Shown one piece after another: positions 1-64,000 of a stretch of DNA of 64,000 nt. Position 1 is the first letter of the stretch. Each line of letters begins with the position of its first letter. A program made the translations under genes and the position numbers. The notes below the pieces were generated by a model. The model was not told the DNA's origin. It worked only from the letters and a program-made list of their open reading frames with translations, and did no database searches. This stretch comes from Halieaceae bacterium (GTDB lineage: Bacteria; Pseudomonadota; Gammaproteobacteria; Pseudomonadales; Halieaceae), in contig JAYPVH010000008.1 of the NCBI GenBank assembly GCA_038134505.1, positions 13,567 through 77,566 of the forward strand. The letters are read 5' to 3'.

Positions 1-354
1 AGCCAATTACTGGCAGCTCCGCGGGCATTGCCAGATATTGATGGGTTACGCACGTTCATTGATCGGCAAGAAGATGACAGCGGTTCTTGGATCTTGCAGT
101 TCGGTGTCTCTGAATCGGGAAAAATCACTAATCTGGAACAACTAGCGCGACCTGAAGTCAAACAGGCAAGTGACTTCGATCGACGCATTCGGAGCTTGCG
201 GCGGGTCAAATTCCGCCCACGCTTTGAAGCGGGCCAACCTGTCGCGACCACGGGATTGCTGTGGTCTTTTGATGATGCCAGCTGGCACACTACCGACGAA
301 CCAGTGCAAGATAAGCAGTCCGCCGTTGTGGATCCTGCTGGGGAGGCTCAATGA
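1..354 (+). CDS. 3' end of a CDS entering from upstream; C-terminal ~85 aa loosely resemble a TonB C-terminal domain
   Basis: Frame 1 is open from nt 1 (SQLLAAPRALPDIDG...), so the listed 28..354 ORF is only a fragment. The segment GSWILQFGVSESGKITNLEQL...FDRRIRSLRRVKFRPRFEAGQPV follows the TonB_C layout (G-x-V-x-V-x-F-x-V-x3-G-x-V ... F-D ... W-x-F-x-P ... G-x-P-V) only loosely. The stop overlaps the next start (ATGA at 351-354). Confidence 0.4.
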   Translation, partial: SQLLAAPRALPDIDGLRTFIDRQEDDSGSWILQFGVSESGKITNLEQLARPEVKQASDFDRRIRSLRRVKFRPRFEAGQPVATTGLLWSFDDASWHTTDEPVQDKQSAVVDPAGEAQ

Positions 355-1580
355 ACCACATCATTGTTTCATCGCGTTTTGGCGCCGCTCTTATCACCTG
401 TCTTTGTTTGGTACTCAGCGGCTGCCCATCGTCTACAACGCAAACTAAACCGCCAACGCCCACCACGCCCAGCACTTCGTCAAGTAGCTCGTCCTCAAGC
501 AGCAGTTCATCTTCGAGTAACAGTTCGTCGAGCAGCAGTTCGTCCTCCAGTAGCGCTTCCTCTAGCGGCGGTAACAGTGGCGGTGCCGCGTCATCCAGCA
601 CCAATAGCGGTAGTCGCTCCTCCGGAAGTACGAGCGCATCTGCCGGTGGATCCCCCTCTGCCCCCTCCGGGTCAAGCAGCGGCACGAGTTCGACTGGCGG
701 CAGTACGAGTACCGGAGCTTCCCTCCCGACCATGGGCACCGGCGGTACCGCGGGTCCCTCGGGTAACGAGGCAGGCACCGAGGGTTCCTCGAGCGGGGGT
801 GATACGGGTTCCGGGAGTGAGGTGGGCGCATCCGCCGGCACTGACCCGGGCTTCGGCGGCGGCGGGGCGGCAGGCCTACCGAGCATGGTCGATGTGCTCC
901 CCACCTTCGATGAGCCGGTTGCCAGCAGCTCAACATCCGGCGGTACCGATTCAGAGGGCGGTGCTGAGGGCAGCGTTCCGGGAGAAGCGCCAAATAGCCA
1001 GACGGGTGGCAGTGGGTCAACAAGAGACCCTTCAACGGTAAGCGACAGCGGTACCGCGGATGCCGGCAACGGTTCACCGGGAACACGCGCTGATGGTGGA
1101 TTAACCGGCGATTGGGAAACTGACTACGGCGTCGATGGGCCTCTTACGGCGATTGAGCAAGTCGCTATCCTCGACGGTCAGCTACGTCGCAGTACCGACG
1201 AATTCGACGGCATGATTCGCGAGGAGCAAGCACGACAGCGTGAAGCAAGCCGCTCTCGCTCAACATCGGAAGCCGCGAGCGGAGCAGCCGGTAACTCGGG
1301 AGATCTTGAGACCTACGGTGGGCGAAATCCTTACGACAGCACGGGCGTCAGCGATGGCTCGATTGGCGGTGGCATGGGCGGCACCGTCGCTCGCGCACCC
1401 ACAGCACCCGACAATCCCGCGATCTACGAGGTCCCAGAGGATATTCCTATGGGTAACGATGATGACGTGGTCGCCCGTCAGCTACGAGAGGCGGCCATGC
1501 GCGAACCCGACCCGGCAGTGCGCGAGAAACTTTGGAATGAATACCGCAAATACAAGGGCTTGGAGGTCTCTGGAGAGTGA
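351..1580 (+). CDS. putative lipoprotein with a long Ser/Gly/Thr-rich disordered region and a charged C-terminal domain
   Basis: Signal peptide plus lipobox LVLSG-C25 (TGC 423-425). aa 41-72 are almost pure Ser, and the S/G/T-rich stretch runs to about aa 250. The last ~150 aa have normal composition (...DDDVVARQLREAAMREPDPAVREKLWNEYRKYKG). ATGA overlap upstream and GTGA overlap downstream. Confidence 0.7.
   Translation: MNHIIVSSRFGAALITCLCLVLSGCPSSTTQTKPPTPTTPSTSSSSSSSSSSSSSSNSSSSSSSSSSSASSSGGNSGGAASSSTNSGSRSSGSTSASAGGSPSAPSGSSSGTSSTGGSTSTGASLPTMGTGGTAGPSGNEAGTEGSSSGGDTGSGSEVGASAGTDPGFGGGGAAGLPSMVDVLPTFDEPVASSSTSGGTDSEGGAEGSVPGEAPNSQTGGSGSTRDPSTVSDSGTADAGNGSPGTRADGGLTGDWETDYGVDGPLTAIEQVAILDGQLRRSTDEFDGMIREEQARQREASRSRSTSEAASGAAGNSGDLETYGGRNPYDSTGVSDGSIGGGMGGTVARAPTAPDNPAIYEVPEDIPMGNDDDVVARQLREAAMREPDPAVREKLWNEYRKYKGLEVSGE
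471..566 (+). repeat. poly-serine coding tract (low complexity at protein level, non-repetitive at DNA level)
   Basis: 32 codons, 29 of them Ser (STSSSSSSSSSSSSSSNSSSSSSSSSSSASSS). All six Ser codons are used (AGC, AGT, TCG, TCA, TCC, TCT), read directly from nt 471-566. Confidence 0.95.
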
Positions 1581-2758
1581 AAAGATATCTCTCAGCCTTG
1601 AGCCTTGTGGCACTGATTCTGCTGCCGGGCTGTGTCACGCAGACCGTGCGCAGCACCTCCGTCGCAGCGCTTGAAACGCCACAAATGCCCATAGCAGAAG
1701 ACGAGTTACTCGATATCGGAGTCGCAATTTTCGACCCCAACCTAGAACAGGTCACAACGGACCAAGATGTACCGATTTTCGCGGAGGTCCGTCGGGCTGA
1801 GGCCACCTTCATGGCGGGACAACTCACGCAAGTACTGCAGGATCAGAACGCCTGGGGTGCCGTGCGGATCGTACCCGACGACCAGCAATTCACCGATCTA
1901 CTCGTGCGCGGCAAAATACTCAAAAGCGATGGCGAACAACTATCACTCGCCATACGCGTCACGGACGCGACCGGTCTTGAGTGGATCAATAAAACCTACT
2001 CGGGCACCACCAGTGTCTATGCCTACAACCAAACCGCTCGCGCCAACAACGACCCCTTTGTGGGCGTCTATCGAGACATCGCCAATGACCTGCTCAAGCG
2101 CTTTAACAACCGGTCCCGCAGCGAGCGGATTGCGATCCGTCGTATCGCTGAAATGCGTTTCGCGCGAGATTTTTCAGCCGATGCCTTCAGCCCCTATTTG
2201 AACCAGAACGACAAAGGCATTTACAGTTTGACGCGACTTCCTGCGGAAAATGACCCCATGCTCGAGCGTGTTCGGACTATTCGCGGTCGCAACTACACTT
2301 TTGTCGATACCTTGCAGGGGCACTACAGTGGTTTCTCCGAAGAGATTACGGGCCCCTATGATGAGTGGCGCAAAGCAAGCTATGAGGAGACGGTCGCATT
2401 GCGCGAGCTCCGCGCAGAAGCACAACGCGACATGATTCTTGGTGGTTTGGCGGTGATTGCAGGTGTGGCAGCGCAAGGCTCTGGTAGTGAATATACCCAA
2501 GCAGCGGGGGCTGTGGGTGTCATCGCCGGCGGTTATTTACTGAAAAAACGTGCTGCGTCGGAAATCCACGCGCTGGCACTTGAGGAAATCGGGCAGTCGC
2601 TGGAAGCGGAGGTGACACCGCGCGTGATCGAACTTGAGGACCGGACAGTGCGACTGTCAGGTTCTGTTGAAGACCAATACCAACAATGGCGCGAACTGCT
2701 GGCGGATATTTATGCCACGGAAATGCAGGCGCTCGAAGAACTATCCCAAGCTGAGTGA
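1577..2758 (+). CDS. putative lipoprotein with a C-terminal glycine-zipper-like hydrophobic segment
   Basis: Lipobox LLPG-C19 after a hydrophobic signal peptide. GTG start with GGAG 2 nt upstream and a GTGA overlap with the upstream stop. The Gly/Ala-rich segment MILGGLAVIAGVAAQGSGSEYTQAAGAVGVIAGGYLL lies near the C-terminus. The N-terminal alpha/beta-looking domain (IGVAIFDPN...LLVRGKILKSDGEQLSLAIRVTDATG) is reminiscent of CsgG/LpoB/TolB-N-type lipoprotein domains, but only weakly. Confidence 0.7.
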   Translation: MKRYLSALSLVALILLPGCVTQTVRSTSVAALETPQMPIAEDELLDIGVAIFDPNLEQVTTDQDVPIFAEVRRAEATFMAGQLTQVLQDQNAWGAVRIVPDDQQFTDLLVRGKILKSDGEQLSLAIRVTDATGLEWINKTYSGTTSVYAYNQTARANNDPFVGVYRDIANDLLKRFNNRSRSERIAIRRIAEMRFARDFSADAFSPYLNQNDKGIYSLTRLPAENDPMLERVRTIRGRNYTFVDTLQGHYSGFSEEITGPYDEWRKASYEETVALRELRAEAQRDMILGGLAVIAGVAAQGSGSEYTQAAGAVGVIAGGYLLKKRAASEIHALALEEIGQSLEAEVTPRVIELEDRTVRLSGSVEDQYQQWRELLADIYATEMQALEELSQAE

Positions 2759-2765
2759 TGAGGCG

Positions 2766-4304
2766 ATGCACGACCCCGAACCCCAACGGCTCGAGCCCAC
2801 ACCGTTCGCCCCATCGCAGGCTGATTCACAGGCCTTAGCCAAACCTGCCTCACGAGAGGCTCGAACCACTGCCGTGCCAATTTGGCTTGCTCTTGGATTT
2901 GCAGGGATCGCGTTATTGTTTGTCATCTTTGTGCTACCAGAACTCGTTACACCCGCCCCCAATCAGTCATCTGTCGAGCCAGTCACTGAGACTGACGCAA
3001 CGACACGACCGCTCGCCACGGCGCAATCGCAAGCGACTGACTTGGGAGTAGCGCAAACACCGTTTGCCCAAGCGCAGGAACAGGAGCGACGTCAGGCAGC
3101 ACAACAAGTGCTGGAAGCGCTGCTGGATCAACAACGCGTGCTCAAAAATCACAATGTTGAGCGGTGGGCCGAGCCGGCCTATGAGGCCGCGCTGGGCACA
3201 GCCGCAGCAGGCGACACCGCGTACCGAGATCGTGACTTCGAAGGCGCCGCAGTCGCCTACCAGAGCGCGCTAGACGCGCTCTCCGCTCTGTCAGAATCTC
3301 TGCCTGAGCGCGTTGCCACTGCGATTGATGCGCTCGATCGCGATATTGAGAACCTGAGTCTCGCTGAGGCTCAGCGCAGCCTCGATTGGCTGGGTGCCCT
3401 CAATGCGGCAGATGTCGATTTGCTGTCGTGGCAAGCGCGGGTCGATGCACTGCCCCTGGTGATCGCGGCGCTTGATGAGGGCCAGGAAGCAGTCACACGT
3501 CGAGAGTTTGACAGCGCGGTCGCCGCGGCGTCACGCGCCATCGGCGCCGACCCCGAACACCAACGTGCGCAAGTGTTGCGGCAAAATTGGCAAGCGCTCG
3601 CTCTCGATGCCGCATTCTCTCAAGCCATGAGCGAGGGCTATGCAGCGCTCGATGCTGAGCAATTCGATCGCGCTGCGCGACAATTTGAAGCCGCACAGCG
3701 CTTACGGCCCAATGCGCCAGAGACCACTGCAGCCCTCGTTGAACTGAGCACGTCGCGAACCGCAGCAGAGCTGCGCGAGTTGACTGCCGCTGGTCGCGAT
3801 AAGATCGCCGAAGAAGATTGGGCTGGCGCGCTCGAGGCATTTAATGCGGCGCTCGCCATCGATGACACCTTAGTTTTCGCGCAGATCGGCGTCGAACAAG
3901 CGACGCCGAGGCTGCAACTCGACCTCGCGATCGAGGGAATAATCGCGCAACCTGAGCGTCTGGTCGACCCGAGAATACTGAGTGATGCGCGCAGCACACT
4001 GCGCTCAGCGCGAGCCATCGAGCAAGCAGGCCCTAGACTCTCAAGCCAAATCGTGGCTTTAGAGAAGACGTTGGCCTATGCGAGTACGCCTATCACCGTC
4101 ACCCTCACCTCAGATGGACTCACCGATATTACGGTACTCAGAGCACAGCGGCTGGGACTGTTCGCCACGCAGACCATCAGCCTTCGACCTGGTGAGTACA
4201 CCGCCGTCGGCTTCCGCAATGGTTTTCGCGACGTTCGTATCACTTTTTTGGTATCCGCGGACGGGCCGAATAACGTCGACATACGGTGTGAGGAAGCGCT
4301 ATGA
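2766..4304 (+). CDS. single-pass membrane protein with a TPR-like helical-repeat region and a small C-terminal beta domain
   Basis: ATG at 2766, 8 nt after the upstream stop; the earlier in-frame part of ORF 2634..4304 overlaps the preceding gene. TM segment VPIWLALGFAGIALLFVIFVLP. Then a long Ala/Leu/Glu/Arg-rich repeat region with TPR-like A-x3-Y-x2-AL / F-x2-A-x3-F-x2-A patterns. The C-terminus ITVTLTSDG...ISLRPGEYTAVGFRNGFRDVRITFLV is PEGA/beta-sandwich-like. The stop overlaps the next start (ATGA at 4301). Confidence 0.65.
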   Translation: MHDPEPQRLEPTPFAPSQADSQALAKPASREARTTAVPIWLALGFAGIALLFVIFVLPELVTPAPNQSSVEPVTETDATTRPLATAQSQATDLGVAQTPFAQAQEQERRQAAQQVLEALLDQQRVLKNHNVERWAEPAYEAALGTAAAGDTAYRDRDFEGAAVAYQSALDALSALSESLPERVATAIDALDRDIENLSLAEAQRSLDWLGALNAADVDLLSWQARVDALPLVIAALDEGQEAVTRREFDSAVAAASRAIGADPEHQRAQVLRQNWQALALDAAFSQAMSEGYAALDAEQFDRAARQFEAAQRLRPNAPETTAALVELSTSRTAAELRELTAAGRDKIAEEDWAGALEAFNAALAIDDTLVFAQIGVEQATPRLQLDLAIEGIIAQPERLVDPRILSDARSTLRSARAIEQAGPRLSSQIVALEKTLAYASTPITVTLTSDGLTDITVLRAQRLGLFATQTISLRPGEYTAVGFRNGFRDVRITFLVSADGPNNVDIRCEEAL

Positions 4305-6418
4305 CCGAGCGCGAGCAGCCGAGCCTAGGCGGAAAAAATCCAAATTCAACGCCCGATCGCCCTCCCCGGGAGAGCGAACGACTGATACCCCAAACCTTCC
4401 AACCTCTAGGCCAGAATACCGATGAGTCCCGTCGCGGCTTGCCACTTCGCACGATTGGCCTTGCGCTCGCAGGACTATTAGCACTGTCGGCTTTAGCTTT
4501 CTTATTCGCCGCTCGGTCGCTCGAAGTTGTCATTCATACAGAGAGCGAAGCGACACTGGAGATCACGGGTGTCACAATACCGCTGGGCGACCGCTATCTT
4601 ATTCTCTCTGGAACCCATGACGTTCATGTCACCGCGGAAGGCTACGAGCCGTATCACGGGACCATCGCGGTCACTGATGAACAAACCCAACGGGTAGATA
4701 TCTTCCCTGCGATCCTGCCCGGATGGGTTTCGATAGATACGCAACCCACCGGAGCCCAAGTCTGGTTGGATGACACATTGCTTGGGGCCGCACCCATTGC
4801 GCGTGTATCCATGACTGCCGGCTCCCACAGCTTACGGATCTCCGCACCGCGGTACCAAGCTCTCGAGCGCGACCTTCAGGTCACGGGCCGCGGCGTAGTA
4901 CAGCAGATAGCCTTGGCACTTGAGCCCGATTGGGCGTTAGTGCATTTTCAAACAGATCCGACAGCTGTGACGATCTCGGTCGATGGCAACCCTGAAGTCT
5001 ATGATAACGGGGCAGTCGAAGTACTCTCGGGAGAACACCTAATAGACATCGCGGCACCGGGCTATCAGGCGCATCAGGTGCAGGTCACGATCGAAGCGGG
5101 CGTCGATCAAGATTTGGGGGTCATCACATTGCGCCCGGCCGACGGGTTACTTGAACTCGATTCAGAACCCAGCATGGCGAATGTGTCGGTGGACGGTCGA
5201 TTTCAGGGCAGGACTCCCCTTACGCTCTCACTCACGCCGGGACTCACGCATCGGATTCAAATCTCGAAAGCGGGTTATCAGCGTCGCACTGAGCGCGTAT
5301 CGCTCGAGCGCGGCACTCAGGACAGTCGCACCATCAGCTTACAGCCAGATCTCGGCGCGATCCGCTTCGTGCTCTCCCCCGCTGATGCCGAACTATTGAT
5401 CGACGGGCAGTCTGTCGGTCAAGGCTCACAAACCCTCTCACTGCCGGCACACGAACATCGCGTCGAGGTTCGCAAAGCGGGCTACGCCAGCCAGCGCGAA
5501 AAAGTCACACCGCGGCCGGGTCTGGAGCAGCAACTGGCTATCAGCCTGCTCTCTGAGGCCGAGGCGCGCAAGGCGGCAATGAAGCCCGAAGTGATCTCCT
5601 CCCTAGGCCAAACATTGCGATTAATCGACCCTCTGGGAGAACCCCGCAATGCTTTTTCAATGGGTACGTCACGCCGCGAACCGGGGCGTCGATCGAATGA
5701 AGTCCTGCACCCAGTGACCTTAGAGCGCGCTTTTTACCTCGCCACCCACGAAACCACCAACGCCCAGTTCAGACAGTTTTTGGCCAGTCACGATAGCGGT
5801 CAGATCGAGGGTAAAAGTCTCAATCGTGAGCATCAGCCGGTCGTGCGCGTGAGCTGGCAGCAGGCGGCCAGCTTCTGCAATTGGCTGTCGGCGCGAGAAG
5901 GGCTGCCGCCGTTCTACCGCGAGTCACAGGGGATCATTACAGGCTATAACACCTCTAGCACCGGCTATCGACTGCCCACCGAAGCAGAGTGGGCCTTCGC
6001 TGCACGAATACAGGGGGATAACACCTTGAGATTCGCTTGGGGTGATGCGTGGCCTCCGACGACGCCCGTGACCAATGTGGCGGACAACAGCTCCGCTTAT
6101 GTCACGGGTCGAATCTTGAATGGTTACGAAGATGGCTACATTGTCAGCGCGCCGGTCGGCAGTTTTCCCGCCAACCCCAGAGGTCTTTTTGATATCGGCG
6201 GCAACGTAGCGGAGTGGGTTCACGACGTGTACCAAATCCCCTCGCCTAATAGCGATGTTGAGGTCGATCCCTTAGGGGCGCAGAATGGCGATAACTACAC
6301 GGTTCGCGGTGGAAGCTGGTCTTTGAGTAGACTGTCTGAGTTACGACTCACCTACCGCGATTACGGTCAATCGGGTCGCGATGATTTAGGATTTAGAATT
6401 GCACGATATGCACAATAA
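4301..6418 (+). CDS. membrane-anchored protein with five PEGA-like repeats and a C-terminal FGE-sulfatase (SUMF1/EgtB/PvdO-type) fold that lacks the FGE catalytic Cys pair
   Basis: TM at aa 51-71 (IGLALAGLLALSALAFLFAAR). Five ~68-aa repeats (aa 74-417, nt 4520-5551), each ending in a (A/K)(E/P/A)GY motif (TAEGYEP, SAPRYQA, AAPGYQA, SKAGYQR, RKAGYAS). FGE-fold hallmarks: SWQQAASFCNWLS, GYRLPTEAEWAFAAR, GNVAEWVHD, VRGGSW. After RGGSW the sequence is SLSRLSELRLTYRDYG, with no Cys. Confidence 0.8.
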   Translation: MTEREQPSLGGKNPNSTPDRPPRESERLIPQTFQPLGQNTDESRRGLPLRTIGLALAGLLALSALAFLFAARSLEVVIHTESEATLEITGVTIPLGDRYLILSGTHDVHVTAEGYEPYHGTIAVTDEQTQRVDIFPAILPGWVSIDTQPTGAQVWLDDTLLGAAPIARVSMTAGSHSLRISAPRYQALERDLQVTGRGVVQQIALALEPDWALVHFQTDPTAVTISVDGNPEVYDNGAVEVLSGEHLIDIAAPGYQAHQVQVTIEAGVDQDLGVITLRPADGLLELDSEPSMANVSVDGRFQGRTPLTLSLTPGLTHRIQISKAGYQRRTERVSLERGTQDSRTISLQPDLGAIRFVLSPADAELLIDGQSVGQGSQTLSLPAHEHRVEVRKAGYASQREKVTPRPGLEQQLAISLLSEAEARKAAMKPEVISSLGQTLRLIDPLGEPRNAFSMGTSRREPGRRSNEVLHPVTLERAFYLATHETTNAQFRQFLASHDSGQIEGKSLNREHQPVVRVSWQQAASFCNWLSAREGLPPFYRESQGIITGYNTSSTGYRLPTEAEWAFAARIQGDNTLRFAWGDAWPPTTPVTNVADNSSAYVTGRILNGYEDGYIVSAPVGSFPANPRGLFDIGGNVAEWVHDVYQIPSPNSDVEVDPLGAQNGDNYTVRGGSWSLSRLSELRLTYRDYGQSGRDDLGFRIARYAQ

Positions 6419-6683
6419 CCTCCGCTTCAGCACTGTGGTGCTCAGCCTCTTGCTGAGTCACCTTAGCGCCGCGCAGACCACTGACGCGGAGCCGCTGCAA
6501 GTGCCTGAAGCAGCTTCGGCACAATCTAGCGAGACCCCGCCGGCGGCGGCGACAGATCCGCTGGCTAATGAAGCTGAAATGCCAGCATCAGTCGCATCGA
6601 CGCCCTCCAACTCGCCCTTTGACTACGAACCCACAGAGGCCATCCGCAAGGATAATTCTGTCTCTTTCCCCGTCGACATTTGA
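6399..6683 (+). CDS. small secreted acidic, Pro/Ala/Ser-rich protein (hypothetical)
   Basis: The signal-peptide-like N-terminus LRFSTVVLSLLLSHLSAAQT is followed by a low-complexity acidic region and the C-terminal motif DNSVSFPVDI. Start is ATG 6399 or ATG 6408; both overlap the 3' end of the upstream gene. A small ORF, so coding status is less certain. Confidence 0.5.
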   Translation: MHDMHNNLRFSTVVLSLLLSHLSAAQTTDAEPLQVPEAASAQSSETPPAAATDPLANEAEMPASVASTPSNSPFDYEPTEAIRKDNSVSFPVDI

Positions 6684-6695
6684 GAGGATGCCGGT

Positions 6696-7499
6696 GTGAA
6701 TTTTCGCCTACCTTCTGAATTTATGTACCAAGTCTTCGCACTACTGATCGCCATCATTGTGGTGCACGGCGCCTACGTCGGTGTCATTCGCCCAAGCGCC
6801 GATGCACAACTGGCCGAAGAGGCGGCGCTACAGGCGGCCGGTGAGGAATTTACGCCAAAGCGGTCGCTGGCGGTGGTTGTGCGAGATTTTGAACAAGAAG
6901 CCTGCTTTGTATTAATGCTGTGGGCCTTCGCGATTATGGGACTCAAAGCAGCACGAACCCGAACCGAAGCAAGAATGCTCGAACGATCACTCATCGGCAT
7001 TGCCGAGGGCACCAGTGTATTACCGCAGGATGCGCGAGAGTACTCGCGAGCGCTCGAGGCACTGGACCCAGAAGAGCAAGATCTTCTCTTGCCGCGCGCC
7101 CTGCTCAATGGCCTACAGCGCTTTGCGACAACGGGTAGCATTCCCGCGGTATCAGAGGCGGTACGAGAACAATGTGACATTGAAGCTGATCGACTGGATT
7201 CTGAGTTGTCTATGGTGCGCTATATCTCATGGGCCATTCCGTCCATTGGTTTTATCGGCACCGTACGCGGTATCGGCGATGCACTAGGCCAGGCGTATAA
7301 AGCGGTTGAAGGCGATATCTCGGGCGTGACCGTGAGCCTAGGTGTCGCTTTCAACAGCACGTTCGTCGCACTGGTATTGTCTATTTTCATTATGTTCGCT
7401 TTACACCAGTTGCAATTGTCTCAGGAGCGGTTGGTACTCAATACCCAGCGTTATGTTGATCGCACGTTACTCCGTCATTTGGCAGTGCCGAGATCATGA
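6696..7499 (+). CDS. MotA/TolQ/ExbB-family proton-channel protein
   Basis: GTG start with GAGAGG 8 nt upstream. Four hydrophobic segments (about aa 11-31, 68-86, 174-194, 212-238) with an ~85-aa loop between segments 2 and 3. The C-terminal signature ISWAIPSIGFIGTVRGIGDALGQ...SLGVAFNSTFVALVLSIFIMF matches the MotA_ExbB core (P-x-x-G-(L/F)-x-G-T-V-x-G ... A-(L/F)-x-(T/S)-T). Confidence 0.85.
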   Translation: MNFRLPSEFMYQVFALLIAIIVVHGAYVGVIRPSADAQLAEEAALQAAGEEFTPKRSLAVVVRDFEQEACFVLMLWAFAIMGLKAARTRTEARMLERSLIGIAEGTSVLPQDAREYSRALEALDPEEQDLLLPRALLNGLQRFATTGSIPAVSEAVREQCDIEADRLDSELSMVRYISWAIPSIGFIGTVRGIGDALGQAYKAVEGDISGVTVSLGVAFNSTFVALVLSIFIMFALHQLQLSQERLVLNTQRYVDRTLLRHLAVPRS

Positions 7500-8743
7500 C
7501 GGTTGTTCTCGACATTCTCGATCGTGAAATCACCTGTTGGGTAGGGGATGATGCCGTCGTTTCTCCGGGTTTCGCCCACTTTGCACAGAATCAGTATCAC
7601 TTTGGAGCCCAAGCACAACAGATGGCGCGCATCGCACCGAGAGAGGTGAATACGCGCTACTGGACTCGGCTGAGCACTGACCCATTGGTGCCGGCTATCG
7701 GCCCCGCGCGCCACACTGCGGATTTGGCTCACAGTCATTTGCAAACTCTTTTGCAGCAAGCGGGGCAACCCAACGACGCGCTCATTAGCGTCTCGGGCCA
7801 AATGACACCCAGTCAACTGTCGTTACTCATGGGTATCTTGCAGAGTCTGGGGGTAACGACCTCAGCTGTGGTGCACCGCAGTCTGCTAGTGGCCGCGGGC
7901 CACGACGCGCAATGGCACTGCGAAGTCCAGCTACATCAAACGCTGGTCACCCCACTCAGCCGGGAAGGCGGAAGGCTGACCGCCGGGAGCAGCATTGAAT
8001 TGGTGCACTTGGGCAGCCTCTCATTACTCGATCGCCTCGGACACCGCGTGGCCGACGCGTTTATCACACAGACTCGCTTTGATCCGCATAAGCGCGCGAC
8101 CACCGAACAGGCGCTGTTCGACGCACTGCCCGACATGCTATCGGCCCTGCGCCAACACAGCGAAACGCAGGTCACGATTGAAGGCTACAGCGCGCGGATC
8201 ACACGCGACAGCCTGATCGATATTGGCACGCAGGCAGCTAGCGAACTGTCAGCTGTCGTCGGACCCAACGGTTCGGTCATGCTCGATGCCGCCTTGGCCG
8301 ACTTTCCCGGATTCGCGATCCCTTGCGCCACGTTCGTCACGCCCACTGAGCAGATCCCGACAATTTTTCTGCGCGAGGCGCAGAGTCTGACGGCCGACCC
8401 CTCGGAGCTCGTGTTTCATCGTTCGATCAGCGACGCAGTCGATGCGACAACCCATGACAAGGCAGACCCCGATACGACCTTCCTCTCGGAGTCCAGTGAC
8501 AACGCTGCTCAGCCGACTCACCTGCTCGAGGGAGATACAGCCTTCGCGCTGGGTCGCGTTATGACACTCGACAATGGCACAGTCCTGCTCGCTGCAGCCG
8601 ATGGCTTGCGCCTCGGCCAAGGGCACCCGCGCGCCCTCACTGTCAATGGCGAAGCAGCGATCGCAGGTCAGGCACTTCATATCGGCGATGAGCTGGCGGA
8701 TTCGGATGGCGTTATCGGCCGCTTGATCGCTGTACGCGGGTGA
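7496..8743 (+). CDS. soluble hypothetical protein; the N-terminal half weakly resembles a degenerate Hsp70/actin-fold nucleotide-binding domain
   Basis: ATGA overlap with the MotA-like stop. No TM segment or signal peptide. VVLDILDREITCWVG... aligns positionally with the Hsp70 IGIDLGTTNSCVAV phosphate-1 loop, but the motif is degenerate. ALISVSGQMTPSQLSLLMGILQSLGVTTSAVVHRSLLVAAG parallels [41 protein letters not shown]. The C-terminal ~70 aa look like a small beta domain. Confidence 0.6.
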   Translation: MTVVLDILDREITCWVGDDAVVSPGFAHFAQNQYHFGAQAQQMARIAPREVNTRYWTRLSTDPLVPAIGPARHTADLAHSHLQTLLQQAGQPNDALISVSGQMTPSQLSLLMGILQSLGVTTSAVVHRSLLVAAGHDAQWHCEVQLHQTLVTPLSREGGRLTAGSSIELVHLGSLSLLDRLGHRVADAFITQTRFDPHKRATTEQALFDALPDMLSALRQHSETQVTIEGYSARITRDSLIDIGTQAASELSAVVGPNGSVMLDAALADFPGFAIPCATFVTPTEQIPTIFLREAQSLTADPSELVFHRSISDAVDATTHDKADPDTTFLSESSDNAAQPTHLLEGDTAFALGRVMTLDNGTVLLAAADGLRLGQGHPRALTVNGEAAIAGQALHIGDELADSDGVIGRLIAVRG

Positions 8744-8746
8744 ATT

Positions 8747-9838
8747 GTGGCGCGTCGCAAGCGACAAGCATCGACGTTTAACTTAAGCTTCCTCGACATT
8801 ATGTCTTGCGGATTCGGCGCGGTCGTTCTGGTGTTTCTCATCATCGATCACGCGATAGAAGTGGAATATAAGACCCTCAACGCCGACGTGCTATCAGAAA
8901 TCGCACTTCTCGATGAGGACATTCGTGAAGGCGAAGCCGGGCTCGTTCGTTTGCGCAACGCGCTCACAGATGCCGATGCCGATATCGTCGAAGCACAGGG
9001 ACTGGCTTCGCGTGTTACCGAAGAACTCAGTCGCTTTGAAGCCCTCATCGCAGCGATGGAAGAATCAGGAGTGACCACCGATGCCGATATCGAAGCCATC
9101 AAGGCGGAGATCAACCGACTCGAACAAGAGGTCAAAGAGCTGCGCGAATCGGCTGAAGCCGATGGAGGGCGCAGCGCCCGTGATTTTAGTGGCGATGGGC
9201 AGAGGCAATATCTTACGGGATTGAATCTCGGCGGCTCCCGCATACTGATCCTGCTCGATGCCTCAGCGAGTATGCTGTCTGATCAGTTAGTCAATATTAT
9301 TCGGCTGCGGAATATGGACGAGGCCTTACAACTGTCCGCAGAAAAGTGGGTCCGCGCACGCTCGACAGTGGACTGGCTCATGGCGCAGCTGCCGATAAAC
9401 TCACGATTCCAACTGGTGGTCTTCAACACGCAAGCGCGATTTGTGCTGCCTGAGACGGCAAACATTTGGATCGATGTCGCAGATAGCGACAAACTCGAAA
9501 AGCTCTCGGAAGGTCTCGGTCGCCTGCGGCCCGAGGGTGGCACCAGTTTGCACAACGCCTTCAGTCAGGCCAATGCGTTCAATTCTCGACCTGATAACAT
9601 TTTTTTGATTACCGACGGCCTGCCCACACAGGGCACCAAGCCGCCGCGAGGCCCCACTATCAGCGGGCCCGATCGGTTGCGATTATTTCGCGAGGCCGCC
9701 AAGCTCTTACCCAAGGGGGTCCCTGTCAATATTATCTTGGCGCCGATGGAGGGCGATCCATTAGCGGCCTCGGAATTTTGGCGGCTGGCACAGGATTCTG
9801 GGGGCAGTTTTATGAGCCCCGCCAGAGATTGGCCCTGA
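8747..9838 (+). CDS. ExbD/TolR-like TM anchor + coiled coil + von Willebrand factor A (vWA) domain protein
   Basis: GTG start 4 nt after the upstream stop. The N-terminus RRKRQASTFNLSFLDIMSCGFGAVVLVFLII resembles the ExbD/TolR TM with Asp (D17, nt 8795-8797). aa ~36-140 are heptad-like and E/A/L/R-rich. The vWA MIDAS is ILILLD171ASAS (nt 9257-9271), followed by GGTS and FLITDGLPT. Confidence 0.85.
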   Translation: MARRKRQASTFNLSFLDIMSCGFGAVVLVFLIIDHAIEVEYKTLNADVLSEIALLDEDIREGEAGLVRLRNALTDADADIVEAQGLASRVTEELSRFEALIAAMEESGVTTDADIEAIKAEINRLEQEVKELRESAEADGGRSARDFSGDGQRQYLTGLNLGGSRILILLDASASMLSDQLVNIIRLRNMDEALQLSAEKWVRARSTVDWLMAQLPINSRFQLVVFNTQARFVLPETANIWIDVADSDKLEKLSEGLGRLRPEGGTSLHNAFSQANAFNSRPDNIFLITDGLPTQGTKPPRGPTISGPDRLRLFREAAKLLPKGVPVNIILAPMEGDPLAASEFWRLAQDSGGSFMSPARDWP

Positions 9839-9843
9839 GGTGA

Positions 9844-10845
9844 ATGATGCGAAGTCGACGCGCGCCCGCTGAATTTTCGATCTCCTTTTTGGATGTGATC
9901 TGCTGTGGCTTCGGTGCAGTCATTCTCTTGCTCATGATCACCAAAACGGTACAACCGCAAATTCTTGAGCAATCCAGCATCGTGGCTGAAGGTCGTGTGG
10001 CTGAGTTAACTGAACAATTGTTTGAAATTCGCGGAGAGACGCGGATTTTGAACCGCGATCTCACAGTGAAGCGCGAACAAATTTCCAGTTATGAGGAGCG
10101 CATTGCGGTGCTACAGGGCGCACTCGCCAGTGCGCGAGCACGACACGATACGCTGAATACATCGCGCAACGCGAACAGCATTATTCTCGATCAACTGGCG
10201 ATCGCGAGGCAGCGCCTGACTGATGAAGAGCGACGTCTGCTGGGTGACCGCTACGAAAGCAAAAACAACCTGATCGGTGGGATACCTGTCGACAGCGAAT
10301 ACATTATTTTTATCATCGACACATCGGGGTCAATGTTCTCCTACGCCTGGCCTCGCATGCTCAAAGAGATGGAGGCGACGCTCAACATCTACCCAGAAGT
10401 CAAAGGGATTCAGGTCTTAAACGACATGGGTAACTACCTGTTTAGCCGCTACCGCGGGCAATGGATTCCCGATACCCCAGCGCGACGTGACCTCATCCTG
10501 CGCAGTTTGGCCAACTGGAATGTATTCTCAAACTCGTCCCCTGTGGAGGGTCTGACCGCGGCGATCCGATCCTTCTATGATCCTGGGAAAAAGATTTCAA
10601 TCTATGTTTTCGGCGACGAATTTACAGGTGAGTCGATTGAGAGCGTGGTCCGCACCGTCGATCAACTCAACAGTGAGACGACCTCAGGACAGCGCCGAGT
10701 CAGGATCCATGCTGTGGGTTTCCCAGTCCAGTTCATTCGACCACCCGAGCTACAAACAACCGGCATTCGGTTTGCTACACTGATGCGTGAGTTGGCCTAC
10801 AAAAATGGTGGCACATTTGTCGGACTCAATGATTTTCGGCCCTAG
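9844..10845 (+). CDS. ExbD/TolR-like TM anchor + coiled coil + vWA domain protein (paralog of 8747..9838)
   Basis: GAGGTGA lies immediately upstream of the ATG. The N-terminus RSRRAPAEFSISFLDVICCGFGAVILLLMIT shares the pattern of the preceding gene (D17, nt 9892-9894). Coiled-coil-like aa ~40-135. The vWA has IIFIID159TSGS (nt 10318-10332), but the downstream MIDAS Thr/Asp positions look degenerate. Confidence 0.85.
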   Translation: MMRSRRAPAEFSISFLDVICCGFGAVILLLMITKTVQPQILEQSSIVAEGRVAELTEQLFEIRGETRILNRDLTVKREQISSYEERIAVLQGALASARARHDTLNTSRNANSIILDQLAIARQRLTDEERRLLGDRYESKNNLIGGIPVDSEYIIFIIDTSGSMFSYAWPRMLKEMEATLNIYPEVKGIQVLNDMGNYLFSRYRGQWIPDTPARRDLILRSLANWNVFSNSSPVEGLTAAIRSFYDPGKKISIYVFGDEFTGESIESVVRTVDQLNSETTSGQRRVRIHAVGFPVQFIRPPELQTTGIRFATLMRELAYKNGGTFVGLNDFRP

Positions 10846-10861
10846 ACCTTACGATTTGAAA

Positions 10862-11524
10862 ATGATCGCGCTCGTCGCGGTGATGGCATTGTCTGGGTGT
10901 AGCAACAAGCAGGTCATCGTCACCGGCAATTTCCCTACGCCGACCATGACCAAAGTTCAAACGACCCTCGGAGTGGTGTATTCACCTGAATTCGCCAACC
11001 ACGAATTTTTCGACGAAGCCAAAGGGCGCAACGAATCCTCTTGGCTGGTCCAGACAGGTACCGCCCAAGTCGAGTTTTGGAATACTTTCCTGCCGGGAAT
11101 GTTCGAGCGTGTCGTGGTGATTGGTTCAGATGAAGACTGGCACACTCACCACGAATCCCTAGACGCCGTATTGATACCACAGGTGGCCGAACTGCAATAC
11201 GCCATCCCCTTGCACACCAATGTGAAAGTCTATGAAATTTGGTTGCGCTATCAATTTAGACTGGTCACGCCTGAGGCAATTCACGCGCACGAGGCGGAAA
11301 GCCTCATGTTTAATCCAGCCGAGGATATTGCCAGCTTTACACTAACGGCCTACGGGAAAACCCCCTCAGCATTCATGCAATCTGATACCGACGCTGTAAA
11401 TTATGCAGCCATCGTTGCGCTGCGCGATGCGGGCGCCAACTTTGTCACCCAATTTGACCGTATTCCCGCAGTCGCGACATGGCTCCTAGCGCTGGGAGAG
11501 GATACGCCGGGAGAGGCGCCATGA
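10862..11524 (+). CDS. putative lipoprotein (hypothetical)
   Basis: ATG 10862 lies 17 nt after the upstream stop and gives MIALVAVMALSG-C with a lipobox. The longer ORF start at 10787 would overlap the vWA gene. The stop overlaps the next start (ATGA at 11521). Confidence 0.65.
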   Translation: MIALVAVMALSGCSNKQVIVTGNFPTPTMTKVQTTLGVVYSPEFANHEFFDEAKGRNESSWLVQTGTAQVEFWNTFLPGMFERVVVIGSDEDWHTHHESLDAVLIPQVAELQYAIPLHTNVKVYEIWLRYQFRLVTPEAIHAHEAESLMFNPAEDIASFTLTAYGKTPSAFMQSDTDAVNYAAIVALRDAGANFVTQFDRIPAVATWLLALGEDTPGEAP

Positions 11525-12186
11525 TAGCCAATCCGCGACTCCCACTGTCTCTGGTGCTTGTGCTCTCGCTACAGGCCTGCGTCAGCGCGACGGTCAATGA
11601 AATGACCTACAACGAGCCTGAAGCGGGTATCGGTGATGCCGCCCTTGTCATCTTGGGGCGCCGTCATGCACCTGACTACGACACCGAGTTCGATTTCATC
11701 GATTGTGTTGGCAAAGTGATTCATAGTGGCGATCCAAGCATCACGGTCATCAACGAGCGGCAATTTATCGATCGCCTCTACCCCTGGTTCGAACCACGAA
11801 TTGCCCCTATGCAACCGTCTGATATCGATCGATTACGCGCACAAGAGCCAATTCAAGAGCAGCTCAGCCGGTTTGGTATTGAATACATGATCTGGATAGA
11901 CGGCACCACGATCGAAACCAACAGCACAGGCTCAATGACCTGTGGTGTTGGGCCCGGTGGCGCGGGTTGTTTTGGCTTTGGTACTTGGGGGAATGAAGCC
12001 AACTATGAAGCGACCATCTGGAATCTGAACGAGCAAGCAGAGGTGGGAAAGGTCAGTGCGGAAACCAGCGGCCAGAGTTATATGCCCGCGGTGATTGTAC
12101 CCATCCCGATTATCGCGCCGGTTCAAGACACCGCCTGTGAGAGTCTGGGTCTGCAGCTGCTGCAATATTTCTCCTCGGAGCATTGA
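11521..12186 (+). CDS. putative lipoprotein (hypothetical)
   Basis: ATG 11521 gives MIANPRLPLSLVLVLSLQA-C with a lipobox. Translationally coupled to the upstream gene. Contains the Gly-rich loop CGVGPGGAGCFGFGTWG. Confidence 0.65.
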   Translation: MIANPRLPLSLVLVLSLQACVSATVNEMTYNEPEAGIGDAALVILGRRHAPDYDTEFDFIDCVGKVIHSGDPSITVINERQFIDRLYPWFEPRIAPMQPSDIDRLRAQEPIQEQLSRFGIEYMIWIDGTTIETNSTGSMTCGVGPGGAGCFGFGTWGNEANYEATIWNLNEQAEVGKVSAETSGQSYMPAVIVPIPIIAPVQDTACESLGLQLLQYFSSEH

Positions 12187-12188
12187 TC

Positions 12189-13598
12189 ATGCGAGCCATT
12201 GTTTTGGGTCTATCAATATCGATGATCTTAGGCTGTGCCAGTAGCGGATCTACAGTCACAGTCGGCGGTAGACCGGTGTCTATGCCCTCGGACACCGCTG
12301 AGGAGCATGAAAAACTGATTGAGAATGTGGGTCTCTATGACGATCCCGAACTCGCCGCCTATGTCGAGCGTATAGGACAACAATTGGTCGCCAACTCGCG
12401 TATGCCCAAGCAAACATTCACCTTCACACTACTCGATTCACCCGACATTAACGCCTTCGCGTTACCCGGTGGCTTCATCTACGTGAACCGAGGCTTACTG
12501 GCCTACCTCGACAGTGAGGCAGAACTCGCGGCTGTCTTGGCCCATGAAATTGGGCACATCACTGAGCGACATCACAGTCGGCGTAAGACGCAGAGCGTGA
12601 CCTCGCAGGTTGCCGCTGTGACCGCATATATCCTCACGGGATCGGGTCAGATCTACGATGCGGCCTCGATGTATGGGGCAGAGCTGATCTCAGGTTTCGG
12701 GCGTGACATGGAGCTTGAGGCGGATGCCGCTGGCGCTGAGACGATGCATCGCACAGGCTATGAGGCCGATGCGATGCTCTCTGTCATTGGCGTCCTGAAG
12801 GACCAGGAACAGTATCGACGCGTGCAAGCGCGCGCGTCAGGAAAACCCTCTGGTACGTATCATGGGCTGTACTCTAGCCATCCGCGAAATGACCTACGCT
12901 TGCAGACCGTCATCCGGACGGCGAGTGCTCTCGATATCGACAACCAACCCGAGAATCCTGAGCAACCCGGCGTCTTTCAAACTCAGGTCGAGGGCCTCGT
13001 ATTTGGTGCCAGTGCCGAAGCGCAGAGTGAACCCGATCGTTTCTATCACAACAACCTCGATTTCACATTTGCGCACCCGCCTGGTTGGTCGGTGGTACAG
13101 CAAAGCCGCGCCATCGTCGCCACCAATGCCGCGGGCGACGCGACACTGACGATTACCTTGGACCGAATCGAACCCGATAGCACCGCCTCACAAGCCCTAG
13201 AGGACGGTGCTGGGGGAACATTGAGTGACACCGAGGCCTTCGAGCAGTTTGGTTTGAACGGCGCCACCGCGCGCTCCTCGAGTGCAGACGCAACCCTGCG
13301 CCTCGCTGTGATCGATCACAGCTACCGATTTTTGTTTGAGGGCACGTCCAAAGACCTTGACGCTACAGACGCCGATTTTTTAGAGATGATCCGAAGCTTC
13401 AGACCGTTAGTCGCGCGTGAGAAGGTCACGGGTGTCAGTCGCACGCTGCACTATATACAAGTACCTAGGGGGGCAACGCTTGAGTCCCTATCGAGTAGCG
13501 CGCGCGTCCCTGATGCCGAGAACCAGCTACGCCTGATCAATGGCTACTATCCGGTCGGCGAGCCGCGTACCGGCGACTGGGTCAAAACCATTCGCTAA
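12189..13598 (+). CDS. M48-family zinc metalloprotease, lipoprotein
   Basis: Lipobox MILG-C. The HExxH zinc motif sits in LAHEIGHITERHH, and the DINAFALPGGFIYVNRGLL context is typical of M48 (HtpX/BepA-like) peptidases. Start is ATG 12189 (or TTG 12183), 3 nt after the upstream stop. Confidence 0.8.
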   Translation: MRAIVLGLSISMILGCASSGSTVTVGGRPVSMPSDTAEEHEKLIENVGLYDDPELAAYVERIGQQLVANSRMPKQTFTFTLLDSPDINAFALPGGFIYVNRGLLAYLDSEAELAAVLAHEIGHITERHHSRRKTQSVTSQVAAVTAYILTGSGQIYDAASMYGAELISGFGRDMELEADAAGAETMHRTGYEADAMLSVIGVLKDQEQYRRVQARASGKPSGTYHGLYSSHPRNDLRLQTVIRTASALDIDNQPENPEQPGVFQTQVEGLVFGASAEAQSEPDRFYHNNLDFTFAHPPGWSVVQQSRAIVATNAAGDATLTITLDRIEPDSTASQALEDGAGGTLSDTEAFEQFGLNGATARSSSADATLRLAVIDHSYRFLFEGTSKDLDATDADFLEMIRSFRPLVAREKVTGVSRTLHYIQVPRGATLESLSSSARVPDAENQLRLINGYYPVGEPRTGDWVKTIR

Positions 13599-13613
13599 CC
13601 CTACGGAGTCTCT

Positions 13614-15350
13614 ATGTCGGCTAATCGTCGGTCGCAACGTCGTCTTCTGTGCCTACTGCTATTGTGCTGCGCGAGTGCCTCTGCTGAGATCACGATCTAC
13701 ACCGCGCGATTGATCCGCACCATGGACCCATCAATGCCCACCGCCACGGCAGTGGCTGTAGAGGATGGTCGCATTCTATCGGTCGGATCACTCGATGCGC
13801 TGACGCCACTATTGGAAGATCCGTCCGATCATATTGATACGCAGTTTGCGGATGCAGTGCTCTTACCCGGATTCATTGATCCGCATGTTCACCCAATGCT
13901 ACCTGCAGTGCTGACACAGTTTCCCTTTCTCGCGCCCGATGACTGGCAGCTACCCACAGGTGATTTCCCAGCGGCGCGCACACCCGAGGCCTATCGTACG
14001 GCGCTGGTCGAACAGGTCCGATCGCACGACGACCCTGCAGTGCCTTTTGTGTCTTGGGGATACCACCCGCTGTGGCACGGTGCGCTCTGGCGCGAGGACC
14101 TCAATCAATTATTCGGCGATCAACCCGTCCTGTTGTGGCATCGATCGTTTCACGAGCTCATTGGCAATGACGCAGCCTGGAATCGACTCGGTATCACCGA
14201 GCAAGACGCGATCGCCGTTGGCGAGGCGGATTGGGCGCGAGGACATTTTTATGAAGGCGGCTTAAAGGCCGTCGCGCCAAAACTCACGTTCATCTTTGAG
14301 CCCACACGCTTCGCCCGGGGCCTGCAAAACTTCCTTGAAATGATGCACCAAGCGGGAGTGACGACGGCTCTGGATATGGGGACCGGTATTTTTGGCAACC
14401 CCGACCTAGAGATCAACAGTATTCGTGCCATCGCGGAGCAATCCCCCGTGGGGGTTCGTATTATTTTGACGCCGCTGATTCTCGACTTCATCGCGCGCGG
14501 TATCGGCCCTGATCAAGCGCTGGCAGAGATTCGACGGTGGCAAGCGCAGGATACCCCGCGTGTCAGCGTGGGGAATCATTTTAAGCTGATGCTGGACGGT
14601 GCGATCTTTTCTGGCTTGGCGCAAATGGGTGAACCCGGTTATCTCGACGGCCATGAGGGTGTTTGGATGGCAAGCCGAGAAACCACCCAGGCCTATGCCG
14701 AGGTCATGTGGCGAGCCAGCATACAACTCCATGCTCACAGCAATGGTGATGCGGCCACTGACTGGTTTCTCGATCTTCTCGATACGCTCCAGAGTCAGCG
14801 CCCGCGGGCTGACCATCGCACCACACTCGAGCACTTCGCCTACAGCACCGAGGTGCAGAGTCAGCGGTTAAAAGCGCTTGGGGCGCTGGTTTCGGCAAAC
14901 CCTTATTACCACTACATCCTCTCCGACATGTATGCCGATCGCTGGCTCGGCCCTGAGCGCGCTTTTGAGATGGTGAGGCTGGGGTCATTGGAGAGACAGC
15001 AGGTGCCCTTTGCTCTGCACTCTGACAGTCCCATGGCACCGCTATCGCCACTCACACTCATGTGGTCCGCAGTGGCCCGCGAAACAATGGGCGGTCGCGC
15101 TGGGCTTCGCACACAACAGTTATCTCGAGAGGCTGCATTGCGTGCGGTGACGATCGATGCGGCTTTCATCCTCGGTCGCGAGCAGGATCTCGGGTCGATC
15201 CGCACAGGGAAAATCGCCGATTTCACCGTACTCGCAGACGATCCGCTCACGGTGGAGCTCGACGCGCTGCCGACGCTGCCGGTCATCGCAACCATCTTTT
15301 CCGGCACACCCCACCACGTTAGTCGATCATCGCTGGGAGCGCGAGACTAG
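13614..15350 (+). CDS. secreted amidohydrolase-family (TIM-barrel metal-dependent hydrolase) protein
   Basis: Signal peptide LLCLLLLCCASASA. The metal-binding motif LLPGFIDPHVHP (HxH) and the ~570-aa length are typical of the amidohydrolase_3/YtcJ-like subgroup. GGAG lies upstream of the ATG, 15 nt after the M48 gene. Confidence 0.75.
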   Translation: MSANRRSQRRLLCLLLLCCASASAEITIYTARLIRTMDPSMPTATAVAVEDGRILSVGSLDALTPLLEDPSDHIDTQFADAVLLPGFIDPHVHPMLPAVLTQFPFLAPDDWQLPTGDFPAARTPEAYRTALVEQVRSHDDPAVPFVSWGYHPLWHGALWREDLNQLFGDQPVLLWHRSFHELIGNDAAWNRLGITEQDAIAVGEADWARGHFYEGGLKAVAPKLTFIFEPTRFARGLQNFLEMMHQAGVTTALDMGTGIFGNPDLEINSIRAIAEQSPVGVRIILTPLILDFIARGIGPDQALAEIRRWQAQDTPRVSVGNHFKLMLDGAIFSGLAQMGEPGYLDGHEGVWMASRETTQAYAEVMWRASIQLHAHSNGDAATDWFLDLLDTLQSQRPRADHRTTLEHFAYSTEVQSQRLKALGALVSANPYYHYILSDMYADRWLGPERAFEMVRLGSLERQQVPFALHSDSPMAPLSPLTLMWSAVARETMGGRAGLRTQQLSREAALRAVTIDAAFILGREQDLGSIRTGKIADFTVLADDPLTVELDALPTLPVIATIFSGTPHHVSRSSLGARD

Positions 15351-15467
15351 CGCCATCGCGCCCTGAATACGTATTCACAAACGCCTCTTAACCCTAGATT
15401 GTGCTGACCTCGGCCTGACTTCGGTGCACACTAAGTGCTTCATCGTCCCACCCTTTTAGGAACCGGT

Positions 15468-16796
15468 ATGTCCGCTGAATCTGCTACGCCTATCAAGTCA
15501 CGTCTCTCACTGTGGCAAATCTGGAACATGTGCTTTGGCTTCATGGGTATCCAGTACGGCTTCGGTCTTCAGCAAGCAAACCTCAGCCCTATATTCAGAT
15601 ATCACGGCGCAAACGAATCAGAACTGCCAATATTGTGGCTCGCCGGCCCCATCACTGGTTTACTCATTCAGCCCCTGATCGGCGCGATTAGTGACGGTAC
15701 ATGGACCCGATTTGGACGCCGTAAACCTTTCTATTTGTGGGGTGCTCTTATTGGCAGCATCGCTGTCATGTTCATGCCCTATGTGCCGGCACTCTGGATG
15801 GCTGTAGGCCTTTTTTGGATTCTCGATGCGGCAATGAACACGGCGATGGAGCCGTATCGCGCTCTGGTTGGCGACAAGCTCGCGCCACAGCAACGCTCTG
15901 TCGGATATGCAATGCAGACATTTATGGTCGCGGCGGGTCAGATCCTGGCGGGGCTCATGCCGCTGATCATGTTGGCGTGGGGCGTCTCTGCGGAGACTGA
16001 TGGCCGCGAAATACCCGACATCGTCAAATACAGTTTTGTGATTGGTGTTGCGGCGATGATGGTCACCATGACTTGGACGGCGATCACGACGCCTGAGATC
16101 CCCCCTGTGGATATACAGGCTTTTGAGCAGGCCAAAGAAGGCAGTACGTTTCTCCAGAGAACGAGTAGAGACCTCATCTCATCCATCACGGAAATGCCCG
16201 AGCAAATACGGAAACTGTGGTGGACAAAGTTTTTTACTTGGTATGGACTGCCCCTGATGTGGCAATACCTCGCTCTCTCAATCGCTCGCCATTGCTTTAA
16301 TGCGCCAACACCGCAATCACCAGGATTTGCTGAGGGAGCCGCTAACGTAGGGCTCGCCTTTACGTTTATGAACGTGACGACATTGCTATTCGCATTTATC
16401 GTTCCCAGCCTAGTATCTCGATTCGGCACGCGTTTGGTGTACGCCATGTTGCTGTTCACAGGCGGTATCGGCTTCATCAGTATGCTGTTCACCAATGAAC
16501 TCAATGTGGTCTTAGCGTGTATGGTCCTGGTGGGCATCGGCTGGGCTGGTGTGATGACTTTGCCATTTATCATCGTCAGTAATGAGGTGGCGCCCGAGCG
16601 AATGGGTGTCTATATGGGCCTCATTAACGCGTTCATCTGTTTGCCACAAATCGCGAGTATGCTCACAGTGGGATTGTTCTATGACACATTGCTCGCGAGC
16701 GACCCACGCAATGCATTAGCACTCTGTGGTGTGTGCTTCGTTCTCGCCGGAGCAGCCGCAATGCGGCTTCGCACGCAAGCGAGTATCGTGGGCTAA
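15468..16796 (+). CDS. MFS transporter, GPH/SLC45-like sugar:cation symporter family
   Basis: About 12 hydrophobic segments. The RFGRRKPF motif after TM2 is typical of GPH/SLC45 transporters. ATG 15468 is preceded by AGGA at a 7-nt spacing. Confidence 0.75.
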   Translation: MSAESATPIKSRLSLWQIWNMCFGFMGIQYGFGLQQANLSPIFRYHGANESELPILWLAGPITGLLIQPLIGAISDGTWTRFGRRKPFYLWGALIGSIAVMFMPYVPALWMAVGLFWILDAAMNTAMEPYRALVGDKLAPQQRSVGYAMQTFMVAAGQILAGLMPLIMLAWGVSAETDGREIPDIVKYSFVIGVAAMMVTMTWTAITTPEIPPVDIQAFEQAKEGSTFLQRTSRDLISSITEMPEQIRKLWWTKFFTWYGLPLMWQYLALSIARHCFNAPTPQSPGFAEGAANVGLAFTFMNVTTLLFAFIVPSLVSRFGTRLVYAMLLFTGGIGFISMLFTNELNVVLACMVLVGIGWAGVMTLPFIIVSNEVAPERMGVYMGLINAFICLPQIASMLTVGLFYDTLLASDPRNALALCGVCFVLAGAAAMRLRTQASIVG

Positions 16797-16815
16797 GCAA
16801 CACACCGCGAAGGCG

Positions 16816-17466
16816 TTAGCCGTAACGCGGATCCGCTACAAAAGGATTGGTTTGACGTTCCTGGCCGAACGTCGAGTTCGGGCCATGACCCGGAATAAAC
16901 GTGATGTCGTCGCCTAAGGGGAATAACTTGTTGCGAATCGCATCGATGAGCTGATCATGATTGCCTCGCGGAAAATCGGTTCGACCGATCGAACCGGCGA
17001 ACAGCACATCACCTACCCAAGCGACCTTCTGCGGCTCATAAAGAAACACGACATGGCCCGGTGTATGCCCAGGGCAATGAAACACCTGCAGTGTTGCTTC
17101 ACCCACGGTCACCGTATCGCCATCGATCAACCAGCGATCGGGAGTGAATGGCTCGGTGTGGGGAAAGCCCGCCATCTGACAGGAAGATGGCAAATGATCA
17201 ATCCAAAACTGATCTTCCTCATGAGGCCCCTCGATTGGCACCTGATGTTGTTGACGCATCACATCGGCTGCAGCGCAATGATCCATGTGGCCGTGAGTGA
17301 GGAGGATTTTCTCGAGCCTGCCCCCCGCCTGAGTGAGCGCTGCGTTTAACCGCTCGATATCGCCACCAGGGTCAACAATCGCCAGCCTCTGGCTGCTCTC
17401 ACAGCGGATGATTGAGCAGTTCTGTTGATAGGGCGTGACGGGCACGACCATCACCGAAATAGTCAT
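16816..17466 (-). CDS. MBL-fold metallo-hydrolase (hydroxyacylglutathione hydrolase/YcbL-like)
   Basis: The HxHxDH motif sits in LLTHGHMDHCAA, with downstream HCPGHTPGH and GHG. 216 aa. Confidence 0.85.
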   Translation of the reverse strand: MTISVMVVPVTPYQQNCSIIRCESSQRLAIVDPGGDIERLNAALTQAGGRLEKILLTHGHMDHCAAADVMRQQHQVPIEGPHEEDQFWIDHLPSSCQMAGFPHTEPFTPDRWLIDGDTVTVGEATLQVFHCPGHTPGHVVFLYEPQKVAWVGDVLFAGSIGRTDFPRGNHDQLIDAIRNKLFPLGDDITFIPGHGPNSTFGQERQTNPFVADPRYG

Positions 17467-18758
17467 GCTGTTGCCTCCGCGCTCGTGTCTTGGTCAGCGT
17501 CTGGGTTCTCATAGACTTGGTAATCGAGTTCACCCTCGCGGTGTGCAACGATGACGGCAACTGTCGCATCGCCCGTGACATTCACCGCCGTGCGCACCAT
17601 ATCGAGAAGGCGATCAACACCGATAATCAACGCGACACCCTCCATCGGCAGACCCGCCTGCGTTAATACCAAGGACAGCGTAATCAAACCCACACCAGGC
17701 ACCGCCGCGGTGCCTATTGACGCCAGCGTCGCAGTCAACACCACCATCAGTAGCTGTGTCATGGTCAAATCAATACCGTAGACCTGCGCGATGAACACTG
17801 TGGCCACACCTTGCATCATGGCCGTGCCATCCATATTAATGGTCGCGCCAAGCGGAATGGAGAACCCGGCAACGCTTGAGTGAACGCCCAAGCGCTTCTC
17901 TACCGCGCGCAACGTGATCGGTAATGTAGCCCCTGAGGAGGATGTACTAAATGCGAAGGCCCATACATGCCGCATTTTCTGCATCAGAATACTCGGCGTG
18001 AGACCGGTCAGCGATTTCAGTAACAGGCTGTAAACCACCAATCCGTGGAATAGCAACACGCCCATCAAAGTGAAGAAATAAGCCGCCAAATCGAGGATCG
18101 TACCGAGACCCATGGTCGCAAATAACTTGCTGAGCAATGCGAATACACCCCACGGCGCCAGATCAATCAGGATCGCAACCATCCGCATCACAATGACTTC
18201 CATATCGCGGAACCAGGCACTGATGCGCGCACCCGACTCACCGGCCCGTGTGATGGCGAATCCAACCAACAGCGCAAAGACAATGACCTGAAGCATTTTC
18301 CCCTCAGCCATCGCGTTAAACGGATTGGTTGGAAAAATATTCACGATCGTGTCAGTCAACGGTGGCGCTGTTCGCGCAACAAACTCGGCATCGGCCATGG
18401 CCTCGACACCGCGACCCGGACCAATCACGGTTGCAGCGACAAGACCGATTGAGACCGCAAAAGCGGTGGTCAACAAATAAAGCGTGATCGTTTGAACTGC
18501 AATTGAGCCCATTCGAGCGCTGGCCCCAAGAGACGTCATGCCACAAATGAGTGATACCAGCACCAGCGGCACGACCAAGAGTTTGAGTGAGGCAACAAAG
18601 ATACGACCCACAATATCGAACACACCCATCACAAGGTAATCATTGATCGCGAGCGCCAGTGCACTGCCCTCGGGCTGAGCACCCAAAAACCATTCAATCA
18701 CCGAGCCTAGCGCGATTCCCGCAACCATGGCCCGCAAAATTCTCTGTGTTAAAGACAC
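17463..18758 (-). CDS. dicarboxylate/amino acid:cation symporter (DAACS family, GltP-like)
   Basis: A multi-TM protein with SSSGATLP and the NMDGTA motif (ATINMDGTAMMQG) characteristic of DAACS transporters. 4-nt overlap with the downstream MBL gene. Confidence 0.85.
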   Translation of the reverse strand: MSLTQRILRAMVAGIALGSVIEWFLGAQPEGSALALAINDYLVMGVFDIVGRIFVASLKLLVVPLVLVSLICGMTSLGASARMGSIAVQTITLYLLTTAFAVSIGLVAATVIGPGRGVEAMADAEFVARTAPPLTDTIVNIFPTNPFNAMAEGKMLQVIVFALLVGFAITRAGESGARISAWFRDMEVIVMRMVAILIDLAPWGVFALLSKLFATMGLGTILDLAAYFFTLMGVLLFHGLVVYSLLLKSLTGLTPSILMQKMRHVWAFAFSTSSSGATLPITLRAVEKRLGVHSSVAGFSIPLGATINMDGTAMMQGVATVFIAQVYGIDLTMTQLLMVVLTATLASIGTAAVPGVGLITLSLVLTQAGLPMEGVALIIGVDRLLDMVRTAVNVTGDATVAVIVAHREGELDYQVYENPDADQDTSAEATA

Positions 18759-18762
18759 CCGT

Positions 18763-19077
18763 TCACCTCTCTAGCTGACTATCACAAGCTGGCGCACGCC
18801 AGCGAAACACTGAAATATCGGCGCAGGCATTGCAGGGCGAGGACAATGTTTCTCGCTCACCCGATACGCGCTCTGCGCACACCGGTTGATAGATCATCGT
18901 GCACACGCGTGGACGCGGGTCCGAGCAAATCTGCCAGCTCTCCGCCGCCGCGTGTTCTTTGGTTGTTGTCGGTTGACATGCCAACATGATCGGCAACCCT
19001 AACAACAAGCCCCACCGCGACCATCGCCAATAATCCTGGCGGCCGGGTCTCTTTGCCTTGATCACGGTGTTCCGCAT
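18763..19077 (-). CDS. small lipoprotein with a Kazal-like six-cysteine domain
   Basis: Lipobox IMLA-C45. The six Cys are spaced C62-x7-C70-x7-C78-x14-C93-x2-C96-x12-C109, with a PVCA motif and TLSSPC at the position of the Kazal TY-x-N-x-C. The start is ATG 19077 or ATG 19110. Confidence 0.5.
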   Translation of the reverse strand: MRNTVIKAKRPGRQDYWRWSRWGLLLGLPIMLACQPTTTKEHAAAESWQICSDPRPRVCTMIYQPVCAERVSGERETLSSPCNACADISVFRWRAPACDSQLER

Positions 19078-19245
19078 CCTTGCATCCCTCTGAACAGGTG
19101 ACTCAGGCACGCGCCTTTGCGAAAAATACGCGCAAGCGTGAGTTGCCTCGCGCTAGAACCATCAGTATTCACCTGTCCGTTCTCCCTATTTCAAGGCCAG
19201 AAGACAGTACCTTGTCGTACTGTGAGCTCAAAAGATACCCACGCC

Positions 19246-20277
19246 TTAGCGATGACTCAACAAAGCATCTCGACGCGCCGCGAGCGTCTGTTGCCGTGCG
19301 CGCAGCGCCGCGGTGCCGACACTCGGCCGCAACATGTGTACCACCCGCTGCCAGCGTTGCAAGGCCGTGCCACTCAAGGTGGGGAGATGTTCGGCCAGGC
19401 TCTGCATGTCATCCATTTTTGCCCAGCAGTTGAGAATCACATCACAGCCCGCGGCAATCGCCGAAGAGCCCAGAGTAGGAATCGGCCCCTCAAGGGCTTT
19501 CATGTCGAGATCGTCACTCATCAACAATCCATCAAAGCCAATGTGCGTACGGATAATATCCTGCACAACCTTCGGTGAATGCGTTGCACAACTGTCCGGA
19601 TCCCACGCCTCATAGACAATATGAGCGGTCATCGCCATCAAGGCCCGGGACGCCAACGCCTTAAATGGCTGGGCGTCCGCCAACAGTTCCAATTCACTCG
19701 CGTTGACTCTAGGCAATGCTTTGTGACTGTCGAGCAAGGCACGTCCATGGCCAGGGATGTGTTTGATCACACCCGCTACACCGCCCGCTTCCAAACCACG
19801 CAGTACGGCCGCCCCCAGCTCAGATACAACTTCAGGTTTTTCACTAAAGGCGCGGTCACCAATGATATCGTGCGCGCCGGGTAGTCGCAGATCGAGTACG
19901 GGCGCGCAGTCCACGGTGATACCGATTTCGGCGAGGTCTAGGGCCAGTGCTTCATAATTGAGTTCGACGCACTCTAGCGTCTTGACGAAATCGGTGGGAT
20001 AGGTCGCACTCAGATAGGCCGCCGTCGGATATGACGGCCAAGGCGGCGAAGCAAGTCTCGCAACTCGGCCACCCTCTTGGTCTACGAGAATGGGTAAGCC
20101 ATCAAGACCCGACAGAGACCGCAAGGAATCGGTCAAGGCTCGGACTTGGTCTCTATCCTCGATATTTCGTGCGAATAAGATGTAACCAGCGGGATGGGCT
20201 TCCTTAAAAAAGTCACGCTCAGTGTCACTGAGCTCTGTGCCTGTGATACCAAAAATAGCAGGGATTCTCTCAGTCAT
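19246..20277 (-). CDS. nagZ: beta-N-acetylhexosaminidase NagZ (peptidoglycan recycling)
   Basis: GH3 NagZ motifs are present: LVDQEGGRV and KHIPGHG. The start ATG 20277 overlaps the upstream stop (ATGA). The longer ORF to 20376 is an unlikely N-terminal extension. Confidence 0.9.
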   Translation of the reverse strand: MTERIPAIFGITGTELSDTERDFFKEAHPAGYILFARNIEDRDQVRALTDSLRSLSGLDGLPILVDQEGGRVARLASPPWPSYPTAAYLSATYPTDFVKTLECVELNYEALALDLAEIGITVDCAPVLDLRLPGAHDIIGDRAFSEKPEVVSELGAAVLRGLEAGGVAGVIKHIPGHGRALLDSHKALPRVNASELELLADAQPFKALASRALMAMTAHIVYEAWDPDSCATHSPKVVQDIIRTHIGFDGLLMSDDLDMKALEGPIPTLGSSAIAAGCDVILNCWAKMDDMQSLAEHLPTLSGTALQRWQRVVHMLRPSVGTAALRARQQTLAARRDALLSHR

Positions 20278-20840
20278 AAATGCGTCTTCGGCGCCCGTTG
20301 ATCGATTAATGTGCCCAATCCTTGCGCGTCTGTCACCCCCTGCCACGAGTCGATCGCGATATCGATCACCAGCCATCCACAGGTCGGTAAGTGCTGTATC
20401 GGCTGATCGAGAAGAAAATAATTGGCGAGATCCTCAAACGCGGGGTTGTGGCCGATCATTGCCAGCACGTGGTGCTCTGCAGACTGGCGACTGATCCAGC
20501 GCACTAAATCAACATAGTCAAAGGTGTAGAGCGCGGACTCTGTCGTTTGTGTCACGCCCGGCCAAGCCGACGCCAGCCCGGAGAAGGTCTCTTGAGCGCG
20601 TGTCGCGGAACTGACAAAAAAATGCAGCGGGTCGAAATCATCAGCCAAACAATGACCCAATGCGCTGGCATTGCGACGGCCTCGGCCATTCAAGGGCCTG
20701 TCGTGATCTGACAGTGCAGTGTATTTCCAGCTCGACTTGGCGTGCCGGAGCAGACACAAGCGATGTTCTTGTGTGGATGATTGGTCCTCGACAATCGCAC
20801 TAGGCGATCGTTCTGAGGCCATCTGGGTCTCTGCCACCAT
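20274..20840 (-). CDS. histidine phosphatase family protein (SixA-like)
   Basis: LCLLRHAKS (RH catalytic motif), DRPLNGRGRR and a later GHNP motif. The start is uncertain (20840 or 20822); both overlap the 3' end of the upstream LOG gene. Confidence 0.75.
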   Translation of the reverse strand: MVAETQMASERSPSAIVEDQSSTQEHRLCLLRHAKSSWKYTALSDHDRPLNGRGRRNASALGHCLADDFDPLHFFVSSATRAQETFSGLASAWPGVTQTTESALYTFDYVDLVRWISRQSAEHHVLAMIGHNPAFEDLANYFLLDQPIQHLPTCGWLVIDIAIDSWQGVTDAQGLGTLIDQRAPKTHL

Positions 20841-21483
20841 TCAACACCGCTATCGCCTCATCAACACAATCGGTGAGATGTATCGCTCCAATATCCTCGG
20901 CGTCGATGTAACCCGCACCACCTTGCTCATCCATCAACCAATTCAGCAGGCCCGACCAAAATTCGACGCCGATCAATACCGTAGGACGACGCTCCGTGCG
21001 ATTCGTGTTGTACAAGACCAGCAACTCAAACAGTTCGTCAGTGGTGCCAAAGCCACCTGGAAATACAACGAAGCCCTTGGAGTAACGCATTAACATGTAT
21101 TTACGTGAGAGAAAGTAGCGAAACGTTGCTTGATGCGTCAGATAAGGATTGGGAACCTGCTCGTGTGGTAGCGCGATATTCAGTCCAATCGAGACGCCAC
21201 CGGCCTCAAAGGCGCCTTGATTGGCCGCCAGCATGATCCCAGGTCCGCCGCCTGTGATGACGGGAATTCCCGCCTCGGCTAACCGCGTCCCGATGAGACG
21301 TGCGCTGTCGGCGAGATGGCTCTCGGTGCGCGTCCGCGCACTGCCGAAAACAGTCACAGCAGGCGCGGTGCCATCGAGAAGGCGCGCCGCAGAAATAAGT
21401 TCTTTCTGAATGCGTGCAAAAGTGGCCGCATCTTCTGGAGAGTCGGGGGTTTCCGCCGATATAGCGGCCTCGTCAAAAGTCAC
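20800..21483 (-). CDS. LOG-family (TIGR00730) nucleotide 5'-monophosphate nucleosidase
   Basis: The PGGFGTTDELFE and GGGPGIM motifs are diagnostic of the LOG/lysine-decarboxylase-like family. Confidence 0.85.
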   Translation of the reverse strand: MTFDEAAISAETPDSPEDAATFARIQKELISAARLLDGTAPAVTVFGSARTRTESHLADSARLIGTRLAEAGIPVITGGGPGIMLAANQGAFEAGGVSIGLNIALPHEQVPNPYLTHQATFRYFLSRKYMLMRYSKGFVVFPGGFGTTDELFELLVLYNTNRTERRPTVLIGVEFWSGLLNWLMDEQGGAGYIDAEDIGAIHLTDCVDEAIAVLNGGRDPDGLRTIA

Positions 21484-21487
21484 CGTG

Positions 21488-22783
21488 TCACCCGCTTACA
21501 CAAAACAGATGGTATTTTTTCTTGCCGAGACGGACCAAGAAATAAGATGAATGCATGGCCGCCTCCGCAGCAAAACACCGCTCCGGTTGGCCATTATCGG
21601 CCGCTGTAACAGCTTGACCGTTTATCAGAACGGCACCTTGACTCAGTGCATCCTTCACCTGCTTGCCCGAGTTAGCCAATCCAGCTTCGGTCAAGATCTG
21701 CGTGAGCGTTTCAGGCAGGCTCGCGCGATCCAGTGAACTGCTTGGCAACCCATCTTGTGCCAGTGCTTCCAGATCGCTCGCAGACAACTGCTGTGTATCA
21801 CCGCTAAAAAGCGCTTGCGTGATCCGCTGCGCGGCGGCGAGGCCCTCATCTCCATGCACTAACTGCGTCACGGCTTCTGCCAGCACCCGCTGACCTTCGG
21901 GACGCCCGGCCCGTTCGGCATCCGCCGCCTCAATGGCATCAATTTCGCCAACTGGGATAAAGGTGAAGTAGCGCAAAAAACGATACACATCAGCATCGGC
22001 GGTGCTGAGCCAAAATTGGTAAAAAGCATAGGGCGAAGTTCTCTTGGCATCGAGCCATATCGTGCCACTCTCTGTCTTGCCAAACTTGCTACCGTCGCTT
22101 TTGGTAATGAGCGGCATGGTCAGGCCAAATACCTGCCCCCCATGGAGTCGCCGCGTCAAATCAATACCGCCCGTGATATTGCCCCATTGGTCAGATCCAC
22201 CGATTTGCAGGCCGCAACCGTAGCGCTGATAAAGCTCCGCAAAATCCATCGACTGCAAAATCATGTAGCTAAATTCCGTAAAGCTAATACCCGACCCCTC
22301 TCGTTCGATCCGCTGCTTCACCGACTCCTTCTGAATCATGGCATTAATCGAAAAGTGCTTGCCGATATCCCGCAGAAACGTCAGCACGTCTAGAGGTTGA
22401 GTCCATTCGAGGTTATTACAAACGACGGCCGCGTTATCGCCATCGAAGTCAATAAACTGACTCACCTGGGCTCTCAGTTTCTCAGTCCACGAAGCCACGA
22501 CATCGGGCGTGTTCAACTGCCGTTCACTGGCTTTGAAACTCGGATCGCCGATCAGTCCTGTCGCACCACCGACCAACGCGACAGGTCGATGGCCCGCTTG
22601 CTGGAAGCGTCGGAGCATCAGCAACGGGACAAGGGAGCCGATATGCAAGCTATCGGCCGTCGGGTCAAAGCCGCAATACAGCGTTCTTTGCCCGGCACTT
22701 AAATACTCTGATAAGGCGTCTTCACCGGCGATCTGAAAAATCAAGCCGCGCGCTCGCAAGTCGTTTAATAACTCAATCGACAT
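21488..22783 (-). CDS. tyrS: tyrosine--tRNA ligase
   Basis: [46 protein letters not shown] is near-identical to the E. coli TyrS N-terminus. The KFGKT (KMSKS) loop and a C-terminal S4-like domain are present. Confidence 0.97.
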
Positions 22784-22913
22784 AGTGTCACTGCTCAGTC
22801 GGAGGTTTGCTTCATGCGAGATTATCCCATAAAGCGAGTGCGAACGCCTTCAGGAGAGCGCGTAAAAACGATATAGTGCGTCGACCTACTTTCTTTAGCG
22901 CACCGCCGAACCT

Positions 22914-24332
22914 TTGAACCCCAAAAAAACCAGCCCGAGAGGCGCAACCCTACTTCCTACAGGCTCACGTTTTTCGGTGAGGAAACACTGGCGGCTGGTG
23001 AGCGGCGGCCTGATCACGTTGCTGTTCGTCTACAACTGGCTTTACGTCGAGGCCGACATACCTGCAGATACTGCTCATACTCCCACCGTTGCAGGACAAG
23101 GTTTGGGGACGTCAGCAGTCCGAGCGACGCCTGAGGGCATTGCGCCAGAGTTGGAAACCGAGCCCGTGCAGGCTGCAGTCAACTCCCTTTCTCAAGCTCG
23201 GTCTGCCGACGATGCGTCCCTCGGCCTGGTGGATCAGTGGCACAGAGAGACAGTCGCTTCGGGAGATAATTTGAGCCTCATTTTTGCGCGCGCAGGCTTC
23301 TCTGATCGCGATGTTTATCGCGTCACTCAGGCCGATGGCGGACGCGCCCTAAAAAAAATCTATCCCGGGGAATCCATTGATTTTTTGACTGGCTCTAACG
23401 GCGAGCTACAAGCGATTCGACACATTGAGTCACCCCTAAGAACCACGGTTTTCGAGCGGGCCGGTGACCACTTCAACACCAACATTATTCTTAGAGAGCC
23501 AGATATCGTCGAACGCCAAGTCTCTCTCACTATCGACACATCGCTGTTTGAAGCAGGCCAAGCGGCGGGCCTGTCGAGTGCGGTGATCATGGATTTGGCC
23601 GGCATCTTTGGCGGCGTGATTGACTTCGTTCTCGATCCACGACGGGGTGACCAAATCGTCTTGATTTATAGGGAACTGCTTCTCGATGGCGACAAGTTCG
23701 ACGATGGCGCCATCATCGCCGCAGCATTTACGAACCAGGGGACGACCTATCAAGCCTTCCGTTTCACCGACAGTGAGGGTTATACGGCCTATTACAATGA
23801 GGTGGGCACCAGTATGCGCAAGGCATTTTTGCGTGCGCCGCTCGATTTCACACGCGTCAGCTCGAATTTCAATCCAAACCGACTACATCCGGTTTCAGGT
23901 ACACGTCGGCCGCATCGCGGCACCGATTACGCGGCCCCGCGAGGAACGCCGGTATTCGCAGCAGGCGACGGTCGGGTTGCAGAGGCCGGCTATACTCGCG
24001 CAAATGGCAACTATGTGTTTATCGATCATGGCGAAACCTTCAAAACGCACTATCTCCACTTACATCGTCTCGCGGTCGTGCGAGGCGACCGCGTGAAACA
24101 AGGACAAGTCATCGGCACCGTTGGATCAACGGGTCTGGCAACCGGTCCGCACCTCCATTACGAATTTCTTGTCAACGGCGTCCACAGAAACCCTCGCACG
24201 GTGCACAGCCTGCTCCCTAAGGCAAAAACATTGCCAGAGCAGGAGCTCATCTTATTTCAACAAGCGATCAATGCCCCGATGCAGCAACTGGCTTTACTCT
24301 TTGATCCACAGCAGGTGGCGGTCAATCCATGA
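22914..24332 (+). CDS. M23-family peptidoglycan DD-metalloendopeptidase (MepM/YebA-like)
   Basis: N-terminal TM segment. The M23 motifs HRGTDYAAPRGTPVFAAGDGRV and GSTGLATGPHLHYEF are present. The listed start is TTG at 22914, so the start is uncertain. Confidence 0.88.
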   Translation: MNPKKTSPRGATLLPTGSRFSVRKHWRLVSGGLITLLFVYNWLYVEADIPADTAHTPTVAGQGLGTSAVRATPEGIAPELETEPVQAAVNSLSQARSADDASLGLVDQWHRETVASGDNLSLIFARAGFSDRDVYRVTQADGGRALKKIYPGESIDFLTGSNGELQAIRHIESPLRTTVFERAGDHFNTNIILREPDIVERQVSLTIDTSLFEAGQAAGLSSAVIMDLAGIFGGVIDFVLDPRRGDQIVLIYRELLLDGDKFDDGAIIAAAFTNQGTTYQAFRFTDSEGYTAYYNEVGTSMRKAFLRAPLDFTRVSSNFNPNRLHPVSGTRRPHRGTDYAAPRGTPVFAAGDGRVAEAGYTRANGNYVFIDHGETFKTHYLHLHRLAVVRGDRVKQGQVIGTVGSTGLATGPHLHYEFLVNGVHRNPRTVHSLLPKAKTLPEQELILFQQAINAPMQQLALLFDPQQVAVNP

Positions 24333-25429
24333 GCGACGATCTGTATATAGGTCTCATGTCAGGCACGAGCGCCGATGGTGTTGACGCGGTGCTGGTGCAA
24401 TTTATCCAACACGAGCCGCTGAGGATGAGAATCATCGGGCACCACAGTCAGTCGTTTTCGAATGACCTACGGGCGAGTATCCATTCGTTCCGGACCTCAG
24501 GACCCAACGAGCTTGAGCGACTCGGCCACCTTGATCGACAATTGGGTGACATCTTTGCTGAAGTCGTCAACGCTCTACTCGTACAATCTGGACACGACAG
24601 CGCCGACATTCGCGCCATCGGTAGCCACGGCCAAACGATTCGACACCAACCCACCGGTACTCATCCCTTCACCGTACAGATTGGTGACCCCAATACCATT
24701 GCCGAACGCACGGGCATTACCACCGTAAGTGATTTTCGTCGGCGTGATGTGGCGGCGGGCGGCCAGGGCGCACCGCTGGTTCCCGCTTTTCACCAAGCAC
24801 TAGTATCGGCGACTCAGAAAAATACCGCGATTATCAACATCGGCGGCATCGCTAACATCACCGTGCTTCGCTCAGGCGATGAGCCGCGCGGCTGGGACAC
24901 AGGGCCGGGCAACAACTTAATGGACGGCTGGATACAGCGCCACAAGAGTGCCCGCCTTGACACCGACGGCGCATGGGCCGCTACCGGCATCATCAACAAA
25001 ACATTACTCAACACATTACTGGCCGACGACTACTTCGGTCGTTCCGCTCCGAAAAGTACGGGGCCTGAGACTTTCAATCTCGAGTGGCTGGATTCGTTTT
25101 TGTCTGGCGAAGAGCGTCCTGAAGACGTCCAGCGCACCTTGATAGCGCTGACAGCAACGACGATTGCCCAAGCGTTGAATGCGGAGGGTGTTGAGCAGAG
25201 CTTTGTTTGCGGCGGCGGCGCGTTCAATACCTTGCTGACTGAGGAGCTCAGTCAGCAACTCGATGGCTCACTACACTCTACGCAAGAGTTGGGCGTCCAC
25301 GAGCAACTCATGGAAGCTGCGGCATTCGCATGGCTCGCAGCGCAACGCCTTGCAAGCAAGCCAGGCAATGTACCGAGTGCCACCGGGGCTTCAGGCTTAC
25401 GCATACTTGGAGCGATTTATGCACCCTAA
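24329..25429 (+). CDS. anmK: anhydro-N-acetylmuramic acid kinase
   Basis: The GLMSGTSADGVDAVLV N-terminus and ~366-aa length are typical of AnmK. ATGA overlap with the upstream M23 gene. Confidence 0.92.
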   Translation: MSDDLYIGLMSGTSADGVDAVLVQFIQHEPLRMRIIGHHSQSFSNDLRASIHSFRTSGPNELERLGHLDRQLGDIFAEVVNALLVQSGHDSADIRAIGSHGQTIRHQPTGTHPFTVQIGDPNTIAERTGITTVSDFRRRDVAAGGQGAPLVPAFHQALVSATQKNTAIINIGGIANITVLRSGDEPRGWDTGPGNNLMDGWIQRHKSARLDTDGAWAATGIINKTLLNTLLADDYFGRSAPKSTGPETFNLEWLDSFLSGEERPEDVQRTLIALTATTIAQALNAEGVEQSFVCGGGAFNTLLTEELSQQLDGSLHSTQELGVHEQLMEAAAFAWLAAQRLASKPGNVPSATGASGLRILGAIYAP

Positions 25430-25549
25430 GGGAGTCTCAATCCTCGAGGCAGATTCGAGCCAGCTTCTTCACTCTTAAAAATGTGGCCGCGGCGGGTTAT
25501 CAGTGGGAGTCGCAGAGCGGCTCGCAGTGGTCACCGATTGTGATAGATG

Positions 25550-25918
25550 TTAGATCGAGAATGATGCACCGCAACCGCAGGTAGTCACAGCATTCGGGTT
25601 ATTGATGACAAAGCGCGAACCCTCTAAGCCTTCACTGTAATCAACCTCAGATCCGGCCAGGTACTGATAGCTCATAGCATCCACCAGTGCGGTGACGCCA
25701 TCTTTCTCGATCACCAAATCATCATCGGCCGAGAGTTCGTCAAACGTAAACCCGTACTGGAAACCGGAACAACCACCGCCCGTAATGTAAATACGGAGCT
25801 TTAGCTGTGGGTTCCCCTCATCTTCCACCAATGCGCGAACCTTACGAACTGCACTGTCGCTGAGGCGAATCTCATTCGGATCAAAGGCTTCTACAACGCT
25901 CATACTAGGGTTACTCAA
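25550..25918 (-). CDS. erpA: iron-sulfur cluster insertion protein ErpA
   Basis: A-type carrier with [11 protein letters not shown] and C-terminal CGCGASFSI. Confidence 0.93.
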
Positions 25919-26063
25919 TTCCTATCGCTGTGTTAACGATCTCTACAATCCACCGGCTTGCAAACCCTCGGTGAGAACCAAGCTTGCGAGGGCGCGAGAC
26001 GATCTCATCTCAAGCCCAGTGGCCGCTGTATCGATTTGCGGCTTACGCCTCGCGCCAAAGCTG

Positions 26064-26495
26064 CTAGGCAGTCGGTGTCTCCGCGGCCCGCTGAATACGC
26101 TTTGCTGACAGATCATCTGCAGCAGGCAGGGAATGCCGCAAACCGCCATTGACCTTACAGCCAACTGCCATTTCGATCAGGTTGTAGTAAACATCCCCTT
26201 GCACCTCGGCTTTTTCAGCCAATTCAAGGCGCTCTGACACATACAAATCGCCACGGACGGTGCCATTGACCATCGCCGAGGGGACGCGCACCTCACCCTC
26301 GACAGCGCCGCCCGCAACAATGCGCAGTAGCGCCTCCTGTCCGGGCTCGGCAGTAATCGAACCCACTACCTTGCCCTCGACATCGAGGTTACCGACAAAC
26401 TTAATATCACCCGTCACGACGGCATCGGCAGCAATCAACGTGGTGCTGCCTTTTACCGTTGTAACCGGCTTGTTTTTACGATCCATCATATTCAC
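26064..26495 (-). CDS. bactofilin-family polymer-forming cytoskeletal protein
   Basis: Repetitive beta-helix pattern (I/V)xGx(I/V)xG, as in VVTGDIKFVGNLDVEGKVVGSITA...VEGEVRV...VNGTVRGDLYV...VQGDVYY. ATGA overlap with the upstream gene. Confidence 0.85.
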   Translation of the reverse strand: MNMMDRKNKPVTTVKGSTTLIAADAVVTGDIKFVGNLDVEGKVVGSITAEPGQEALLRIVAGGAVEGEVRVPSAMVNGTVRGDLYVSERLELAEKAEVQGDVYYNLIEMAVGCKVNGGLRHSLPAADDLSAKRIQRAAETPTA

Positions 26496-27214
26496 CCATC
26501 CTGATCCGCAACGGCATCAACCCCGTTCCGAACATTGGTTGTTAACTCTGACCAGTCAAAACGCTTCTCCAACGACTCACGCGCAGGGCGCGTGAGGCTT
26601 GCCTCAAGTCGCATTCGCTTTGCGACAAATCCTTCGGGCAACTGCAACTGGCCTTGGAAACGCTGAAAGTAACGGAAACTGAGCGTAAATGCATCTGTTT
26701 CCATCTCCGGGTCGAGACGATTGAGCGCTAAAGTCTCAGCCTGGCCTAGATACTCTCCGTCAACGAACATTGCGAGACTACCCTTGTAGACTGTATCCGT
26801 CCGCTTGCCTTGCTGAACCACCAATTGGTAGCGCCAGAGATTGGGCGCGCCGCCAGAACTCATGACGGGCTGGCGCAGCACAATGTTCTGCGCCGCATCC
26901 TCAGGTGTCAGCACCTCACGATAAAAAGAAAGCTCGCGCCCCAGCTCTGCCAACACGGCGCGAGATTCGGCCAGATCCGCCCTCAGCGTGGCTAAGGTCT
27001 CAAGATCGATATCCCGCCGCATTGTCAGTTGCTGTATTTGCTCACGAAGTTGGCCGCGCTCGTCATTGAGAGCAACCACGCGAGGCGGTGCATAATGTCG
27101 GCCAAGGGCGATACCCACCGAGAGTGCCGTTACCAAGCTCGCCCACAACAGCCAGCGCCTGCGACGCTGCCGTGCAGGATCGGTCCGAATCACGGTCGCA
27201 GGCTGTGTATCCAT
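26492..27214 (-). CDS. membrane-anchored coiled-coil protein (hypothetical), partner of the bactofilin
   Basis: Basic N-terminus plus the TM segment WLLWASLVTALSVGIALG, then a coiled-coil-like stretch (REQIQQLTMRRDIDLETLATLRADLAESRAVLAEL). No catalytic motif recognised. Confidence 0.65.
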   Translation of the reverse strand: MDTQPATVIRTDPARQRRRRWLLWASLVTALSVGIALGRHYAPPRVVALNDERGQLREQIQQLTMRRDIDLETLATLRADLAESRAVLAELGRELSFYREVLTPEDAAQNIVLRQPVMSSGGAPNLWRYQLVVQQGKRTDTVYKGSLAMFVDGEYLGQAETLALNRLDPEMETDAFTLSFRYFQRFQGQLQLPEGFVAKRMRLEASLTRPARESLEKRFDWSELTTNVRNGVDAVADQDG

Positions 27215-27231
27215 GACAGTAAAACGTGGTC

Positions 27232-28263
27232 CTAAGGAATCAGCCCGATCACATCGAGACCAGAGGATTCAGGTAGACCCAACATAATGTTCATGATTTG
27301 CACGGCCTGTCCCGATGCGCCCTTAACCAGATTATCAATCGCAACGGTCACGACCACCTCGGACCGGCCCTGGGGCTGGGTCACCGCAATCTGACAGTGA
27401 TTGGCACCGCGGACGGTACGCGTCTGAGGATACTGTCCACTCGGCATCACGCCAACAAAAGGCTCATCGGCATACGTCGCCTCAAACAAATCTTGAAGAT
27501 CGACATTCGACGCGCTGAGGTGCGCAAACAAGGTGGAGTGAATACCTCGGCTCATGGGTGCCAAATGCGGCACAAACGTTAACTGCACCGGCTGCTCAGC
27601 GATCGCCGCTAGGCCCTGTTCAATCTCAGGTAAGTGGCGATGACCCGACACACCGTAGGCTTTAAAACTTTCGCCAGCCTCGGTCAGCAAGTGATCGATT
27701 TTTGCCTGCCGCCCGGCACCACTGACGCCAGAGGCACTCGAAGCGATCAAGCGTTTGGGATCGATAACACCTGCCTGAAGCAGCGGCAAAAACCCCAACT
27801 GGATAGAGGTCGGGTAACAACCGGGCGCCGCGACCAATTGCGCAGAGGCGATGGCATCGCGATTCACCTCAGGCAGACCATAGACAGCCTGCGGGATTAG
27901 ATCAGGCGCCACATGAGCCTCCCCATACCACTGCTCCCACAGCGCCACATCCTGCAAGCGGAAGTCGGCGGAGAGGTCGATCACTCGTTGACCGCGATCG
28001 AGGAAGGCGCCCACGCTGTGCATCGCCACATTATGCGGTGTTGCAAAAAAGACAATGTCACAGGCATCCAGGGCACCCGAATCGGGATCAGTAAATTGCA
28101 AATCAGTCCGGCCTAGAAGCGTCGGAAATAAGTCCGCCACGTGGCGTCCCGCCTCGCTCCTCGATGTAATTGCGTCCACAGTCACGCCCTCGTGGAGTAG
28201 CAACAATCTCAGCAACTCCACCCCCGTGTAACCAGTCCCGCCGACAATACCCACGCTAATCAT
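27232..28263 (-). CDS. argC: N-acetyl-gamma-glutamyl-phosphate reductase
   Basis: The N-terminal [14 protein letters not shown] Rossmann motif and the active-site PGCYPTS are present. Confidence 0.95.
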
Positions 28264-28339
28264 GACACTGTTCGCTTTTGCTCAACTCGGAAATGGCGTA
28301 CTTTCTCATGTTCTGGCGTCTACCGCTATGGAGGAAGTC

Positions 28340-28759
28340 ATGCTCTGGATACAGGGTTTGCATGTCATTTTTGTGGTCTGTTGGTTTGCAGGTCTATTTT
28401 ACCTGCCGCGCATCTTCGTATATTACGCGTCGGCAGAGTCACAAGACACGCGCAAGACCTTGGCAGTGATGGCGACGAAGCTCTATCGCTTTGTCACACC
28501 GTTTCTGTGGCTGACTTTACTCTTCGGCGCTTGGCGCTTGAGCTTTCAGTGGGAGTACTACCTCAGTCAAAGCTGGATGCTGATTAAGTTGGCCTGCGTC
28601 GCATTTCTGGTCGGCTTTCATTTCCAATGCGGTGTGTACTTGCGAAGGATTCAGCGCGGAGACAATGACAAAGGCCACGTTTTTTACCGTTTCTTCAATG
28701 AAGTACCGGTGCTGTTTTTGTTCGCGATCGTGCTGATGGTCTACCTGCGTCCGCTGTGA
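28340..28759 (+). CDS. hemJ: protoporphyrinogen IX oxidase HemJ (CopD-like TIGR00701 family)
   Basis: MLWIQGLHVIFVVCWFAGLFYLPRIFVYY matches the conserved HemJ N-terminus. ATG 28340 is preceded by GGAGGA at a 5-nt spacing. The longer ORF from 28262 would abut the argC start. Confidence 0.8.
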   Translation: MLWIQGLHVIFVVCWFAGLFYLPRIFVYYASAESQDTRKTLAVMATKLYRFVTPFLWLTLLFGAWRLSFQWEYYLSQSWMLIKLACVAFLVGFHFQCGVYLRRIQRGDNDKGHVFYRFFNEVPVLFLFAIVLMVYLRPL

Positions 28760-28834
28760 CCGTCCAAGCACCTAGACAGAAAAACTGCAAAGCTCTGCGT
28801 TCCCTGTAATAATGCGGGTTGTCATCCGGGGGGA

Positions 28835-30124
28835 ATGAACAGCATGACCAAGTCCGAAGCACTTTTTTCTCGAGCGCAGCAAAGTATTCCAGGTGGCGTG
28901 AATTCGCCTGTGCGCGCTTTCAAAGCGGTGGGCGGCACACCGCGTTTCATTCAGCGCGCGCAGGGTGCCTACATGTGGGATGTCGATGGCAACCGCTACA
29001 TCGACTACGTATTGAGCTGGGGGCCGATGATCCTCGGGCACAGCCATCCCGAGGTACGCGATGCGGTTCAGCGCATTGCTGCGGACGGGCTGAGTTTTGG
29101 CGCGCCCACCGAGATCGAAATTGAGCTGGCGGAACTGCTGTGCCGACTGATTCCGAGCATGGATCAGGTGCGAATGACGAGCTCGGGTACCGAGGCGACA
29201 ATGAGTGCCATTCGGCTGGCGCGCGGTTTCACCGGTCGCGATAAGATTATTAAATTTGAAGGCTGCTACCACGGTCACTCCGACTCACTACTCATCAAAG
29301 CAGGCTCCGGCGCGTTGACCTTTGGTGTACCGAGTTCACCTGGCGTTCCCGACGTGTTGGCCCAACACACCATCACCTTACCGTTTAACGATCTCGAAGC
29401 GCTCAAGCAAGCTTTCGAAGCGCTCGGCGATGAAATCGCCTGTGTCATCACGGAACCCGTGACCGGCAACATGAATTGCATCCTACCTGAGACGGGCTAC
29501 CTCGAAGGTATGCGAGCACTCTGCTCGCAATACGGCAGTGTCCTCATCTTCGATGAGGTCATGACAGGGTTTCGCTTCGGTACTGGGTGTGCGCAGGGCT
29601 ATCTGGGTATCACGCCTGATTTAACCTGCCTCGGCAAAGTCATTGGCGGTGGTATGCCCGTGGGTGCTTTCGGCGGTCGCGCAGATATCATGGCTCACAT
29701 CTCGCCACTCGGTCCCGTCTATCAAGCGGGCACCCTCTCCGGCAATCCTGTGGCAATGGCGGCAGGCCTAACCACGCTGAAACTCATTTCCGAATCCGGC
29801 TTTTACGAACCCCTTTTTGCGCGTACCAGCGCGCTGTGTGAGGGCCTACAACAGGCCGCGGATCATGCGGGCGTTCCCTTTACTACCAATCATTTGGGAA
29901 CCATGTTTGGCGGATTCTTCACCAGCGACAACAAAGTCACCCAATACAGTCAGGTGATCGCTAGTGATACCGAAGCATTCAGTCGTTTTTTCCACGGCCT
30001 GCTACAGCATGGTGTCTACATCGCACCCGCCTCTTTTGAGGCCGGCTTCATGTCATCAGCACATACCGACGACGATATCGCAGCAACACTCGATGCGGCG
30101 CAGCGCGCCTTTTCGGCTTTGTAA
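28835..30124 (+). CDS. hemL: glutamate-1-semialdehyde 2,1-aminomutase
   Basis: [12 protein letters not shown] and the class-III aminotransferase core with the PLP-Lys context ([19 protein letters not shown]). Confidence 0.95.
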
Positions 30125-31140
<1,016 letters not shown>

Positions 31141-31141
<1 letters not shown>

Positions 31142-31842
31142 TGCGCTCACTGGCCTCGCTTCTCGCGGCGGCTCTCTCCGCTGCTACCGCCGCGCAAACA
31201 CCCCCAGAGGACTGCGCCTGCCTCTGGCAGGGTAGCTTTAGCGAGGTGGTGCAGACGACTGATTTAGTCGTTGCAGGTGAGGTGAGCGGCCGCAAGGGCA
31301 ACGCGATTGACTTGTCGGTGCAACAGTCTTTGCACGGTCCCGCGTGGCATGAATCCATCCGCATCTGGATGAAAGCAGCATCCTATTGTCGACCGCCTGT
31401 GGAACAATTTTCTATCGGTAGCCGGTGGGTACTCGCACTACACAAAATCGACGTCGTCCCAGAGAATGGATTCAACCCATCAACACCCAGCATCAGTTAC
31501 GGCCGGGTCGGTGACTATCGCTTATCCAATTGTGGTGGCTACTGGCTGCGCGTCAACGGCAATCTCGTAGAGGGCAATCTTCTCCCCGAGATGCCGCGAT
31601 GGGATTATCAACCGCCAATGCGTGGCGTACCTCTCCCCCTGCTATCCCGCTATATCCATGAGCGAGTTCATAGCACAAAAGATGAGACTGAAGGTCAAGC
31701 CAATAGCGATAGCGCCACACTCGATGCAATGAGGCAAGCGAGTCAGGAGGATCCCGCACTGCGTGAGTTAATGCTTGATACGCGACAGTTTTTGCGGGGC
31801 TATGATTCGGTCGAGGTGGACTCTCCCAGCAATGGAAACTGA
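31141..31842 (+). CDS. secreted hypothetical protein (CxC motif just after the signal peptide)
   Basis: TAATG coupling to the hemB stop. Signal peptide MRSLASLLAAALSAATAAQT, then PPEDCACLWQGSFSEVVQTTDLVVAGEVSG. The 3' end overlaps the convergent NUDIX gene by 43 nt. Confidence 0.6.
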
Positions 31843-32438
31843 GGTGGTTCAATCAGCCCCTCGCTAGCGACGACAGCGAGCTCATTAATCATCCGCAACG
31901 ACAATCCCCAGATTTCGCGGCCCGCAAAAGGGATCATCTCTGACTCATAGATGCCCTCTTCTAATTCCCAGCACAATCTATCGCGTCGTTCTAAATCAAA
32001 CAGTACTGATATGGGCACCCAAACAGCACTGGCCACCTCCTGATTACAAACGACTGTGGGCTGCTCTGAGAGCATGAAGATAAACGGGAATACCCACATC
32101 TCAGGTCGGTCGGGACGCCACCCGGTATTCGCTGGCGACAGCGCGCACAACAGATCAGTCTCCTGCAGGCGAAGCGATAACTCCTCTTCAACCTCACGTA
32201 GACCGCAGGCGAGATCACTGCTGTCCTCTGGATCACGTTTACCACCAGGGAACGCCATTTGCCCAGACCAGGGGTCGCCCTCGCGTTGCGCGCGCTCAAT
32301 CATCAGCACTTCGACTTCAGTTGGGCCTTGTGCCATGACCATAATCACCGAGGCGCGCGGCACACCCGGTGTCGCCATGGACACATCGGCGTCATAAGCG
32401 CGCAGTCGGCTTGTGATGAGATCACTGCTATAAAACAT
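31800..32438 (-). CDS. NUDIX hydrolase (CoA pyrophosphatase-like)
   Basis: Nudix box FPGGKRDPEDSSDLACGLREVEEELSL. The start is uncertain: ATG 32438 (MFYSS...) is preferred over 32504, which would leave 5 nt to the divergent GNAT gene. Confidence 0.75.
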   Translation of the reverse strand: MFYSSDLITSRLRAYDADVSMATPGVPRASVIMVMAQGPTEVEVLMIERAQREGDPWSGQMAFPGGKRDPEDSSDLACGLREVEEELSLRLQETDLLCALSPANTGWRPDRPEMWVFPFIFMLSEQPTVVCNQEVASAVWVPISVLFDLERRDRLCWELEEGIYESEMIPFAGREIWGLSLRMINELAVVASEGLIEPPQFPLLGESTSTES

Positions 32439-32509
32439 CGTCGCGAAAATTTTGTGACAGGGAGCGCAACAGTCTACACTGCGGGCCTCCCAAGTACGAA
32501 TCAACGAAT

Positions 32510-32953
32510 GTGACGAAGTCAGTGATCAGCCTCAGGCGGGCAACAATCCGAGACCTCGAGCGTTTATTGGAGCTGGTCGAAGCTTTTTACACTGAAGACC
32601 AACATACCTTTGACAGCGCGCACTGCCGCGCCGCGCTGGTGCCGCTGCTCGAAGCGGATACTGCAGGCTGCGTATGGCTCACTGAAGGCGTCGCTGGGTA
32701 CGTCATCGTGACTTGGGGTTACAGCTTAGAAAGTGGCGGCCGGGAGGCATTGATCGACGAAATCTACATCGCAGAGAAGAACCGGGGTTACGGCACTCTT
32801 GTGATGCAGTCTTTGCTCCCTTTACTGCGTGAGCACGGTGCTAGAGTCCTGTTTCTTGAAACGGAGCTCCACAACCACCGCGCGCGCCGATTTTATGAAC
32901 GCATCGGTTTGACTGCAGATGACTCTATCTGGATGGCGATGCAGTTGACCTAA
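32510..32953 (+). CDS. GNAT-family N-acetyltransferase
   Basis: 147 aa. Motif A-like NRGYGTLVMQSL and C-terminal RARRFYERIGL. GTG start. Confidence 0.75.
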   Translation: MTKSVISLRRATIRDLERLLELVEAFYTEDQHTFDSAHCRAALVPLLEADTAGCVWLTEGVAGYVIVTWGYSLESGGREALIDEIYIAEKNRGYGTLVMQSLLPLLREHGARVLFLETELHNHRARRFYERIGLTADDSIWMAMQLT

Positions 32954-33047
32954 GACAGAACCGTGCACAGCCAAGCTGATGCGCTCCGAGAGACCTGAAC
33001 TTTGCGGCTGATTCAGCGATAATCGGTTTTTTAAAGAGGACACCACA

Positions 33048-34049
33048 GTGAAGAAATACACGGCCTACGCCATCGGCGCCGCCCTCGTTGACAGTGAAGT
33101 GCAAGTCAGCGATGCGGATCTTGCCGCCATGCAGGTGGAGAAAGGCGTCATGACGCTGGTCGATCAGGCGCGGCAGCGCGAACTGCTCAACCATCTCACC
33201 CATCATTTACTGGGTGCTCAACACGCGAGCGGTGGCAGTGCAGGAAACAGCATGATTGCCACAGCGCTATTTGGTGCACCGACCTATATGAGTTGCAAGG
33301 TCGCTCAAGACGCCGATGGCGACATTTATGTCGAAGATTTAGAGCGCAGCGGTGTCGATCATGGATTTAACCAAGGCCGCAAAGATGGCATTACCGGGAA
33401 GTGCTTGGTCCTCGTGACACCGGATGCTGAACGCAGCATGAACACCTATCTGGGCATCTCTGAGACCCTGTCCGTTGATGAAGTCAATGAGGTCGCGATT
33501 GCAGACGCAGAATGGGTTTATCTCGAGGGCTACTTGGTCACCTCACCACCCTGCCAAGAAGCGGCGCTGAGAACGCGTGAGTTGGCTTGCCTACACGGTG
33601 CCAAGATTGCGGTGAGTTTTTCAGACCCGGGCATGGTGACCTTTTTTAGAGACAATATGGTTGCGATGGTAGGCGATGGCGTGGACCTCATCTTCTGTAA
33701 CGAAATTGAAGCCAAGGAATGGGCTCAGACAGAGGACTTGCAAGAAGCCTTTGAGCAGCTCAAGGGTTCCGCGCGACAATTTGTGATCACGCGCGGAGCG
33801 CAAGGGGCCTTGGGGTGGGATGGCCATGCGGTGATCGAATGCGCAGCAGAGCCTGTGGCAGCGATCAATACCAATGGCGCTGGAGATATGTTCGCTGGCG
33901 CTTTTCTCTATGCGCTTTCAAGAGCCGTTTCTTTTGCCGACGCCATCGCCTTCGCAAGCCGGTCGGCAGCGCTCGTGGTACAACAGCATGGGCCGCGCCT
34001 CGATCGGGATACCTGTTTAAAACTTCGGCGCGATTTCTTCCACGACTAG
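33048..34049 (+). CDS. PfkB-family carbohydrate/nucleoside kinase (adenosine kinase-like)
   Basis: GGSAGNS N-terminal motif and the PfkB signature TNGAGDMFAGAFLY. GTG start with AAGAGGA 7 nt upstream. Confidence 0.85.
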   Translation: MKKYTAYAIGAALVDSEVQVSDADLAAMQVEKGVMTLVDQARQRELLNHLTHHLLGAQHASGGSAGNSMIATALFGAPTYMSCKVAQDADGDIYVEDLERSGVDHGFNQGRKDGITGKCLVLVTPDAERSMNTYLGISETLSVDEVNEVAIADAEWVYLEGYLVTSPPCQEAALRTRELACLHGAKIAVSFSDPGMVTFFRDNMVAMVGDGVDLIFCNEIEAKEWAQTEDLQEAFEQLKGSARQFVITRGAQGALGWDGHAVIECAAEPVAAINTNGAGDMFAGAFLYALSRAVSFADAIAFASRSAALVVQQHGPRLDRDTCLKLRRDFFHD

Positions 34050-34109
34050 CGGACTCTATCGATCCAACTCGCGCTAAAATACGATTTCTCTATTTCAAGG
34101 ACTGCACTA

Positions 34110-34469
34110 ATGACAGACCACGATATCAAACCCGAAATCAAGGCCGATCCACTCTATCAGATGCTGCGGCAAGAGGATGTGGACGGTTTTAACGCCCACC
34201 GTGATCAACTCGATACGAGCCACTTAAAGAGTGGCGACTATCGAGGCCGTGACCTGCGCAAGCTGAATGCACGAGGTTTAGATTTTTCCAATGCCTATTT
34301 TCGTCACACTGACCTTAGCGGCATCGACTTTCGTGAGACCAATCTCGAGGGCGCCTCACTGCTCGACGCTAAAGTCTCTGGCGTTTATTTCCCCGAGGGG
34401 CTCTCGCCTGAAGAGATTCGGCTTTCTCTCGATCACGGCACCCGGCTGCGTTACCGAAACCGTTCTTGA
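34110..34469 (+). CDS. pentapeptide-repeat protein
   Basis: Tandem A(D/N)LxX repeats: DLRKLNARGLDFSNAYFRHTDLSGIDFRETNLEGASLLDAKVSG. Confidence 0.85.
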   Translation: MTDHDIKPEIKADPLYQMLRQEDVDGFNAHRDQLDTSHLKSGDYRGRDLRKLNARGLDFSNAYFRHTDLSGIDFRETNLEGASLLDAKVSGVYFPEGLSPEEIRLSLDHGTRLRYRNRS

Positions 34470-36214
34470 TGACAACCGATTCGGCTCGCCAAAGGACTAA
34501 GCCCTCGCGATGGATAGTGCGCTGGCTCTGCGCAGGTGTTCTACTGATCAGTGGCGCATCCACGACGCTTGCGCAAAACTCTCTGGCCGCGCTGTCGCAG
34601 CAGAACAATCCTTTCTTACCCGTCACCGAGGCCTACCAACTCTCTGTCGCGACGATTGACTCAAAAACACTAGATTTACAGTGGCAAATCGCGCCCGGCT
34701 ACTACCTCTATCGACATGCATTTAAAGTAGCGGTCGGTTCGGGTGCCACTGCGACAGCACTCACGGTTGATCTGCCATTGGGTCTCGCGAAGACAGATGA
34801 GTTTTTTGGTGACGTTGAGGTCTACTACGACACTGTTCAGGCACAGGTTACCCTGCCCGAGGCGCTCTCAGATGGAGAGCATCTTCTACGAGTGACCTTT
34901 CAAGGCTGTGCCGATGCGGGGCTGTGTTATCCGCCCCACTCAGAGCCCTTCACACTGAAAATGCCGGGCGCTCAAGTAGTCGTGGGGGCGCCCGATGCAC
35001 TCGGCGTGGTGGCGGAAGCGGCTTTGCCGGAGCATGACGCACTGACATGGGCGGGAGCACTACTCTTTGCCTTTTTGGGCGGCCTCATTTTAAATCTGAT
35101 GCCTTGCGTTCTCCCCGTCCTATCACTCAAAGCCCTAGCATTCACCCAAGAAAACCCGAAGAGTCGTCAATACAGCTGGATTTATGCACTCGGCGTGCTG
35201 ACTAGCTTTGTTGCCATCGCCGCGACACTGATCGTCTTGCAGCGTGCTGGCGAGTGGGTCGGCTGGGGCTTCCAACTGCAGTCGACTGGCTTCGTCCTAG
35301 GGTTGGCCTATCTGTTTGCCGCAATGGGGCTCTCGCTATCGGGGGCTGTACAACTCGGCGCCTCGTGGATGAACCTCGGTAACGAGCTCACCCAGCAACA
35401 GGGCGCTCGCGGCAGCTTTTTTACCGGCGTGCTGGCCGTGGTCGTTGCGAGTCCCTGCACTGCCCCATTCATGGGTACGGCGCTGGGTTTTGCTCTGGGG
35501 CAATCAAGCGTTGTGGCGCTATCGATTTTTGTGGCACTCGGCGCAGGTATGGCAGCGCCCATGGTTTTGCTCGCCGAGCTCCCCACAGCACGAGGCTGGC
35601 TGCCTAAACCAGGGCCTTGGATGGAGACGCTGAAACAAATACTCGCCTTCCCGCTCTACCTGACCAGTCTTTGGCTACTCTGGGTAGCGGGTCGACAACA
35701 AGGCTTGGACACGATGACCGCCGCAACTGCGGGTATTATTATCATGGCCCTTGGATTGAGTATTTGGGGCGAGGGGCCACGCCGCCGCGCGATCTCGATT
35801 CTGGCATTTATCGCGGCCTTTGCCCTCGCACAGGTTCGCCTAGGCGACGAATCGGCTGAGCGACAGCTCAGCCATGGAATCGCGTGGAGTGAGCAGGCGT
35901 TAGCATCGCAGCGCAGTGCTGGGCAGATCGTATTTCTCGACGTGACCGCTGACTGGTGCATCACTTGCATCGCTAATGAGAAAGCGGTCTTGCATACGGA
36001 TGCGATGCGCGACGCTTTTGCGCAACGCGGCGTAGTGTACATGGTCGCCGATTGGACCGATTACGACCCCGCCATAGGTTCTCTGGTACAGAGTCATGGG
36101 CGTAACGGGATTCCACTTTATGTGCTTTATGCACCCGGAAGCACCGCACCAGTTATCCTGCCGCAAATTTTGACCTTCGACACGGTTATTGACGCGATCG
36201 AAGCATTGCAATAG
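34466..36214 (+). CDS. dsbD: thiol:disulfide interchange protein DsbD (protein-disulfide reductase)
   Basis: N-terminal periplasmic domain (QGCADAGLCYPP), a central multi-TM domain with Cys-containing helices (LMPCVLPVL, SPCTAPF) and a C-terminal thioredoxin fold with DWCITC. Confidence 0.93.
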   Translation: MMTTDSARQRTKPSRWIVRWLCAGVLLISGASTTLAQNSLAALSQQNNPFLPVTEAYQLSVATIDSKTLDLQWQIAPGYYLYRHAFKVAVGSGATATALTVDLPLGLAKTDEFFGDVEVYYDTVQAQVTLPEALSDGEHLLRVTFQGCADAGLCYPPHSEPFTLKMPGAQVVVGAPDALGVVAEAALPEHDALTWAGALLFAFLGGLILNLMPCVLPVLSLKALAFTQENPKSRQYSWIYALGVLTSFVAIAATLIVLQRAGEWVGWGFQLQSTGFVLGLAYLFAAMGLSLSGAVQLGASWMNLGNELTQQQGARGSFFTGVLAVVVASPCTAPFMGTALGFALGQSSVVALSIFVALGAGMAAPMVLLAELPTARGWLPKPGPWMETLKQILAFPLYLTSLWLLWVAGRQQGLDTMTAATAGIIIMALGLSIWGEGPRRRAISILAFIAAFALAQVRLGDESAERQLSHGIAWSEQALASQRSAGQIVFLDVTADWCITCIANEKAVLHTDAMRDAFAQRGVVYMVADWTDYDPAIGSLVQSHGRNGIPLYVLYAPGSTAPVILPQILTFDTVIDAIEALQ

Positions 36215-36311
36215 CCACATTGTTGAGATTTCGCTGGCGACGGTAGTCGAGGCCAGTCGATTATCGGTACACTGTGACCTTCTTTACATCGGTTCTCATG
36301 AGAGATTTGTC

Positions 36312-36794
36312 ATGGCCAAGTTGTTACGTCGCGTATCGTTACTCAGCCTGCTGATATGGCAGTCCCCAGCGGTCGCACAGATCATGTTGCATGACTTCTG
36401 GGTCAGGCAAATGCCTCCCGGAGCCAGCGTTAACGCAGCTTATGGCCTGATCATGAATCACGGCGCGCAGCCGGTCATGATCACCGATGTCACCAGTGTG
36501 GCCGCGGATCGAGCGACCCTCCATGAAACGGTACAAGAAGATGACCGCGTGCGCATGAAGGCGGTGGGACAGGTCACCATCGAGCCAGGACAGACGCTCG
36601 CGCTAGCACCGGGCGGAATGCACGTCATGCTGATGGGGCTCGACACCTCACGATCTGTTGATGGCGTCTTGCCCATCTGCTTTTTGAGCAAGGACAGCAC
36701 AGGCCATACCGACTCCGTATGTACCGAGGCGGTCACCAAAGCCATGGTATCGCCGAATGGCGCTGTTCATTCCGAACACCACCAACACCAATGA
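36312..36794 (+). CDS. periplasmic copper chaperone PCu(A)C (DUF461)
   Basis: ATG 36312 gives the signal peptide MAKLLRRVSLLSLLIWQSPAVAQ. The H-x10-M ... M-H-x-M pattern is present (LHETVQEDDRVRMKAV ... GGMHVMLMGL). His-rich C-terminus HSEHHQHQ. Confidence 0.8.
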   Translation: MAKLLRRVSLLSLLIWQSPAVAQIMLHDFWVRQMPPGASVNAAYGLIMNHGAQPVMITDVTSVAADRATLHETVQEDDRVRMKAVGQVTIEPGQTLALAPGGMHVMLMGLDTSRSVDGVLPICFLSKDSTGHTDSVCTEAVTKAMVSPNGAVHSEHHQHQ

Positions 36795-37870
36795 CGGGCG
36801 CGTTGCTCATGTCTCTGCGAGAAAGAATCCGCCGCTTCGGTAGCCAAATCAAGGATACCGTTGTCTTAAGTGGCCTCAAAGAGGGGCGGCGCAGTTGGCG
36901 CTGGGTACTGCGAGTCGTACTGGTTTACGTGACCGCGAGCGGTGCGGTGGGGTATTGGTGGAGCACTCCCCCTGCGTTTTTTGACGTGCGTGAGGTTGCA
37001 GCGCAATCTGCCCAGCGTGCGGGTCAACCCGTCGTCACCGGCTCAGTCATGACCACCACGCTCATGGAGGTCATCCAAACACTTCTTAAAAAGCGCGGTG
37101 GCTATACGCACAACGACATCTTTCCGCCCGGGGTGTGGATGGACGACATGCCAAACTGGGAGTATGGCGTTCTAGTACAAACTCGTGACCTCGCGCGTGC
37201 CCTACGTGAGGTACTCAGCCGATCGCAGTCCCAGTCCACCGAAGATGTCGACCTCACTCTCGCCGAACCGCGAATCAACTTTCAATCCGACAGCTGGGCA
37301 CTCCCCGCGACTGAAAGTGAATACGCTGATGCTCGAAAATATCTCAATAACTATTTAAAGCGACTGCCAACACAGGGCGAAAATGGCTCTCAGTTTTATG
37401 CGCGCGCAGATAACTTAAGTTTTTGGCTCGGGATGGTAGAGAAGCGTTTGGGGAGTTTATCCCAACGATTGTCTGCCAGTGTCGGACAACGTCGACTCAA
37501 CACCGACCTAGCGGGAGATTCAGCTGCGGCACAATCAACGCAAGAGGCTGAAGAACTCGAGGTTAAGACGCCGTGGCGTGAAATTGACGATGTCTTTTTC
37601 GAAAGCCGCGGTGCAGCCTGGGCACTGATTCATTTTTTAAAAGCGGCGGAAATCGAGTTTGCGGACGTGTTGGCACGCAAAAATGCCACCGTGAGCTTGC
37701 GACAGATTATCCGGGAACTTGAGGCAAGTCAGGAGGCACTCTGGAGTCCCATGGTGCTCAATGGCTCGGGCTTTGGCCTCTGGGCCAACCACTCATTGGT
37801 TATGGCCAACTACATATCACGTGCCAACGCCGCATTGATCGATCTGCGAGAATTGCTCGCACAGGGCTAA
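36791..37870 (+). CDS. hypothetical membrane-anchored protein (possibly DUF2333 family)
   Basis: The ATG overlaps the upstream stop (ATGA at 36791). One N-terminal TM segment (WVLRVVLVYVTASGAVGYWW). The family name is recalled from similar gene context only and is not verified. Confidence 0.55.
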   Translation: MTGALLMSLRERIRRFGSQIKDTVVLSGLKEGRRSWRWVLRVVLVYVTASGAVGYWWSTPPAFFDVREVAAQSAQRAGQPVVTGSVMTTTLMEVIQTLLKKRGGYTHNDIFPPGVWMDDMPNWEYGVLVQTRDLARALREVLSRSQSQSTEDVDLTLAEPRINFQSDSWALPATESEYADARKYLNNYLKRLPTQGENGSQFYARADNLSFWLGMVEKRLGSLSQRLSASVGQRRLNTDLAGDSAAAQSTQEAEELEVKTPWREIDDVFFESRGAAWALIHFLKAAEIEFADVLARKNATVSLRQIIRELEASQEALWSPMVLNGSGFGLWANHSLVMANYISRANAALIDLRELLAQG

Positions 37871-38772
37871 GCCGGCGATCGGACGCCGCATAATAGCGTC
37901 CAGCCCTCAACGGTGTTGCTGCGGGTCAGTGCCACTTCAGGCAAGTAGGCGGTAATCAGTTCGTCAGCCTGTTCATCCAGCAAACCCGCGAGAAGAATCT
38001 TTGCTCCGGGCTTCATCAAGCGAATCAAGCGCTGGGATAACACCTTCAAAGGCCCTGCAAGGATATTCGCTACAACGATATCGGCGCTGCCGGCCCATTG
38101 ATCAATTTTCGGGTCATCGGGCATCATCACAGCCCATTGCGACGCCGACACCTGATTACGCTCCGCATTCACGAGGCTCGCCGTGATCGCCTGAGGATCA
38201 TTATCGACCCCCAACGCAAACCCAGCTCCCAGCTTCAACGCAGCGATCGCCAGAATGCCTGTGCCGCAACCAAAGTCGACAATGCGCATGCCCGGTTCGA
38301 CCCATCGATCGAGTGCACCTAAACACATTGCGGTGGTGGGATGCGTTCCCGTGCCGAACGCCAGGCCCGGATCGAGTAGCACGTTGACCGCCGAAGGATC
38401 TGGCGGCGGCGTCCAACTCGGACAAATCCACAATCGATCACCCATCTGCATTGGGTGATAATCCGCCATCCACGCATGCTCCCAAACCTGATCGGGGACC
38501 TCACGAACGTTAGCCGGAGCGCTCTCGATCAGCGATCGTGGAACTCGAGACGCGATATCATCGAGGGGAGCCGATATTGGGAACAGCGCAACGACCTGCA
38601 CGTCGCGCCACATCGGCGTCTCGCCAGGTCCCGGTTCGAGCAATGGTTGATCCGCATTGTCCTCAAGTGTGACCGCAACGGCGCCCTGTTCGAACAACCA
38701 ATCCTCAAGTGGTTCGACACGCGTGGCATCGGTCTCTAAACGGAGCTCTTGCCAACTGACCGCGTCGGTCAA
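37867..38772 (-). CDS. prmA: ribosomal protein L11 methyltransferase
   Basis: The SAM-binding motif [12 protein letters not shown] and the FGTGTHPTT motif are present. The TTG start overlaps the accC stop (TTGA). Confidence 0.93.
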
Positions 38773-40115
38773 TGCTCGTGTTCCAGCTTACTTTCTAGAT
38801 AGTGAATACTTACACCGCCCGCCATAAACGATGGGTCAACCACCAGTTCACGGTGCAGCGCGGCGTTGGTACGAATACCGTCGACAACCAGTTCGTCGAG
38901 CGCCTGACGCATTTTAGCCAGCGCCGTCGAACGATCATGGCCGTGCGTAATCAACTTGCCGATGAGACTGTCATAATGCGGCGGCACGGTGTAGCCGCTG
39001 TAAATATGAGAGTCGACCCGCACGCCGTTGCCCCCGGGGGCGTGAAAAGTTTTGATCTTCCCGGGAGACGGCAAAAAGTTTCTTGGATCCTCGGCATTAA
39101 TTCGGCACTCAATGGCGTGCCCGGAGAATGTGACATCTGACTGGCGAATCGAAAGCGGCTCACCCCCCGCGATCAGCAACTGTTCTCGGACAATATCGAT
39201 ACCGGTAATCATCTCAGTAACTGGGTGTTCAACCTGCACTCGGGTATTCATCTCGATGAAATAAAACTCGCCATCCTCAAACAAAAACTCAAATGTTCCA
39301 GCGCCGCGATATCCCATTTCGATACAAGCATTAACACATGACTGACCGATCGCCTCGCGCAGCTCATCGGAAATACCGGGGGCTGGCGCTTCCTCGATCA
39401 CTTTTTGATGACGACGCTGCAACGAGCAGTCGCGATCGCCCAGATGAATCGCATGGCCCTGTCCGTCGGCAAGTACTTGAATCTCCACATGGCGTGGTCG
39501 TTGCAAGAATTTTTCAATATAAACAACCGGCGAGCCAAAAGCGGCCATCGCTTCGCTTTGGGTGACCTTAATCGAACTCAGCAAGACTTCTTCGTTATGA
39601 ACCACCCGCATGCCGCGGCCCCCACCACCTGCCGCAGCCTTAACAATTACAGGATAGCCAATATCCCGCGCGATGCGCAGCACCTCACTAGGATCTTCAG
39701 GGACGGCGCCTTCAGAGCCGGGCACCGTTGGCACGCCGGATTTCTGCATGGTCTGTTTAGCTGTCACTTTGTCGCCCATCAACCGAATAGTCTCGGCTTT
39801 CGGGCCAATAAAGGCGAATCCGCTGTTCTCTACCTGCTCAGCGAAAGCCGCATTTTCTGACAAAAATCCATATCCGGGGTGAATCCCGTCGGCGTTAGTT
39901 ACCTCAGCTGCGCTAATAATCGCCGGCGCATTAAGATAGCTCTGCGCCGAGGGGGGCGGTCCAATACAGACAGCCTCATCAGCCAAACGCACATGTTTCA
40001 GCTCCCGGTCAGCTGTCGAGTGTACAGCGACCGTCGCGATCCCGAGTTCTTTACAGGCCCGAAGCACGCGCAGGGCAATCTCACCGCGGTTTGCAATTAA
40101 AACCTTTTCCAGCAT
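38769..40115 (-). CDS. accC: acetyl-CoA carboxylase, biotin carboxylase subunit
   Basis: [27 protein letters not shown]-terminus plus ATP-grasp motifs. Confidence 0.97.
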
Positions 40116-40158
40116 CCTTTGATGTCCTCAATCGAAGGTCTTCTACAGCACCACGTTG

Positions 40159-40635
40159 CTACGCAATGGTGATCAATGGCTGATCAAACTCAACCGGCTC
40201 GCCATTTTCGGCGTGGATTGCAGTCACCGTACCGGCTCGATCGGCCTCGATCTGGTTCATCATTTTCATCGCTTCTACGATACACAATACATCACCCACC
40301 CGGACGGTCTGACCGACCTCTACAAACGAGGGGGCGTCCGGACCAGGCGCGCGATAAAACGTACCGACCATGGGCGACAAGACAGCGTTGCCATCAACTG
40401 CAGGCGGCACGGCGGCCTCTGCTGAGGGCGCTGCGACCGGCGCGGGGGCTGGAGCCGGTGCAGCGGGCGCTACCGGTGCCGCGGGCGCTACCGGTGCCGC
40501 GTAGCTGACCGGCGCGGCAACATGGCTACTGTTGCGACTGATGCGAACGGACTCCTCGCCCTCTTTGATTTCGATTTCACCAATGTTCGACTCCTCGAGC
40601 AGTTCGATGAGCTTTTTGACCTTGCGAATATCCAT
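40159..40635 (-). CDS. accB: acetyl-CoA carboxylase biotin carboxyl carrier protein
   Basis: The biotinylation motif EAMKMMN follows an Ala/Pro-rich linker. Confidence 0.96.
40463..40498. repeat. perfect 2 x 18-bp tandem repeat inside the accB linker
   Basis: gcgggcgctaccggtgcc occurs at 40463-40480 and again at 40481-40498. It encodes the duplicated hexapeptide AAPVAP within the AccB Ala/Pro linker (minus strand). Confidence 0.95.
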
Positions 40636-40672
40636 AGCGGTTTCCCCAGAAGCTTTAACCGTTTTTGTTTAG

Positions 40673-41122
40673 CTAGCCTTTTTTACTTGAAAGGTGTTTG
40701 AGTGCTGCAGCGAGCGCACAGTCGTAGCCCAGACTACCCAAGCCGACGATCACGCCCTCTGCAATATCTGAAAAGTAGGAGTGGTGACGAAAGGCCTCGC
40801 GACGATGCACATTAGAGAGGTGAACCTCGATAAAGGGCACCTCGACCGCCGCCAAAGCATCGCGCAAGGCAATACTCGTGTGAGTGAATGCTGCCGGATT
40901 GATAATAATGAACTGCGTGCCATCGGTCCGCGCCGCCTGAACTCGGTCGACAAGGGCGTGCTCAGCATTGCTTTGGAACGCTTCAATGCTCACACCGGCA
41001 CGCGCAGCTTCGGCGCTGATCCGCGAGACAATGTCTTCCAGCGATTCAGCACCGTAAACAGCGGGCTCTCGAACACCCAAAAGATTCAAGTTCGGGCCGT
41101 TTAGCAGCAAAATTTCAGACAT
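40673..41122 (-). CDS. aroQ: type II 3-dehydroquinate dehydratase
   Basis: [22 protein letters not shown]-terminus and [15 protein letters not shown] motif. Confidence 0.95.
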
Positions 41123-41387
41123 TCGCGCGCTTTCTCCTCACGTCTGCGGTGGTCTCGTCGAGAATGCGGAGTGTGGCTTACTAGGACCGCACTGTCCACG
41201 AATAGTTCCCTTTACGGTACTTTTACTGGCATTTATCTGCTACTTCGGCTCATTTCGCTACAATCAACGGAGTTTGCTCAACGGGCTTTCGTGAACGCGC
41301 CATGACTCGCGCTGAGCAGATTTGGTGAAAAATTGATCAATCGACTTCACCCTCAGGCTGTGCTCACGTAGACTAGCGCATCGATTA

Positions 41388-42410
41388 ATGACCTGCTCAA
41401 CCCCCATGCGTATTGGTTCCTATCTGCTGCCCAACCCTGTCGCACTCGCCCCCATGGCCGGCGTCACAGATCTTCCGATGCGGGCGATGAGTGTTGCATG
41501 TGGCGCGGGTTATGCGATCGGCGAAATGGTGCACGCGGATCCACAATTCAACCAGACACGAAAATCGAGTCTACGCCGACAGCACGATGAAGATGCCGGA
41601 CTGCGAGTCACTCAAATCGTCGGCTTCAGTCCGAATATGCTCGCCGAAGCAGCACGGTTCAATGCCGATCAAGGCGCACAAGTCATTGACATCAATATGG
41701 GCTGCCCCGCTAAAAAAGTCTGTCGTCGGGCTGCCGGCTCCGCATTGCTTGCAGATACCCGGCTCGTAGCCGAAATTCTTCAAGCCGTCGTCGCTGCGGT
41801 CGACATTCCGGTGACATTGAAAATACGCACAGGTACGAACCGCGATCATCGCAATGCCGTCGAGGTCGCGCAGATTGCGGCTGACTCGGGGATTGCCCTA
41901 CTGAGCGTTCATGGCCGAACCCGTGCTGATCGCTTCCGAGGCGACGCGGAATACCAGACGATTCGCGATGTGGTGCAAGCGGTGGATATCCCAGTCTTGG
42001 CTAACGGCGATATCGACAGCGCCAGAAAAGCACAACAAGTGCTCGATTTCACCGGCGCCGCCGGCATCATGATTGGTCGTGCAGCCCAAGGTCGTCTCTG
42101 GCTACCCGGTTACATTGCCAAATGCCTTAATGGCGAATGGGTCACACCACCGAGTGTCGAGCAACAGTGTTACTGGATGGAACAGCATCTGCTTCGACTC
42201 CACGAATTCTATGGCCCTGAACACGGCGTTCTGTTTGCTCGCAAACACGTCGCCTGGTTTCTTGACAGCCTGCCCGAACTGAGCGAAGAAAATGACCAGC
42301 GGACTCAACGCCAGCGCTTTAATGCGCTATCATCTGCGTCCGCACAAATTTCTATGCTCAGCGCTTGGCAAGAAGCGTGGCGTAACCGACGGTACAGACC
42401 CGCAGCATGA
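41388..42410 (+). CDS. dusB: tRNA-dihydrouridine synthase B
   Basis: LAPMAGVTDLPMR and DINMGCPAKKV motifs. Start is ATG 41388 or ATG 41406. Confidence 0.93.
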   Translation: MTCSTPMRIGSYLLPNPVALAPMAGVTDLPMRAMSVACGAGYAIGEMVHADPQFNQTRKSSLRRQHDEDAGLRVTQIVGFSPNMLAEAARFNADQGAQVIDINMGCPAKKVCRRAAGSALLADTRLVAEILQAVVAAVDIPVTLKIRTGTNRDHRNAVEVAQIAADSGIALLSVHGRTRADRFRGDAEYQTIRDVVQAVDIPVLANGDIDSARKAQQVLDFTGAAGIMIGRAAQGRLWLPGYIAKCLNGEWVTPPSVEQQCYWMEQHLLRLHEFYGPEHGVLFARKHVAWFLDSLPELSEENDQRTQRQRFNALSSASAQISMLSAWQEAWRNRRYRPAA

Positions 42411-42775
42411 CACCTCCTTCCCATACTTCCGAGAAAGGCAAAACCAAGAACGCTGCTGCGCCATCAGCAAGCAAGCTCAGCACGACTGGCGACACATTGC
42501 GCATATGTACTGAGCGGGCGATCTCAGACTTCTTCTCTCAGCTTGACGGCGAGACCTGTTCCGACCTTTACGAATTGGTGCTCGCGCAAGTGGAGCAACC
42601 CCTACTGAGGGCAGTACTTGACTACACCCAAGGCAACCAAAGCAAAGCCGCCGAAATTTTGGGCGTGAATCGCGGCACCTTGCGCACCAAACTGCGACAG
42701 TATGGTCTGATGACGACCCCGCCAAAAAAACACACCCGCACGCGCAAGCATTCAACGACAAGGAAACCTTCATGA
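42407..42775 (+). CDS. fis: DNA-binding protein Fis with extended N-terminus and a basic C-terminal tail
   Basis: [49 protein letters not shown] aligns with E. coli Fis helices B-D. ATGA coupling to dusB. 21 extra C-terminal residues ([21 protein letters not shown]). Confidence 0.92.
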
Positions 42776-44346
42776 CGAACTCTCAGTTGGCACCTGTACG
42801 CCGCGCATTGATCAGTGTGTCCGACAAAACAGGCATCATCGAGTTTGCGACTGCACTTGCCGCGCGTGGTGTCGCTGTTCTATCGACTGGCGGGACCTGT
42901 CGTCTGTTAGCGGACGCCGGAGTAGCCGTCACGGAAGTCTCTGATTACACAGGCTTCCCTGAAATGATGGACGGGCGCGTGAAAACACTGCACCCCAAGA
43001 TCCATGGTGGCGTTCTTGGCCGGCGGGGTATCGATGACGAAGTGATGGCGTCACATGGCATCGATGCGATCGACTTAGTGGTGGTCAACCTTTATCCCTT
43101 CGAAGCGACCGTCGCCGATCCTAACTGCGCGCTCGAAGACGCCATCGAAAATATCGATATTGGCGGCCCCACGATGGTTCGCGCCGCGGCGAAAAATCAT
43201 CGTGATGTCACAATAGTCGTCAATAGTGGTGACTACACACGTGTGTTGGATGAGCTTGATCAGCACGACGGCTGCACCACCCTAGAGACTCGATTCGACT
43301 TGGCAATACGTGCCTATGAACACACGGCAGCCTATGATGGCGCGATTGCCAACTGGTTTGGACAACGTCTTGGCGCAGAGACAACGAACTTCCCAAGAAC
43401 TTTCAATCTGCAGCTCGAAAAAGTGCAGGAAATGCGCTATGGCGAGAACCCGCACCAAAATGCCGCGTTCTACCGTGAGCGAAATCCGGCAGAGATTGGC
43501 ATCAGCACCGCTGTTCAGATTCAAGGCAAGGCGCTGTCTTACAACAATGTCGCCGATACCGATGCGGCCTTAGAGTGCGTTAAAAATTTCGACGCGCCAG
43601 CCTGCGTGATCGTCAAGCATGCCAACCCCTGCGGCGTAGCCGTTGCCGACGATATCAACATCGCCTATGAGCGAGCCTTTGAAACCGACCCAGAGTCTGC
43701 CTTCGGCGGGATTATCGCCTTTAACCGAGAGCTCGATGAGCACACTGCGCAAAGCATTGTCGATCGCCAGTTCGTGGAGGTGATCATCGCTCCATCCGTT
43801 TCGGAGTCAGCGGCCGAGGTGGTTGCGGCCAAACAAAACGTACGACTGCTCACAACGGGCCAGTGGGCTTCGCCGCGACCGGCCCTTGATTTTAAACGAG
43901 TCAATGGTGGCCTTCTCGTTCAAGACCGCGACGATGGAATGATCGAGCGCGCGGGGTTGACCACCGTGACCGATCGCCAGCCCACCGATCAAGAGTGGAG
44001 TGATTTATTATTTGCTTGGAAAGTGGCAAAGTTCGTGAAGTCCAATGCCATCGTTTACGCATCCGGCAATCGCACCGTGGGTGTCGGTGCAGGCCAAATG
44101 TCGCGGGTGAATTCTGCGCGAATCGCCGCGATTAAAGCAGAGCACGCGGGGCTGCAGGTGCAGGGCGCGGTCATGGCATCCGACGCATTTTTCCCTTTCC
44201 GCGATGGAATCGACAACGCCGCCGAGCGTGGTATTGCGGCGGTCATCCAACCGGGCGGCTCAATTCGAGACGAGGAAGTCATTGCTGCTGCTAATGAGGC
44301 CGGTATCGCAATGGTCTTCACTGGAATGCGCCACTTCAGACACTAA
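42772..44346 (+). CDS. purH: bifunctional AICAR transformylase / IMP cyclohydrolase
   Basis: [12 protein letters not shown]...STGGT...[13 protein letters not shown]-terminal MGS-like domain. 524 aa. Confidence 0.97.
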
Positions 44347-44402
44347 ACTCTCGATCCCTCGGTGGCACGCCGAAGAATCGCTTCACTCAACAGGCAGAGT
44401 TC

Positions 44403-45698
44403 ATGAATATTTTGGTCATCGGCAGCGGCGGCAGAGAACACGCGCTGGCATGGAAGTTAGCCCAAGGCGATCATGTTGAAACCGTCTTTGTCGCGCCAGG
44501 CAATGCGGGCACCCAGCGCGAGCGAGGCGTCGCGAACGTCGCTATTGATCCAATGGATTTCGACGCACTCATTGCCTTTGTTCGGGACAACGACTGTGGT
44601 CTAACAGTGGTGGGCCCGGAAGCACCGCTCGTCGCAGGCATAGTCGATCGATTTGAATCTCAAGGTCTGGCCTGTTTTGGACCGCGCGCTGGCGCCGCTC
44701 AGCTCGAGGGATCAAAGGCATTCACCAAAGACTTTCTCGCACGGCACAATATTCCAACAGCATTCTACGAGGTGTTTACCGAGATTGAGCCTGCGCTCGC
44801 TTACGTACGAGAGCACGGCGCGCCCATCGTCATTAAAGCCGACGGATTAGCTGCGGGCAAAGGGGTTATCGTCGCAGAAACGCTTAAAGAGGCGGAAGCC
44901 GCGGTGACTGATATGTTGGCTGACAACAAATTCGGTGATGCGGGCGCCCGCGTTGTAATCGAAGAGTTTCTGTCTGGTGAAGAGGCTAGCTTCATCGTGA
45001 TGGTCGATGGCAAAAACTGCTTACCCATGGCCACGAGTCAAGATCACAAACGCATTGGCGATGGTGACACCGGCCCTAACACGGGCGGGATGGGCGCTTA
45101 TTCACCCGCGCCTGTTGTCACCGCCGAGGTCTACGACCGGATTATGTGCGAGGTGGTCGAGCCCACGATTGCCGGTATGGCTGCCGAAGGAAATACCTAT
45201 GTCGGTTTTCTCTATGCAGGCCTGATGATCGACGCTGCTGGCGCACCCAAAGTGATCGAATACAACTGCCGCTTTGGCGACCCCGAAACACAACCGATCA
45301 TGATGCGATTGAGAAGTGATCTGAGCCAACTGTGCCTGGCCGCACTCGAAGGTGCGCTCAATCAATGGACTGTGGCCTGGGATCCGCGCGCCGCGCTTGG
45401 CGTCGTGTTGGCCGCTGAAGGCTATCCCGGCGACTATGCCAAGGGTGCCATCATTAGCGGATTGGAGCGCGCCGATAGCGACAGCGTAAAAGTGTTTCAC
45501 GCCGGTACTGGCGAGCGCGACGGCAAGGTTGTCTCAACCGGTGGTCGCGTCCTCTGTGTCACCGCACTCGGTGACACCATTGCCACAGCACAACAACAAG
45601 CCTACAGTGGGACAGAGGCGATCGACTGGCCGGGCATGACCTTTCGACGCGACATCGGCTGGAGAGCGATCCAGCGAGATCAGAAGATTACGGGGTAA
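44403..45698 (+). CDS. purD: phosphoribosylamine--glycine ligase
   Basis: MNILVIGSGGREHALAWKL N-terminus and ATP-grasp core. Confidence 0.97.
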   Translation: MNILVIGSGGREHALAWKLAQGDHVETVFVAPGNAGTQRERGVANVAIDPMDFDALIAFVRDNDCGLTVVGPEAPLVAGIVDRFESQGLACFGPRAGAAQLEGSKAFTKDFLARHNIPTAFYEVFTEIEPALAYVREHGAPIVIKADGLAAGKGVIVAETLKEAEAAVTDMLADNKFGDAGARVVIEEFLSGEEASFIVMVDGKNCLPMATSQDHKRIGDGDTGPNTGGMGAYSPAPVVTAEVYDRIMCEVVEPTIAGMAAEGNTYVGFLYAGLMIDAAGAPKVIEYNCRFGDPETQPIMMRLRSDLSQLCLAALEGALNQWTVAWDPRAALGVVLAAEGYPGDYAKGAIISGLERADSDSVKVFHAGTGERDGKVVSTGGRVLCVTALGDTIATAQQQAYSGTEAIDWPGMTFRRDIGWRAIQRDQKITG

Positions 45699-45702
45699 CA
45701 CC

Positions 45703-46347
45703 ATGTCGCACCGAACACTGTCTCCCATCGATCGATTCGTTGTTCGCGCTGATGCAATCTTGCGGCAGGTCACAACCGGACGGCCCCAGCCGCAGAGAGC
45801 CTCCCCGGCAGCCTCCCATGATGAACCGGCACTGCGAGACGATGAGCGCCGCCATGCTGCTGGTTTGATGCGCGTGAACCATACGGGAGAAGTCTGTGCC
45901 CAAGCCCTCTATCAGGGGCAAGCGCTGCTCGCTCGGGAAACCGAAACACGCAACAATCTTCTCGACGCGGCGCAAGAAGAAATCGATCATCTCGCTTGGT
46001 GTGAAGAGCGCCTTGCCGAACTCGATGCCAAACCTTCCGCACTCAACCCGCTGTTTTACGGCATGTCCTTTGCGATCGGTGTCGCCACCGCTGCGGCCGG
46101 CGATCGGATTAGTCTCGGCTTTGTCCACGCCACCGAAGAGAGAGTAGCCAGCCACCTGCGCGAGCATCTGCAAAAACTGCCTGCAGAGGACCGCAAGTCA
46201 CAGCTGATCCTGCAACAAATGTTAGTCGATGAGCAGCGTCATGGTGAGCACGCCTTGGCACAGGGTGGCGAGGAGTTTTCTCGTCGCGCCAAAGATTGGA
46301 TGACGCGGATCTCTAAGTTGATGACCGACACCACCTACTGGATCTAA
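45703..46347 (+). CDS. coq7: demethoxyubiquinone hydroxylase (Coq7 family di-iron monooxygenase)
   Basis: RVNHTGEVCAQALYQGQ and the paired ExxH motifs (EEIDH, DEQRH) are present. Confidence 0.9.
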   Translation: MSHRTLSPIDRFVVRADAILRQVTTGRPQPQRASPAASHDEPALRDDERRHAAGLMRVNHTGEVCAQALYQGQALLARETETRNNLLDAAQEEIDHLAWCEERLAELDAKPSALNPLFYGMSFAIGVATAAAGDRISLGFVHATEERVASHLREHLQKLPAEDRKSQLILQQMLVDEQRHGEHALAQGGEEFSRRAKDWMTRISKLMTDTTYWI

Positions 46348-46773
46348 CTAAGCTACCGCCTCCACCACCTCAAAGGTATGCGTCACTGCGACACCCGCCG
46401 CGGCCATCATAATCGACGCAGAGCAGTATTTTTCCGCCGACAGCTCAACGGCACGTCGAACCTGCGGCTCACGTAGTTCGCGACCCGTCACGACAAAATG
46501 GAGATTCACTGCTGTGAAAACAGCCGGAACCGCATCAGCTCGTTCCGCCTGAAGTTCGACTCTGCAGCCCGTGACATCCTGACGAGACTTTTTTAACATG
46601 CTGACGACGTCATAAATCGCACAGCCGCCCGTGCCCAACAAGATCATTTCCATTGGGCGAGGAGCGAGGTTTCGACCACCCAAATCTTCCGGACCATCCA
46701 TTGCCACAGTGTGCCCGCTGCCGGACTCGCCAACAAACATCGCACCATCCAACCACTTGACTACGCCCTTCAT
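46348..46773 (-). CDS. OsmC-family protein
   Basis: 141 aa with two conserved Cys contexts (GGCAIYD, KYCSAS) typical of OsmC/Ohr-like proteins. Confidence 0.8.
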   Translation of the reverse strand: MKGVVKWLDGAMFVGESGSGHTVAMDGPEDLGGRNLAPRPMEMILLGTGGCAIYDVVSMLKKSRQDVTGCRVELQAERADAVPAVFTAVNLHFVVTGRELREPQVRRAVELSAEKYCSASIMMAAAGVAVTHTFEVVEAVA

Positions 46774-46856
46774 GAATCGCTCCGAACCTTATGGGGGAAG
46801 CGAGACTAACACCTTGCGCGCGTAGACTGAAGCTGTGATATTCTGGAATACGGTCG

Positions 46857-47546
46857 ATGCCTTATTCATTAGCAACGAGAACACCCATGAATTCACAGAT
46901 GAATCGCAGGTTACCCGACGCAGAGTCGTTTCTGCGCTACTGCGAGACCTTCAAAATCAAGGCTAGGAGCACCTTGGTCAGTCGCGGAGATGCCGCAGAT
47001 TCTCTGTTTTTGTTACTTGATGGCTCAATCTCAGTGGTCGTCGATGACGACGATCATGACAGTGAGCAGCAGATGGTAGTCAGCTATCTCAATGCCGGCG
47101 ATTTTTTGGGTGAGATGGGCCTTTTCGGAGAGACGGAGCGGACAGCCACGCTCATTGCACGCAGCGATTGTGAAATTGCGGCAATCTCCTATGAGCGATT
47201 CCAGCAAGTGCGAAGTCAGTTCCCTGAGATCGTCTTTGCGCTGATGACTCAGATCGGATTGCGGCTACGGGAGACGACGCAACGCCTCGCCGACCTTACT
47301 TTTATCGACGTCAGCGGCCGCATACGACGGGCGCTCTTCAGTCTTTCGGGCCAGCCTGATGCCATGACACACCCTGATGGCATCCAAATCAGAGTCACTC
47401 GTCAAGAACTAGGGAAGCTAGTCGGTTGCTCTCGCGAAATGGCTGGCCGCGTGCTGAAAGCGCTGGAGGAAGAGGGTATTGTGAGTGTCTCAGGCAAGAC
47501 CATCGTGATTCAGAGCCAGCGCCAAGACGACAAGCCTGCAGCGTAA
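46857..47546 (+). CDS. crp: cAMP receptor protein (Crp/Vfr family transcription factor)
   Basis: cNMP-binding core YLNAGDFLGEMGLFGE..ERTA and the C-terminal HTH VTRQELGKLVGCSREMAGRVLKALEEEG are close to Vfr/CRP. The start may be 46857, 46887 or 46899. Confidence 0.92.
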   Translation: MPYSLATRTPMNSQMNRRLPDAESFLRYCETFKIKARSTLVSRGDAADSLFLLLDGSISVVVDDDDHDSEQQMVVSYLNAGDFLGEMGLFGETERTATLIARSDCEIAAISYERFQQVRSQFPEIVFALMTQIGLRLRETTQRLADLTFIDVSGRIRRALFSLSGQPDAMTHPDGIQIRVTRQELGKLVGCSREMAGRVLKALEEEGIVSVSGKTIVIQSQRQDDKPAA

Positions 47547-47553
47547 ATACCGT

Positions 47554-48369
47554 TCACACCGAGTTGCTAAAGAGCGCTTCTAGCGCCTCCCCTGCGTGGG
47601 GTGCGCGCATGAAGGCCTCCCCAATTAAAAAAGTATTCACACCTGCACCTCGCATCAGCGCAATGTCTTCGCGAGTGTGAATGCCGCTCTCGGTGACAAC
47701 CTGAATGCCCTCAGGAATGTCCGCAAGTAGCGATAAGGTCGTCTCAAGCCGTGTATCAAAAGTGTGCAAATCGCGGTTGTTAATACCGATCAAGTCTGAA
47801 CCCAAAGTCAAAGCCTCGGCGAGCTCTGCGGCGTCGTGGACCTCAACTAGCACATCGAGGCCGACCTCCGTTGCGCACTGATACAGATCTTTCAGCAGGG
47901 GTAATTCAAGGCACGCGACAATCAACAAAATCGCATCAGCACCTAGCGCTCGCGCCTCCCAGATCTGATAGGGATCCAGGGTAAAGTCCTTGCGCAGAAC
48001 GGGTAGCTCGCAGGCTGCGCGCGCCTGCTGAAGGTATACGTCGGCACCTTGAAAGAAATCGACATCGGTCAACACAGAAAGGCATGTTGCACCCGCCGAC
48101 TCATACTGCTCAGCAATCTCTGCGGGCCTAAAATCGGCGCGGATTATTCCCTTGCTGGGACTCGCCTTTTTTACCTCAGCAATGACCGCCGCTTGCCGCC
48201 GCATTTGTTGTTGAGCTAGCGCGTGACGAAATCCACGCGCGGGCATTTGACGCTCAGCAAGAGCCCGTACTACATGCAATGGCTGCTGTGCTTGGCGCTC
48301 GTCAATCTCCTCACGCTTGCGATCGAAAATGCGACGCAATACGGTCGGTGCTGTCAGCTTTTGGCTCAT
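47554..48369 (-). CDS. trpC: indole-3-glycerol phosphate synthase
   Basis: [12 protein letters not shown] and INNRDLHTF motifs. Confidence 0.95.
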
Positions 48370-49409
48370 GGCGTCTCCGCCGAGAGGCCTTGCGTATAGG
48401 CGACAAAGTTTTCCATCACTTCCATCGCCTGGCCCGTTGCGATCAGGTCATCAGCCAGCTCAATACCTGAGCGCAACGAAGTCGTGACCCCCGAGACATA
48501 AATCCCTGCACCTGCATTGAGCGCAATCATCGAGCGCGCCTTATCTGCGGCCTGACCGGGCTCACCACCGAGAGCCGCTCGTATGAGATCGGCCGAGTCC
48601 TGAGACGATTCCACCACTAGGGCTGCCAAATCATCGTGTTGATGATCATAGTCGGCTGGTGAGATCACGAATTTTTCGACCTTGCCATCTTGCAGCTCCC
48701 ACACACTGGTGGGCGCCGCAATCGAGATCTCGTCAAGACCATCATGACTGTGAACGACAAGCGCATGCTTTGATCCCAGCTTACCCAAAGCCTCGGCCAT
48801 AGCCTGGCCGAGCTCCGCATTGAAAAGCCCTAGCACCTGACGCTCCACGAATGCCGGGTTGGTCATCGGTCCCAGCAAATTAAAAAGCGTTCGCATGCCC
48901 AGCTCTCTACGGGGTCCAATAGCATGCTTCATCGCGCTGTGATGCGCGGGCGCAAACATAAACCCCACACCGATCTCATCGATACAGCGTGCGATCTGCT
49001 CAGGGGCGAGTGCCAAATTAACGCCTAGGGTTTCCAAGACATCGGAGGAGCCGCTCGAGCTCGAGACTGATCGGTTACCGTGTTTGGCGACACGTCCACC
49101 CGCAGCGGCTACAACAAAGGTCGAGGCCGTCGAGACATTAAACAGATTGGCCCCATCGCCTCCCGTGCCCACCAAGTCGATCAAATGGTCCTGTGCGACA
49201 TGAACGCGGGTCACTAAACTGCGCATCGCCTCAGCTGCGCCAACAATTTCATCGATAGTCTCTCCGCGCAAACGCAAGGCGACCAACATGGCGCCAATTT
49301 GCGCCGGCGTGGCCTCCCCCGTCATCACCTGCCCCATGACCGCGCGCATGTCTTCCCGAGAAAGCGATTCCCCGTCGACCCACTGTTGCAGTGCTTGTTG
49401 AATATCCAT
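48366..49409 (-). CDS. trpD: anthranilate phosphoribosyltransferase
   Basis: [17 protein letters not shown] and KHGNRSVSS motifs. Confidence 0.95.
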
Positions 49410-49449
49410 CGGCTCTACCCTTTAAGATCACTATCATCGCGACCGCTGA

Positions 49450-50043
49450 TCATAAAGTGACCTGCTCTAAACAGTGACGCAACAACGTATGTCCATGCTC
49501 AGTTAGCACCGATTCTGGATGAAATTGCACCCCTTCCACCAACAGCTCACGATGACGCAGGCCCATGATGGCCTCGCGTTGGCCCTCAGGGGTCTCTGTC
49601 CAGGCGGTGATTTCCAAGCAATCGGGTAGCGACTCAGGCTCTACCACTAGGCTGTGGTAACGCGTCGCGATAAATGGATTGGGAAGCTCACGAAATACAC
49701 CCTGACCATTGTGATAGATCGCGCTCGTTTTACCGTGCATCACCGATGGCGCTCGCAGAATCTTAGCGCCAAAGGCCGCGCCGATACTCTGCAGACCCAG
49801 GCAGACACCAAAAATGGGATATCTCCCCGAAAACTCTCGAATCGCGGACAGCGAAATGCCAGCCTCATTAGGCGAACACGGGCCCGGTGAGATAAACAAC
49901 ATATCGGGCGACTGCGCTTCAATACCCGCCAGATCGATTTGGTCATTGCGAACAACATCGACTTCAGCGCCCAACTCCCACAGGTACTGCACGATGTTCC
50001 AGGTAAAGGAATCATAATTATCAATCATGAGTACACGCGCCAT
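49450..50043 (-). CDS. trpG: anthranilate synthase component II (glutamine amidotransferase)
   Basis: Class-I GATase with GVCLGLQ (catalytic Cys) and GVQFHPES. Confidence 0.93.
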
Positions 50044-50048
50044 GGCGA

Positions 50049-51542
50049 CTAGACCCCAACCTCAGTCATGGCAACAGCGCGAAGAATCGCGCGCGCCTTA
50101 TTTACTGTCTCTTCCCACTCACTCTGTGGCACAGAGTCCGCGACAATACCTGCGCCGGCTTGCACCACCAACTTGCCTGACTTAATCACCGCCGTACGAA
50201 TAGCAATCGCAGTATCCATATCTCCTGCCCATGAGAGATATCCGATAGCGCCGCCATAGACACCCCGTTTCACAGGTTCGAGCTCATCAATAATTTCCAT
50301 AGCGCGGACCTTTGGCGCTCCGCTCAAAGTCCCTGCGGGCAAGGTGGCACGCAGCGCATCAATTGCCGACAAGCCACTGCGCGCGGTGCCGGTCACGTTG
50401 GAGACAATGTGCATAACGTGGGAGTAGCGCTCAACCACCATATTTTCTGTGACCTGCACCGAACCGGGCTGCGCGATGCGACCCACGTCGTTGCGACCCA
50501 AATCAATGAGCATGAGATGCTCAGCTATTTCTTTTGCATCCGCCAATAGGTCAGCGGCCAAAGCCGCATCCTCGGCATCATTTTTGCCGCGCTTGCGCGT
50601 ACCCGCTATCGGACGTACGGTGATTTGCCCTGCCTCTGCGCGAACGAGAATTTCTGGCGAGGAACCGACGATCTGAAAATCACCCAGATCAAGAAAGTAA
50701 AGATAAGGCGATGGATTTAAATTACGTAGCGCCCGATACAGCGTCAGCGGTTGCGCCTGATAATCAAGCACCATGCGCTGGGAGGGGACCACTTGCATGA
50801 CATCGCCATCAAGAATGTATTCCTTTATCCGCGTGACCCAATCCTCGAATTCAGCCTTCGGCGTAACGTAGGTTGCCCTAGCCTCGACGGCGGCTGTCTC
50901 GATCTGACCAAGCGCCACGGGTTCTTGTTCGCCCACGGGCTGTGCCAGCTTAGACTCCAGGGCTTCTAAGCGTCGTTCGGCTGCACCGATGGAATCTGCG
51001 TCACTGGGATCCACGTTGATGACCATGGTCAAAGTGCCCGCGAGGTTATCGAAGACGACAACCTCCTCAGCAACCATCAGTAAAATATCAGGGTTGCCTA
51101 GGGGATCTTCCCGGGTACTAAGCCCCAAACGGGTCTCGACGTACCGCACCGCATCGTAACCAAAATAACCCACCAGCCCGCCATGAAATACCGGCAGATT
51201 GGGCTGAGGCGCCACATGAAATAACCGCTGGTATTGCTCGACGAAAGCCAGAGGATCTGAAACCTCTTGTACCGACAGCACGTCATCACCACGGTACTCG
51301 GTCACTTCGCAACCAGAAACACTTAACCATTGGGTCGCCGGCAGACCGATGATGGAATAGCGCCCCCATTTTTCTCCGCCTTGCACTGACTCAAATAAAA
51401 ACGAGCGTGGACCTCGCGCAAGCTTTTGGTAAACGGATAAAGGGGTTTCCGTGTCGGCGAGAACAGTCCTCGCCACTGGAACCCGGTTATAGCCCTGCGC
51501 AGCTAAAACTGTCAGCTGGTCCTCTTGCACGTTACTCAGCAC
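50049..51542 (-). CDS. trpE: anthranilate synthase component I
   Basis: Chorismate-binding core with [15 protein letters not shown] and [10 protein letters not shown]. Confidence 0.95.
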
Positions 51543-52206
51543 CTTTTGAAAGCTCAGCGCGCATCCTATCGATCACTACCTTGTAATCCGGTTGATTAAA
51601 AATGGCCGAACCAGCTACAAAGGTGTCCGCACCAGCGGTCGCAATGTCGGCGATGTTGTCCGGCGTCACGCCACCATCGACTTCCAAGCGAATATTCAGG
51701 CCCGACTGGTCAATCAGCGCGCGCGCCTCTCGGAGCTTATTCAAAGTCGACGGAATGAACTTTTGACCACCAAAGCCCGGGTTTACCGACATCAATAGCA
51801 CCATGTCTACCTTATCCATAACGTAGCGCAACACATCTAAGGGAGTCGCCGGGTTAAAAACCAGACCCGCACGGCAACCGCGATCGCGTATCAGTTGTAG
51901 CGAACGATCGATATGCTGAGACGCCTCTGGATGAAACGTGATGATCGAGGCGCCAGCATCAGCAAACAAACCGATCAGCGAATCCACGGGCTGCACCATA
52001 AGATGGACATCGATGGGCGCTGTAATACCAAAGTCCCTGAGTGCCTGACACACCATTGGTCCAATCGTGAGATTGGGAACGTAGTGGTTATCCATGACAT
52101 CAAAGTGAACAAGATCGGCTCCAGCCGCTAACACTGCCGAGACGTCGTCACCGAGACGCGCAAAATCCGCAGAAAGGATCGAAGGGGCTATCTGATAATC
52201 GCGCAT
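51532..52206 (-). CDS. rpe: ribulose-phosphate 3-epimerase
   Basis: [15 protein letters not shown]-terminus and [12 protein letters not shown]. 11-nt overlap with the trpE start. Confidence 0.95.
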
Positions 52207-52267
52207 GTTGACCCACCGGGCTGTTCGAGAGCGTCTAGTTTACTGGTTGCGGCGCCGAGGCGCGAAT

Positions 52268-52951
52268 TTAATGGTGCCCAACTACTGCCATCTGGGCATT
52301 TAAGGCATCCAAGCGCTCAGGTGTCCCCACATCGCACCATGTCGCATTCAGCGGCTCTCCTGTGAGCTTGCCAGCCTGTGCCGCGACCTCGAGCAAAGGT
52401 CGCAATGCTCGCTTCCCCTCTTCGTAACCTGAAAACAATGTTGGACAAAAAATACCAACACCGCTGTAAGTCATCGGCTCGCCGCGACCATCAAGAGAGA
52501 GCCGGCCCTGCCACAGGACGAAGTCACCCCCCGGGTGATGCGCTGGGTTGTCGACCATGAACAAATGCGCCCCGCCGCAAGCCGGTCTAATCGATAGCAA
52601 TGGAGTGAAATCGAGGTCGGTGTACACATCGGCGCTGATGACAAGAAACGGCTCTGCGCCGAGTAAATCTCTGGCCTGAATGATGCCGCCGGCAGTCTCA
52701 AGCGGCGTCTCCTCGACACTCATTGCGATATCTAGACCCCACTGCTGTCCGTCACCACAAAACGCAATAATCTGCTCCCCAAGCCAACTGACATTGACCA
52801 CCACCGACTCGATTCCGGCTTTAGCTAGGGCGCGCAGATGTCTCTCCAACAAGGGCAGGCCCGCAACTTGTAAAAGCGGCTTAGGCACGCGCTGAGTCAG
52901 CGGTCGCATACGGCGGCCCTCTCCCGCAGCCAACACCATCGCGCGCATCAT
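52268..52951 (-). CDS. murU: N-acetylmuramate alpha-1-phosphate uridylyltransferase
   Basis: Nucleotidyltransferase N-terminus MRAMVLAAGEGRRMRPLT. The ATG at 52951 overlaps the amgK stop (ATGA). The amgK-murU pair beside lptD is as recalled for Pseudomonas. Confidence 0.85.
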   Translation of the reverse strand: MMRAMVLAAGEGRRMRPLTQRVPKPLLQVAGLPLLERHLRALAKAGIESVVVNVSWLGEQIIAFCGDGQQWGLDIAMSVEETPLETAGGIIQARDLLGAEPFLVISADVYTDLDFTPLLSIRPACGGAHLFMVDNPAHHPGGDFVLWQGRLSLDGRGEPMTYSGVGIFCPTLFSGYEEGKRALRPLLEVAAQAGKLTGEPLNATWCDVGTPERLDALNAQMAVVGHH

Positions 52952-54003
52952 GCTATCTGATTCTCCGAGGCATCCTCGGCCCACTTCTGTTGAGCAATCA
53001 AAGGCATCAAAGTCGTCTGCAGCCAAGAGTCAAACTCAGCGACGGCCGTATCCGTGTCACGGTACAGCGCTAGCGCTTCCAAAACATAAGCCAAAACGCG
53101 CGGCAAATCGGACAAATAGCCCGCTTTGGCGTCGCGAAGATAGAGTCGAGAAAACACACCCAGCACCTTGATATGACGCTGCAAGCCCATCAAATCAAAC
53201 CAGCGCGTAAACGTGTCGAAACCGACATTGAGGACCACATCAGCTTGAATCGCCTCGTAATACTGTGACAACCAACCCAACTGCTGGTCTCTAGGCCATC
53301 TGATGTAACAATCCTTCCAAATCGAAACGGCATCATAAGTAATGGGGCCCCACACCGCATCTTGGAAATCGATAGTCGCCAGCTCATCTACGCCGGTCAC
53401 CATGAGATTGCGACAGTGATAATCGCGATGGACAAAAACCTGCGGTTGAGCTGCCGCGCTGACTAGCAGCGTTTCTGACAACGCAGAAAATACCAGCGCA
53501 TCACGATCAGTGCAGGTGTATCCCAGCAACGCCTGCACAAACCACGTCATAAACACATCGAGCTCTGTCTGCAACCGCGTGCGGTCGTATTTGGGCAAAC
53601 GAGGGACCCCTGGCTCGAGCCTCACGAACTGGCAGATCTGATTTCTGGCGACGCCATACCAGTGATCGGCGTTATGGGGATTCAATCGATCTTGCAGCGG
53701 CGTGTCCCCTAAGTCCTCGAGCAACATCCAGCCTGTCGCCGCATCGGCGGCCAAGCAACGCGGCACACGAATGCCAAATTGTTCGAGCTGCGCACGAATC
53801 GATAGAAATTCTGTGGTCTTTTCGCTTTGGGGCGCATCGACAGCAACGCATGTGCGTTGAGGACCGAGCTCAACTGCTGCACGCACTCGCCAATAGCGTC
53901 GCGGACTCGCATCACCTGCAAGCCAAGCAACATCGATCGCATCCCAGCGAGTCTCTCGACGCAGCCAGTCCATCATCCCTTCTGGCATTGCCTGATTAAC
54001 CAT
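52948..54003 (-). CDS. amgK: N-acetylmuramate/N-acetylglucosamine kinase (aminoglycoside phosphotransferase fold)
   Basis: APH-fold motifs VFVHRDYHCRNLM and IDFQD. Adjacent to murU. Confidence 0.82.
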   Translation of the reverse strand: MVNQAMPEGMMDWLRRETRWDAIDVAWLAGDASPRRYWRVRAAVELGPQRTCVAVDAPQSEKTTEFLSIRAQLEQFGIRVPRCLAADAATGWMLLEDLGDTPLQDRLNPHNADHWYGVARNQICQFVRLEPGVPRLPKYDRTRLQTELDVFMTWFVQALLGYTCTDRDALVFSALSETLLVSAAAQPQVFVHRDYHCRNLMVTGVDELATIDFQDAVWGPITYDAVSIWKDCYIRWPRDQQLGWLSQYYEAIQADVVLNVGFDTFTRWFDLMGLQRHIKVLGVFSRLYLRDAKAGYLSDLPRVLAYVLEALALYRDTDTAVAEFDSWLQTTLMPLIAQQKWAEDASENQIA

Positions 54004-54111
54004 GCGCTATGATTCCCTCCGCAACAACCGATTTCCGTCTCTATGAATTCAGTTTTGCATTACAAACTGTGCTTTAAAGCGCCGCGTAAGATGGGAAGAT
54101 TGCACTACTGA

Positions 54112-54154
54112 GAGACGAGCGCAAGGGTGTCGCTTGCTTTATCATGCTCGTCTC
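54112..54154 (+). promoter_or_regulatory. imperfect stem-loop / inverted repeat enclosing the annotated lptD start codon
   Basis: gagacgagc (54112-54120) is the exact reverse complement of gctcgtctc (54146-54154). An inner stem pairs gcaag (54121-54125) with cttgc (54133-54137) around a 7-nt loop and an 8-nt bulge. The ATG at 54144 lies inside the 3' arm region. Confidence 0.35.
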
Positions 54155-56582
54155 ATGGGTAACCCCTCAGCGACCAAGGTCAACGGCTTCTTTGAACACG
54201 CTATCCTCAGCCTCAATATCGAGTCCTCTGATTAGAGTTCTCATCCTCACCCTACTGGTGCTACTGGGCATGGCGGGCGCTGCATCAGTGCAATCGGCTG
54301 CGTTGCAGGAAGAGCGCGTGCTCGCCACAGGCGAATGGAAATCGCTGACTGACATCCCCGTCGATCAACAGACTCTGCGCTGTCGGCAGTGTAATGGGCG
54401 CTACGTTGACCCGCTCTCCGAGACAGACCGCTCTCTGACTCCTGAAACCGCCGAGATGTCGATCTCAGCAGACGCATCGAGCATGGCAGACCAGACGATG
54501 TTGTTCGAGGGGGACGTCCGATTGCGCCAGGGCTACCGACAACTGCGAGCTGACACACTACGGATCGATCGATCGGGTACGCAAGTTGAGGCAGAGGGAC
54601 ACATTGTATTGCGTGAACCCGGTGTGGCGCTCAGTGGGACACGTGCAACGTTTGATCGTGACCGAGGTGATGCGACTTTAGAGCAGGTCGAGTTCGTAGC
54701 ACATGACGCGGGGCTATCTGGACATGCAGAGTCTCTACAACGACGCGCTGATGGCCAGATTCTCGTTTCCAATGGGACAATGACTTTTTGCGCGCCCGAA
54801 GACCCGTCTTGGCTATTTCAGGCCGAGAATATCCTGCTGTCACCCAACGCAGGCGTGGGCGAGGCGACCGATGCAACGCTGCAAGTCGCAGGCATGCCTG
54901 TGCTCTACCTGCCCTGGCTTCAGTTCCCACTCAATGATGCTCGCAAATCTGGCTTGCTATTCCCTGATATTGGCAGCGATACGCGCGGCGGGCTGGACAT
55001 CACCCTGCCCATCTATTGGAACCTCGCACCCAACTACGATCTCACCTATAGTCCGCGCTGGATTCAAGATCGCGGCTTGAGCCACGGGGTGCAAGGTCGC
55101 TGGCTCGACAGCAAGATTGATTATTGGGAATTTAACGGCCAGCTCCTCAGCGGTGATTCCGAGTACCAAAATCAAAACCCGGGCGCGACGGGAGACCGCT
55201 GGAGTGCGCAGATCCAGCACGAGGGCAGGCATGGATTAGGCTGGAACACTGAGGTGGACTTCACCAAGGTGAGTGATGTTGACTTTATCAGAGATCTCGA
55301 TACGCAAAGCCTTAGCGCTCAACGCCAGACCGCCCTGCTGCAATATGCGCGTGCCGAGTGGCAAGGCGATGCCTGGCTCGCGCGGTTAGAGGCACAACAG
55401 TTCCAATCGATTGCGGCGGACATTCGTGAGGACTACAAGAAGTTACCTCAAATCACCTTGGCTTATCTCGGTCACGCGAGAGCAGTGGGTTTGCAGCCCT
55501 TGGCCAAAGTGCAGTACACACGTTTCGAAGGCGCCACCGATCAAGTACATGGCGATCGGCTTTACGCGGAAATCGGCATGACCTATGACGCGCGGTCCGC
55601 CTTTGGTTACCTAAAGCCCACGCTAAAGTATCGTCAGGTCAGCTATGACTTGACCGATGATGAGCCGTTAATTGAGAGTACCCCCAGCGCGGGGGCCGCG
55701 CATTTCAGCCTAGACAGCGGACTCATTTTTGAAAGACAGGTCGACTGGAACAAATCGCGGCTGACGCAAACTCTCGAACCACGAATTTACTATCGTTACT
55801 CCGAGCAGACTGAGCAAACCAATCTGCCCGATTTCGATAGTGCGGAGCTGACATTTTCTTACCAGCAACTCTACCGCGACAGTCGCTTTGCAGGTTATGA
55901 CCGAATTGATGACGCCAACCAGCTATCGCTCGGCGTCACTAGCCGCTTTTTTGATCGTGAGTCGGGACGCGAGCATCTGAGCGTCAGTCTCGGTCAGATT
56001 GTTTATTTTAGAGATCGGGAAATCCGACTTAACGGCACTGACCCCGTGCTCAACGAGAGGCTGTCTCCTCTGGCAACAGAGGTGGCTTGGCAGCCCGGGG
56101 GTCGTTGGTGGCTTCGCGCGAACGCACTCTACGACTACCGAGACAATCGGTTCGATGCGGCGAGCCTCCAGGCAATCTACCGAAAACCCAACGGTCTGGT
56201 CGTCAATGCCGGTTACACGCTGCGGGAACCGCCACCCTCATTAGTCGGCCGCCCGGTGACGGAGCAGGCCAATATTTCAGGCTATTTACCGATCGATGAT
56301 CGCTGGCGAGTCTTCGGTGCATTCGAATATTCACTAGAGGCAGATCGCAGCGTAGAGGAAATGATCGGAGTCGAGTACGATGACTGTTGCTGGCGCTTCC
56401 GAGTGCTCTACATGGGCTATGTGGATGCCCTTGCCAACGATGAATTCAATTTTCAGAACGCTCCGCTTGACCGGGAACACGCGATACAATTTCAGGTCTT
56501 ACTTAAAGGCATGGGTGGGTTTGGCCGCCGTGTCGATAATTTGCTCAGGGACATGATCCGAGGCTTCAATGATATCGATTAA
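54144..56582 (+). CDS. lptD: LPS-assembly outer-membrane protein LptD
   Basis: 812 aa with an OstA-like N-terminal domain and a large beta-barrel. Followed by surA-pdxA as in other Gammaproteobacteria. The long n-region before the signal peptide leaves the start uncertain. Confidence 0.92.
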   Translation: MLVSWVTPQRPRSTASLNTLSSASISSPLIRVLILTLLVLLGMAGAASVQSAALQEERVLATGEWKSLTDIPVDQQTLRCRQCNGRYVDPLSETDRSLTPETAEMSISADASSMADQTMLFEGDVRLRQGYRQLRADTLRIDRSGTQVEAEGHIVLREPGVALSGTRATFDRDRGDATLEQVEFVAHDAGLSGHAESLQRRADGQILVSNGTMTFCAPEDPSWLFQAENILLSPNAGVGEATDATLQVAGMPVLYLPWLQFPLNDARKSGLLFPDIGSDTRGGLDITLPIYWNLAPNYDLTYSPRWIQDRGLSHGVQGRWLDSKIDYWEFNGQLLSGDSEYQNQNPGATGDRWSAQIQHEGRHGLGWNTEVDFTKVSDVDFIRDLDTQSLSAQRQTALLQYARAEWQGDAWLARLEAQQFQSIAADIREDYKKLPQITLAYLGHARAVGLQPLAKVQYTRFEGATDQVHGDRLYAEIGMTYDARSAFGYLKPTLKYRQVSYDLTDDEPLIESTPSAGAAHFSLDSGLIFERQVDWNKSRLTQTLEPRIYYRYSEQTEQTNLPDFDSAELTFSYQQLYRDSRFAGYDRIDDANQLSLGVTSRFFDRESGREHLSVSLGQIVYFRDREIRLNGTDPVLNERLSPLATEVAWQPGGRWWLRANALYDYRDNRFDAASLQAIYRKPNGLVVNAGYTLREPPPSLVGRPVTEQANISGYLPIDDRWRVFGAFEYSLEADRSVEEMIGVEYDDCCWRFRVLYMGYVDALANDEFNFQNAPLDREHAIQFQVLLKGMGGFGRRVDNLLRDMIRGFNDID

Positions 56583-57858
56583 TCAATCTCCTTTTCTTCG
56601 CTCGATGCGCCATGTGTTCGTTCTTGGGGTACTGCTATCTGCCTCCGTACAGGCACAAGTGGAGACGTTAGACAAGGTCATCGCCATTATTGATGACGAC
56701 GTCATTATGGCCAGTGAACTGCAAGAGCGCCTGGACGCTGTTCGCGCCAACATCGCCGCATCCGGTGCGCAAAGTCCTCCTGAAGACCTACTGGTTCAAG
56801 AAACACTGGATCGACTGATATTGGAAAGCATTCAGTTGCAACTGGCGGCACGCTATGGCGTCCGCATCCCCGACGCCCAACTAGATGACTCAATGCAGCG
56901 CATTGCCGCACAGAATGGACTATCGCTAGCACAATTCCGCGGTGCGCTTGAAGCGCAGGGTCAAAGCTATTTGTTGCTGCGCGAAAATATGCGCAACGAG
57001 TTGGCTATCCAGCGTGTTCAACAGGGCAGTGTGATGAGCAACATCAACATTTCCGAGCAGGAAATCGACAACTACATGGCGACTGCGGAGGGGGAGGCAT
57101 TGATTGAGCCGCAGTACCACGTGGTTCAAGCACTACTGGCAACCTCATCGGCCGATTCAAGCCAGGCAGTTCAGGACAAAGAAGCCTATGTCGACAGTGT
57201 ATTAGCAGCCATCCTCGCCGGCCAGTCCTATGAGGAAGCGGTGAGCACCCTCGAACCTTACGCTTTCACCGGTGGTGATTTGGGCTGGCGCAAAGTCAGC
57301 GACCTACCGAGTATGTTTGCCGATATCGTACCCACGCTCGCACCGGGCGAAACAGGCAAAGTCAAGTCGGGCAGCGGTTTTCATTTGGTCTATCTCGCTG
57401 AAGCGCGCGGCATTCAGGAAATGGTGAACCAGACTGAAGTACGCCATATTTTGGTGGTGCCCACTGAGGTATTGTCTGAGGAGGCAGCGGAAAATTTGGC
57501 CAACTCCCTTCGCGATCGAATTAATGCGGGCGAGGATTTTGCAGATCTCGCCAAAGAATTTTCAGACGATATTGGCTCAGCACAGGAGGGTGGCTCCCTA
57601 GGCTGGACCAGTCCTGGGCAGATGGTACCTGAGTTCGAACAACAGATGCTCAATGTCGCTGAGGGCGAAGTGACACCGGCGTTCCAGAGCCGCTTCGGCT
57701 GGCACATCCTTGAGGTGACAGGACGACGAGAGAAGGACTTCTCCAATGAAATGCGCCGTAGGCAGATCGCCAATTTCCTGAGCGAGGAAAAGTATCAAGA
57801 GGAATTAGAGGCTTGGTTACGAAAGATTCGCCAGGACGCTTTTGTTGACATCAAATAA
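56569..57858 (+). CDS. surA: periplasmic chaperone / peptidyl-prolyl isomerase SurA
   Basis: Signal peptide followed by a SurA N-domain. Two parvulin domains are present (GDLGW..., FGWHILEV). The start is 56569 or ATG 56605. Confidence 0.93.
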   Translation: MISINQSPFLRSMRHVFVLGVLLSASVQAQVETLDKVIAIIDDDVIMASELQERLDAVRANIAASGAQSPPEDLLVQETLDRLILESIQLQLAARYGVRIPDAQLDDSMQRIAAQNGLSLAQFRGALEAQGQSYLLLRENMRNELAIQRVQQGSVMSNINISEQEIDNYMATAEGEALIEPQYHVVQALLATSSADSSQAVQDKEAYVDSVLAAILAGQSYEEAVSTLEPYAFTGGDLGWRKVSDLPSMFADIVPTLAPGETGKVKSGSGFHLVYLAEARGIQEMVNQTEVRHILVVPTEVLSEEAAENLANSLRDRINAGEDFADLAKEFSDDIGSAQEGGSLGWTSPGQMVPEFEQQMLNVAEGEVTPAFQSRFGWHILEVTGRREKDFSNEMRRRQIANFLSEEKYQEELEAWLRKIRQDAFVDIK

Positions 57859-57877
57859 TCCAGCCAACCAGCAGGTC

Positions 57878-58849
57878 ATGCGACCGATCATACTCACAGC
57901 GGGTGAGCCCGCCGGTATTGGCCCCGATATTGTTCTCGCCGCGGCGTGCCAAGACTGGCCGGTCAATCTCGTCTGTGTTGCTGATCAGGCGTTGCTCCGC
58001 GAGCGCGCGCAAGCGCTGGGAATCGATATCGTGCTGCGCGAGTTCGAATCATTTCAAGAGACCACTGCGCATCAGCCGGGAACGCTGCATGTCATTGATA
58101 TCCCTCTCAGCGCAGCTGTTGTGCCTGGAGTCCTCAATACCGCAAATGCTAGTTATGTGCTCGCAACGCTTGATTGTGCGATAGAGCTATGCCGCAGTGG
58201 TGATATGCATGCAATGGTCACAGCACCGGTACAGAAATCGGTGATCAATGAAGCGGGTATTCCGTTTCAAGGGCATACCGAATTTATCGCATCGGCATTG
58301 AACATCCCACGAGTCGTCATGATGCTTGTCGCAGAGACGCTCCGCGTTGCACTGGCAACCACTCACCTGCCACTCAGTGAAGTGCCCAAGGCCATCACCG
58401 AGGAGAATCTCTCGCAGACCCTAGATATTTTGCACCGTGGGTTACAGCAGCTCGGGTTTTCAGCGCCGCGCTTGAGTGTACTCGGTTTAAATCCTCATGC
58501 GGGTGAATCGGGTTATCTCGGTCGGGAGGAGCTGGAGATCATTATGCCGGTCTGTGACCGGCTTCGCGCAGCGGGAATGACATTGCACGGCCCGATCTCA
58601 GCGGATACCGCGTTTACCGGTGCGCAGCGGGCGAATACGGATGCCTATCTGGCGATGTACCACGATCAAGGCCTGCCGGTATTAAAAGCAGTGGGATTCG
58701 GTCAAGCGGTTAACGTGACACTAGGGTTACCGATTATTCGCACATCAGTCGATCACGGCACCGCGCTGTCAATTGCGGGAACCGGTCGCGCCGACGCCAG
58801 TAGCCTCATGAAAGCGATTGAGCTCGCAGCGTCAATGAAGCTCTCTTAA
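57878..58849 (+). CDS. pdxA: 4-hydroxythreonine-4-phosphate dehydrogenase
   Basis: MRPIILTAGEPAGIGPD N-terminus and GLNPHAGE motif. Confidence 0.94.
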   Translation: MRPIILTAGEPAGIGPDIVLAAACQDWPVNLVCVADQALLRERAQALGIDIVLREFESFQETTAHQPGTLHVIDIPLSAAVVPGVLNTANASYVLATLDCAIELCRSGDMHAMVTAPVQKSVINEAGIPFQGHTEFIASALNIPRVVMMLVAETLRVALATTHLPLSEVPKAITEENLSQTLDILHRGLQQLGFSAPRLSVLGLNPHAGESGYLGREELEIIMPVCDRLRAAGMTLHGPISADTAFTGAQRANTDAYLAMYHDQGLPVLKAVGFGQAVNVTLGLPIIRTSVDHGTALSIAGTGRADASSLMKAIELAASMKLS

Positions 58850-59788
58850 CTCAGCGTTGGCGCGCAGTTTTTTAGCCCATTGTTGTAGGAGGGAGGCGTG
58901 GGTCTCGATCAGCTGATCGGCGCTGTCCATGAGCAAGGAGAGGTTATCTGCAGAGGCATCATCCAAGTCATCGCTGGGACGCTGCAGACTCAGCTGCAGC
59001 CGTTGATACCTTGCGCCCAACAAGAGACGCATTTGGTAGTCCGCCGCCTCGGCAATGCCATCAAACATGCAGTCAATCAGCGGCCTCACCCAGCCTACCT
59101 TGCCCCAATGTCGAGCGTCTTCGAAGTGAATAGGTCGCGTGAGCTCACCGGTTCCGAGTGACAACACTGACAGAGAGTCGCCAGGGAATCGTTTCAAGGC
59201 CTCTGCGTAAGCAGATACCGCCGGGGAATTCATGAAGATTCCGCCATCGATGAGCGCCTGCGCCTCACCGTCAACGGTCAACTCCATGGGCTCGAAATAC
59301 GTGGGCGCCGCCGCAGTAGCCCTTGCCGCTTGCCAGACGGGCACCTGTGCATGTCGAGGATGCCAGGTCTTCAGAAACAGGGTTTTGCGCTGCTCTAGGG
59401 CATAGGCCGGTACCATGGTGGCGACGGCGGCGTCACCTAAAACCCGATCACCGAAGAAATCTCGTAACTCTGACTCCAACGGCTGATGCGGATAGCGCTC
59501 ATCCAGCAAACCATTGGCCGAACGCAGGCGACGCCATAGGTTTGCATCAAAAATACGCTCCCCGCGCTCGAGATAAAGTGTCACCAGCTCATCGATCCGA
59601 GATGTCAATCGATGACTTGACGTGGCCAGCCCCAACGCCAACAAACCGCCCGTTGATGTGCCGGCCATGAGGTCAAATCCTGTAGCAATGGAGCACCCCG
59701 CCAGCGACTCGATATGCTGTAGTACACGCGCCGGGATAATGCCGCGAATACCCCCGCCGTCAATCGATAAAATCAAACGCTCTGACAT
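58832..59788 (-). CDS. patatin-like phospholipase
   Basis: All three catalytic motifs are intact: oxyanion hole SIDGGGIRG, nucleophile elbow GTSTG (GxSxG) and the catalytic Asp in LIDGGIF (DGG). Its 3' end overlaps the pdxA 3' end by 18 nt (convergent). Confidence 0.9.
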   Translation of the reverse strand: MSERLILSIDGGGIRGIIPARVLQHIESLAGCSIATGFDLMAGTSTGGLLALGLATSSHRLTSRIDELVTLYLERGERIFDANLWRRLRSANGLLDERYPHQPLESELRDFFGDRVLGDAAVATMVPAYALEQRKTLFLKTWHPRHAQVPVWQAARATAAAPTYFEPMELTVDGEAQALIDGGIFMNSPAVSAYAEALKRFPGDSLSVLSLGTGELTRPIHFEDARHWGKVGWVRPLIDCMFDGIAEAADYQMRLLLGARYQRLQLSLQRPSDDLDDASADNLSLLMDSADQLIETHASLLQQWAKKLRANAELRELH

Positions 59789-60023
59789 AAAAGCCTGTTC
59801 CTAAATTCTTCAAGCCGTGACCAAAAATAATTTAGCCATAAAATTTATTTTAAATTTTAATCATAAAAAAAATGATCGTTAATTTTTAAATAAATCGTGA
59901 AACTCATATCTTTTTAAAATATGAAGATGCCAATTTGTTTTTTTTAAAATATTTCAATTAAAATGAATTTCCGTAATGAGAAAAATTCTTTTTAGATGTT
60001 TGCAATAACAGTAGAGGAATAAA
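59789..60023. promoter_or_regulatory. AT-rich divergent promoter region (patatin <-> hns) with phased T5A3-4 repeats
   Basis: Roughly 20% GC by eye, against >55% in the flanks. The 12-mer tttttaaaatat occurs at 59911-59922 and 59941-59952 (30-bp spacing), and the related tttttaaata at 59883-59892. The hns SD GAGG (60014-60017) lies 6 nt before the ATG. Confidence 0.7.
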
Positions 60024-60446
60024 ATGCAGAACACGCTCAAAACCCTTGCACAGTCAAAAGTTGCTACCAATAAAGCGGTCAAAGCTGCAGGCATCGCGAC
60101 CACCGAGAAAGCGATCAGCCAGCTTCAGGCAGCGCTTAAGCAGGCTAAGCAGAGAGAAACCGCACAGGCGGAACAAAAACTAAGGGCGAATGCCAAGAAA
60201 ATAGCCACCATGATGTCCAACCTCGGCGTATCGGTCTCCGATATCGCAGGGCTCACTGGCACAAAGAAAAAGCGCAACCAGTCTGCAAAAAAAGCCGCGG
60301 CAAAAAAGCGGTCTAAAGTTGCTCCGAAATATCGCCTCAAGGCGGGAGGCCACACCCATGAGTGGAGCGGTCGCGGTCGCACCCCGATTGTGTTCCGAGA
60401 CTTCGTCGCTCAAGGCGGTAAGCTTGAGAGCTGTTTGATTCGTTAG
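60024..60446 (+). CDS. hns: H-NS family nucleoid-associated protein
   Basis: The C-terminus KYRLKAGGHTHEWSGRGRTPIVFRDFVAQGGKLESCLI matches the E. coli H-NS DNA-binding loop [40 protein letters not shown]. Helical N-terminal oligomerisation region and a Lys-rich linker. Confidence 0.9.
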   Translation: MQNTLKTLAQSKVATNKAVKAAGIATTEKAISQLQAALKQAKQRETAQAEQKLRANAKKIATMMSNLGVSVSDIAGLTGTKKKRNQSAKKAAAKKRSKVAPKYRLKAGGHTHEWSGRGRTPIVFRDFVAQGGKLESCLIR

Positions 60447-60758
60447 CAAGACGCGCCTCACGCGTCGCCGCTACGCGCGCGGCGCCTCGGCAGTGTCTCG
60501 CACGCCATCTTCACTCAACTTGAACGTGTGGTAAGCACAACAGCGCTATGCCTCACCCCGCGGTGTGATGCGATCACGGCCCGACCCCTCGGGTAATTTG
60601 CGGTCAGTCTGCTATGCTTTTATTCCGCGCGAGTCGACCATCGGCGGATGCTGTCGACCGCACCGGGCTGCTGCCTGCAACATCGATGACCCTTAGAAGT
60701 AGCGTGCGCCCTGTTAAGATCAAGAGTACGCGTCAATTGAGAGAATGAGGCCTGCCGT

Positions 60759-61565
60759 TTGCCGAAACCCTACACACATCAGCCACGCAAGCGATTCGGA
60801 CAGAATTTTCTCCGCGACGACGCGGTGATCGATGCCATCGCCAACGCGATTGCCCCGCGGACCTGTGATCACCTGGTGGAAATTGGGCCCGGCGAAGGCG
60901 CGCTCACACAAGCTCTCGTTGAATCCTCTGGAGTGTTTGATGCGATCGAGCTCGACCGGGATTTAAAAACACGGCTACTGGCCTCGTTTAGCATTTATCC
61001 GCAATTCACCTTGCACAGTGCCGATGCCCTGTCTTTTGATTTTCAGGCACTGGTCCATGCGGGTGAGCGACTGCGTGTCGTTGGCAACCTGCCTTACAAC
61101 ATTTCCACGCCGCTAATTTTTCGCCTTCTAGAGACCAGTGACCACATTCAAGACATGCACTTTATGTTGCAAAAAGAAGTCGTTCAGCGGATCTGTGCGC
61201 AGCCCGGAAGTAAACATTGGGGTCGATTGGGAATCATGTGCCAGTTCCAGTGCGAAGTCAGTTATTTATTTGATGTCCCGCCCAGTGCATTTTTCCCGCC
61301 ACCCAAGGTCGACTCCGCCATTGTGCGCCTCGTGCCACAGCATCGCACCAAGGATCCCTGCGACCGCGCCAAACTTGCGCGAGTCGTACAGACCGCATGC
61401 GCGCAACGCCGCAAAACTTTACGCAATAACTTTAAAGGCATCGCTGACGACGCGGTGCTGATGTCTGCCGGTATCAATCCCGAAGCGCGTGCCGAAACTG
61501 TAGCACTAGAGCACTACATCACTCTGACCAATACGCTTGCAAAACTGGGCGCTCTCGAAAACTGA
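60759..61565 (+). CDS. rsmA: 16S rRNA (adenine1518/1519-N6) dimethyltransferase
   Basis: RKRFGQNFL and VEIGPGEGALT SAM motif. TTG start with GAGG 8 nt upstream. Confidence 0.94.
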   Translation: MPKPYTHQPRKRFGQNFLRDDAVIDAIANAIAPRTCDHLVEIGPGEGALTQALVESSGVFDAIELDRDLKTRLLASFSIYPQFTLHSADALSFDFQALVHAGERLRVVGNLPYNISTPLIFRLLETSDHIQDMHFMLQKEVVQRICAQPGSKHWGRLGIMCQFQCEVSYLFDVPPSAFFPPPKVDSAIVRLVPQHRTKDPCDRAKLARVVQTACAQRRKTLRNNFKGIADDAVLMSAGINPEARAETVALEHYITLTNTLAKLGALEN

Positions 61566-61632
61566 TATTAAGGCTGGACTTCAGACAGTCGCTTCGGTTT
61601 ACCATGCACTTTTACAGCGAGGGAGACCGCGC

Positions 61633-62481
61633 GTGGCCCGATACATCGTCGGCGACATCCAGGGATGCTTTAGGGCACTCATGGCCTTGTTAGAAGCGGT
61701 TGAGTTTGATGCTCGCCACGACACGCTGTTCTCTGTGGGAGATCTGGTCAATCGTGGTCATGACAATGCCTCAACCCTGCGATGGTTTGTACAACACGAT
61801 GCGGCGGTGAAGGTCGTCTTAGGAAATCACGACCTTCATCTGCTCGCGATTGCCGCCGGAGCAAGGAGAGCTAGCCGCGCCGACAACCTCGAGGATGTCC
61901 TCGAGGCCCCTGACGCACCAGAATTAATTGACTGGATTCGCCGCAGACCACTGCTGCATCGAGAAGAGAACTTCACGCTGGTGCACGCGGGCATTCCACC
62001 GCAGTGGTCCATCGCGACGGCGCAAGCACTTTCACAAGAAGTCGAGCACGCGCTGCAGGGAGACAAATTTAAGCGGTACCTGAAGTCGATGTATGGCAAC
62101 ACCCCAGATATCTGGAGCGACGAACTCACCGGCAAGAAACGGTTGCGGCTGATTACCAACTATCTGACGCGCATGCGCTTTTGCACGGCATCGGGTGCAC
62201 TCGATTTGCGCTCCAAAGGAACCAAACCCGCGCGTAAAAAGCTTTACGGCGAAAAGTTAGCGCCATGGTTTTCTCACGCCCATCGCGAAACCCGCGACGA
62301 GTTGATCATCTTCGGACATTGGGCTGCTTTACAGGGTGAGACGGGCGAGGCTCGCGTTGTCGGTTTGGATACTGGCTGTGTTTGGGGTAACGACATGACG
62401 CTGCTGTGCCCAGATAGCGGTAAAAAGTGGTCAGTCAGCGCCGAGGGCGGTGATGTTACAGAGGCACGGGGTACGCTGTGA
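61633..62481 (+). CDS. apaH: bis(5'-nucleosyl)-tetraphosphatase, symmetrical
   Basis: Metallophosphatase motifs YIVGDIQGC, GDLVNRG, GNHD. GTG 61633 is preceded by GAGGGAG at a 7-nt spacing and matches the usual ApaH N-terminus. The longer ORF from 61537 overlaps rsmA. Confidence 0.9.
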   Translation: MARYIVGDIQGCFRALMALLEAVEFDARHDTLFSVGDLVNRGHDNASTLRWFVQHDAAVKVVLGNHDLHLLAIAAGARRASRADNLEDVLEAPDAPELIDWIRRRPLLHREENFTLVHAGIPPQWSIATAQALSQEVEHALQGDKFKRYLKSMYGNTPDIWSDELTGKKRLRLITNYLTRMRFCTASGALDLRSKGTKPARKKLYGEKLAPWFSHAHRETRDELIIFGHWAALQGETGEARVVGLDTGCVWGNDMTLLCPDSGKKWSVSAEGGDVTEARGTL

Positions 62482-63581
62482 AAACCTATCGCGTGGGCGG
62501 CGCAGTTCGCGATTCTCTGCTCGGTGTGCCTTTCGATGAGACTGACTGGGTCGTTATTGGCGCGTCGGTCGAGCAGATGATCAGCGCCGGCTTTCAGCAG
62601 GTCGGTCGCGACTTCCCCGTATTCCTACATCCCGAAACTCACGAAGAATACGCGCTGGCGCGAACAGAACGCAAAACTGGGCCGGGCTACCGTGGGTTTA
62701 CCGTCCACGCTGAACCGAGTGTCACGCTCGAAGAAGATTTATTACGCCGCGACCTCACGATCAACGCCATGGCGATGGATGATAACGGTCAGCTGATTGA
62801 CCCCTACGGCGGTCTCGCCGATTTGCAAGCGCGCGTGCTGCGACACGTCTCGCCGAGCTTCACCGAGGATCCTTTGCGCATCCTCCGTGTCGCGCGATTT
62901 GCCGCTCGCTACGCCGCACTGGGTTTTAGCATTGCGCCTGACACGCTGCAGCTCATGACTCAGCTCGCAAACTCTGGAGAACTCGCCCACATCAGTGTCG
63001 AACGCCTTTGGGTCGAGATCGAAAAAGGCCTAGCAACGGAGCAACCGGGCCTCTTTTTCGAGACTTTGGCACGCTGCGACGCGTTGACTTCCCTGATACC
63101 CGATTTACCTGCTGAGCAGGCAATTCACCGAGTGACGGTGGCCGCAGGACAGACAGAGCGAAACGACTGCCGCTGGGCCGCACTCCTGAGTCCTCTGGCG
63201 CCAGAAGGTGTGCAGACCATCTGTGATGCCCTGCGTACACCGAAGGCCTGGGCGCAATTGGCGCTGAGCGTGAGCCGTTTGGACGGATGTTTTGCAAGCG
63301 CGCTCGACGCCTCAGAGATCATCGAAGTGCTGGAAAAGCTCGACGCCCTGCGTCGGGAAGAGCCCTTTGCTGGTTTTTGCGAGACGCTTAGGGCGCTGGA
63401 TGATGCCTATCAGCACCCCCTTCAACAGCTGGAGCAGGGCCGCCTTATTGCGCAGAGTATCCGCGCGCGTGATCTGCCCGAGACCGCTCCCGGGCCTGAG
63501 TTAGGCGCAACTTTGAGAAAAGCGCGGTTGAGCGCGCTAACACTGTGGCTTAACGAGCACTCTGAGAAGCTTCCCGAGTAA
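62478..63581 (+). CDS. cca: CCA tRNA nucleotidyltransferase (no recognisable HD phosphohydrolase motif)
   Basis: MKTYRVGGAVRDSLLG...GRDFPVFLHPETHEEYALARTERK is near-identical to the E. coli Cca head domain. 367 aa versus 412 in E. coli. There is no H-D dipeptide in the C-terminal half. GTGA overlap with apaH. Confidence 0.9.
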   Translation: MKTYRVGGAVRDSLLGVPFDETDWVVIGASVEQMISAGFQQVGRDFPVFLHPETHEEYALARTERKTGPGYRGFTVHAEPSVTLEEDLLRRDLTINAMAMDDNGQLIDPYGGLADLQARVLRHVSPSFTEDPLRILRVARFAARYAALGFSIAPDTLQLMTQLANSGELAHISVERLWVEIEKGLATEQPGLFFETLARCDALTSLIPDLPAEQAIHRVTVAAGQTERNDCRWAALLSPLAPEGVQTICDALRTPKAWAQLALSVSRLDGCFASALDASEIIEVLEKLDALRREEPFAGFCETLRALDDAYQHPLQQLEQGRLIAQSIRARDLPETAPGPELGATLRKARLSALTLWLNEHSEKLPE

Positions 63582-63918
63582 TTCGTACACCGACCGCTGC
63601 CGCCTCGGCGACCGCGCTCGGCTTGCGAATCGTCAGCTCAAGTCGCTGGACTATAAATTCGTCGAAGATCATTTGCGCAAGACACTCAGCAAGCGCCTCA
63701 AGCAACTGAAATTGACGCTCGGCGCACAGTGCAATAACCCGTTTCGATAAGGTCGCATAGTCCAAAGCATCTGCAAGCGCATCGCTACGCGATGCCTGAG
63801 CGATATCGCAGGTCAACACCAAATCGATAAGCAGAGGCTGCTGAATCTTGCGCTCCCAATCGTAACAACCGATTACGGTGCTCACCTTGAGCCCTTCAAT
63901 CACTATGTCTCCGATCAT
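63550..63918 (-). CDS. folB: dihydroneopterin aldolase
   Basis: MIGDIVIEGLKVSTVIGCYDWERKIQQPLLIDLVL matches the FolB N-terminus. ATG 63918 overlaps the stop of an upstream minus-strand ORF (ATGA). 32-nt convergent overlap with cca. Confidence 0.88.
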   Translation of the reverse strand: MIGDIVIEGLKVSTVIGCYDWERKIQQPLLIDLVLTCDIAQASRSDALADALDYATLSKRVIALCAERQFQLLEALAECLAQMIFDEFIVQRLELTIRKPSAVAEAAAVGVRITREASQSAR

Positions 63919-64000
63919 GACGCCACCTCCGAATGAGCGTCGCTCGGTGGCGCCAGTTCCGCCATCGGCCAACGCGCGCGTACTTCAGCCATCGGGCCAT

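Follow-up and report, generated by a model that had tools for sequence, protein, structure and literature searches.

A widely conserved operon for a candidate proton-motive-force-driven cell-envelope machine with a TolQ-like channel and paired vWA proteins

Related envelope motors

Pairings of TolQ-like and "TPH-vWA" genes have been predicted in silico (Mol Biol Evol 2025;42:msaf138; PMC12204202, Fig. 4c,d). In that study, tolQ homologues of Proteobacteria were tightly linked to heterologous pairs of vWA genes with a transmembrane Asp, with no tolR, exbD or motB, and an AF3 model placed a vWA dimer within a TolQ-like pentamer, the Asp pair being ringed by Thr. The vWA pair was proposed to sit in the pentamer and transmit force; no function was given and no deletion phenotypes were reported for the vWA-motor families, and our literature searches found none for members of these families. 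We analyzed a 64,000-nt stretch of a Halieaceae genome (contig JAYPVH010000008.1; the window) and found a locus that resembles these pairs, whose seed is from Idiomarina, in all four described features. The published text covers motor and vWA genes only. Neither PEGA nor sulfatase, formylglycine or GldK appears in it (0 occurrences each), and there is no mention of a PEGA-FGE protein, a TM-TPR protein, the g1 and g2 lipoproteins (Table 1), a C-terminal-tail peptide, an Hsp70-fold protein or an M48 peptidase.

The E. coli TolQRA-TolB-Pal system supplies the nearest solved channel structure, TolQ (TM-score 0.65-0.68). Its pore Thr and plug Asp are conserved in our locus, which also appears to tie an inner-membrane motor to outer-membrane lipoproteins and has a housekeeping context. 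Unlike Tol, the locus has no TolR, its likely plug would be a heterodimer that continues into coiled coils and vWA domains, and TolA with its SHLS helix, TolB, Pal and an OmpA-like domain are absent. GldLM/PorLM of the T9SS and Bacteroidota gliding is a PMF motor of 5:2 stoichiometry, with a long periplasmic arm on its dimeric subunit, and the GldK/PorK-GldN/PorN ring contains a non-catalytic FGE-fold partner, PorK/GldK being the top matches of the g4 head. However, our channel resembles TolQ instead of GldL, a coiled coil with a vWA domain takes the place of GldM as the arm, the FGE protein is anchored in the inner membrane via PEGA and is not an outer-membrane lipoprotein, and GldN, SprA and other T9SS parts are absent. 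AglRQS-Glt of Myxococcus also has a heterodimeric plug in a TolQ-like pentamer, TPR, TonB_C, lipoproteins and a vWA component, whereas here TolR-type plugs, outer-membrane barrels and cytoplasmic Glt parts are absent and the core partners differ. Paired membrane-anchored vWA proteins beside TPR proteins, with MIDAS heads presumably gripping partners, are likewise a feature of Bat/MoxR-vWA systems. A Bat reading of our locus nevertheless found no support, with the MoxR AAA+ ATPase and DUF58 both absent from the profile searches; Bat vWA proteins are not known to have a TolR-like Asp helix or a link to a MotA-family channel.

Gene layout and conservation

The window carries closely packed, co-directional envelope genes on the + strand from 1 to 13598 (Table 1). 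Reading the junctions directly, we reproduced the ORFs, coordinates and 4-nt start/stop overlaps of an earlier sequence-only reading at 351 (ATGA), 1577 (GTGA), 4301, 7496 and 11521 (ATGA), and found a further overlap at 12183 (TTGA) that it had not listed. The small ORF at 6399 would begin at a TTG codon 20 nt within the upstream gene, the remaining intergenic gaps are 3-16 nt, and promoter-like or terminator-like sites showed no excess. Thirteen genes had been counted in 1-12186; we counted 12, the thirteenth being that of the M48 lipoprotein peptidase, at 12183-13598 and coupled by overlap. The unit had also been thought to reach possibly to 15350. Since the amidohydrolase gene at 13614-15350 occurs in only 7 of 72 related loci and is missing from Luminiphilus syltensis, the unit ends before 15350. 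We do not count the amidohydrolase and MFS genes as members. At the other end, the window cuts off the 5' part of g0, the first gene; the L. syltensis version is ~492 aa long, opens the block and adjoins a divergent thioesterase gene. Housekeeping genes surround the locus, and the flanks are common to the window and L. syltensis. Judged from the junctions and the synteny, which agree with the single operon proposed earlier, the genes look like one operon.

Table 1. Predicted genes of the locus, with window coordinates
Gene	Class	Predicted product	Coordinates	Strand	Basis
g0	accessory	C-terminal fragment of ~490-aa secreted TPR + TonB_C protein	1..354	+	TonB_C weak, E 0.036
g1	core	Lipoprotein, long Ser/Gly-rich disordered linker + small conserved C-terminal module	351..1580	+	lipobox LSGC
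g2	core	393-aa lipoprotein, orphan family	1577..2758	+	lipobox LPGC
g3	core	Bitopic inner-membrane TM-TPR-like protein	2766..4304	+	TM in sequence; TPR_16 7.6e-5, below cut-off
g4	core	Bitopic inner-membrane TM + PEGA + FGE-fold head	4301..6418	+	PEGA 1.9e-43, FGE-sulfatase 5.7e-41
g5	core	Small secreted acidic protein	6399..6683	+	signal peptide; conserved C-terminal tail
g6	core	TolQ-like MotA/ExbB-family ion channel subunit, presumed pentamer	6696..7499	+	PF01618 3e-14
g7	accessory	Cytoplasmic Hsp70/actin-fold (ASKHA) protein, C-terminal beta domain	7496..8743	+	AF2 + Foldseek
g8	core	TolR/ExbD-like transpore helix, ~100-aa coiled coil, vWA	8747..9838	+	Pfam VWA_2/VWA_3
g9	core	g8 paralogue, same architecture, Asp17, MIDAS DTSGS	9844..10845	+	BLASTP vs g8 3e-10
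g10	accessory	220-aa lipoprotein, orphan family	10862..11524	+	lipobox LSGC
g11	accessory	221-aa lipoprotein, orphan family	11521..12186	+	lipobox LQAC
g12	frequent neighbour	M48 metallopeptidase lipoprotein	12183..13598	+	Peptidase_M48 5.2e-36

Presence was counted in the 72 related loci with full coverage. The genes g1, g2, g3, g4, g6, g8 and g9 were present in essentially all of them (g4, g8 and g9 in 72/72; g1, g2 and g3 in 71/72, g2 including the most distant clade). These seven were colinear in 71 of the 72 loci, including clades with ~30% channel identity, which argues against a chance association and bears out the conservation of the neighbourhood in related genomes. Channel identity follows taxonomy. 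Four to five of the 12 (+1) genes are lineage-specific accessories, among them the Hsp70-fold cytoplasmic protein, the TPR-TonB_C protein and two lipoproteins, and some clades have a reduced 8-gene form of the locus. We conclude that the operon is real and widely conserved, and predict that it encodes an as yet uncharacterised machine of the cell envelope.

Channel, vWA proteins and envelope partners

The MotA/ExbB assignment of g6 held in the profile search, where the MotA_ExbB match scored 53 bits against a Pfam cut-off of 22.9. The AF2 model of g6 had a pLDDT of 90 and, by Foldseek, matched TolQ best (TM 0.65-0.68), then ExbB, and then PomA/MotA/ZorA. The match to the TolQ sequence family TIGR02796 was marginal (28 bits vs a cut-off of 221). 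T189 and T222 of g6, two pore-lining positions that are invariant or nearly so, align to the Thr of the TolQ segments GTVWGI and ALIATAIGL (TM2 and TM3), residues that we take to be T145 and T178. The most conserved protein of the locus was g6.

The two proteins described earlier as combining an ExbD-like TM with a coiled coil and a vWA domain were confirmed as such, g8 by its VWA_2/VWA_3 matches and g9 as its full-length paralogue. In g8, Asp17 lies in the helix and is nearly invariant (at least 90%), while the vWA domain carries an invariant MIDAS motif (DASAS...T...D); VWA_2 matched 29 of 29 family members and the coiled coil was backed by coiled-coil-type profile matches. The window copy of g9 had no Pfam match, and its family matched VWA_2 (5/28) and ExbD (1/28) weakly. 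When the two families were compared by hhalign, however, they aligned over 310 columns with 99.8% probability (E 1.7e-30). Residues D17, D159, S161, S163 and D258 of g9 are invariant, and its conservation is second only to that of the channel. Both proteins share the motif S-F-L-D-[IV], with the Asp at ≥90-95%, and the distance that separates the TM Asp from the MIDAS Asp varies very little (medians 153 and 142 residues). On sequence grounds, g8 and g9 are ancient paralogues. Their lineages remain distinct in every clade, which fits an obligate heterodimer. A separate TolR/ExbD/MotB gene was found in 0 of the 72 complete loci, and g8 and g9 are likely the plug subunits.

Profile searches supported PEGA and FGE domains in g4, and the five repeats reported for it correspond to 4 PEGA and 1 CarboxypepD_reg-like among about five beta-sandwich repeats. 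Its best NCBIfam match was GldK/PorK (6.3e-29), under the family cut-off (101 vs 350 bits), and among PDB sequences PorK/GldK matched the head best at 1.6e-19, with true FGE near-equal at 1.8e-18. A Cys in the FGE catalytic segment was found in 0 of 109 homologues, and the head is, as far as its sequence tells, non-catalytic. The TPR-like region reported for g3 was also found, below the Pfam cut-off. A single TM divides this protein into a short cytoplasmic tail and a periplasmic part, which consists of the helical-repeat region and a C-terminal PEGA-like beta domain; the C-terminal motif SLRPG.YTAVG.R.G.RDV is conserved. The SHLS/His motif with which TonB and TolA dock on the pentamer is missing from the TM helices of both g3 and g4.

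The lipobox of all four lipoproteins was seen in every window copy, as reported, and in about 70-75% of homologues. Asp at position +2 was never seen, and by the E. coli +2 rule g1 and g2 are predicted to be outer-membrane lipoproteins. The C-terminal module of g1 (...DDDVVARQLREAA..E.DP..REKLW.EYRKYKG) is conserved and the protein has no match in Pfam or NCBIfam; in 1 of 28 homologues a trypsin-like domain replaces the linker and is joined to this module. In g2 we noted a Gly-rich hydrophobic hairpin near residues 288-325; there was no Pfam match in 27 members and no PDB sequence match, and the fold was not recognisable. The signal peptide of g5 was found, consistent with the small secreted acidic protein proposed earlier. 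Its C-terminus reads [FY]-P-x-[D/N]-I-COOH (SVSFPVDI in the window), and across 79 sequences its last 7 residues are conserved to at least 95%. In 124 of 148 loci, the PEGA-FGE and channel genes flank a small ORF ending in [FLIVM]PxD[IVL]; ten of the exceptions were inspected and had close tail variants or incomplete sequence. Some clades have Asn in place of the tail Asp, which therefore cannot serve as a MIDAS ligand throughout the family.

Turning to the accessories, the TonB_C-like fragment g0, weak in the window, belongs to a family with TonB_C in 12 of 27 members (best 5.8e-9) and TPR_12 in 25 of 27. Its full-length orthologue (L001:2209-3687) has a signal peptide and TPR. The AF2 model of g7 (pLDDT 87) matched Hsp70 nucleotide-binding domains best in Foldseek (Ssz1 1.5e-13; DnaK NBD TMt 0.68); there was no Pfam or PDB sequence match and canonical nucleotide-binding loops were not evident. 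This fast-evolving protein is present in 64/72 loci and missing from the reduced clade. Neither g10 nor g11 had a Pfam or PDB match or a recognisable fold. Each occurs in 57/72 loci, g10 being divergently transcribed upstream in 4 of them, and g11 has five invariant Cys (the lipobox C20, and C62, C141, C150 and C206).

Proposed machine and alternatives

On balance, we consider it somewhat probable that the locus encodes a PMF-driven envelope machine of the Mot/Ton/Tol type working on an outer-envelope lipoprotein complex. The conserved residues and the known architecture of the family suggest that five g6 copies would encircle a g8-g9 heterodimer, whose N-terminal helices with a proton-binding Asp would replace TolR/ExbD/MotB, and that ion flow would rotate the pentamer against the dimer. 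Each plug subunit would extend as a ~100-residue coiled-coil stalk capped by a vWA domain with an intact MIDAS; since the plug continues into the stalk and vWA domain, we propose that the plug subunits themselves are the force-transmitting arms. At a height of about 15-20 nm over the inner membrane, the MIDAS heads would seize a partner, the candidates being the co-inherited g4, g3, g1, g2 and g5. Among these, g4 would present a PorK/GldK-like FGE-fold head on an inner-membrane PEGA stalk, and the [FY]PxDI tail of g5 resembles a docking peptide. It is plausible that the vWA heads are tensioned against an outer-membrane lipoprotein/TPR/PEGA scaffold, as suggested before, and co-evolution of a lipoprotein/TPR/PEGA-FGE envelope scaffold with the channel and vWA proteins is supported. 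The output would be mechanical work on the lipoprotein complex, comparable to that of Tol-Pal and serving to tether, remodel or quality-control the envelope, and probably not import, motility or defence. The locus has no obvious output marker, with no outer-membrane beta-barrel, peptidoglycan-binding domain or enzyme pointing to one. Halieaceae and relatives would have gained the Hsp70-fold scaffold g7, the periplasmic g0, the lipoproteins g10 and g11 and often the protease g12.

The periplasm has no ATP, and vWA/MIDAS domains elsewhere are typically paired with mechanical ATPases (of the MoxR, midasin or Mg-chelatase type). These facts would suit a periplasmic puller that draws on the PMF to remodel or degrade proteins, in which the MIDAS heads would catch clients or a tagged adaptor (the tag-like conserved tail of g5), torque would replace AAA+ ATPases and clients would pass to associated proteases. 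The M48 lipoprotein peptidase is translationally coupled and adjacent in 40/72 loci, and one g1 homologue joins a trypsin-like protease to the conserved C-terminal module. However, the protease is missing from the reduced 8-gene form and from 32/72 loci, the trypsin fusion occurs in 1 of 28 homologues only, no substrate is evident and the reasoning is wholly by analogy, which leaves the puller unlikely. A passive trans-envelope scaffold or tether, whose channel no longer conducts ions, would account for the structural-looking parts (PEGA repeats, TPR, non-catalytic FGE fold, lipoproteins), but both plug Asp and both pore Thr are retained at ≥90-100% across clades with ~30% identity, which is hard to explain without ion flow; we regard it as very improbable. 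We give the same low standing to a specialised Ton-like energiser of outer-membrane transport with g0 as transducer, and Ton uptake found no support. The TonB_C domain of the g0 family is genuine and the channel fold is near ExbB/TolQ, but g0 is present in 54/72 loci and missing from the other 18 and from all reduced clades, and it has a cleavable signal peptide with no TM anchor or SHLS motif. No TonB-dependent receptor lies in or beside the cluster in the window or the inspected loci.

Another reading is a machine for surface motility or for deploying adhesins, a distant relative of Agl-Glt in Myxococcus or of the sporulation twin of that system, Nfs. Common themes are a heterodimeric plug inside a TolQ-like pentamer, TPR proteins in the periplasm, a small protein that is mostly disordered, TonB_C, lipoproteins and a vWA protein, there CglB (PMC11761067, PMC9946355). 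The differences make this kinship, which the sequence-only reading had offered and for which we found no support, quite improbable. TolR-type AglQ/S, GltA/B/H-type beta-barrels and GltI/AglZ/MglA-type cytoplasmic parts are absent; the vWA domain forms part of the plug protein and is not an outer-membrane adhesin, and the heads, being anchored in the inner membrane, could not extend to the cell surface. The PEGA-FGE protein, g2 and g5 have no Glt counterpart, and the TonB_C protein is an accessory that is secreted without a membrane anchor. Zorya is also built on a MotA/MotB-like 5:2 complex, and ZorA appears far down the structural match list of g6. A membrane-embedded anti-phage system of this kind is nonetheless hardly credible, and the envelope-defence option raised earlier found no support. 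PADLOC gave no match for the ten window proteins g0-g9 except a coiled-coil artefact, an effector such as a nuclease or helicase is absent, the syntenic context is housekeeping, conservation follows taxonomy, and the parts are strongly conserved and not diversified. The reported absence of MoxR/DUF58, OmpA-like domains, TonB-dependent receptors and Zorya-type effectors was upheld by the profile searches.

The sequence-only reading had called the system undescribed. This was only partly right because the motor core, the TolQ-like channel with its vWA pair, had already been predicted in silico in 2025 (PMC12204202); the conserved partner proteins are not mentioned in that study.

Layout and borders of the gene block

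We examined the start of the window and found thirteen closely packed genes on the + strand (1-13598; see table). When the junctions were read directly, 4-nt start/stop overlaps were present at 351, 1577, 4301, 7496, 11521 and 12183, a small ORF (g5) had a putative TTG start at 6399 within the preceding gene, and the remaining intergenic gaps measured 3-16 nt. A sequence-only reading of this DNA had listed the first five of these overlaps and had counted thirteen genes in 1-12186; the overlaps and the tight co-directional arrangement held, but this interval contains twelve genes, and the thirteenth is that of an M48 lipoprotein peptidase (12183-13598). With such minor corrections, its overall observation of an envelope gene block around a channel was upheld. 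Promoter-like and terminator-like sites were not in excess across the block, and no Rfam family matched within it. Long ORFs antisense to the Ser/Gly-rich region of g1 (290-1086, - strand) or out of frame with it (364-1041, + strand) were also seen; these are not genes and arise from the low complexity and high GC content of the sequence.

The 5' end of g0 falls outside the window. Its Luminiphilus syltensis orthologue, a protein of 492 aa, is encoded by the first gene of its block and adjoins a divergently transcribed thioesterase gene. Downstream, an amidohydrolase gene and an MFS transporter gene lie between the M48 peptidase gene and Lactamase_B/SDF genes. The window flanks match those of L. 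syltensis with the exception of this pair, and because L. syltensis has the same flanks without it, the pair is a lineage-specific insertion outside the system. Synteny thus ruled out both genes as operon members, and with them the suggestion that the operon might run on to 15350. The rest of the window carries housekeeping genes (tyrS, M23 peptidase, dsbD, purH, accC, trpE, lptD), and a scan of ten downstream ORFs revealed no further gene of MotA/TolQ/ExbB type. The system looks like a vertically inherited chromosomal one and not an island.

Coordinates of the genes in the window (g0-g12, all + strand) and of related features, with presence among 72 loci with complete flanks
Feature	Location	Description	Presence
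g0	1-354	accessory; TPR family	54/72
g1	351-1580	core; lipoprotein	71/72
g2	1577-2758	core; lipoprotein	71/72
g3	2766-4304	core; bitopic protein	71/72
g4	4301-6418	core; PEGA-FGE protein	72/72
g5	6399-6683	core; small secreted protein	
g6	6696-7499	core; channel	72/72
g7	7496-8743	accessory; cytoplasmic, 415 aa	64/72
g8	8747-9838	core; plug candidate	72/72
g9	9844-10845	core; plug candidate	72/72
g10	10862-11524	accessory; lipoprotein	57/72, in 4 of these divergently transcribed upstream
g11	11521-12186	accessory; lipoprotein	57/72, in 4 of these divergently transcribed upstream
g12	12183-13598	frequent neighbour; M48 peptidase	40/72
amidohydrolase and MFS transporter	13614-16796	lineage-specific insertion	7/72 (amidohydrolase)
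lptD and neighbours	54144-56582 and neighbours	ordinary housekeeping	
g5 counterpart	L083:9835-9999	related locus	
g5 counterpart	L084:9853-9999	related locus	
g5 counterpart	L085:9824-9997	related locus	
g5 counterparts	L086-L088, just upstream of channel gene	related loci	

The channel, its plug candidates and their partners

The g6 protein matched PF01618 MotA_ExbB at 53.3 bits (cut-off 22.9, E 3e-14) and stayed below the TolQ equivalog TIGR02796 (28.1 vs 221 bits) and the ExbB equivalog TIGR02805 (19.6 vs 135 bits). Foldseek with its AF2 model (pLDDT 90) returned TolQ first (9ddm_E, 6e-4, TMt 0.65; 8vlw_B, TMt 0.68) and ExbB next, with PomA, MotA and ZorA as more distant structural matches. 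In the profile alignment, T189 and T222 of g6 aligned to the threonines in the GTVWGI and ALIATAIGL segments of E. coli TolQ, presumably T145 and T178, two residues important for TolQ function. Among relatives down to 29% identity T222 was invariant and T189 at least 90% conserved. The window protein shared 99% identity with metagenomic sequences and 82% with its L. syltensis counterpart; the source organism belongs to the Halieaceae (OM60/NOR5 gammaproteobacteria).

The g8 and g9 proteins are full-length paralogues (BLASTP 3e-10; family-to-family hhalign 1.7e-30), and with family HMMs their lineages were separate in all loci searched. At the N-terminus of each, a basic stretch leads into a TolR/ExbD-like helix, S-F-L-D-[IV]-x-x-C-G-F-G-A, whose Asp was retained in ≥90-95% of >100 homologues; a coiled coil of ~100 residues and a C-terminal vWA domain follow. 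VWA_2 matched 29 of 29 g8 homologues, and the domain was assigned in g9 through its profile-profile homology to g8 together with weak direct matches. The MIDAS residues DxSxS...T...D were invariant in both families, and the spacing between membrane Asp and MIDAS Asp was near constant (medians 153 and 142 residues). Neither protein matched ExbD/TolR PF02472; among 28 g9 homologues a single one did so, weakly (0.0022) and in the TM region only. No ExbD/MotB-type gene was found in the window cluster or in the 72 complete loci.

This arrangement has a precedent. A recent study (PMC12204202; Mol Biol Evol 2025;42:msaf138) described vWA proteins with a conserved Asp in a transpore helix that are tightly linked to tolQ homologues, in families that lack tolR/exbD, occur mainly in Proteobacteria and Verrucomicrobia and are assigned no function there; AF3 placed the vWA proteins inside the pentamer. 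Likewise, the tolQ homologue in the window and in the 72 complete loci had no adjacent tolR/exbD/motB, and it is accompanied by a heterologous pair of vWA proteins that both begin with a TM helix bearing a conserved Asp. By sequence features, the seed there being Idiomarina, g6, g8 and g9 agree with everything stated in PMC12204202. In our assessment, the motor core is of a known, computationally predicted kind.

In the g4 protein, a short tail in the cytoplasm is followed by a single TM helix, five beta-sandwich repeats, of which four are PEGA, and a head that matched the FGE-sulfatase fold at 5.7e-41. Because none of 109 homologues had a Cys in the FGE catalytic segment (RGGSWSLSRLSELRLTYRDY in the window), the head is predicted to be a binding module and not an enzyme; a catalytic formylglycine-generating enzyme would fit the fold but the catalytic Cys pair is absent. 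Its best matches were PorK/GldK, the T9SS ring lipoprotein, with true formylglycine-generating enzymes scoring almost equally. We rejected an assignment as GldK/PorK: the TIGR03525 score (101.5 bits) was far under the 350-bit cut-off, the protein has an N-terminal TM anchor and no lipobox, and no other T9SS genes were present. The neighboring g3 protein is bitopic; it combines a helical region resembling TPRs with a C-terminal motif resembling PEGA.

A lipobox marks g1 and g2 as lipoproteins; it is present in the window sequences and in the majority of homologues, and Asp never occupies +2. Most of g1 is a Ser/Gly-rich linker that ends in a small, highly conserved module. In one distant locus (L085:3491-4636) the g1 position was held by a trypsin-like serine protease fused to this module; since this fusion occurred in 1 of 28 homologues it was discarded as a general feature, but because of it the module may be a docking domain able to carry different cargo. 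Pfam scans of many family members and PDB-sequence profile searches revealed no relatives of known function for g2 or for the lipoproteins g10 and g11, and hhalign among the three families gave weak, unconvincing similarity (20-41% probability). The g11 family has four invariant Cys beside the lipobox Cys and a conserved Gly-rich segment (CGVGPGGAGCFGFGTW), which suggests a disulfide-stabilised structure of orphan fold. The g0 family consists of secreted TPR proteins, 12 of 27 of which have a genuine TonB_C domain. For g7 there was no Pfam or PDB sequence match; its AF2 model (pLDDT 87) consisted of an Hsp70/actin-type domain, similar to Hsp70 nucleotide-binding domains (Foldseek E 5e-14 to 1e-11), and a C-terminal beta domain. 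Canonical nucleotide-binding loops seem to be missing from g7: no phosphate-binding DxG or Gly-rich loops were seen among the invariant columns of a 27-sequence alignment. This protein evolves much faster than its neighbors, with ~40% identity among the nearest Luminiphilus and metagenomic relatives.

Taken together, profile searches and structure comparison agreed with the sequence-only reading on the MotA/TolQ/ExbB-family channel, the two ExbD-like-TM/coiled-coil/vWA proteins, the four lipobox lipoproteins and the TM protein with five PEGA-type repeats and an FGE fold. For g3, the TM segment and helical region stood but the TPR assignment was below Pfam's cut-off.

The small g5 ORF encodes a signal peptide and lies between g4 and g6. 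An ORF at this position ending in [FLIVM]-P-x-D-[IVL]-stop was present in 124 of 148 loci. Ten exceptions were inspected, of which eight had near variants (SYPIDI, AYPVDI, TFPINI, SFPTNI and similar), one had a divergent tail and one was cut short. The body of g5 is poorly conserved and the tail, [FY]-P-x-[D/N]-I-stop, is nearly universal, with LPDDI in the most distant clade. Though easily dismissed from a single genome, g5 is part of the core, and its tail looks like a candidate docking or tag peptide. Recognition of the tail might fall to a MIDAS site, via a carboxylate, or to the TPR protein, much as carboxylate-clamp TPR domains bind their ligands; since some clades have Asn in place of the penultimate Asp, this side chain is less likely to serve as the MIDAS ligand throughout.

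Conservation and spread of the locus

In a scan of 185,579 species-representative genomes, close relatives of the g6 channel turned up in at least 597 species. The best 80 of these, with 59-83% channel identity, came from Halieaceae, Microbulbifer, Cellvibrionaceae, Porticoccaceae, Pseudohongiellaceae and others, and by tblastn essentially all 80 loci shared the gene order g0 to g11. We built family HMMs from these loci and ran them on three loci of a clade with ~40% channel identity and on 80 metagenomic loci seeded on a ~30% clade. Presence was counted over the 72 loci with complete flanks (table), a sample biased to the best-scoring relatives of each scan. The core was colinear in 71 of the 72, so the neighborhood proved to be conserved in related genomes. 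Reduced clades hold exactly g1-g2-g3-g4-[small ORF]-g6-g8-g9; g7 is missing from this eight-gene form. Because g10 and g11 relocate upstream beside g0 in some metagenomic loci, the accessory genes appear to move as a module; in L128, L135, L145 and L162 the two are divergent and upstream of g1 instead of following g9.

The channel family comprises thousands of metagenomic proteins. The system as a whole occurs mainly in marine Gammaproteobacteria, and source names of related channel proteins point to Alphaproteobacteria. Congregibacter, Luminiphilus syltensis, Chromatocurvus and Microbulbifer are among its culturable carriers. A gammaproteobacterial-type operon was also present in MAGs labelled Saprospiraceae, Phenylobacterium, Acidobacteriota and Enterobacteriaceae (L043, L077, L080, L035, L044), with channel genes 59-65% identical to the Halieaceae one; mislabelling or contamination during binning is a more probable source of these labels than broad horizontal spread.

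A proposed motor and the alternatives

MotAB, ExbBD and TolQR share an established 5:2 architecture. By analogy, we infer that a g6 pentamer would enclose a g8/g9 heterodimer in the same 5:2 ratio, and proton flow via the Asp-Thr sites would drive relative rotation of pentamer and dimer. The plug subunits would thus be force arms as well. The coiled coil of ~100 residues would reach roughly 15 nm, and the five PEGA-type repeats would lift the g4 head to a similar height; because of these similar heights, the middle to outer periplasm could be where the vWA heads encounter the g4 head, the lipoproteins with long linkers and the periplasmic portion of g3. Where present, g7 may act on the cytoplasmic side as PilM does in holding PilN, by binding either the tails of g3 and g4 or the large, conserved domain that g6 has there.

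A passive scaffold whose channel no longer conducts is contradicted by the strict retention of the ion-pathway residues. A Ton-like energiser of uptake could be imagined from the TonB_C protein, but this view is undermined by the accessory status of g0, by its lack of an anchor and by the absence of a linked receptor. A gliding machine distantly related to Agl-Glt, raised as an option in the sequence-only reading, would share themes with this locus and yet found no support: Agl-Glt is defined by TolR-type AglQ/AglS, the GltA/B/H outer-membrane barrels and the membrane-anchored TonB_C proteins GltG/J (PMC11761067), and no domains or architectures like any of these were present in the cluster. 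Another of its options, envelope defence, is contradicted for Zorya-type or otherwise catalogued systems, since PADLOC gave no meaningful match for the ten window proteins g0-g9 and the genomic context is housekeeping. The absence of a MoxR AAA+ ATPase and a DUF58 protein, the parts of a Bat operon, was correctly called for the cluster. A PMF-driven periplasmic puller feeding proteases is attractive in that it would account for the coupled M48 peptidase and for the single trypsin fusion to the g1 module, although neither is universal.

We hold the PMF-coupled 5:2 motor with moderate confidence. Our confidence is low that its output is mechanical coupling of PMF to an outer-envelope lipoprotein complex for tethering, remodelling or quality control. 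A bolder proposal, which we regard as rather doubtful, is that the plug subunits are MIDAS-bearing force arms, a PMF-driven periplasmic counterpart of ATP-driven AAA+/MIDAS pullers and a functionally new class of the Mot/Ton/Tol group, acting with the PorK-like FGE-fold stalk, the TPR protein, the two predicted outer-membrane lipoproteins and g5, which would be recognised by its conserved [FY]PxDI C-terminus, in a job other than uptake, division-site tethering, flagellar rotation, gliding, secretion or defence. If true, force-dependent remodelling or extraction of outer-envelope proteins would be an example of such a job.

The system shares its channel-plus-two-vWA motor with the TolQ and TPH-vWA pairs of PMC12204202 and differs from them in its extra conserved partners; other conserved partners such as g1-g5 are not mentioned in the text of that paper, and a literature search on PEGA/FGE proteins linked to MotA/TolQ-family channels found nothing. 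The earlier description of an undescribed PMF machine with vWA arms therefore needs to be divided: the motor with vWA arms stands but is not unprecedented, its core having been predicted computationally, and what appears new is the eight-gene machine with its C-terminal-tail peptide, PorK-like stalk and the Hsp70-fold, TonB_C and lipoprotein parts added in particular lineages. Set against systems characterised by experiment, it is a further version of the 5:2 motor theme. The envelope machine is real and abundant, and others have drawn attention to its most striking feature before.

To our knowledge, Gram-negative bacteria have only a handful of routes for passing inner-membrane energy to an outer envelope that lacks ATP, namely Ton, Tol, flagellar stators, Agl-Glt, GldLM and Zorya. 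The present system would be a further route; its eight conserved genes form a compact set, with clear targets for point mutation in the plug Asp, the MIDAS residues and the g5 C-terminal tail. It also ties to one machine several orphan families (the g1 C-terminal module, g2, g5, g10 and g11) and the g7 family, which is recognised by fold only. It may offer a tractable entry to how 5:2 motors get re-wired for new outputs, and to what vWA/MIDAS heads do under a rotary motor instead of an ATPase.

Follow-up and report, generated by a model that had tools for sequence, protein, structure and literature searches.

The vWA gene pair and its neighbourhood

The window, by which we mean the whole 64,000-nucleotide stretch of Halieaceae DNA that was analysed, contains two consecutive genes that encode paralogous membrane-anchored proteins with vWA domains. 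The first, vWA1 (8747..9838, + strand), has a GTG start and encodes 363 aa; the second, vWA2 (9844..10845, + strand), encodes 333 aa (332 if translation begins at the ATG at 9847). Since the vWA2 homologs in databases begin at this second ATG, the protein would be 332 aa long and its transmembrane (TM) aspartate would be D16 in that numbering (residue numbers below count from 9844). Both open reading frames, and the N-termini quoted for them in an earlier sequence-only reading of this DNA, match the sequence, and the aspartate occupies codon 17 in each gene where that reading had placed it (GAC at 8795-8797 in vWA1, GAT at 9892-9894 in vWA2). The two proteins have the same architecture: a basic N-terminal tail, one TM helix, a run of heptads that continues unbroken for about 100 residues, and a vWA domain. 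In vWA1, the tail spans aa 1-10, the TM helix approximately aa 11-33 (within the single hydrophobic segment, aa 11-41), the heptad stalk approximately aa 36-140 (8852-9166) and the vWA domain approximately aa 163-363. In vWA2, the single hydrophobic segment spans aa 9-37 and is followed by a stalk at approximately aa 34-140, which contains an invariant G64 and a conserved LFEIRGET..LNR motif. The vWA1 family has more than 4774 database homologs, forming 1404 clusters at 50% identity, and the vWA2 family has more than 8000 database clusters.

The pair sits in a conserved envelope cluster of 13 genes, all on the + strand. A conserved upstream gene is represented by the codons for its C-terminal 117 residues (1..354), and its homologs have TPR repeats and a sub-threshold TonB_C-like end. 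It is followed by a Ser-rich lipoprotein (351..1580; lipobox VLSGC, assigned by eye) whose C-terminus bears a conserved DDD(V/I)(V/F)ARQ(L/I)REAA…WxEYRxY motif, by a conserved 393-aa lipoprotein (1577..2758; lipobox LLPGC, by eye) of an uncharacterised family, 26 members of which gave no Pfam match, and by a TM-anchored TPR-like protein (2766..4304; the start is that of a 512-aa database gene call, the open reading frame itself opening at 2634). The next gene (4301..6418) encodes a bitopic protein of 705 aa with an N-terminal TM segment, four PEGA domains and a C-terminal FGE-sulfatase domain, and is kept in 35 of the 39 loci that reach that far. The best NCBIfam match of this protein is GldK/PorK, at 101 bits against a cut-off of 350, so the similarity is at domain level only. 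A small secreted-looking protein (6408..6683; about 91 aa), found in some loci only, precedes the MotA/TolQ/ExbB-like channel subunit (6696..7499), which has 267 aa and four hydrophobic segments.

The gene between the channel subunit and the pair (7496..8743) overlaps the MotA-like stop with its start and ends 3 nt before vWA1; in 56 of 57 loci it is the gene immediately preceding vWA1. Its 415-aa cytoplasmic product has an Hsp70-NBD-like (actin-fold) N-terminal part and an FHA-type C-terminal domain. The AF2 model has a pLDDT of 87, and the best Foldseek matches are Hsp70 NBDs (E ~1e-13, TM 0.56-0.6); the FHA domain is recognised by Pfam in homologs (E=7.7e-12 and 5e-8), whereas the copy in the window gives no such match. 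Downstream of vWA2 lie two conserved lipoproteins, one of about 231 aa (10829..11524; lipobox ALSGC, by eye) and one of about 221 aa (11521..12186) that has four invariant Cys besides the lipobox Cys and whose family gave no Pfam match in 29 members. The last conserved position of the cluster is a lipoprotein M48 metallopeptidase (12183..13598; Pfam Peptidase_M48, E=5e-36), present in 27 of the 35 loci that reach that far. Literature searches returned nothing on the 13-gene cluster as a whole, and we could not find a description of it around such a pair. An eLife 2020 paper on conflict systems has domain names in common with it, and only these. A MoxR-vWA chaperone pair and a defence system such as Zorya were both considered and rejected: searches of all cluster proteins with Pfam, NCBIfam and PADLOC gave neither a MoxR match nor a defence-system match.

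Anchor, stalk and MIDAS residues

The paralogy of vWA1 and vWA2 that the sequence-only reading had proposed holds from end to end (BLASTP E=3e-10; comparison of the two family profiles, probability 99.9%, E=2.6e-33). The TM segment is the most conserved part of both proteins, and it contains in both the motif S-F-L-D-x-x-x-C-G-F-G-A with an invariant Asp. F15, D17, G22, G24 and L28 of vWA1 are 100% conserved in the sample we used for this protein (100 full-length representatives of 50%-identity clusters), and the Asp is likewise invariant in these, in the 37 aligned vWA2 homologs and in all intact N-termini listed. Between the paralogs, 13 of 23 residues of the TM segment are identical compared to 22% overall, which indicates that it is not a generic signal anchor, a possibility that the earlier reading had raised against itself. 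The N-terminal tails average 3.6-3.7 Lys plus Arg, compared to 0.9-1.3 in the 15 residues after the TM segment; by the positive-inside rule, this excess places the vWA domains in the periplasm rather than in the cytoplasm, in agreement with the topology first suggested.

Along about 100 residues in both proteins, the hydrophobic periodicity of the stalk has its maximum at exactly 3.5 residues, with a power of 22 in vWA1 and 11 in vWA2 compared to 1±1 in shuffled sequences, none of which (0/2000) reaches either value. A coiled coil of about 100 aa, which had been read from the heptad-like composition of these segments, is thus borne out in both. Counted from the Asp, the heptad phase of the two stalks is alike (74° versus 82°), although simple inheritance from gene duplication could account for this. 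The spacing from Asp to MIDAS is narrowly distributed, with modes at 154 and 142 residues. Profile searches against the PDB gave generic coiled-coil matches and very weak vWA matches; the top match, 8qox_B, is a chain of a Sulfolobus S-layer entry, and we therefore regard it as matching a generic helical stalk.

The vWA domain of vWA1 is recognised by Pfam (VWA_2 and VWA_3, about 1e-9, above cut-offs), and its MIDAS is as complete as the sequence-only reading had judged: D171-A-S-A-S, that is D171-x-S173-x-S175 (9257-9271), is joined by T266 (9542-9544) and D290 (9614-9616). Among the 100 representatives, S173 and D290 are conserved at 100%, D171 and S175 at 95% and T266 at 86%. vWA2 is without a Pfam match of its own, and its vWA-like domain was assigned through the profile of the vWA1 family. 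It contains D159-T-S-G-S163 (10318-10332), and in the profile-profile alignment its S231 (10534-10536) aligns with T266 of vWA1 and its D258 (10615-10617) with D290. The downstream part of this second MIDAS had been called degenerate, which is wrong, as D159, S161, S163, S231 and D258 are all invariant in the 37 aligned homologs. The set of MIDAS residues is complete and invariant in both paralogs, in vWA1 at the frequencies given above, and metal binding by both is predicted. An AF2 model of vWA2, built from a mixed vWA2 and vWA1 alignment, has a pLDDT of 47; with this low confidence, its secondary structure alone is usable. Conservation is higher in vWA2 than in vWA1, suggesting that the two have distinct, non-redundant roles within one assembly.

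Relation to the B-type subunits of ion-driven motors

The MotA-like protein matches Pfam MotA_ExbB (PF01618; E=3e-14, 53 bits against a cut-off of 22.9) and is not a TolQ/ExbB equivalog by NCBIfam (28 bits versus 221). In an alignment to E. coli TolQ (8odt), itself a weak match (E=0.03), T189 (7260-7262) and T222 (7359-7361) fall on TolQ T145 and T178, and both of these pore threonines are at least 98% conserved in 51 homologs. The gene was said to be adjacent to the vWA pair; it is in fact 1.2 kb upstream, with the gene for the 415-aa protein in between. Co-occurrence with a MotA/ExbB gene was found throughout: all 53 of the loci examined carry it in the cluster (just upstream in 52, relocated within the cluster in one). 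The pairing of the vWA genes is equally strict, vWA2 being directly 3' of vWA1 in 70 of 70 loci. By tblastn, neither the 64-kb window nor any of 82 loci contains an ExbD, TolR or MotB homolog, and no cluster protein has an ExbD, TolR or MotB Pfam domain. A canonical B subunit may still be encoded elsewhere in the genome.

The N-termini of the pair had been likened to those of ExbD and TolR, and we find that the likeness is one of position. The Asp of ExbD (D25) and of TolR (D23) lies about seven residues from the cytoplasmic end of the TM helix, as it does in vWA1 and vWA2. With ExbD, TolR, MotB and PomB, the pair shares an N-in single-pass topology, a basic tail and an Asp of the essential type towards the cytoplasmic side of the TM helix; it is also proposed to be the dimeric partner of a MotA/ExbB/TolQ-family pentamer whose A subunit carries pore threonines. 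Detectable sequence homology is another matter: Pfam hmmscan of six N-terminal fragments gave nothing at E≤10, full-length vWA1 and vWA2 have no PF02472 match, and a profile built from 265 N-termini gave scores below zero with E. coli ExbD and TolR. By these searches, the anchor has no detectable sequence similarity to ExbD, TolR or MotB. Nor does either protein contain an ExbD/TolR periplasmic domain or an OmpA-like domain by Pfam and NCBIfam, as the earlier reading had stated, or a MotB_plug or OmpA match by Pfam. Unlike ExbD, TolR and MotB, then, the vWA proteins have a CGFGA motif in an anchor of no detectable homology, occur as a heteropair, and carry a long coiled coil and a vWA domain in place of the periplasmic domain, the plug or the OmpA-like domain.

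The sequence-only reading took this architecture to be undescribed, which is incorrect. A computational study (Mol Biol Evol 2025;42:msaf138; PMC12204202, Fig. 4c-d) predicted pairs of "TPH-vWA" proteins beside tolQ-like genes, with a seed from Idiomarina loihiensis. In its account of these pairs, they occur in Proteobacteria, are heterologous, are tightly linked to tolQ-like genes and have no tolR, exbD or motB nearby; the same argument from the Asp and a Thr ring is made, and an AlphaFold 3 model puts the Asp pair in the Thr ring (PMC12204202). Judged by these described features, and not by comparison with the seed sequences, vWA1 and vWA2 resemble the TPH-vWA proteins at every point: an N-terminal TM helix with a conserved Asp (invariant in both families), a C-terminal vWA domain (by Pfam in vWA1, via the vWA1 family profile at 99.9% in vWA2), tolQ/motA-like linkage (53/53 loci) with no tolR, exbD or motB in 82 loci, a heterologous pair (70/70 loci), and conserved Thr-ring positions in the A subunit, here the MotA-like protein. 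The modelled TPH-vWA pair appears to be the same kind of system. We found no mention of the heptad stalk in that paper, and the legend to its supplementary Fig. S1.7 refers to disordered regions near the vWA domain; its main text contains neither PEGA nor FGE-sulfatase (term search), and we came across no mention of the Hsp70-like/FHA gene or the wider cluster (PMC12204202).

We conclude that vWA1 and vWA2 are probably both B-type (axle) subunits in a 5:2 motor driven by ions, in which the MotA/TolQ-like pentamer is the A subunit. The heterodimeric plug of the pentamer proposed in the sequence-only reading is well supported, by indirect evidence, through conservation (including the pore threonines), synteny, topology and the lack of a canonical B subunit in the loci; from these we infer insertion into the pentamer, heterodimer formation, a 5:1:1 stoichiometry, ion coupling, the geometry of the stalk and the existence of a ligand.

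The pair could instead be scaffold or adhesion proteins, anchored in the membrane with their vWA domains in the periplasm and their TM helices outside the motor, the MotA-like protein having an ExbD/TolR-type partner elsewhere or none, and the Asp and CGFGA motif serving helix packing or some other interaction. We consider this unlikely: an invariant acidic residue in a TM helix carries a cost and seldom persists unless it has a function, its position is that of ExbD D25 and TolR D23, the strict pairing of the two genes fits a dimeric axle, no locus of the 82 supplies another B subunit, and the SHLS/His motif of side-binding transducers is absent from the sequences. The missing homology of the anchor to ExbD, TolR and MotB does fit such a scaffold, as does the proposal, made alongside the TPH-vWA prediction, of lateral attachment to the motor by TM-anchored vWA proteins (PMC12204202).

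Both proteins might also be axles, each of them homodimeric, giving two kinds of motor on the same pentamer. Canonical MotB, ExbD and TolR are homodimers, which is the precedent for such an arrangement, yet it seems quite improbable here given that both genes occur together in 70 of 70 loci, that the stalks are equal in phase and similar in length, that the higher conservation of vWA2 suggests non-redundant roles, and that heterologous pairs were also noted for the TPH-vWA proteins (PMC12204202).

Least convincing, and in our judgement very unlikely, is an alignment subcomplex like PilN/PilO or GspL/M in which the Hsp70-like/FHA protein binds the tails as PilM binds PilN and the MotA-like protein is an accessory. 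The paralogs are indeed bitopic with coiled coils, an actin-fold cytoplasmic protein is encoded directly upstream, and the tail sequence FNLSFLD loosely recalls the INLLP motif of PilN; however, the fold of the 415-aa protein matches Hsp70 NBDs and not PilM/FtsA, PilN and PilO have neither a TM Asp nor a vWA domain, and it would be left unexplained why a conserved MotA-like gene has no B subunit beside it. Binding of the tails by the Hsp70-like protein could equally occur with a genuine axle and is compatible with the motor model.

A possible trans-envelope machine

In the motor that we favour, vWA1 and vWA2 would each insert with the N-terminus in and the C-terminus out, and their TM helices would pair inside the pentamer with one Asp apiece turned to the ring of conserved Thr, the arrangement of MotB, ExbD and TolR. 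Relative rotation of pentamer and dimer would be driven as the two Asp take up and release protons. Beyond the membrane, the chains would run parallel and in register as a heterodimeric coiled coil, about 100 residues and roughly 15 nm long, that displays two MIDAS vWA heads in the outer periplasm. The heads may bind a partner through a metal-coordinated acidic residue, candidates being the lipoproteins, the PEGA/FGE-sulfatase protein and the TPR proteins of the cluster, and the motor would pass torque or tension derived from the PMF to a process in the outer envelope. Such a 5:2 ion motor would carry metal-dependent adhesion heads on its own axle, at the end of a rigid stalk of about 15 nm, and would couple force to the outer envelope directly and not via TonB/TolA or peptidoglycan binding.

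More tentatively, the vWA pair and the MotA-like protein may be the engine of a PMF-powered trans-envelope machine, common in marine Gammaproteobacteria, that is encoded by the 13 genes together. The Hsp70-like/FHA protein might gate or anchor the motor, and the coiled-coil axle might pass rotation or tension on to an outer complex made of the PorK-like PEGA/FGE-sulfatase protein, the TPR/TonB_C-like proteins, the five lipoproteins and the M48 protease. If so, the machine would add a fourth functional class to the 5:2 motors, besides those of the flagellum, of Ton/Tol and of gliding/T9SS. The conserved neighbours provide concrete candidates for the motor's ligand, regulator and output, and would let mutants of the Asp (D to N) and of the MIDAS be read by phenotype.

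Two known machines invite comparison. The GldLM/PorLM motor, also of the 5:2 type, has a dimeric subunit with a long arm that reaches through the periplasm towards an outer-membrane-associated complex; that complex includes an FGE-sulfatase-fold protein, GldK/PorK, the best NCBIfam match of the PEGA/FGE-sulfatase protein. GldM, in contrast, has neither a TM Asp nor a vWA domain, and the FGE protein of the cluster is TM-anchored with PEGA repeats whereas GldK/PorK is a lipoprotein. The AglR-AglQ/AglS motor resembles the proposed one in organisation: a TolQ-like A subunit works with two different B-type subunits. The Halieaceae, the family of the host, are not known to glide. The gliding machinery of Myxococcus is described as containing TPR proteins, TonB_C-type domains, outer-membrane lipoproteins and the vWA adhesin CglB (PMC9946355, PMC11761067). 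In vWA1 and vWA2, the vWA domain is fused to the B subunits themselves, which sets them apart from both AglQ/AglS and Glt, and the 13-gene cluster has no Glt-type outer-membrane barrels.

The names attached to cluster members hint at Gammaproteobacteria and "Deltaproteobacteria" MAGs, and the vWA family is abundant in marine metagenomes.

Two anchored vWA paralogs

The pair of vWA genes is real, and its proposed role as the axle of a 5:2 motor, argued from conservation, synteny and analogy, is the best explanation available and quite probably correct. Both genes lie in a tight string on the + strand of the window. vWA1 (8747-9838, +) has a GTG start and encodes 363 aa with the N-terminus MARRKRQASTFNLSFLDIMSCGFGAVVLVFLII; vWA2 (9844-10845, +) encodes 333 aa with the N-terminus MMRSRRAPAEFSISFLDVICCGFGAVILLLMIT, and its database homologs, of 332 aa, start at the second ATG (9847). 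The proteins are paralogs along their full length (BLASTP E=3e-10, 22% identity), and their family profiles match with 99.9% probability (E=2.6e-33) across residues 1-363. vWA1 exceeds the cut-offs of Pfam VWA_2 (6.7e-9) and VWA_3 (3.6e-9); vWA2 has no Pfam match, and neither do its database relatives listed. Searches with vWA1 gave more than 4774 relatives in a 90%-clustered database. A 50%-clustered library yielded 1404 representatives when the limit was E≤1e-3 and 309 when it was E≤1e-30, with lengths almost always of 330-370 aa. A metagenome scan with the motif D[IVC][MI]xCGFGA found 577 relatives, from which 80 loci were kept; a single-protein query of genome collections added two more, from Biformimicrobium ophioploci and an Acidobacteriota MAG. 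In the latter (L002, 578-2677, +) both proteins form a single 699-aa ORF that has lost the conserved C-terminus of vWA1, probably through a frameshift or assembly error and not as a true fusion.

The Asp of the transmembrane (TM) segment is codon 17 in both genes (GAC 8795-8797 and GAT 9892-9894), as first read from the sequence, and its predicted conservation is borne out. Among 100 full-length vWA1 representatives, D17, F15, G22, G24 and L28 are each 100% conserved and C21 95%. The few representatives without the search motif either carry SFLD..CAFG or come from gene calls cut short at Met19; every intact N-terminus has the Asp. All 37 vWA2 sequences from the metagenome loci share F15-L16-D17 and C21-G22-F23-G24-A25. 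Conservation in the two paralogs is highest in the TM segment, with 13 of 23 residues identical compared to 22% overall, which rules out a generic signal anchor. Public vWA1 gene calls from the same organism (window region 8747-8800; P0001; L083, 8955-9992) miss the GTG start and begin at Met19 (345 aa), so these database entries lack the Asp and half of the TM helix; L083 also carries a vWA2 identical to the window copy.

The sequence-only reading had likened these N-termini to ExbD and TolR. The likeness holds in position, with a basic tail and an Asp about seven residues into the helix, but not as sequence homology: six N-terminal fragments gave no Pfam match to ExbD or MotB_plug even at E≤10, and manually entered E. 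coli sequences of ExbD, TolR and MotB all scored below zero with a profile of 265 N-termini. This places vWA1 and vWA2 outside those families, though they may work in a similar way. Lys plus Arg averages 3.6-3.7 in the N-terminal tails compared to 0.9-1.3 in the 15 residues past the TM segment; by the positive-inside rule, this places the N-terminus in the cytoplasm and the C-terminus in the periplasm, as proposed earlier.

The stalk between the TM segment and the vWA domain behaves as the coiled coil that had been suggested. In both paralogs the hydrophobic periodicity of the family alignments has its maximum at exactly 3.5 residues, with normalised power of 22 in vWA1 (aa 36-140) and 11 in vWA2 (aa 34-140); shuffles gave 1±1, and none of 2000 reached the observed power for either stalk. 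Counted from the TM Asp, the heptad phase is 74° in one paralog and 82° in the other and is constant along the stalk (drift ≤0.2 residue). This equality is consistent with a parallel in-register dimer continuing from paired TM helices; it is not decisive, because common ancestry without indels predicts the same. PDB profile searches with the stalk region matched generic coiled coils only. The AF2 model of vWA2 (pLDDT 47), usable for secondary structure only and not for MIDAS geometry, has a TM helix (14-32), a single helix (37-140) and then alternating β/α elements. One hundred residues at 0.15 nm per residue give a stalk of about 15 nm, by which the vWA heads might reach the outer membrane, or just the peptidoglycan zone. 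Across loci, vWA2 is more conserved than vWA1 (50-88% compared to 45-69% identity). The vWA1 stalk sequence is poorly conserved, whereas aa 55-80 of the vWA2 stalk hold the motif LFEIRGET..LNR.L, nearly invariant overall and fully so at Gly64; this suggests that vWA2 has a hinge or makes a specific contact there.

The metal-site (MIDAS) residues of vWA1 are D171 (95%, the rest Glu), S173 (100%), S175 (95%), T266 (86%) and D290 (100%) in the 100 full-length representatives. The site of vWA2 had been suspected to be degenerate, which proved wrong. D159-T-S-G-S163, S229, S231 and G257-D258 are invariant in the 37 sequences, and profile alignment pairs T266 of vWA1 with S231 of vWA2 and D290 with D258; the MIDAS-type set is therefore complete, with Ser replacing Thr. 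The distance from the TM Asp to the MIDAS varies little, its mode being 154 residues in vWA1 and 142 in vWA2.

The MotA-like protein and the Hsp70-like/FHA protein

The expected co-occurrence with a MotA-like gene (6696-7499, +, in the window) was found just upstream in 52 of 53 loci. In the exception, L036, the gene is absent from its usual slot and is found in reverse orientation at the cluster's upstream edge (481-1350, -; 38% identical). The protein passes Pfam MotA_ExbB (E=3e-14), and among solved structures E. coli TolQ (8odt) is the closest match, at E=0.03. That alignment pairs its T189 with T145 of TolQ and its T222 with T178, and T189 and T222 are each at least 98% conserved among 51 homologs. 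Neither the window nor any of the 82 loci contains an ExbD, TolR or MotB homolog.

A gene for a 415-aa protein (7496-8743, +) separates the MotA-like gene from the vWA pair and is immediately 5' of vWA1 in 56 of 57 loci. The window copy has no Pfam match, FHA included, and no PDB sequence match. Its AF2 model (27 homologs, pLDDT 87) resembles Hsp70 nucleotide-binding domains over residues 1 to ~310 (Foldseek: Ssz1 4gni, DnaK and others; E ~1e-13, TM 0.56-0.6), and in homologs the C-terminal ~90 residues form an FHA domain (Pfam E=7.7e-12 for L081, 5e-8 for L002). Its phosphate-binding motif looks degenerate (LDILDREI compared to GIDLGTTNS in Hsp70). A hydropathy scan gave one marginal segment (aa 108-126, 1.67 against a threshold of 1.6), inside the Hsp70-like fold; lacking a convincing TM segment, the protein is taken as cytoplasmic. 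We speculate that it regulates or anchors the motor.

Relation to described systems

The architecture had been thought undescribed. It has in fact been reported (Mol Biol Evol 2025;42:msaf138, PMC12204202), and the motor hypothesis of the sequence-only reading is the prediction published there, so the locus is a further case of this recently predicted, uncharacterised kind. According to the sections examined, those TPH-vWA proteins have a TolR/ExbD-like trans-pore helix with a conserved Asp, occur "predominantly in heterologous pairs" in Proteobacteria and Verrucomicrobia, and in AlphaFold 3 models place the Asp pair within a conserved Thr ring. By comparison with the published description of that family, whose seed is from Idiomarina, the window pair shares all of its stated sequence and gene-neighbourhood features. 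The same sections contain no heptad stalk, no complete MIDAS in both paralogs, no Hsp70-like/FHA gene and no 13-gene cluster, and these sections and text term searches returned no mention of PEGA or FGE-sulfatase.

AglR with AglQ/AglS and Glt likewise combines TPR proteins, TonB_C domains, lipoproteins and a vWA adhesin, and GldLM/PorLM works with the FGE-fold GldK/PorK; both are functional analogies and not membership. GldK is the best NCBIfam match of the PEGA and FGE protein of the cluster, scoring 101 bits where the cut-off is 350.

The conserved 13-gene cluster

The system is abundant, and its remaining interest lies in the larger set of conserved envelope genes that surrounds it; we found no paper describing such a 13-gene cluster. 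One gene order is kept in the window (1-13598, +) and in L001 and L003-L082, down to 45% vWA1 identity (tblastn of window proteins against all 82 loci). It runs from a TPR and TonB_C-like protein (conservation from a separate comparison of homologs) through a Ser-rich lipoprotein, a 393-aa lipoprotein, a TM-TPR protein, a TM-PEGA×4-FGE-sulfatase protein and, in some loci only, a small protein to the MotA-like protein, the 415-aa protein, vWA1, vWA2, two further lipoproteins and an M48 lipoprotein (peptidase); five members are lipoproteins. vWA2 directly follows vWA1 in all 70 loci with enough downstream sequence.

Window 1-354 (+) is the end of the conserved upstream gene, whose homologs carry TPR repeats and end in (K/R)FRPRF..G.PV; this C-terminus gave sub-threshold TonB_C matches (E 0.0013-0.036) in four of seven sequences scanned. 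The lipoprotein at 351-1580 (+) has a long poly-Ser tract, then Gly/Ser/Thr-rich low-complexity sequence and a strongly conserved C-terminal end, DDD(V/I)(V/F)ARQ(L/I)REAA…WxEYRxY. The lipoprotein family at 11521-12186 (+), with a Pfam match in none of 29 members, has four invariant Cys besides the lipobox Cys.
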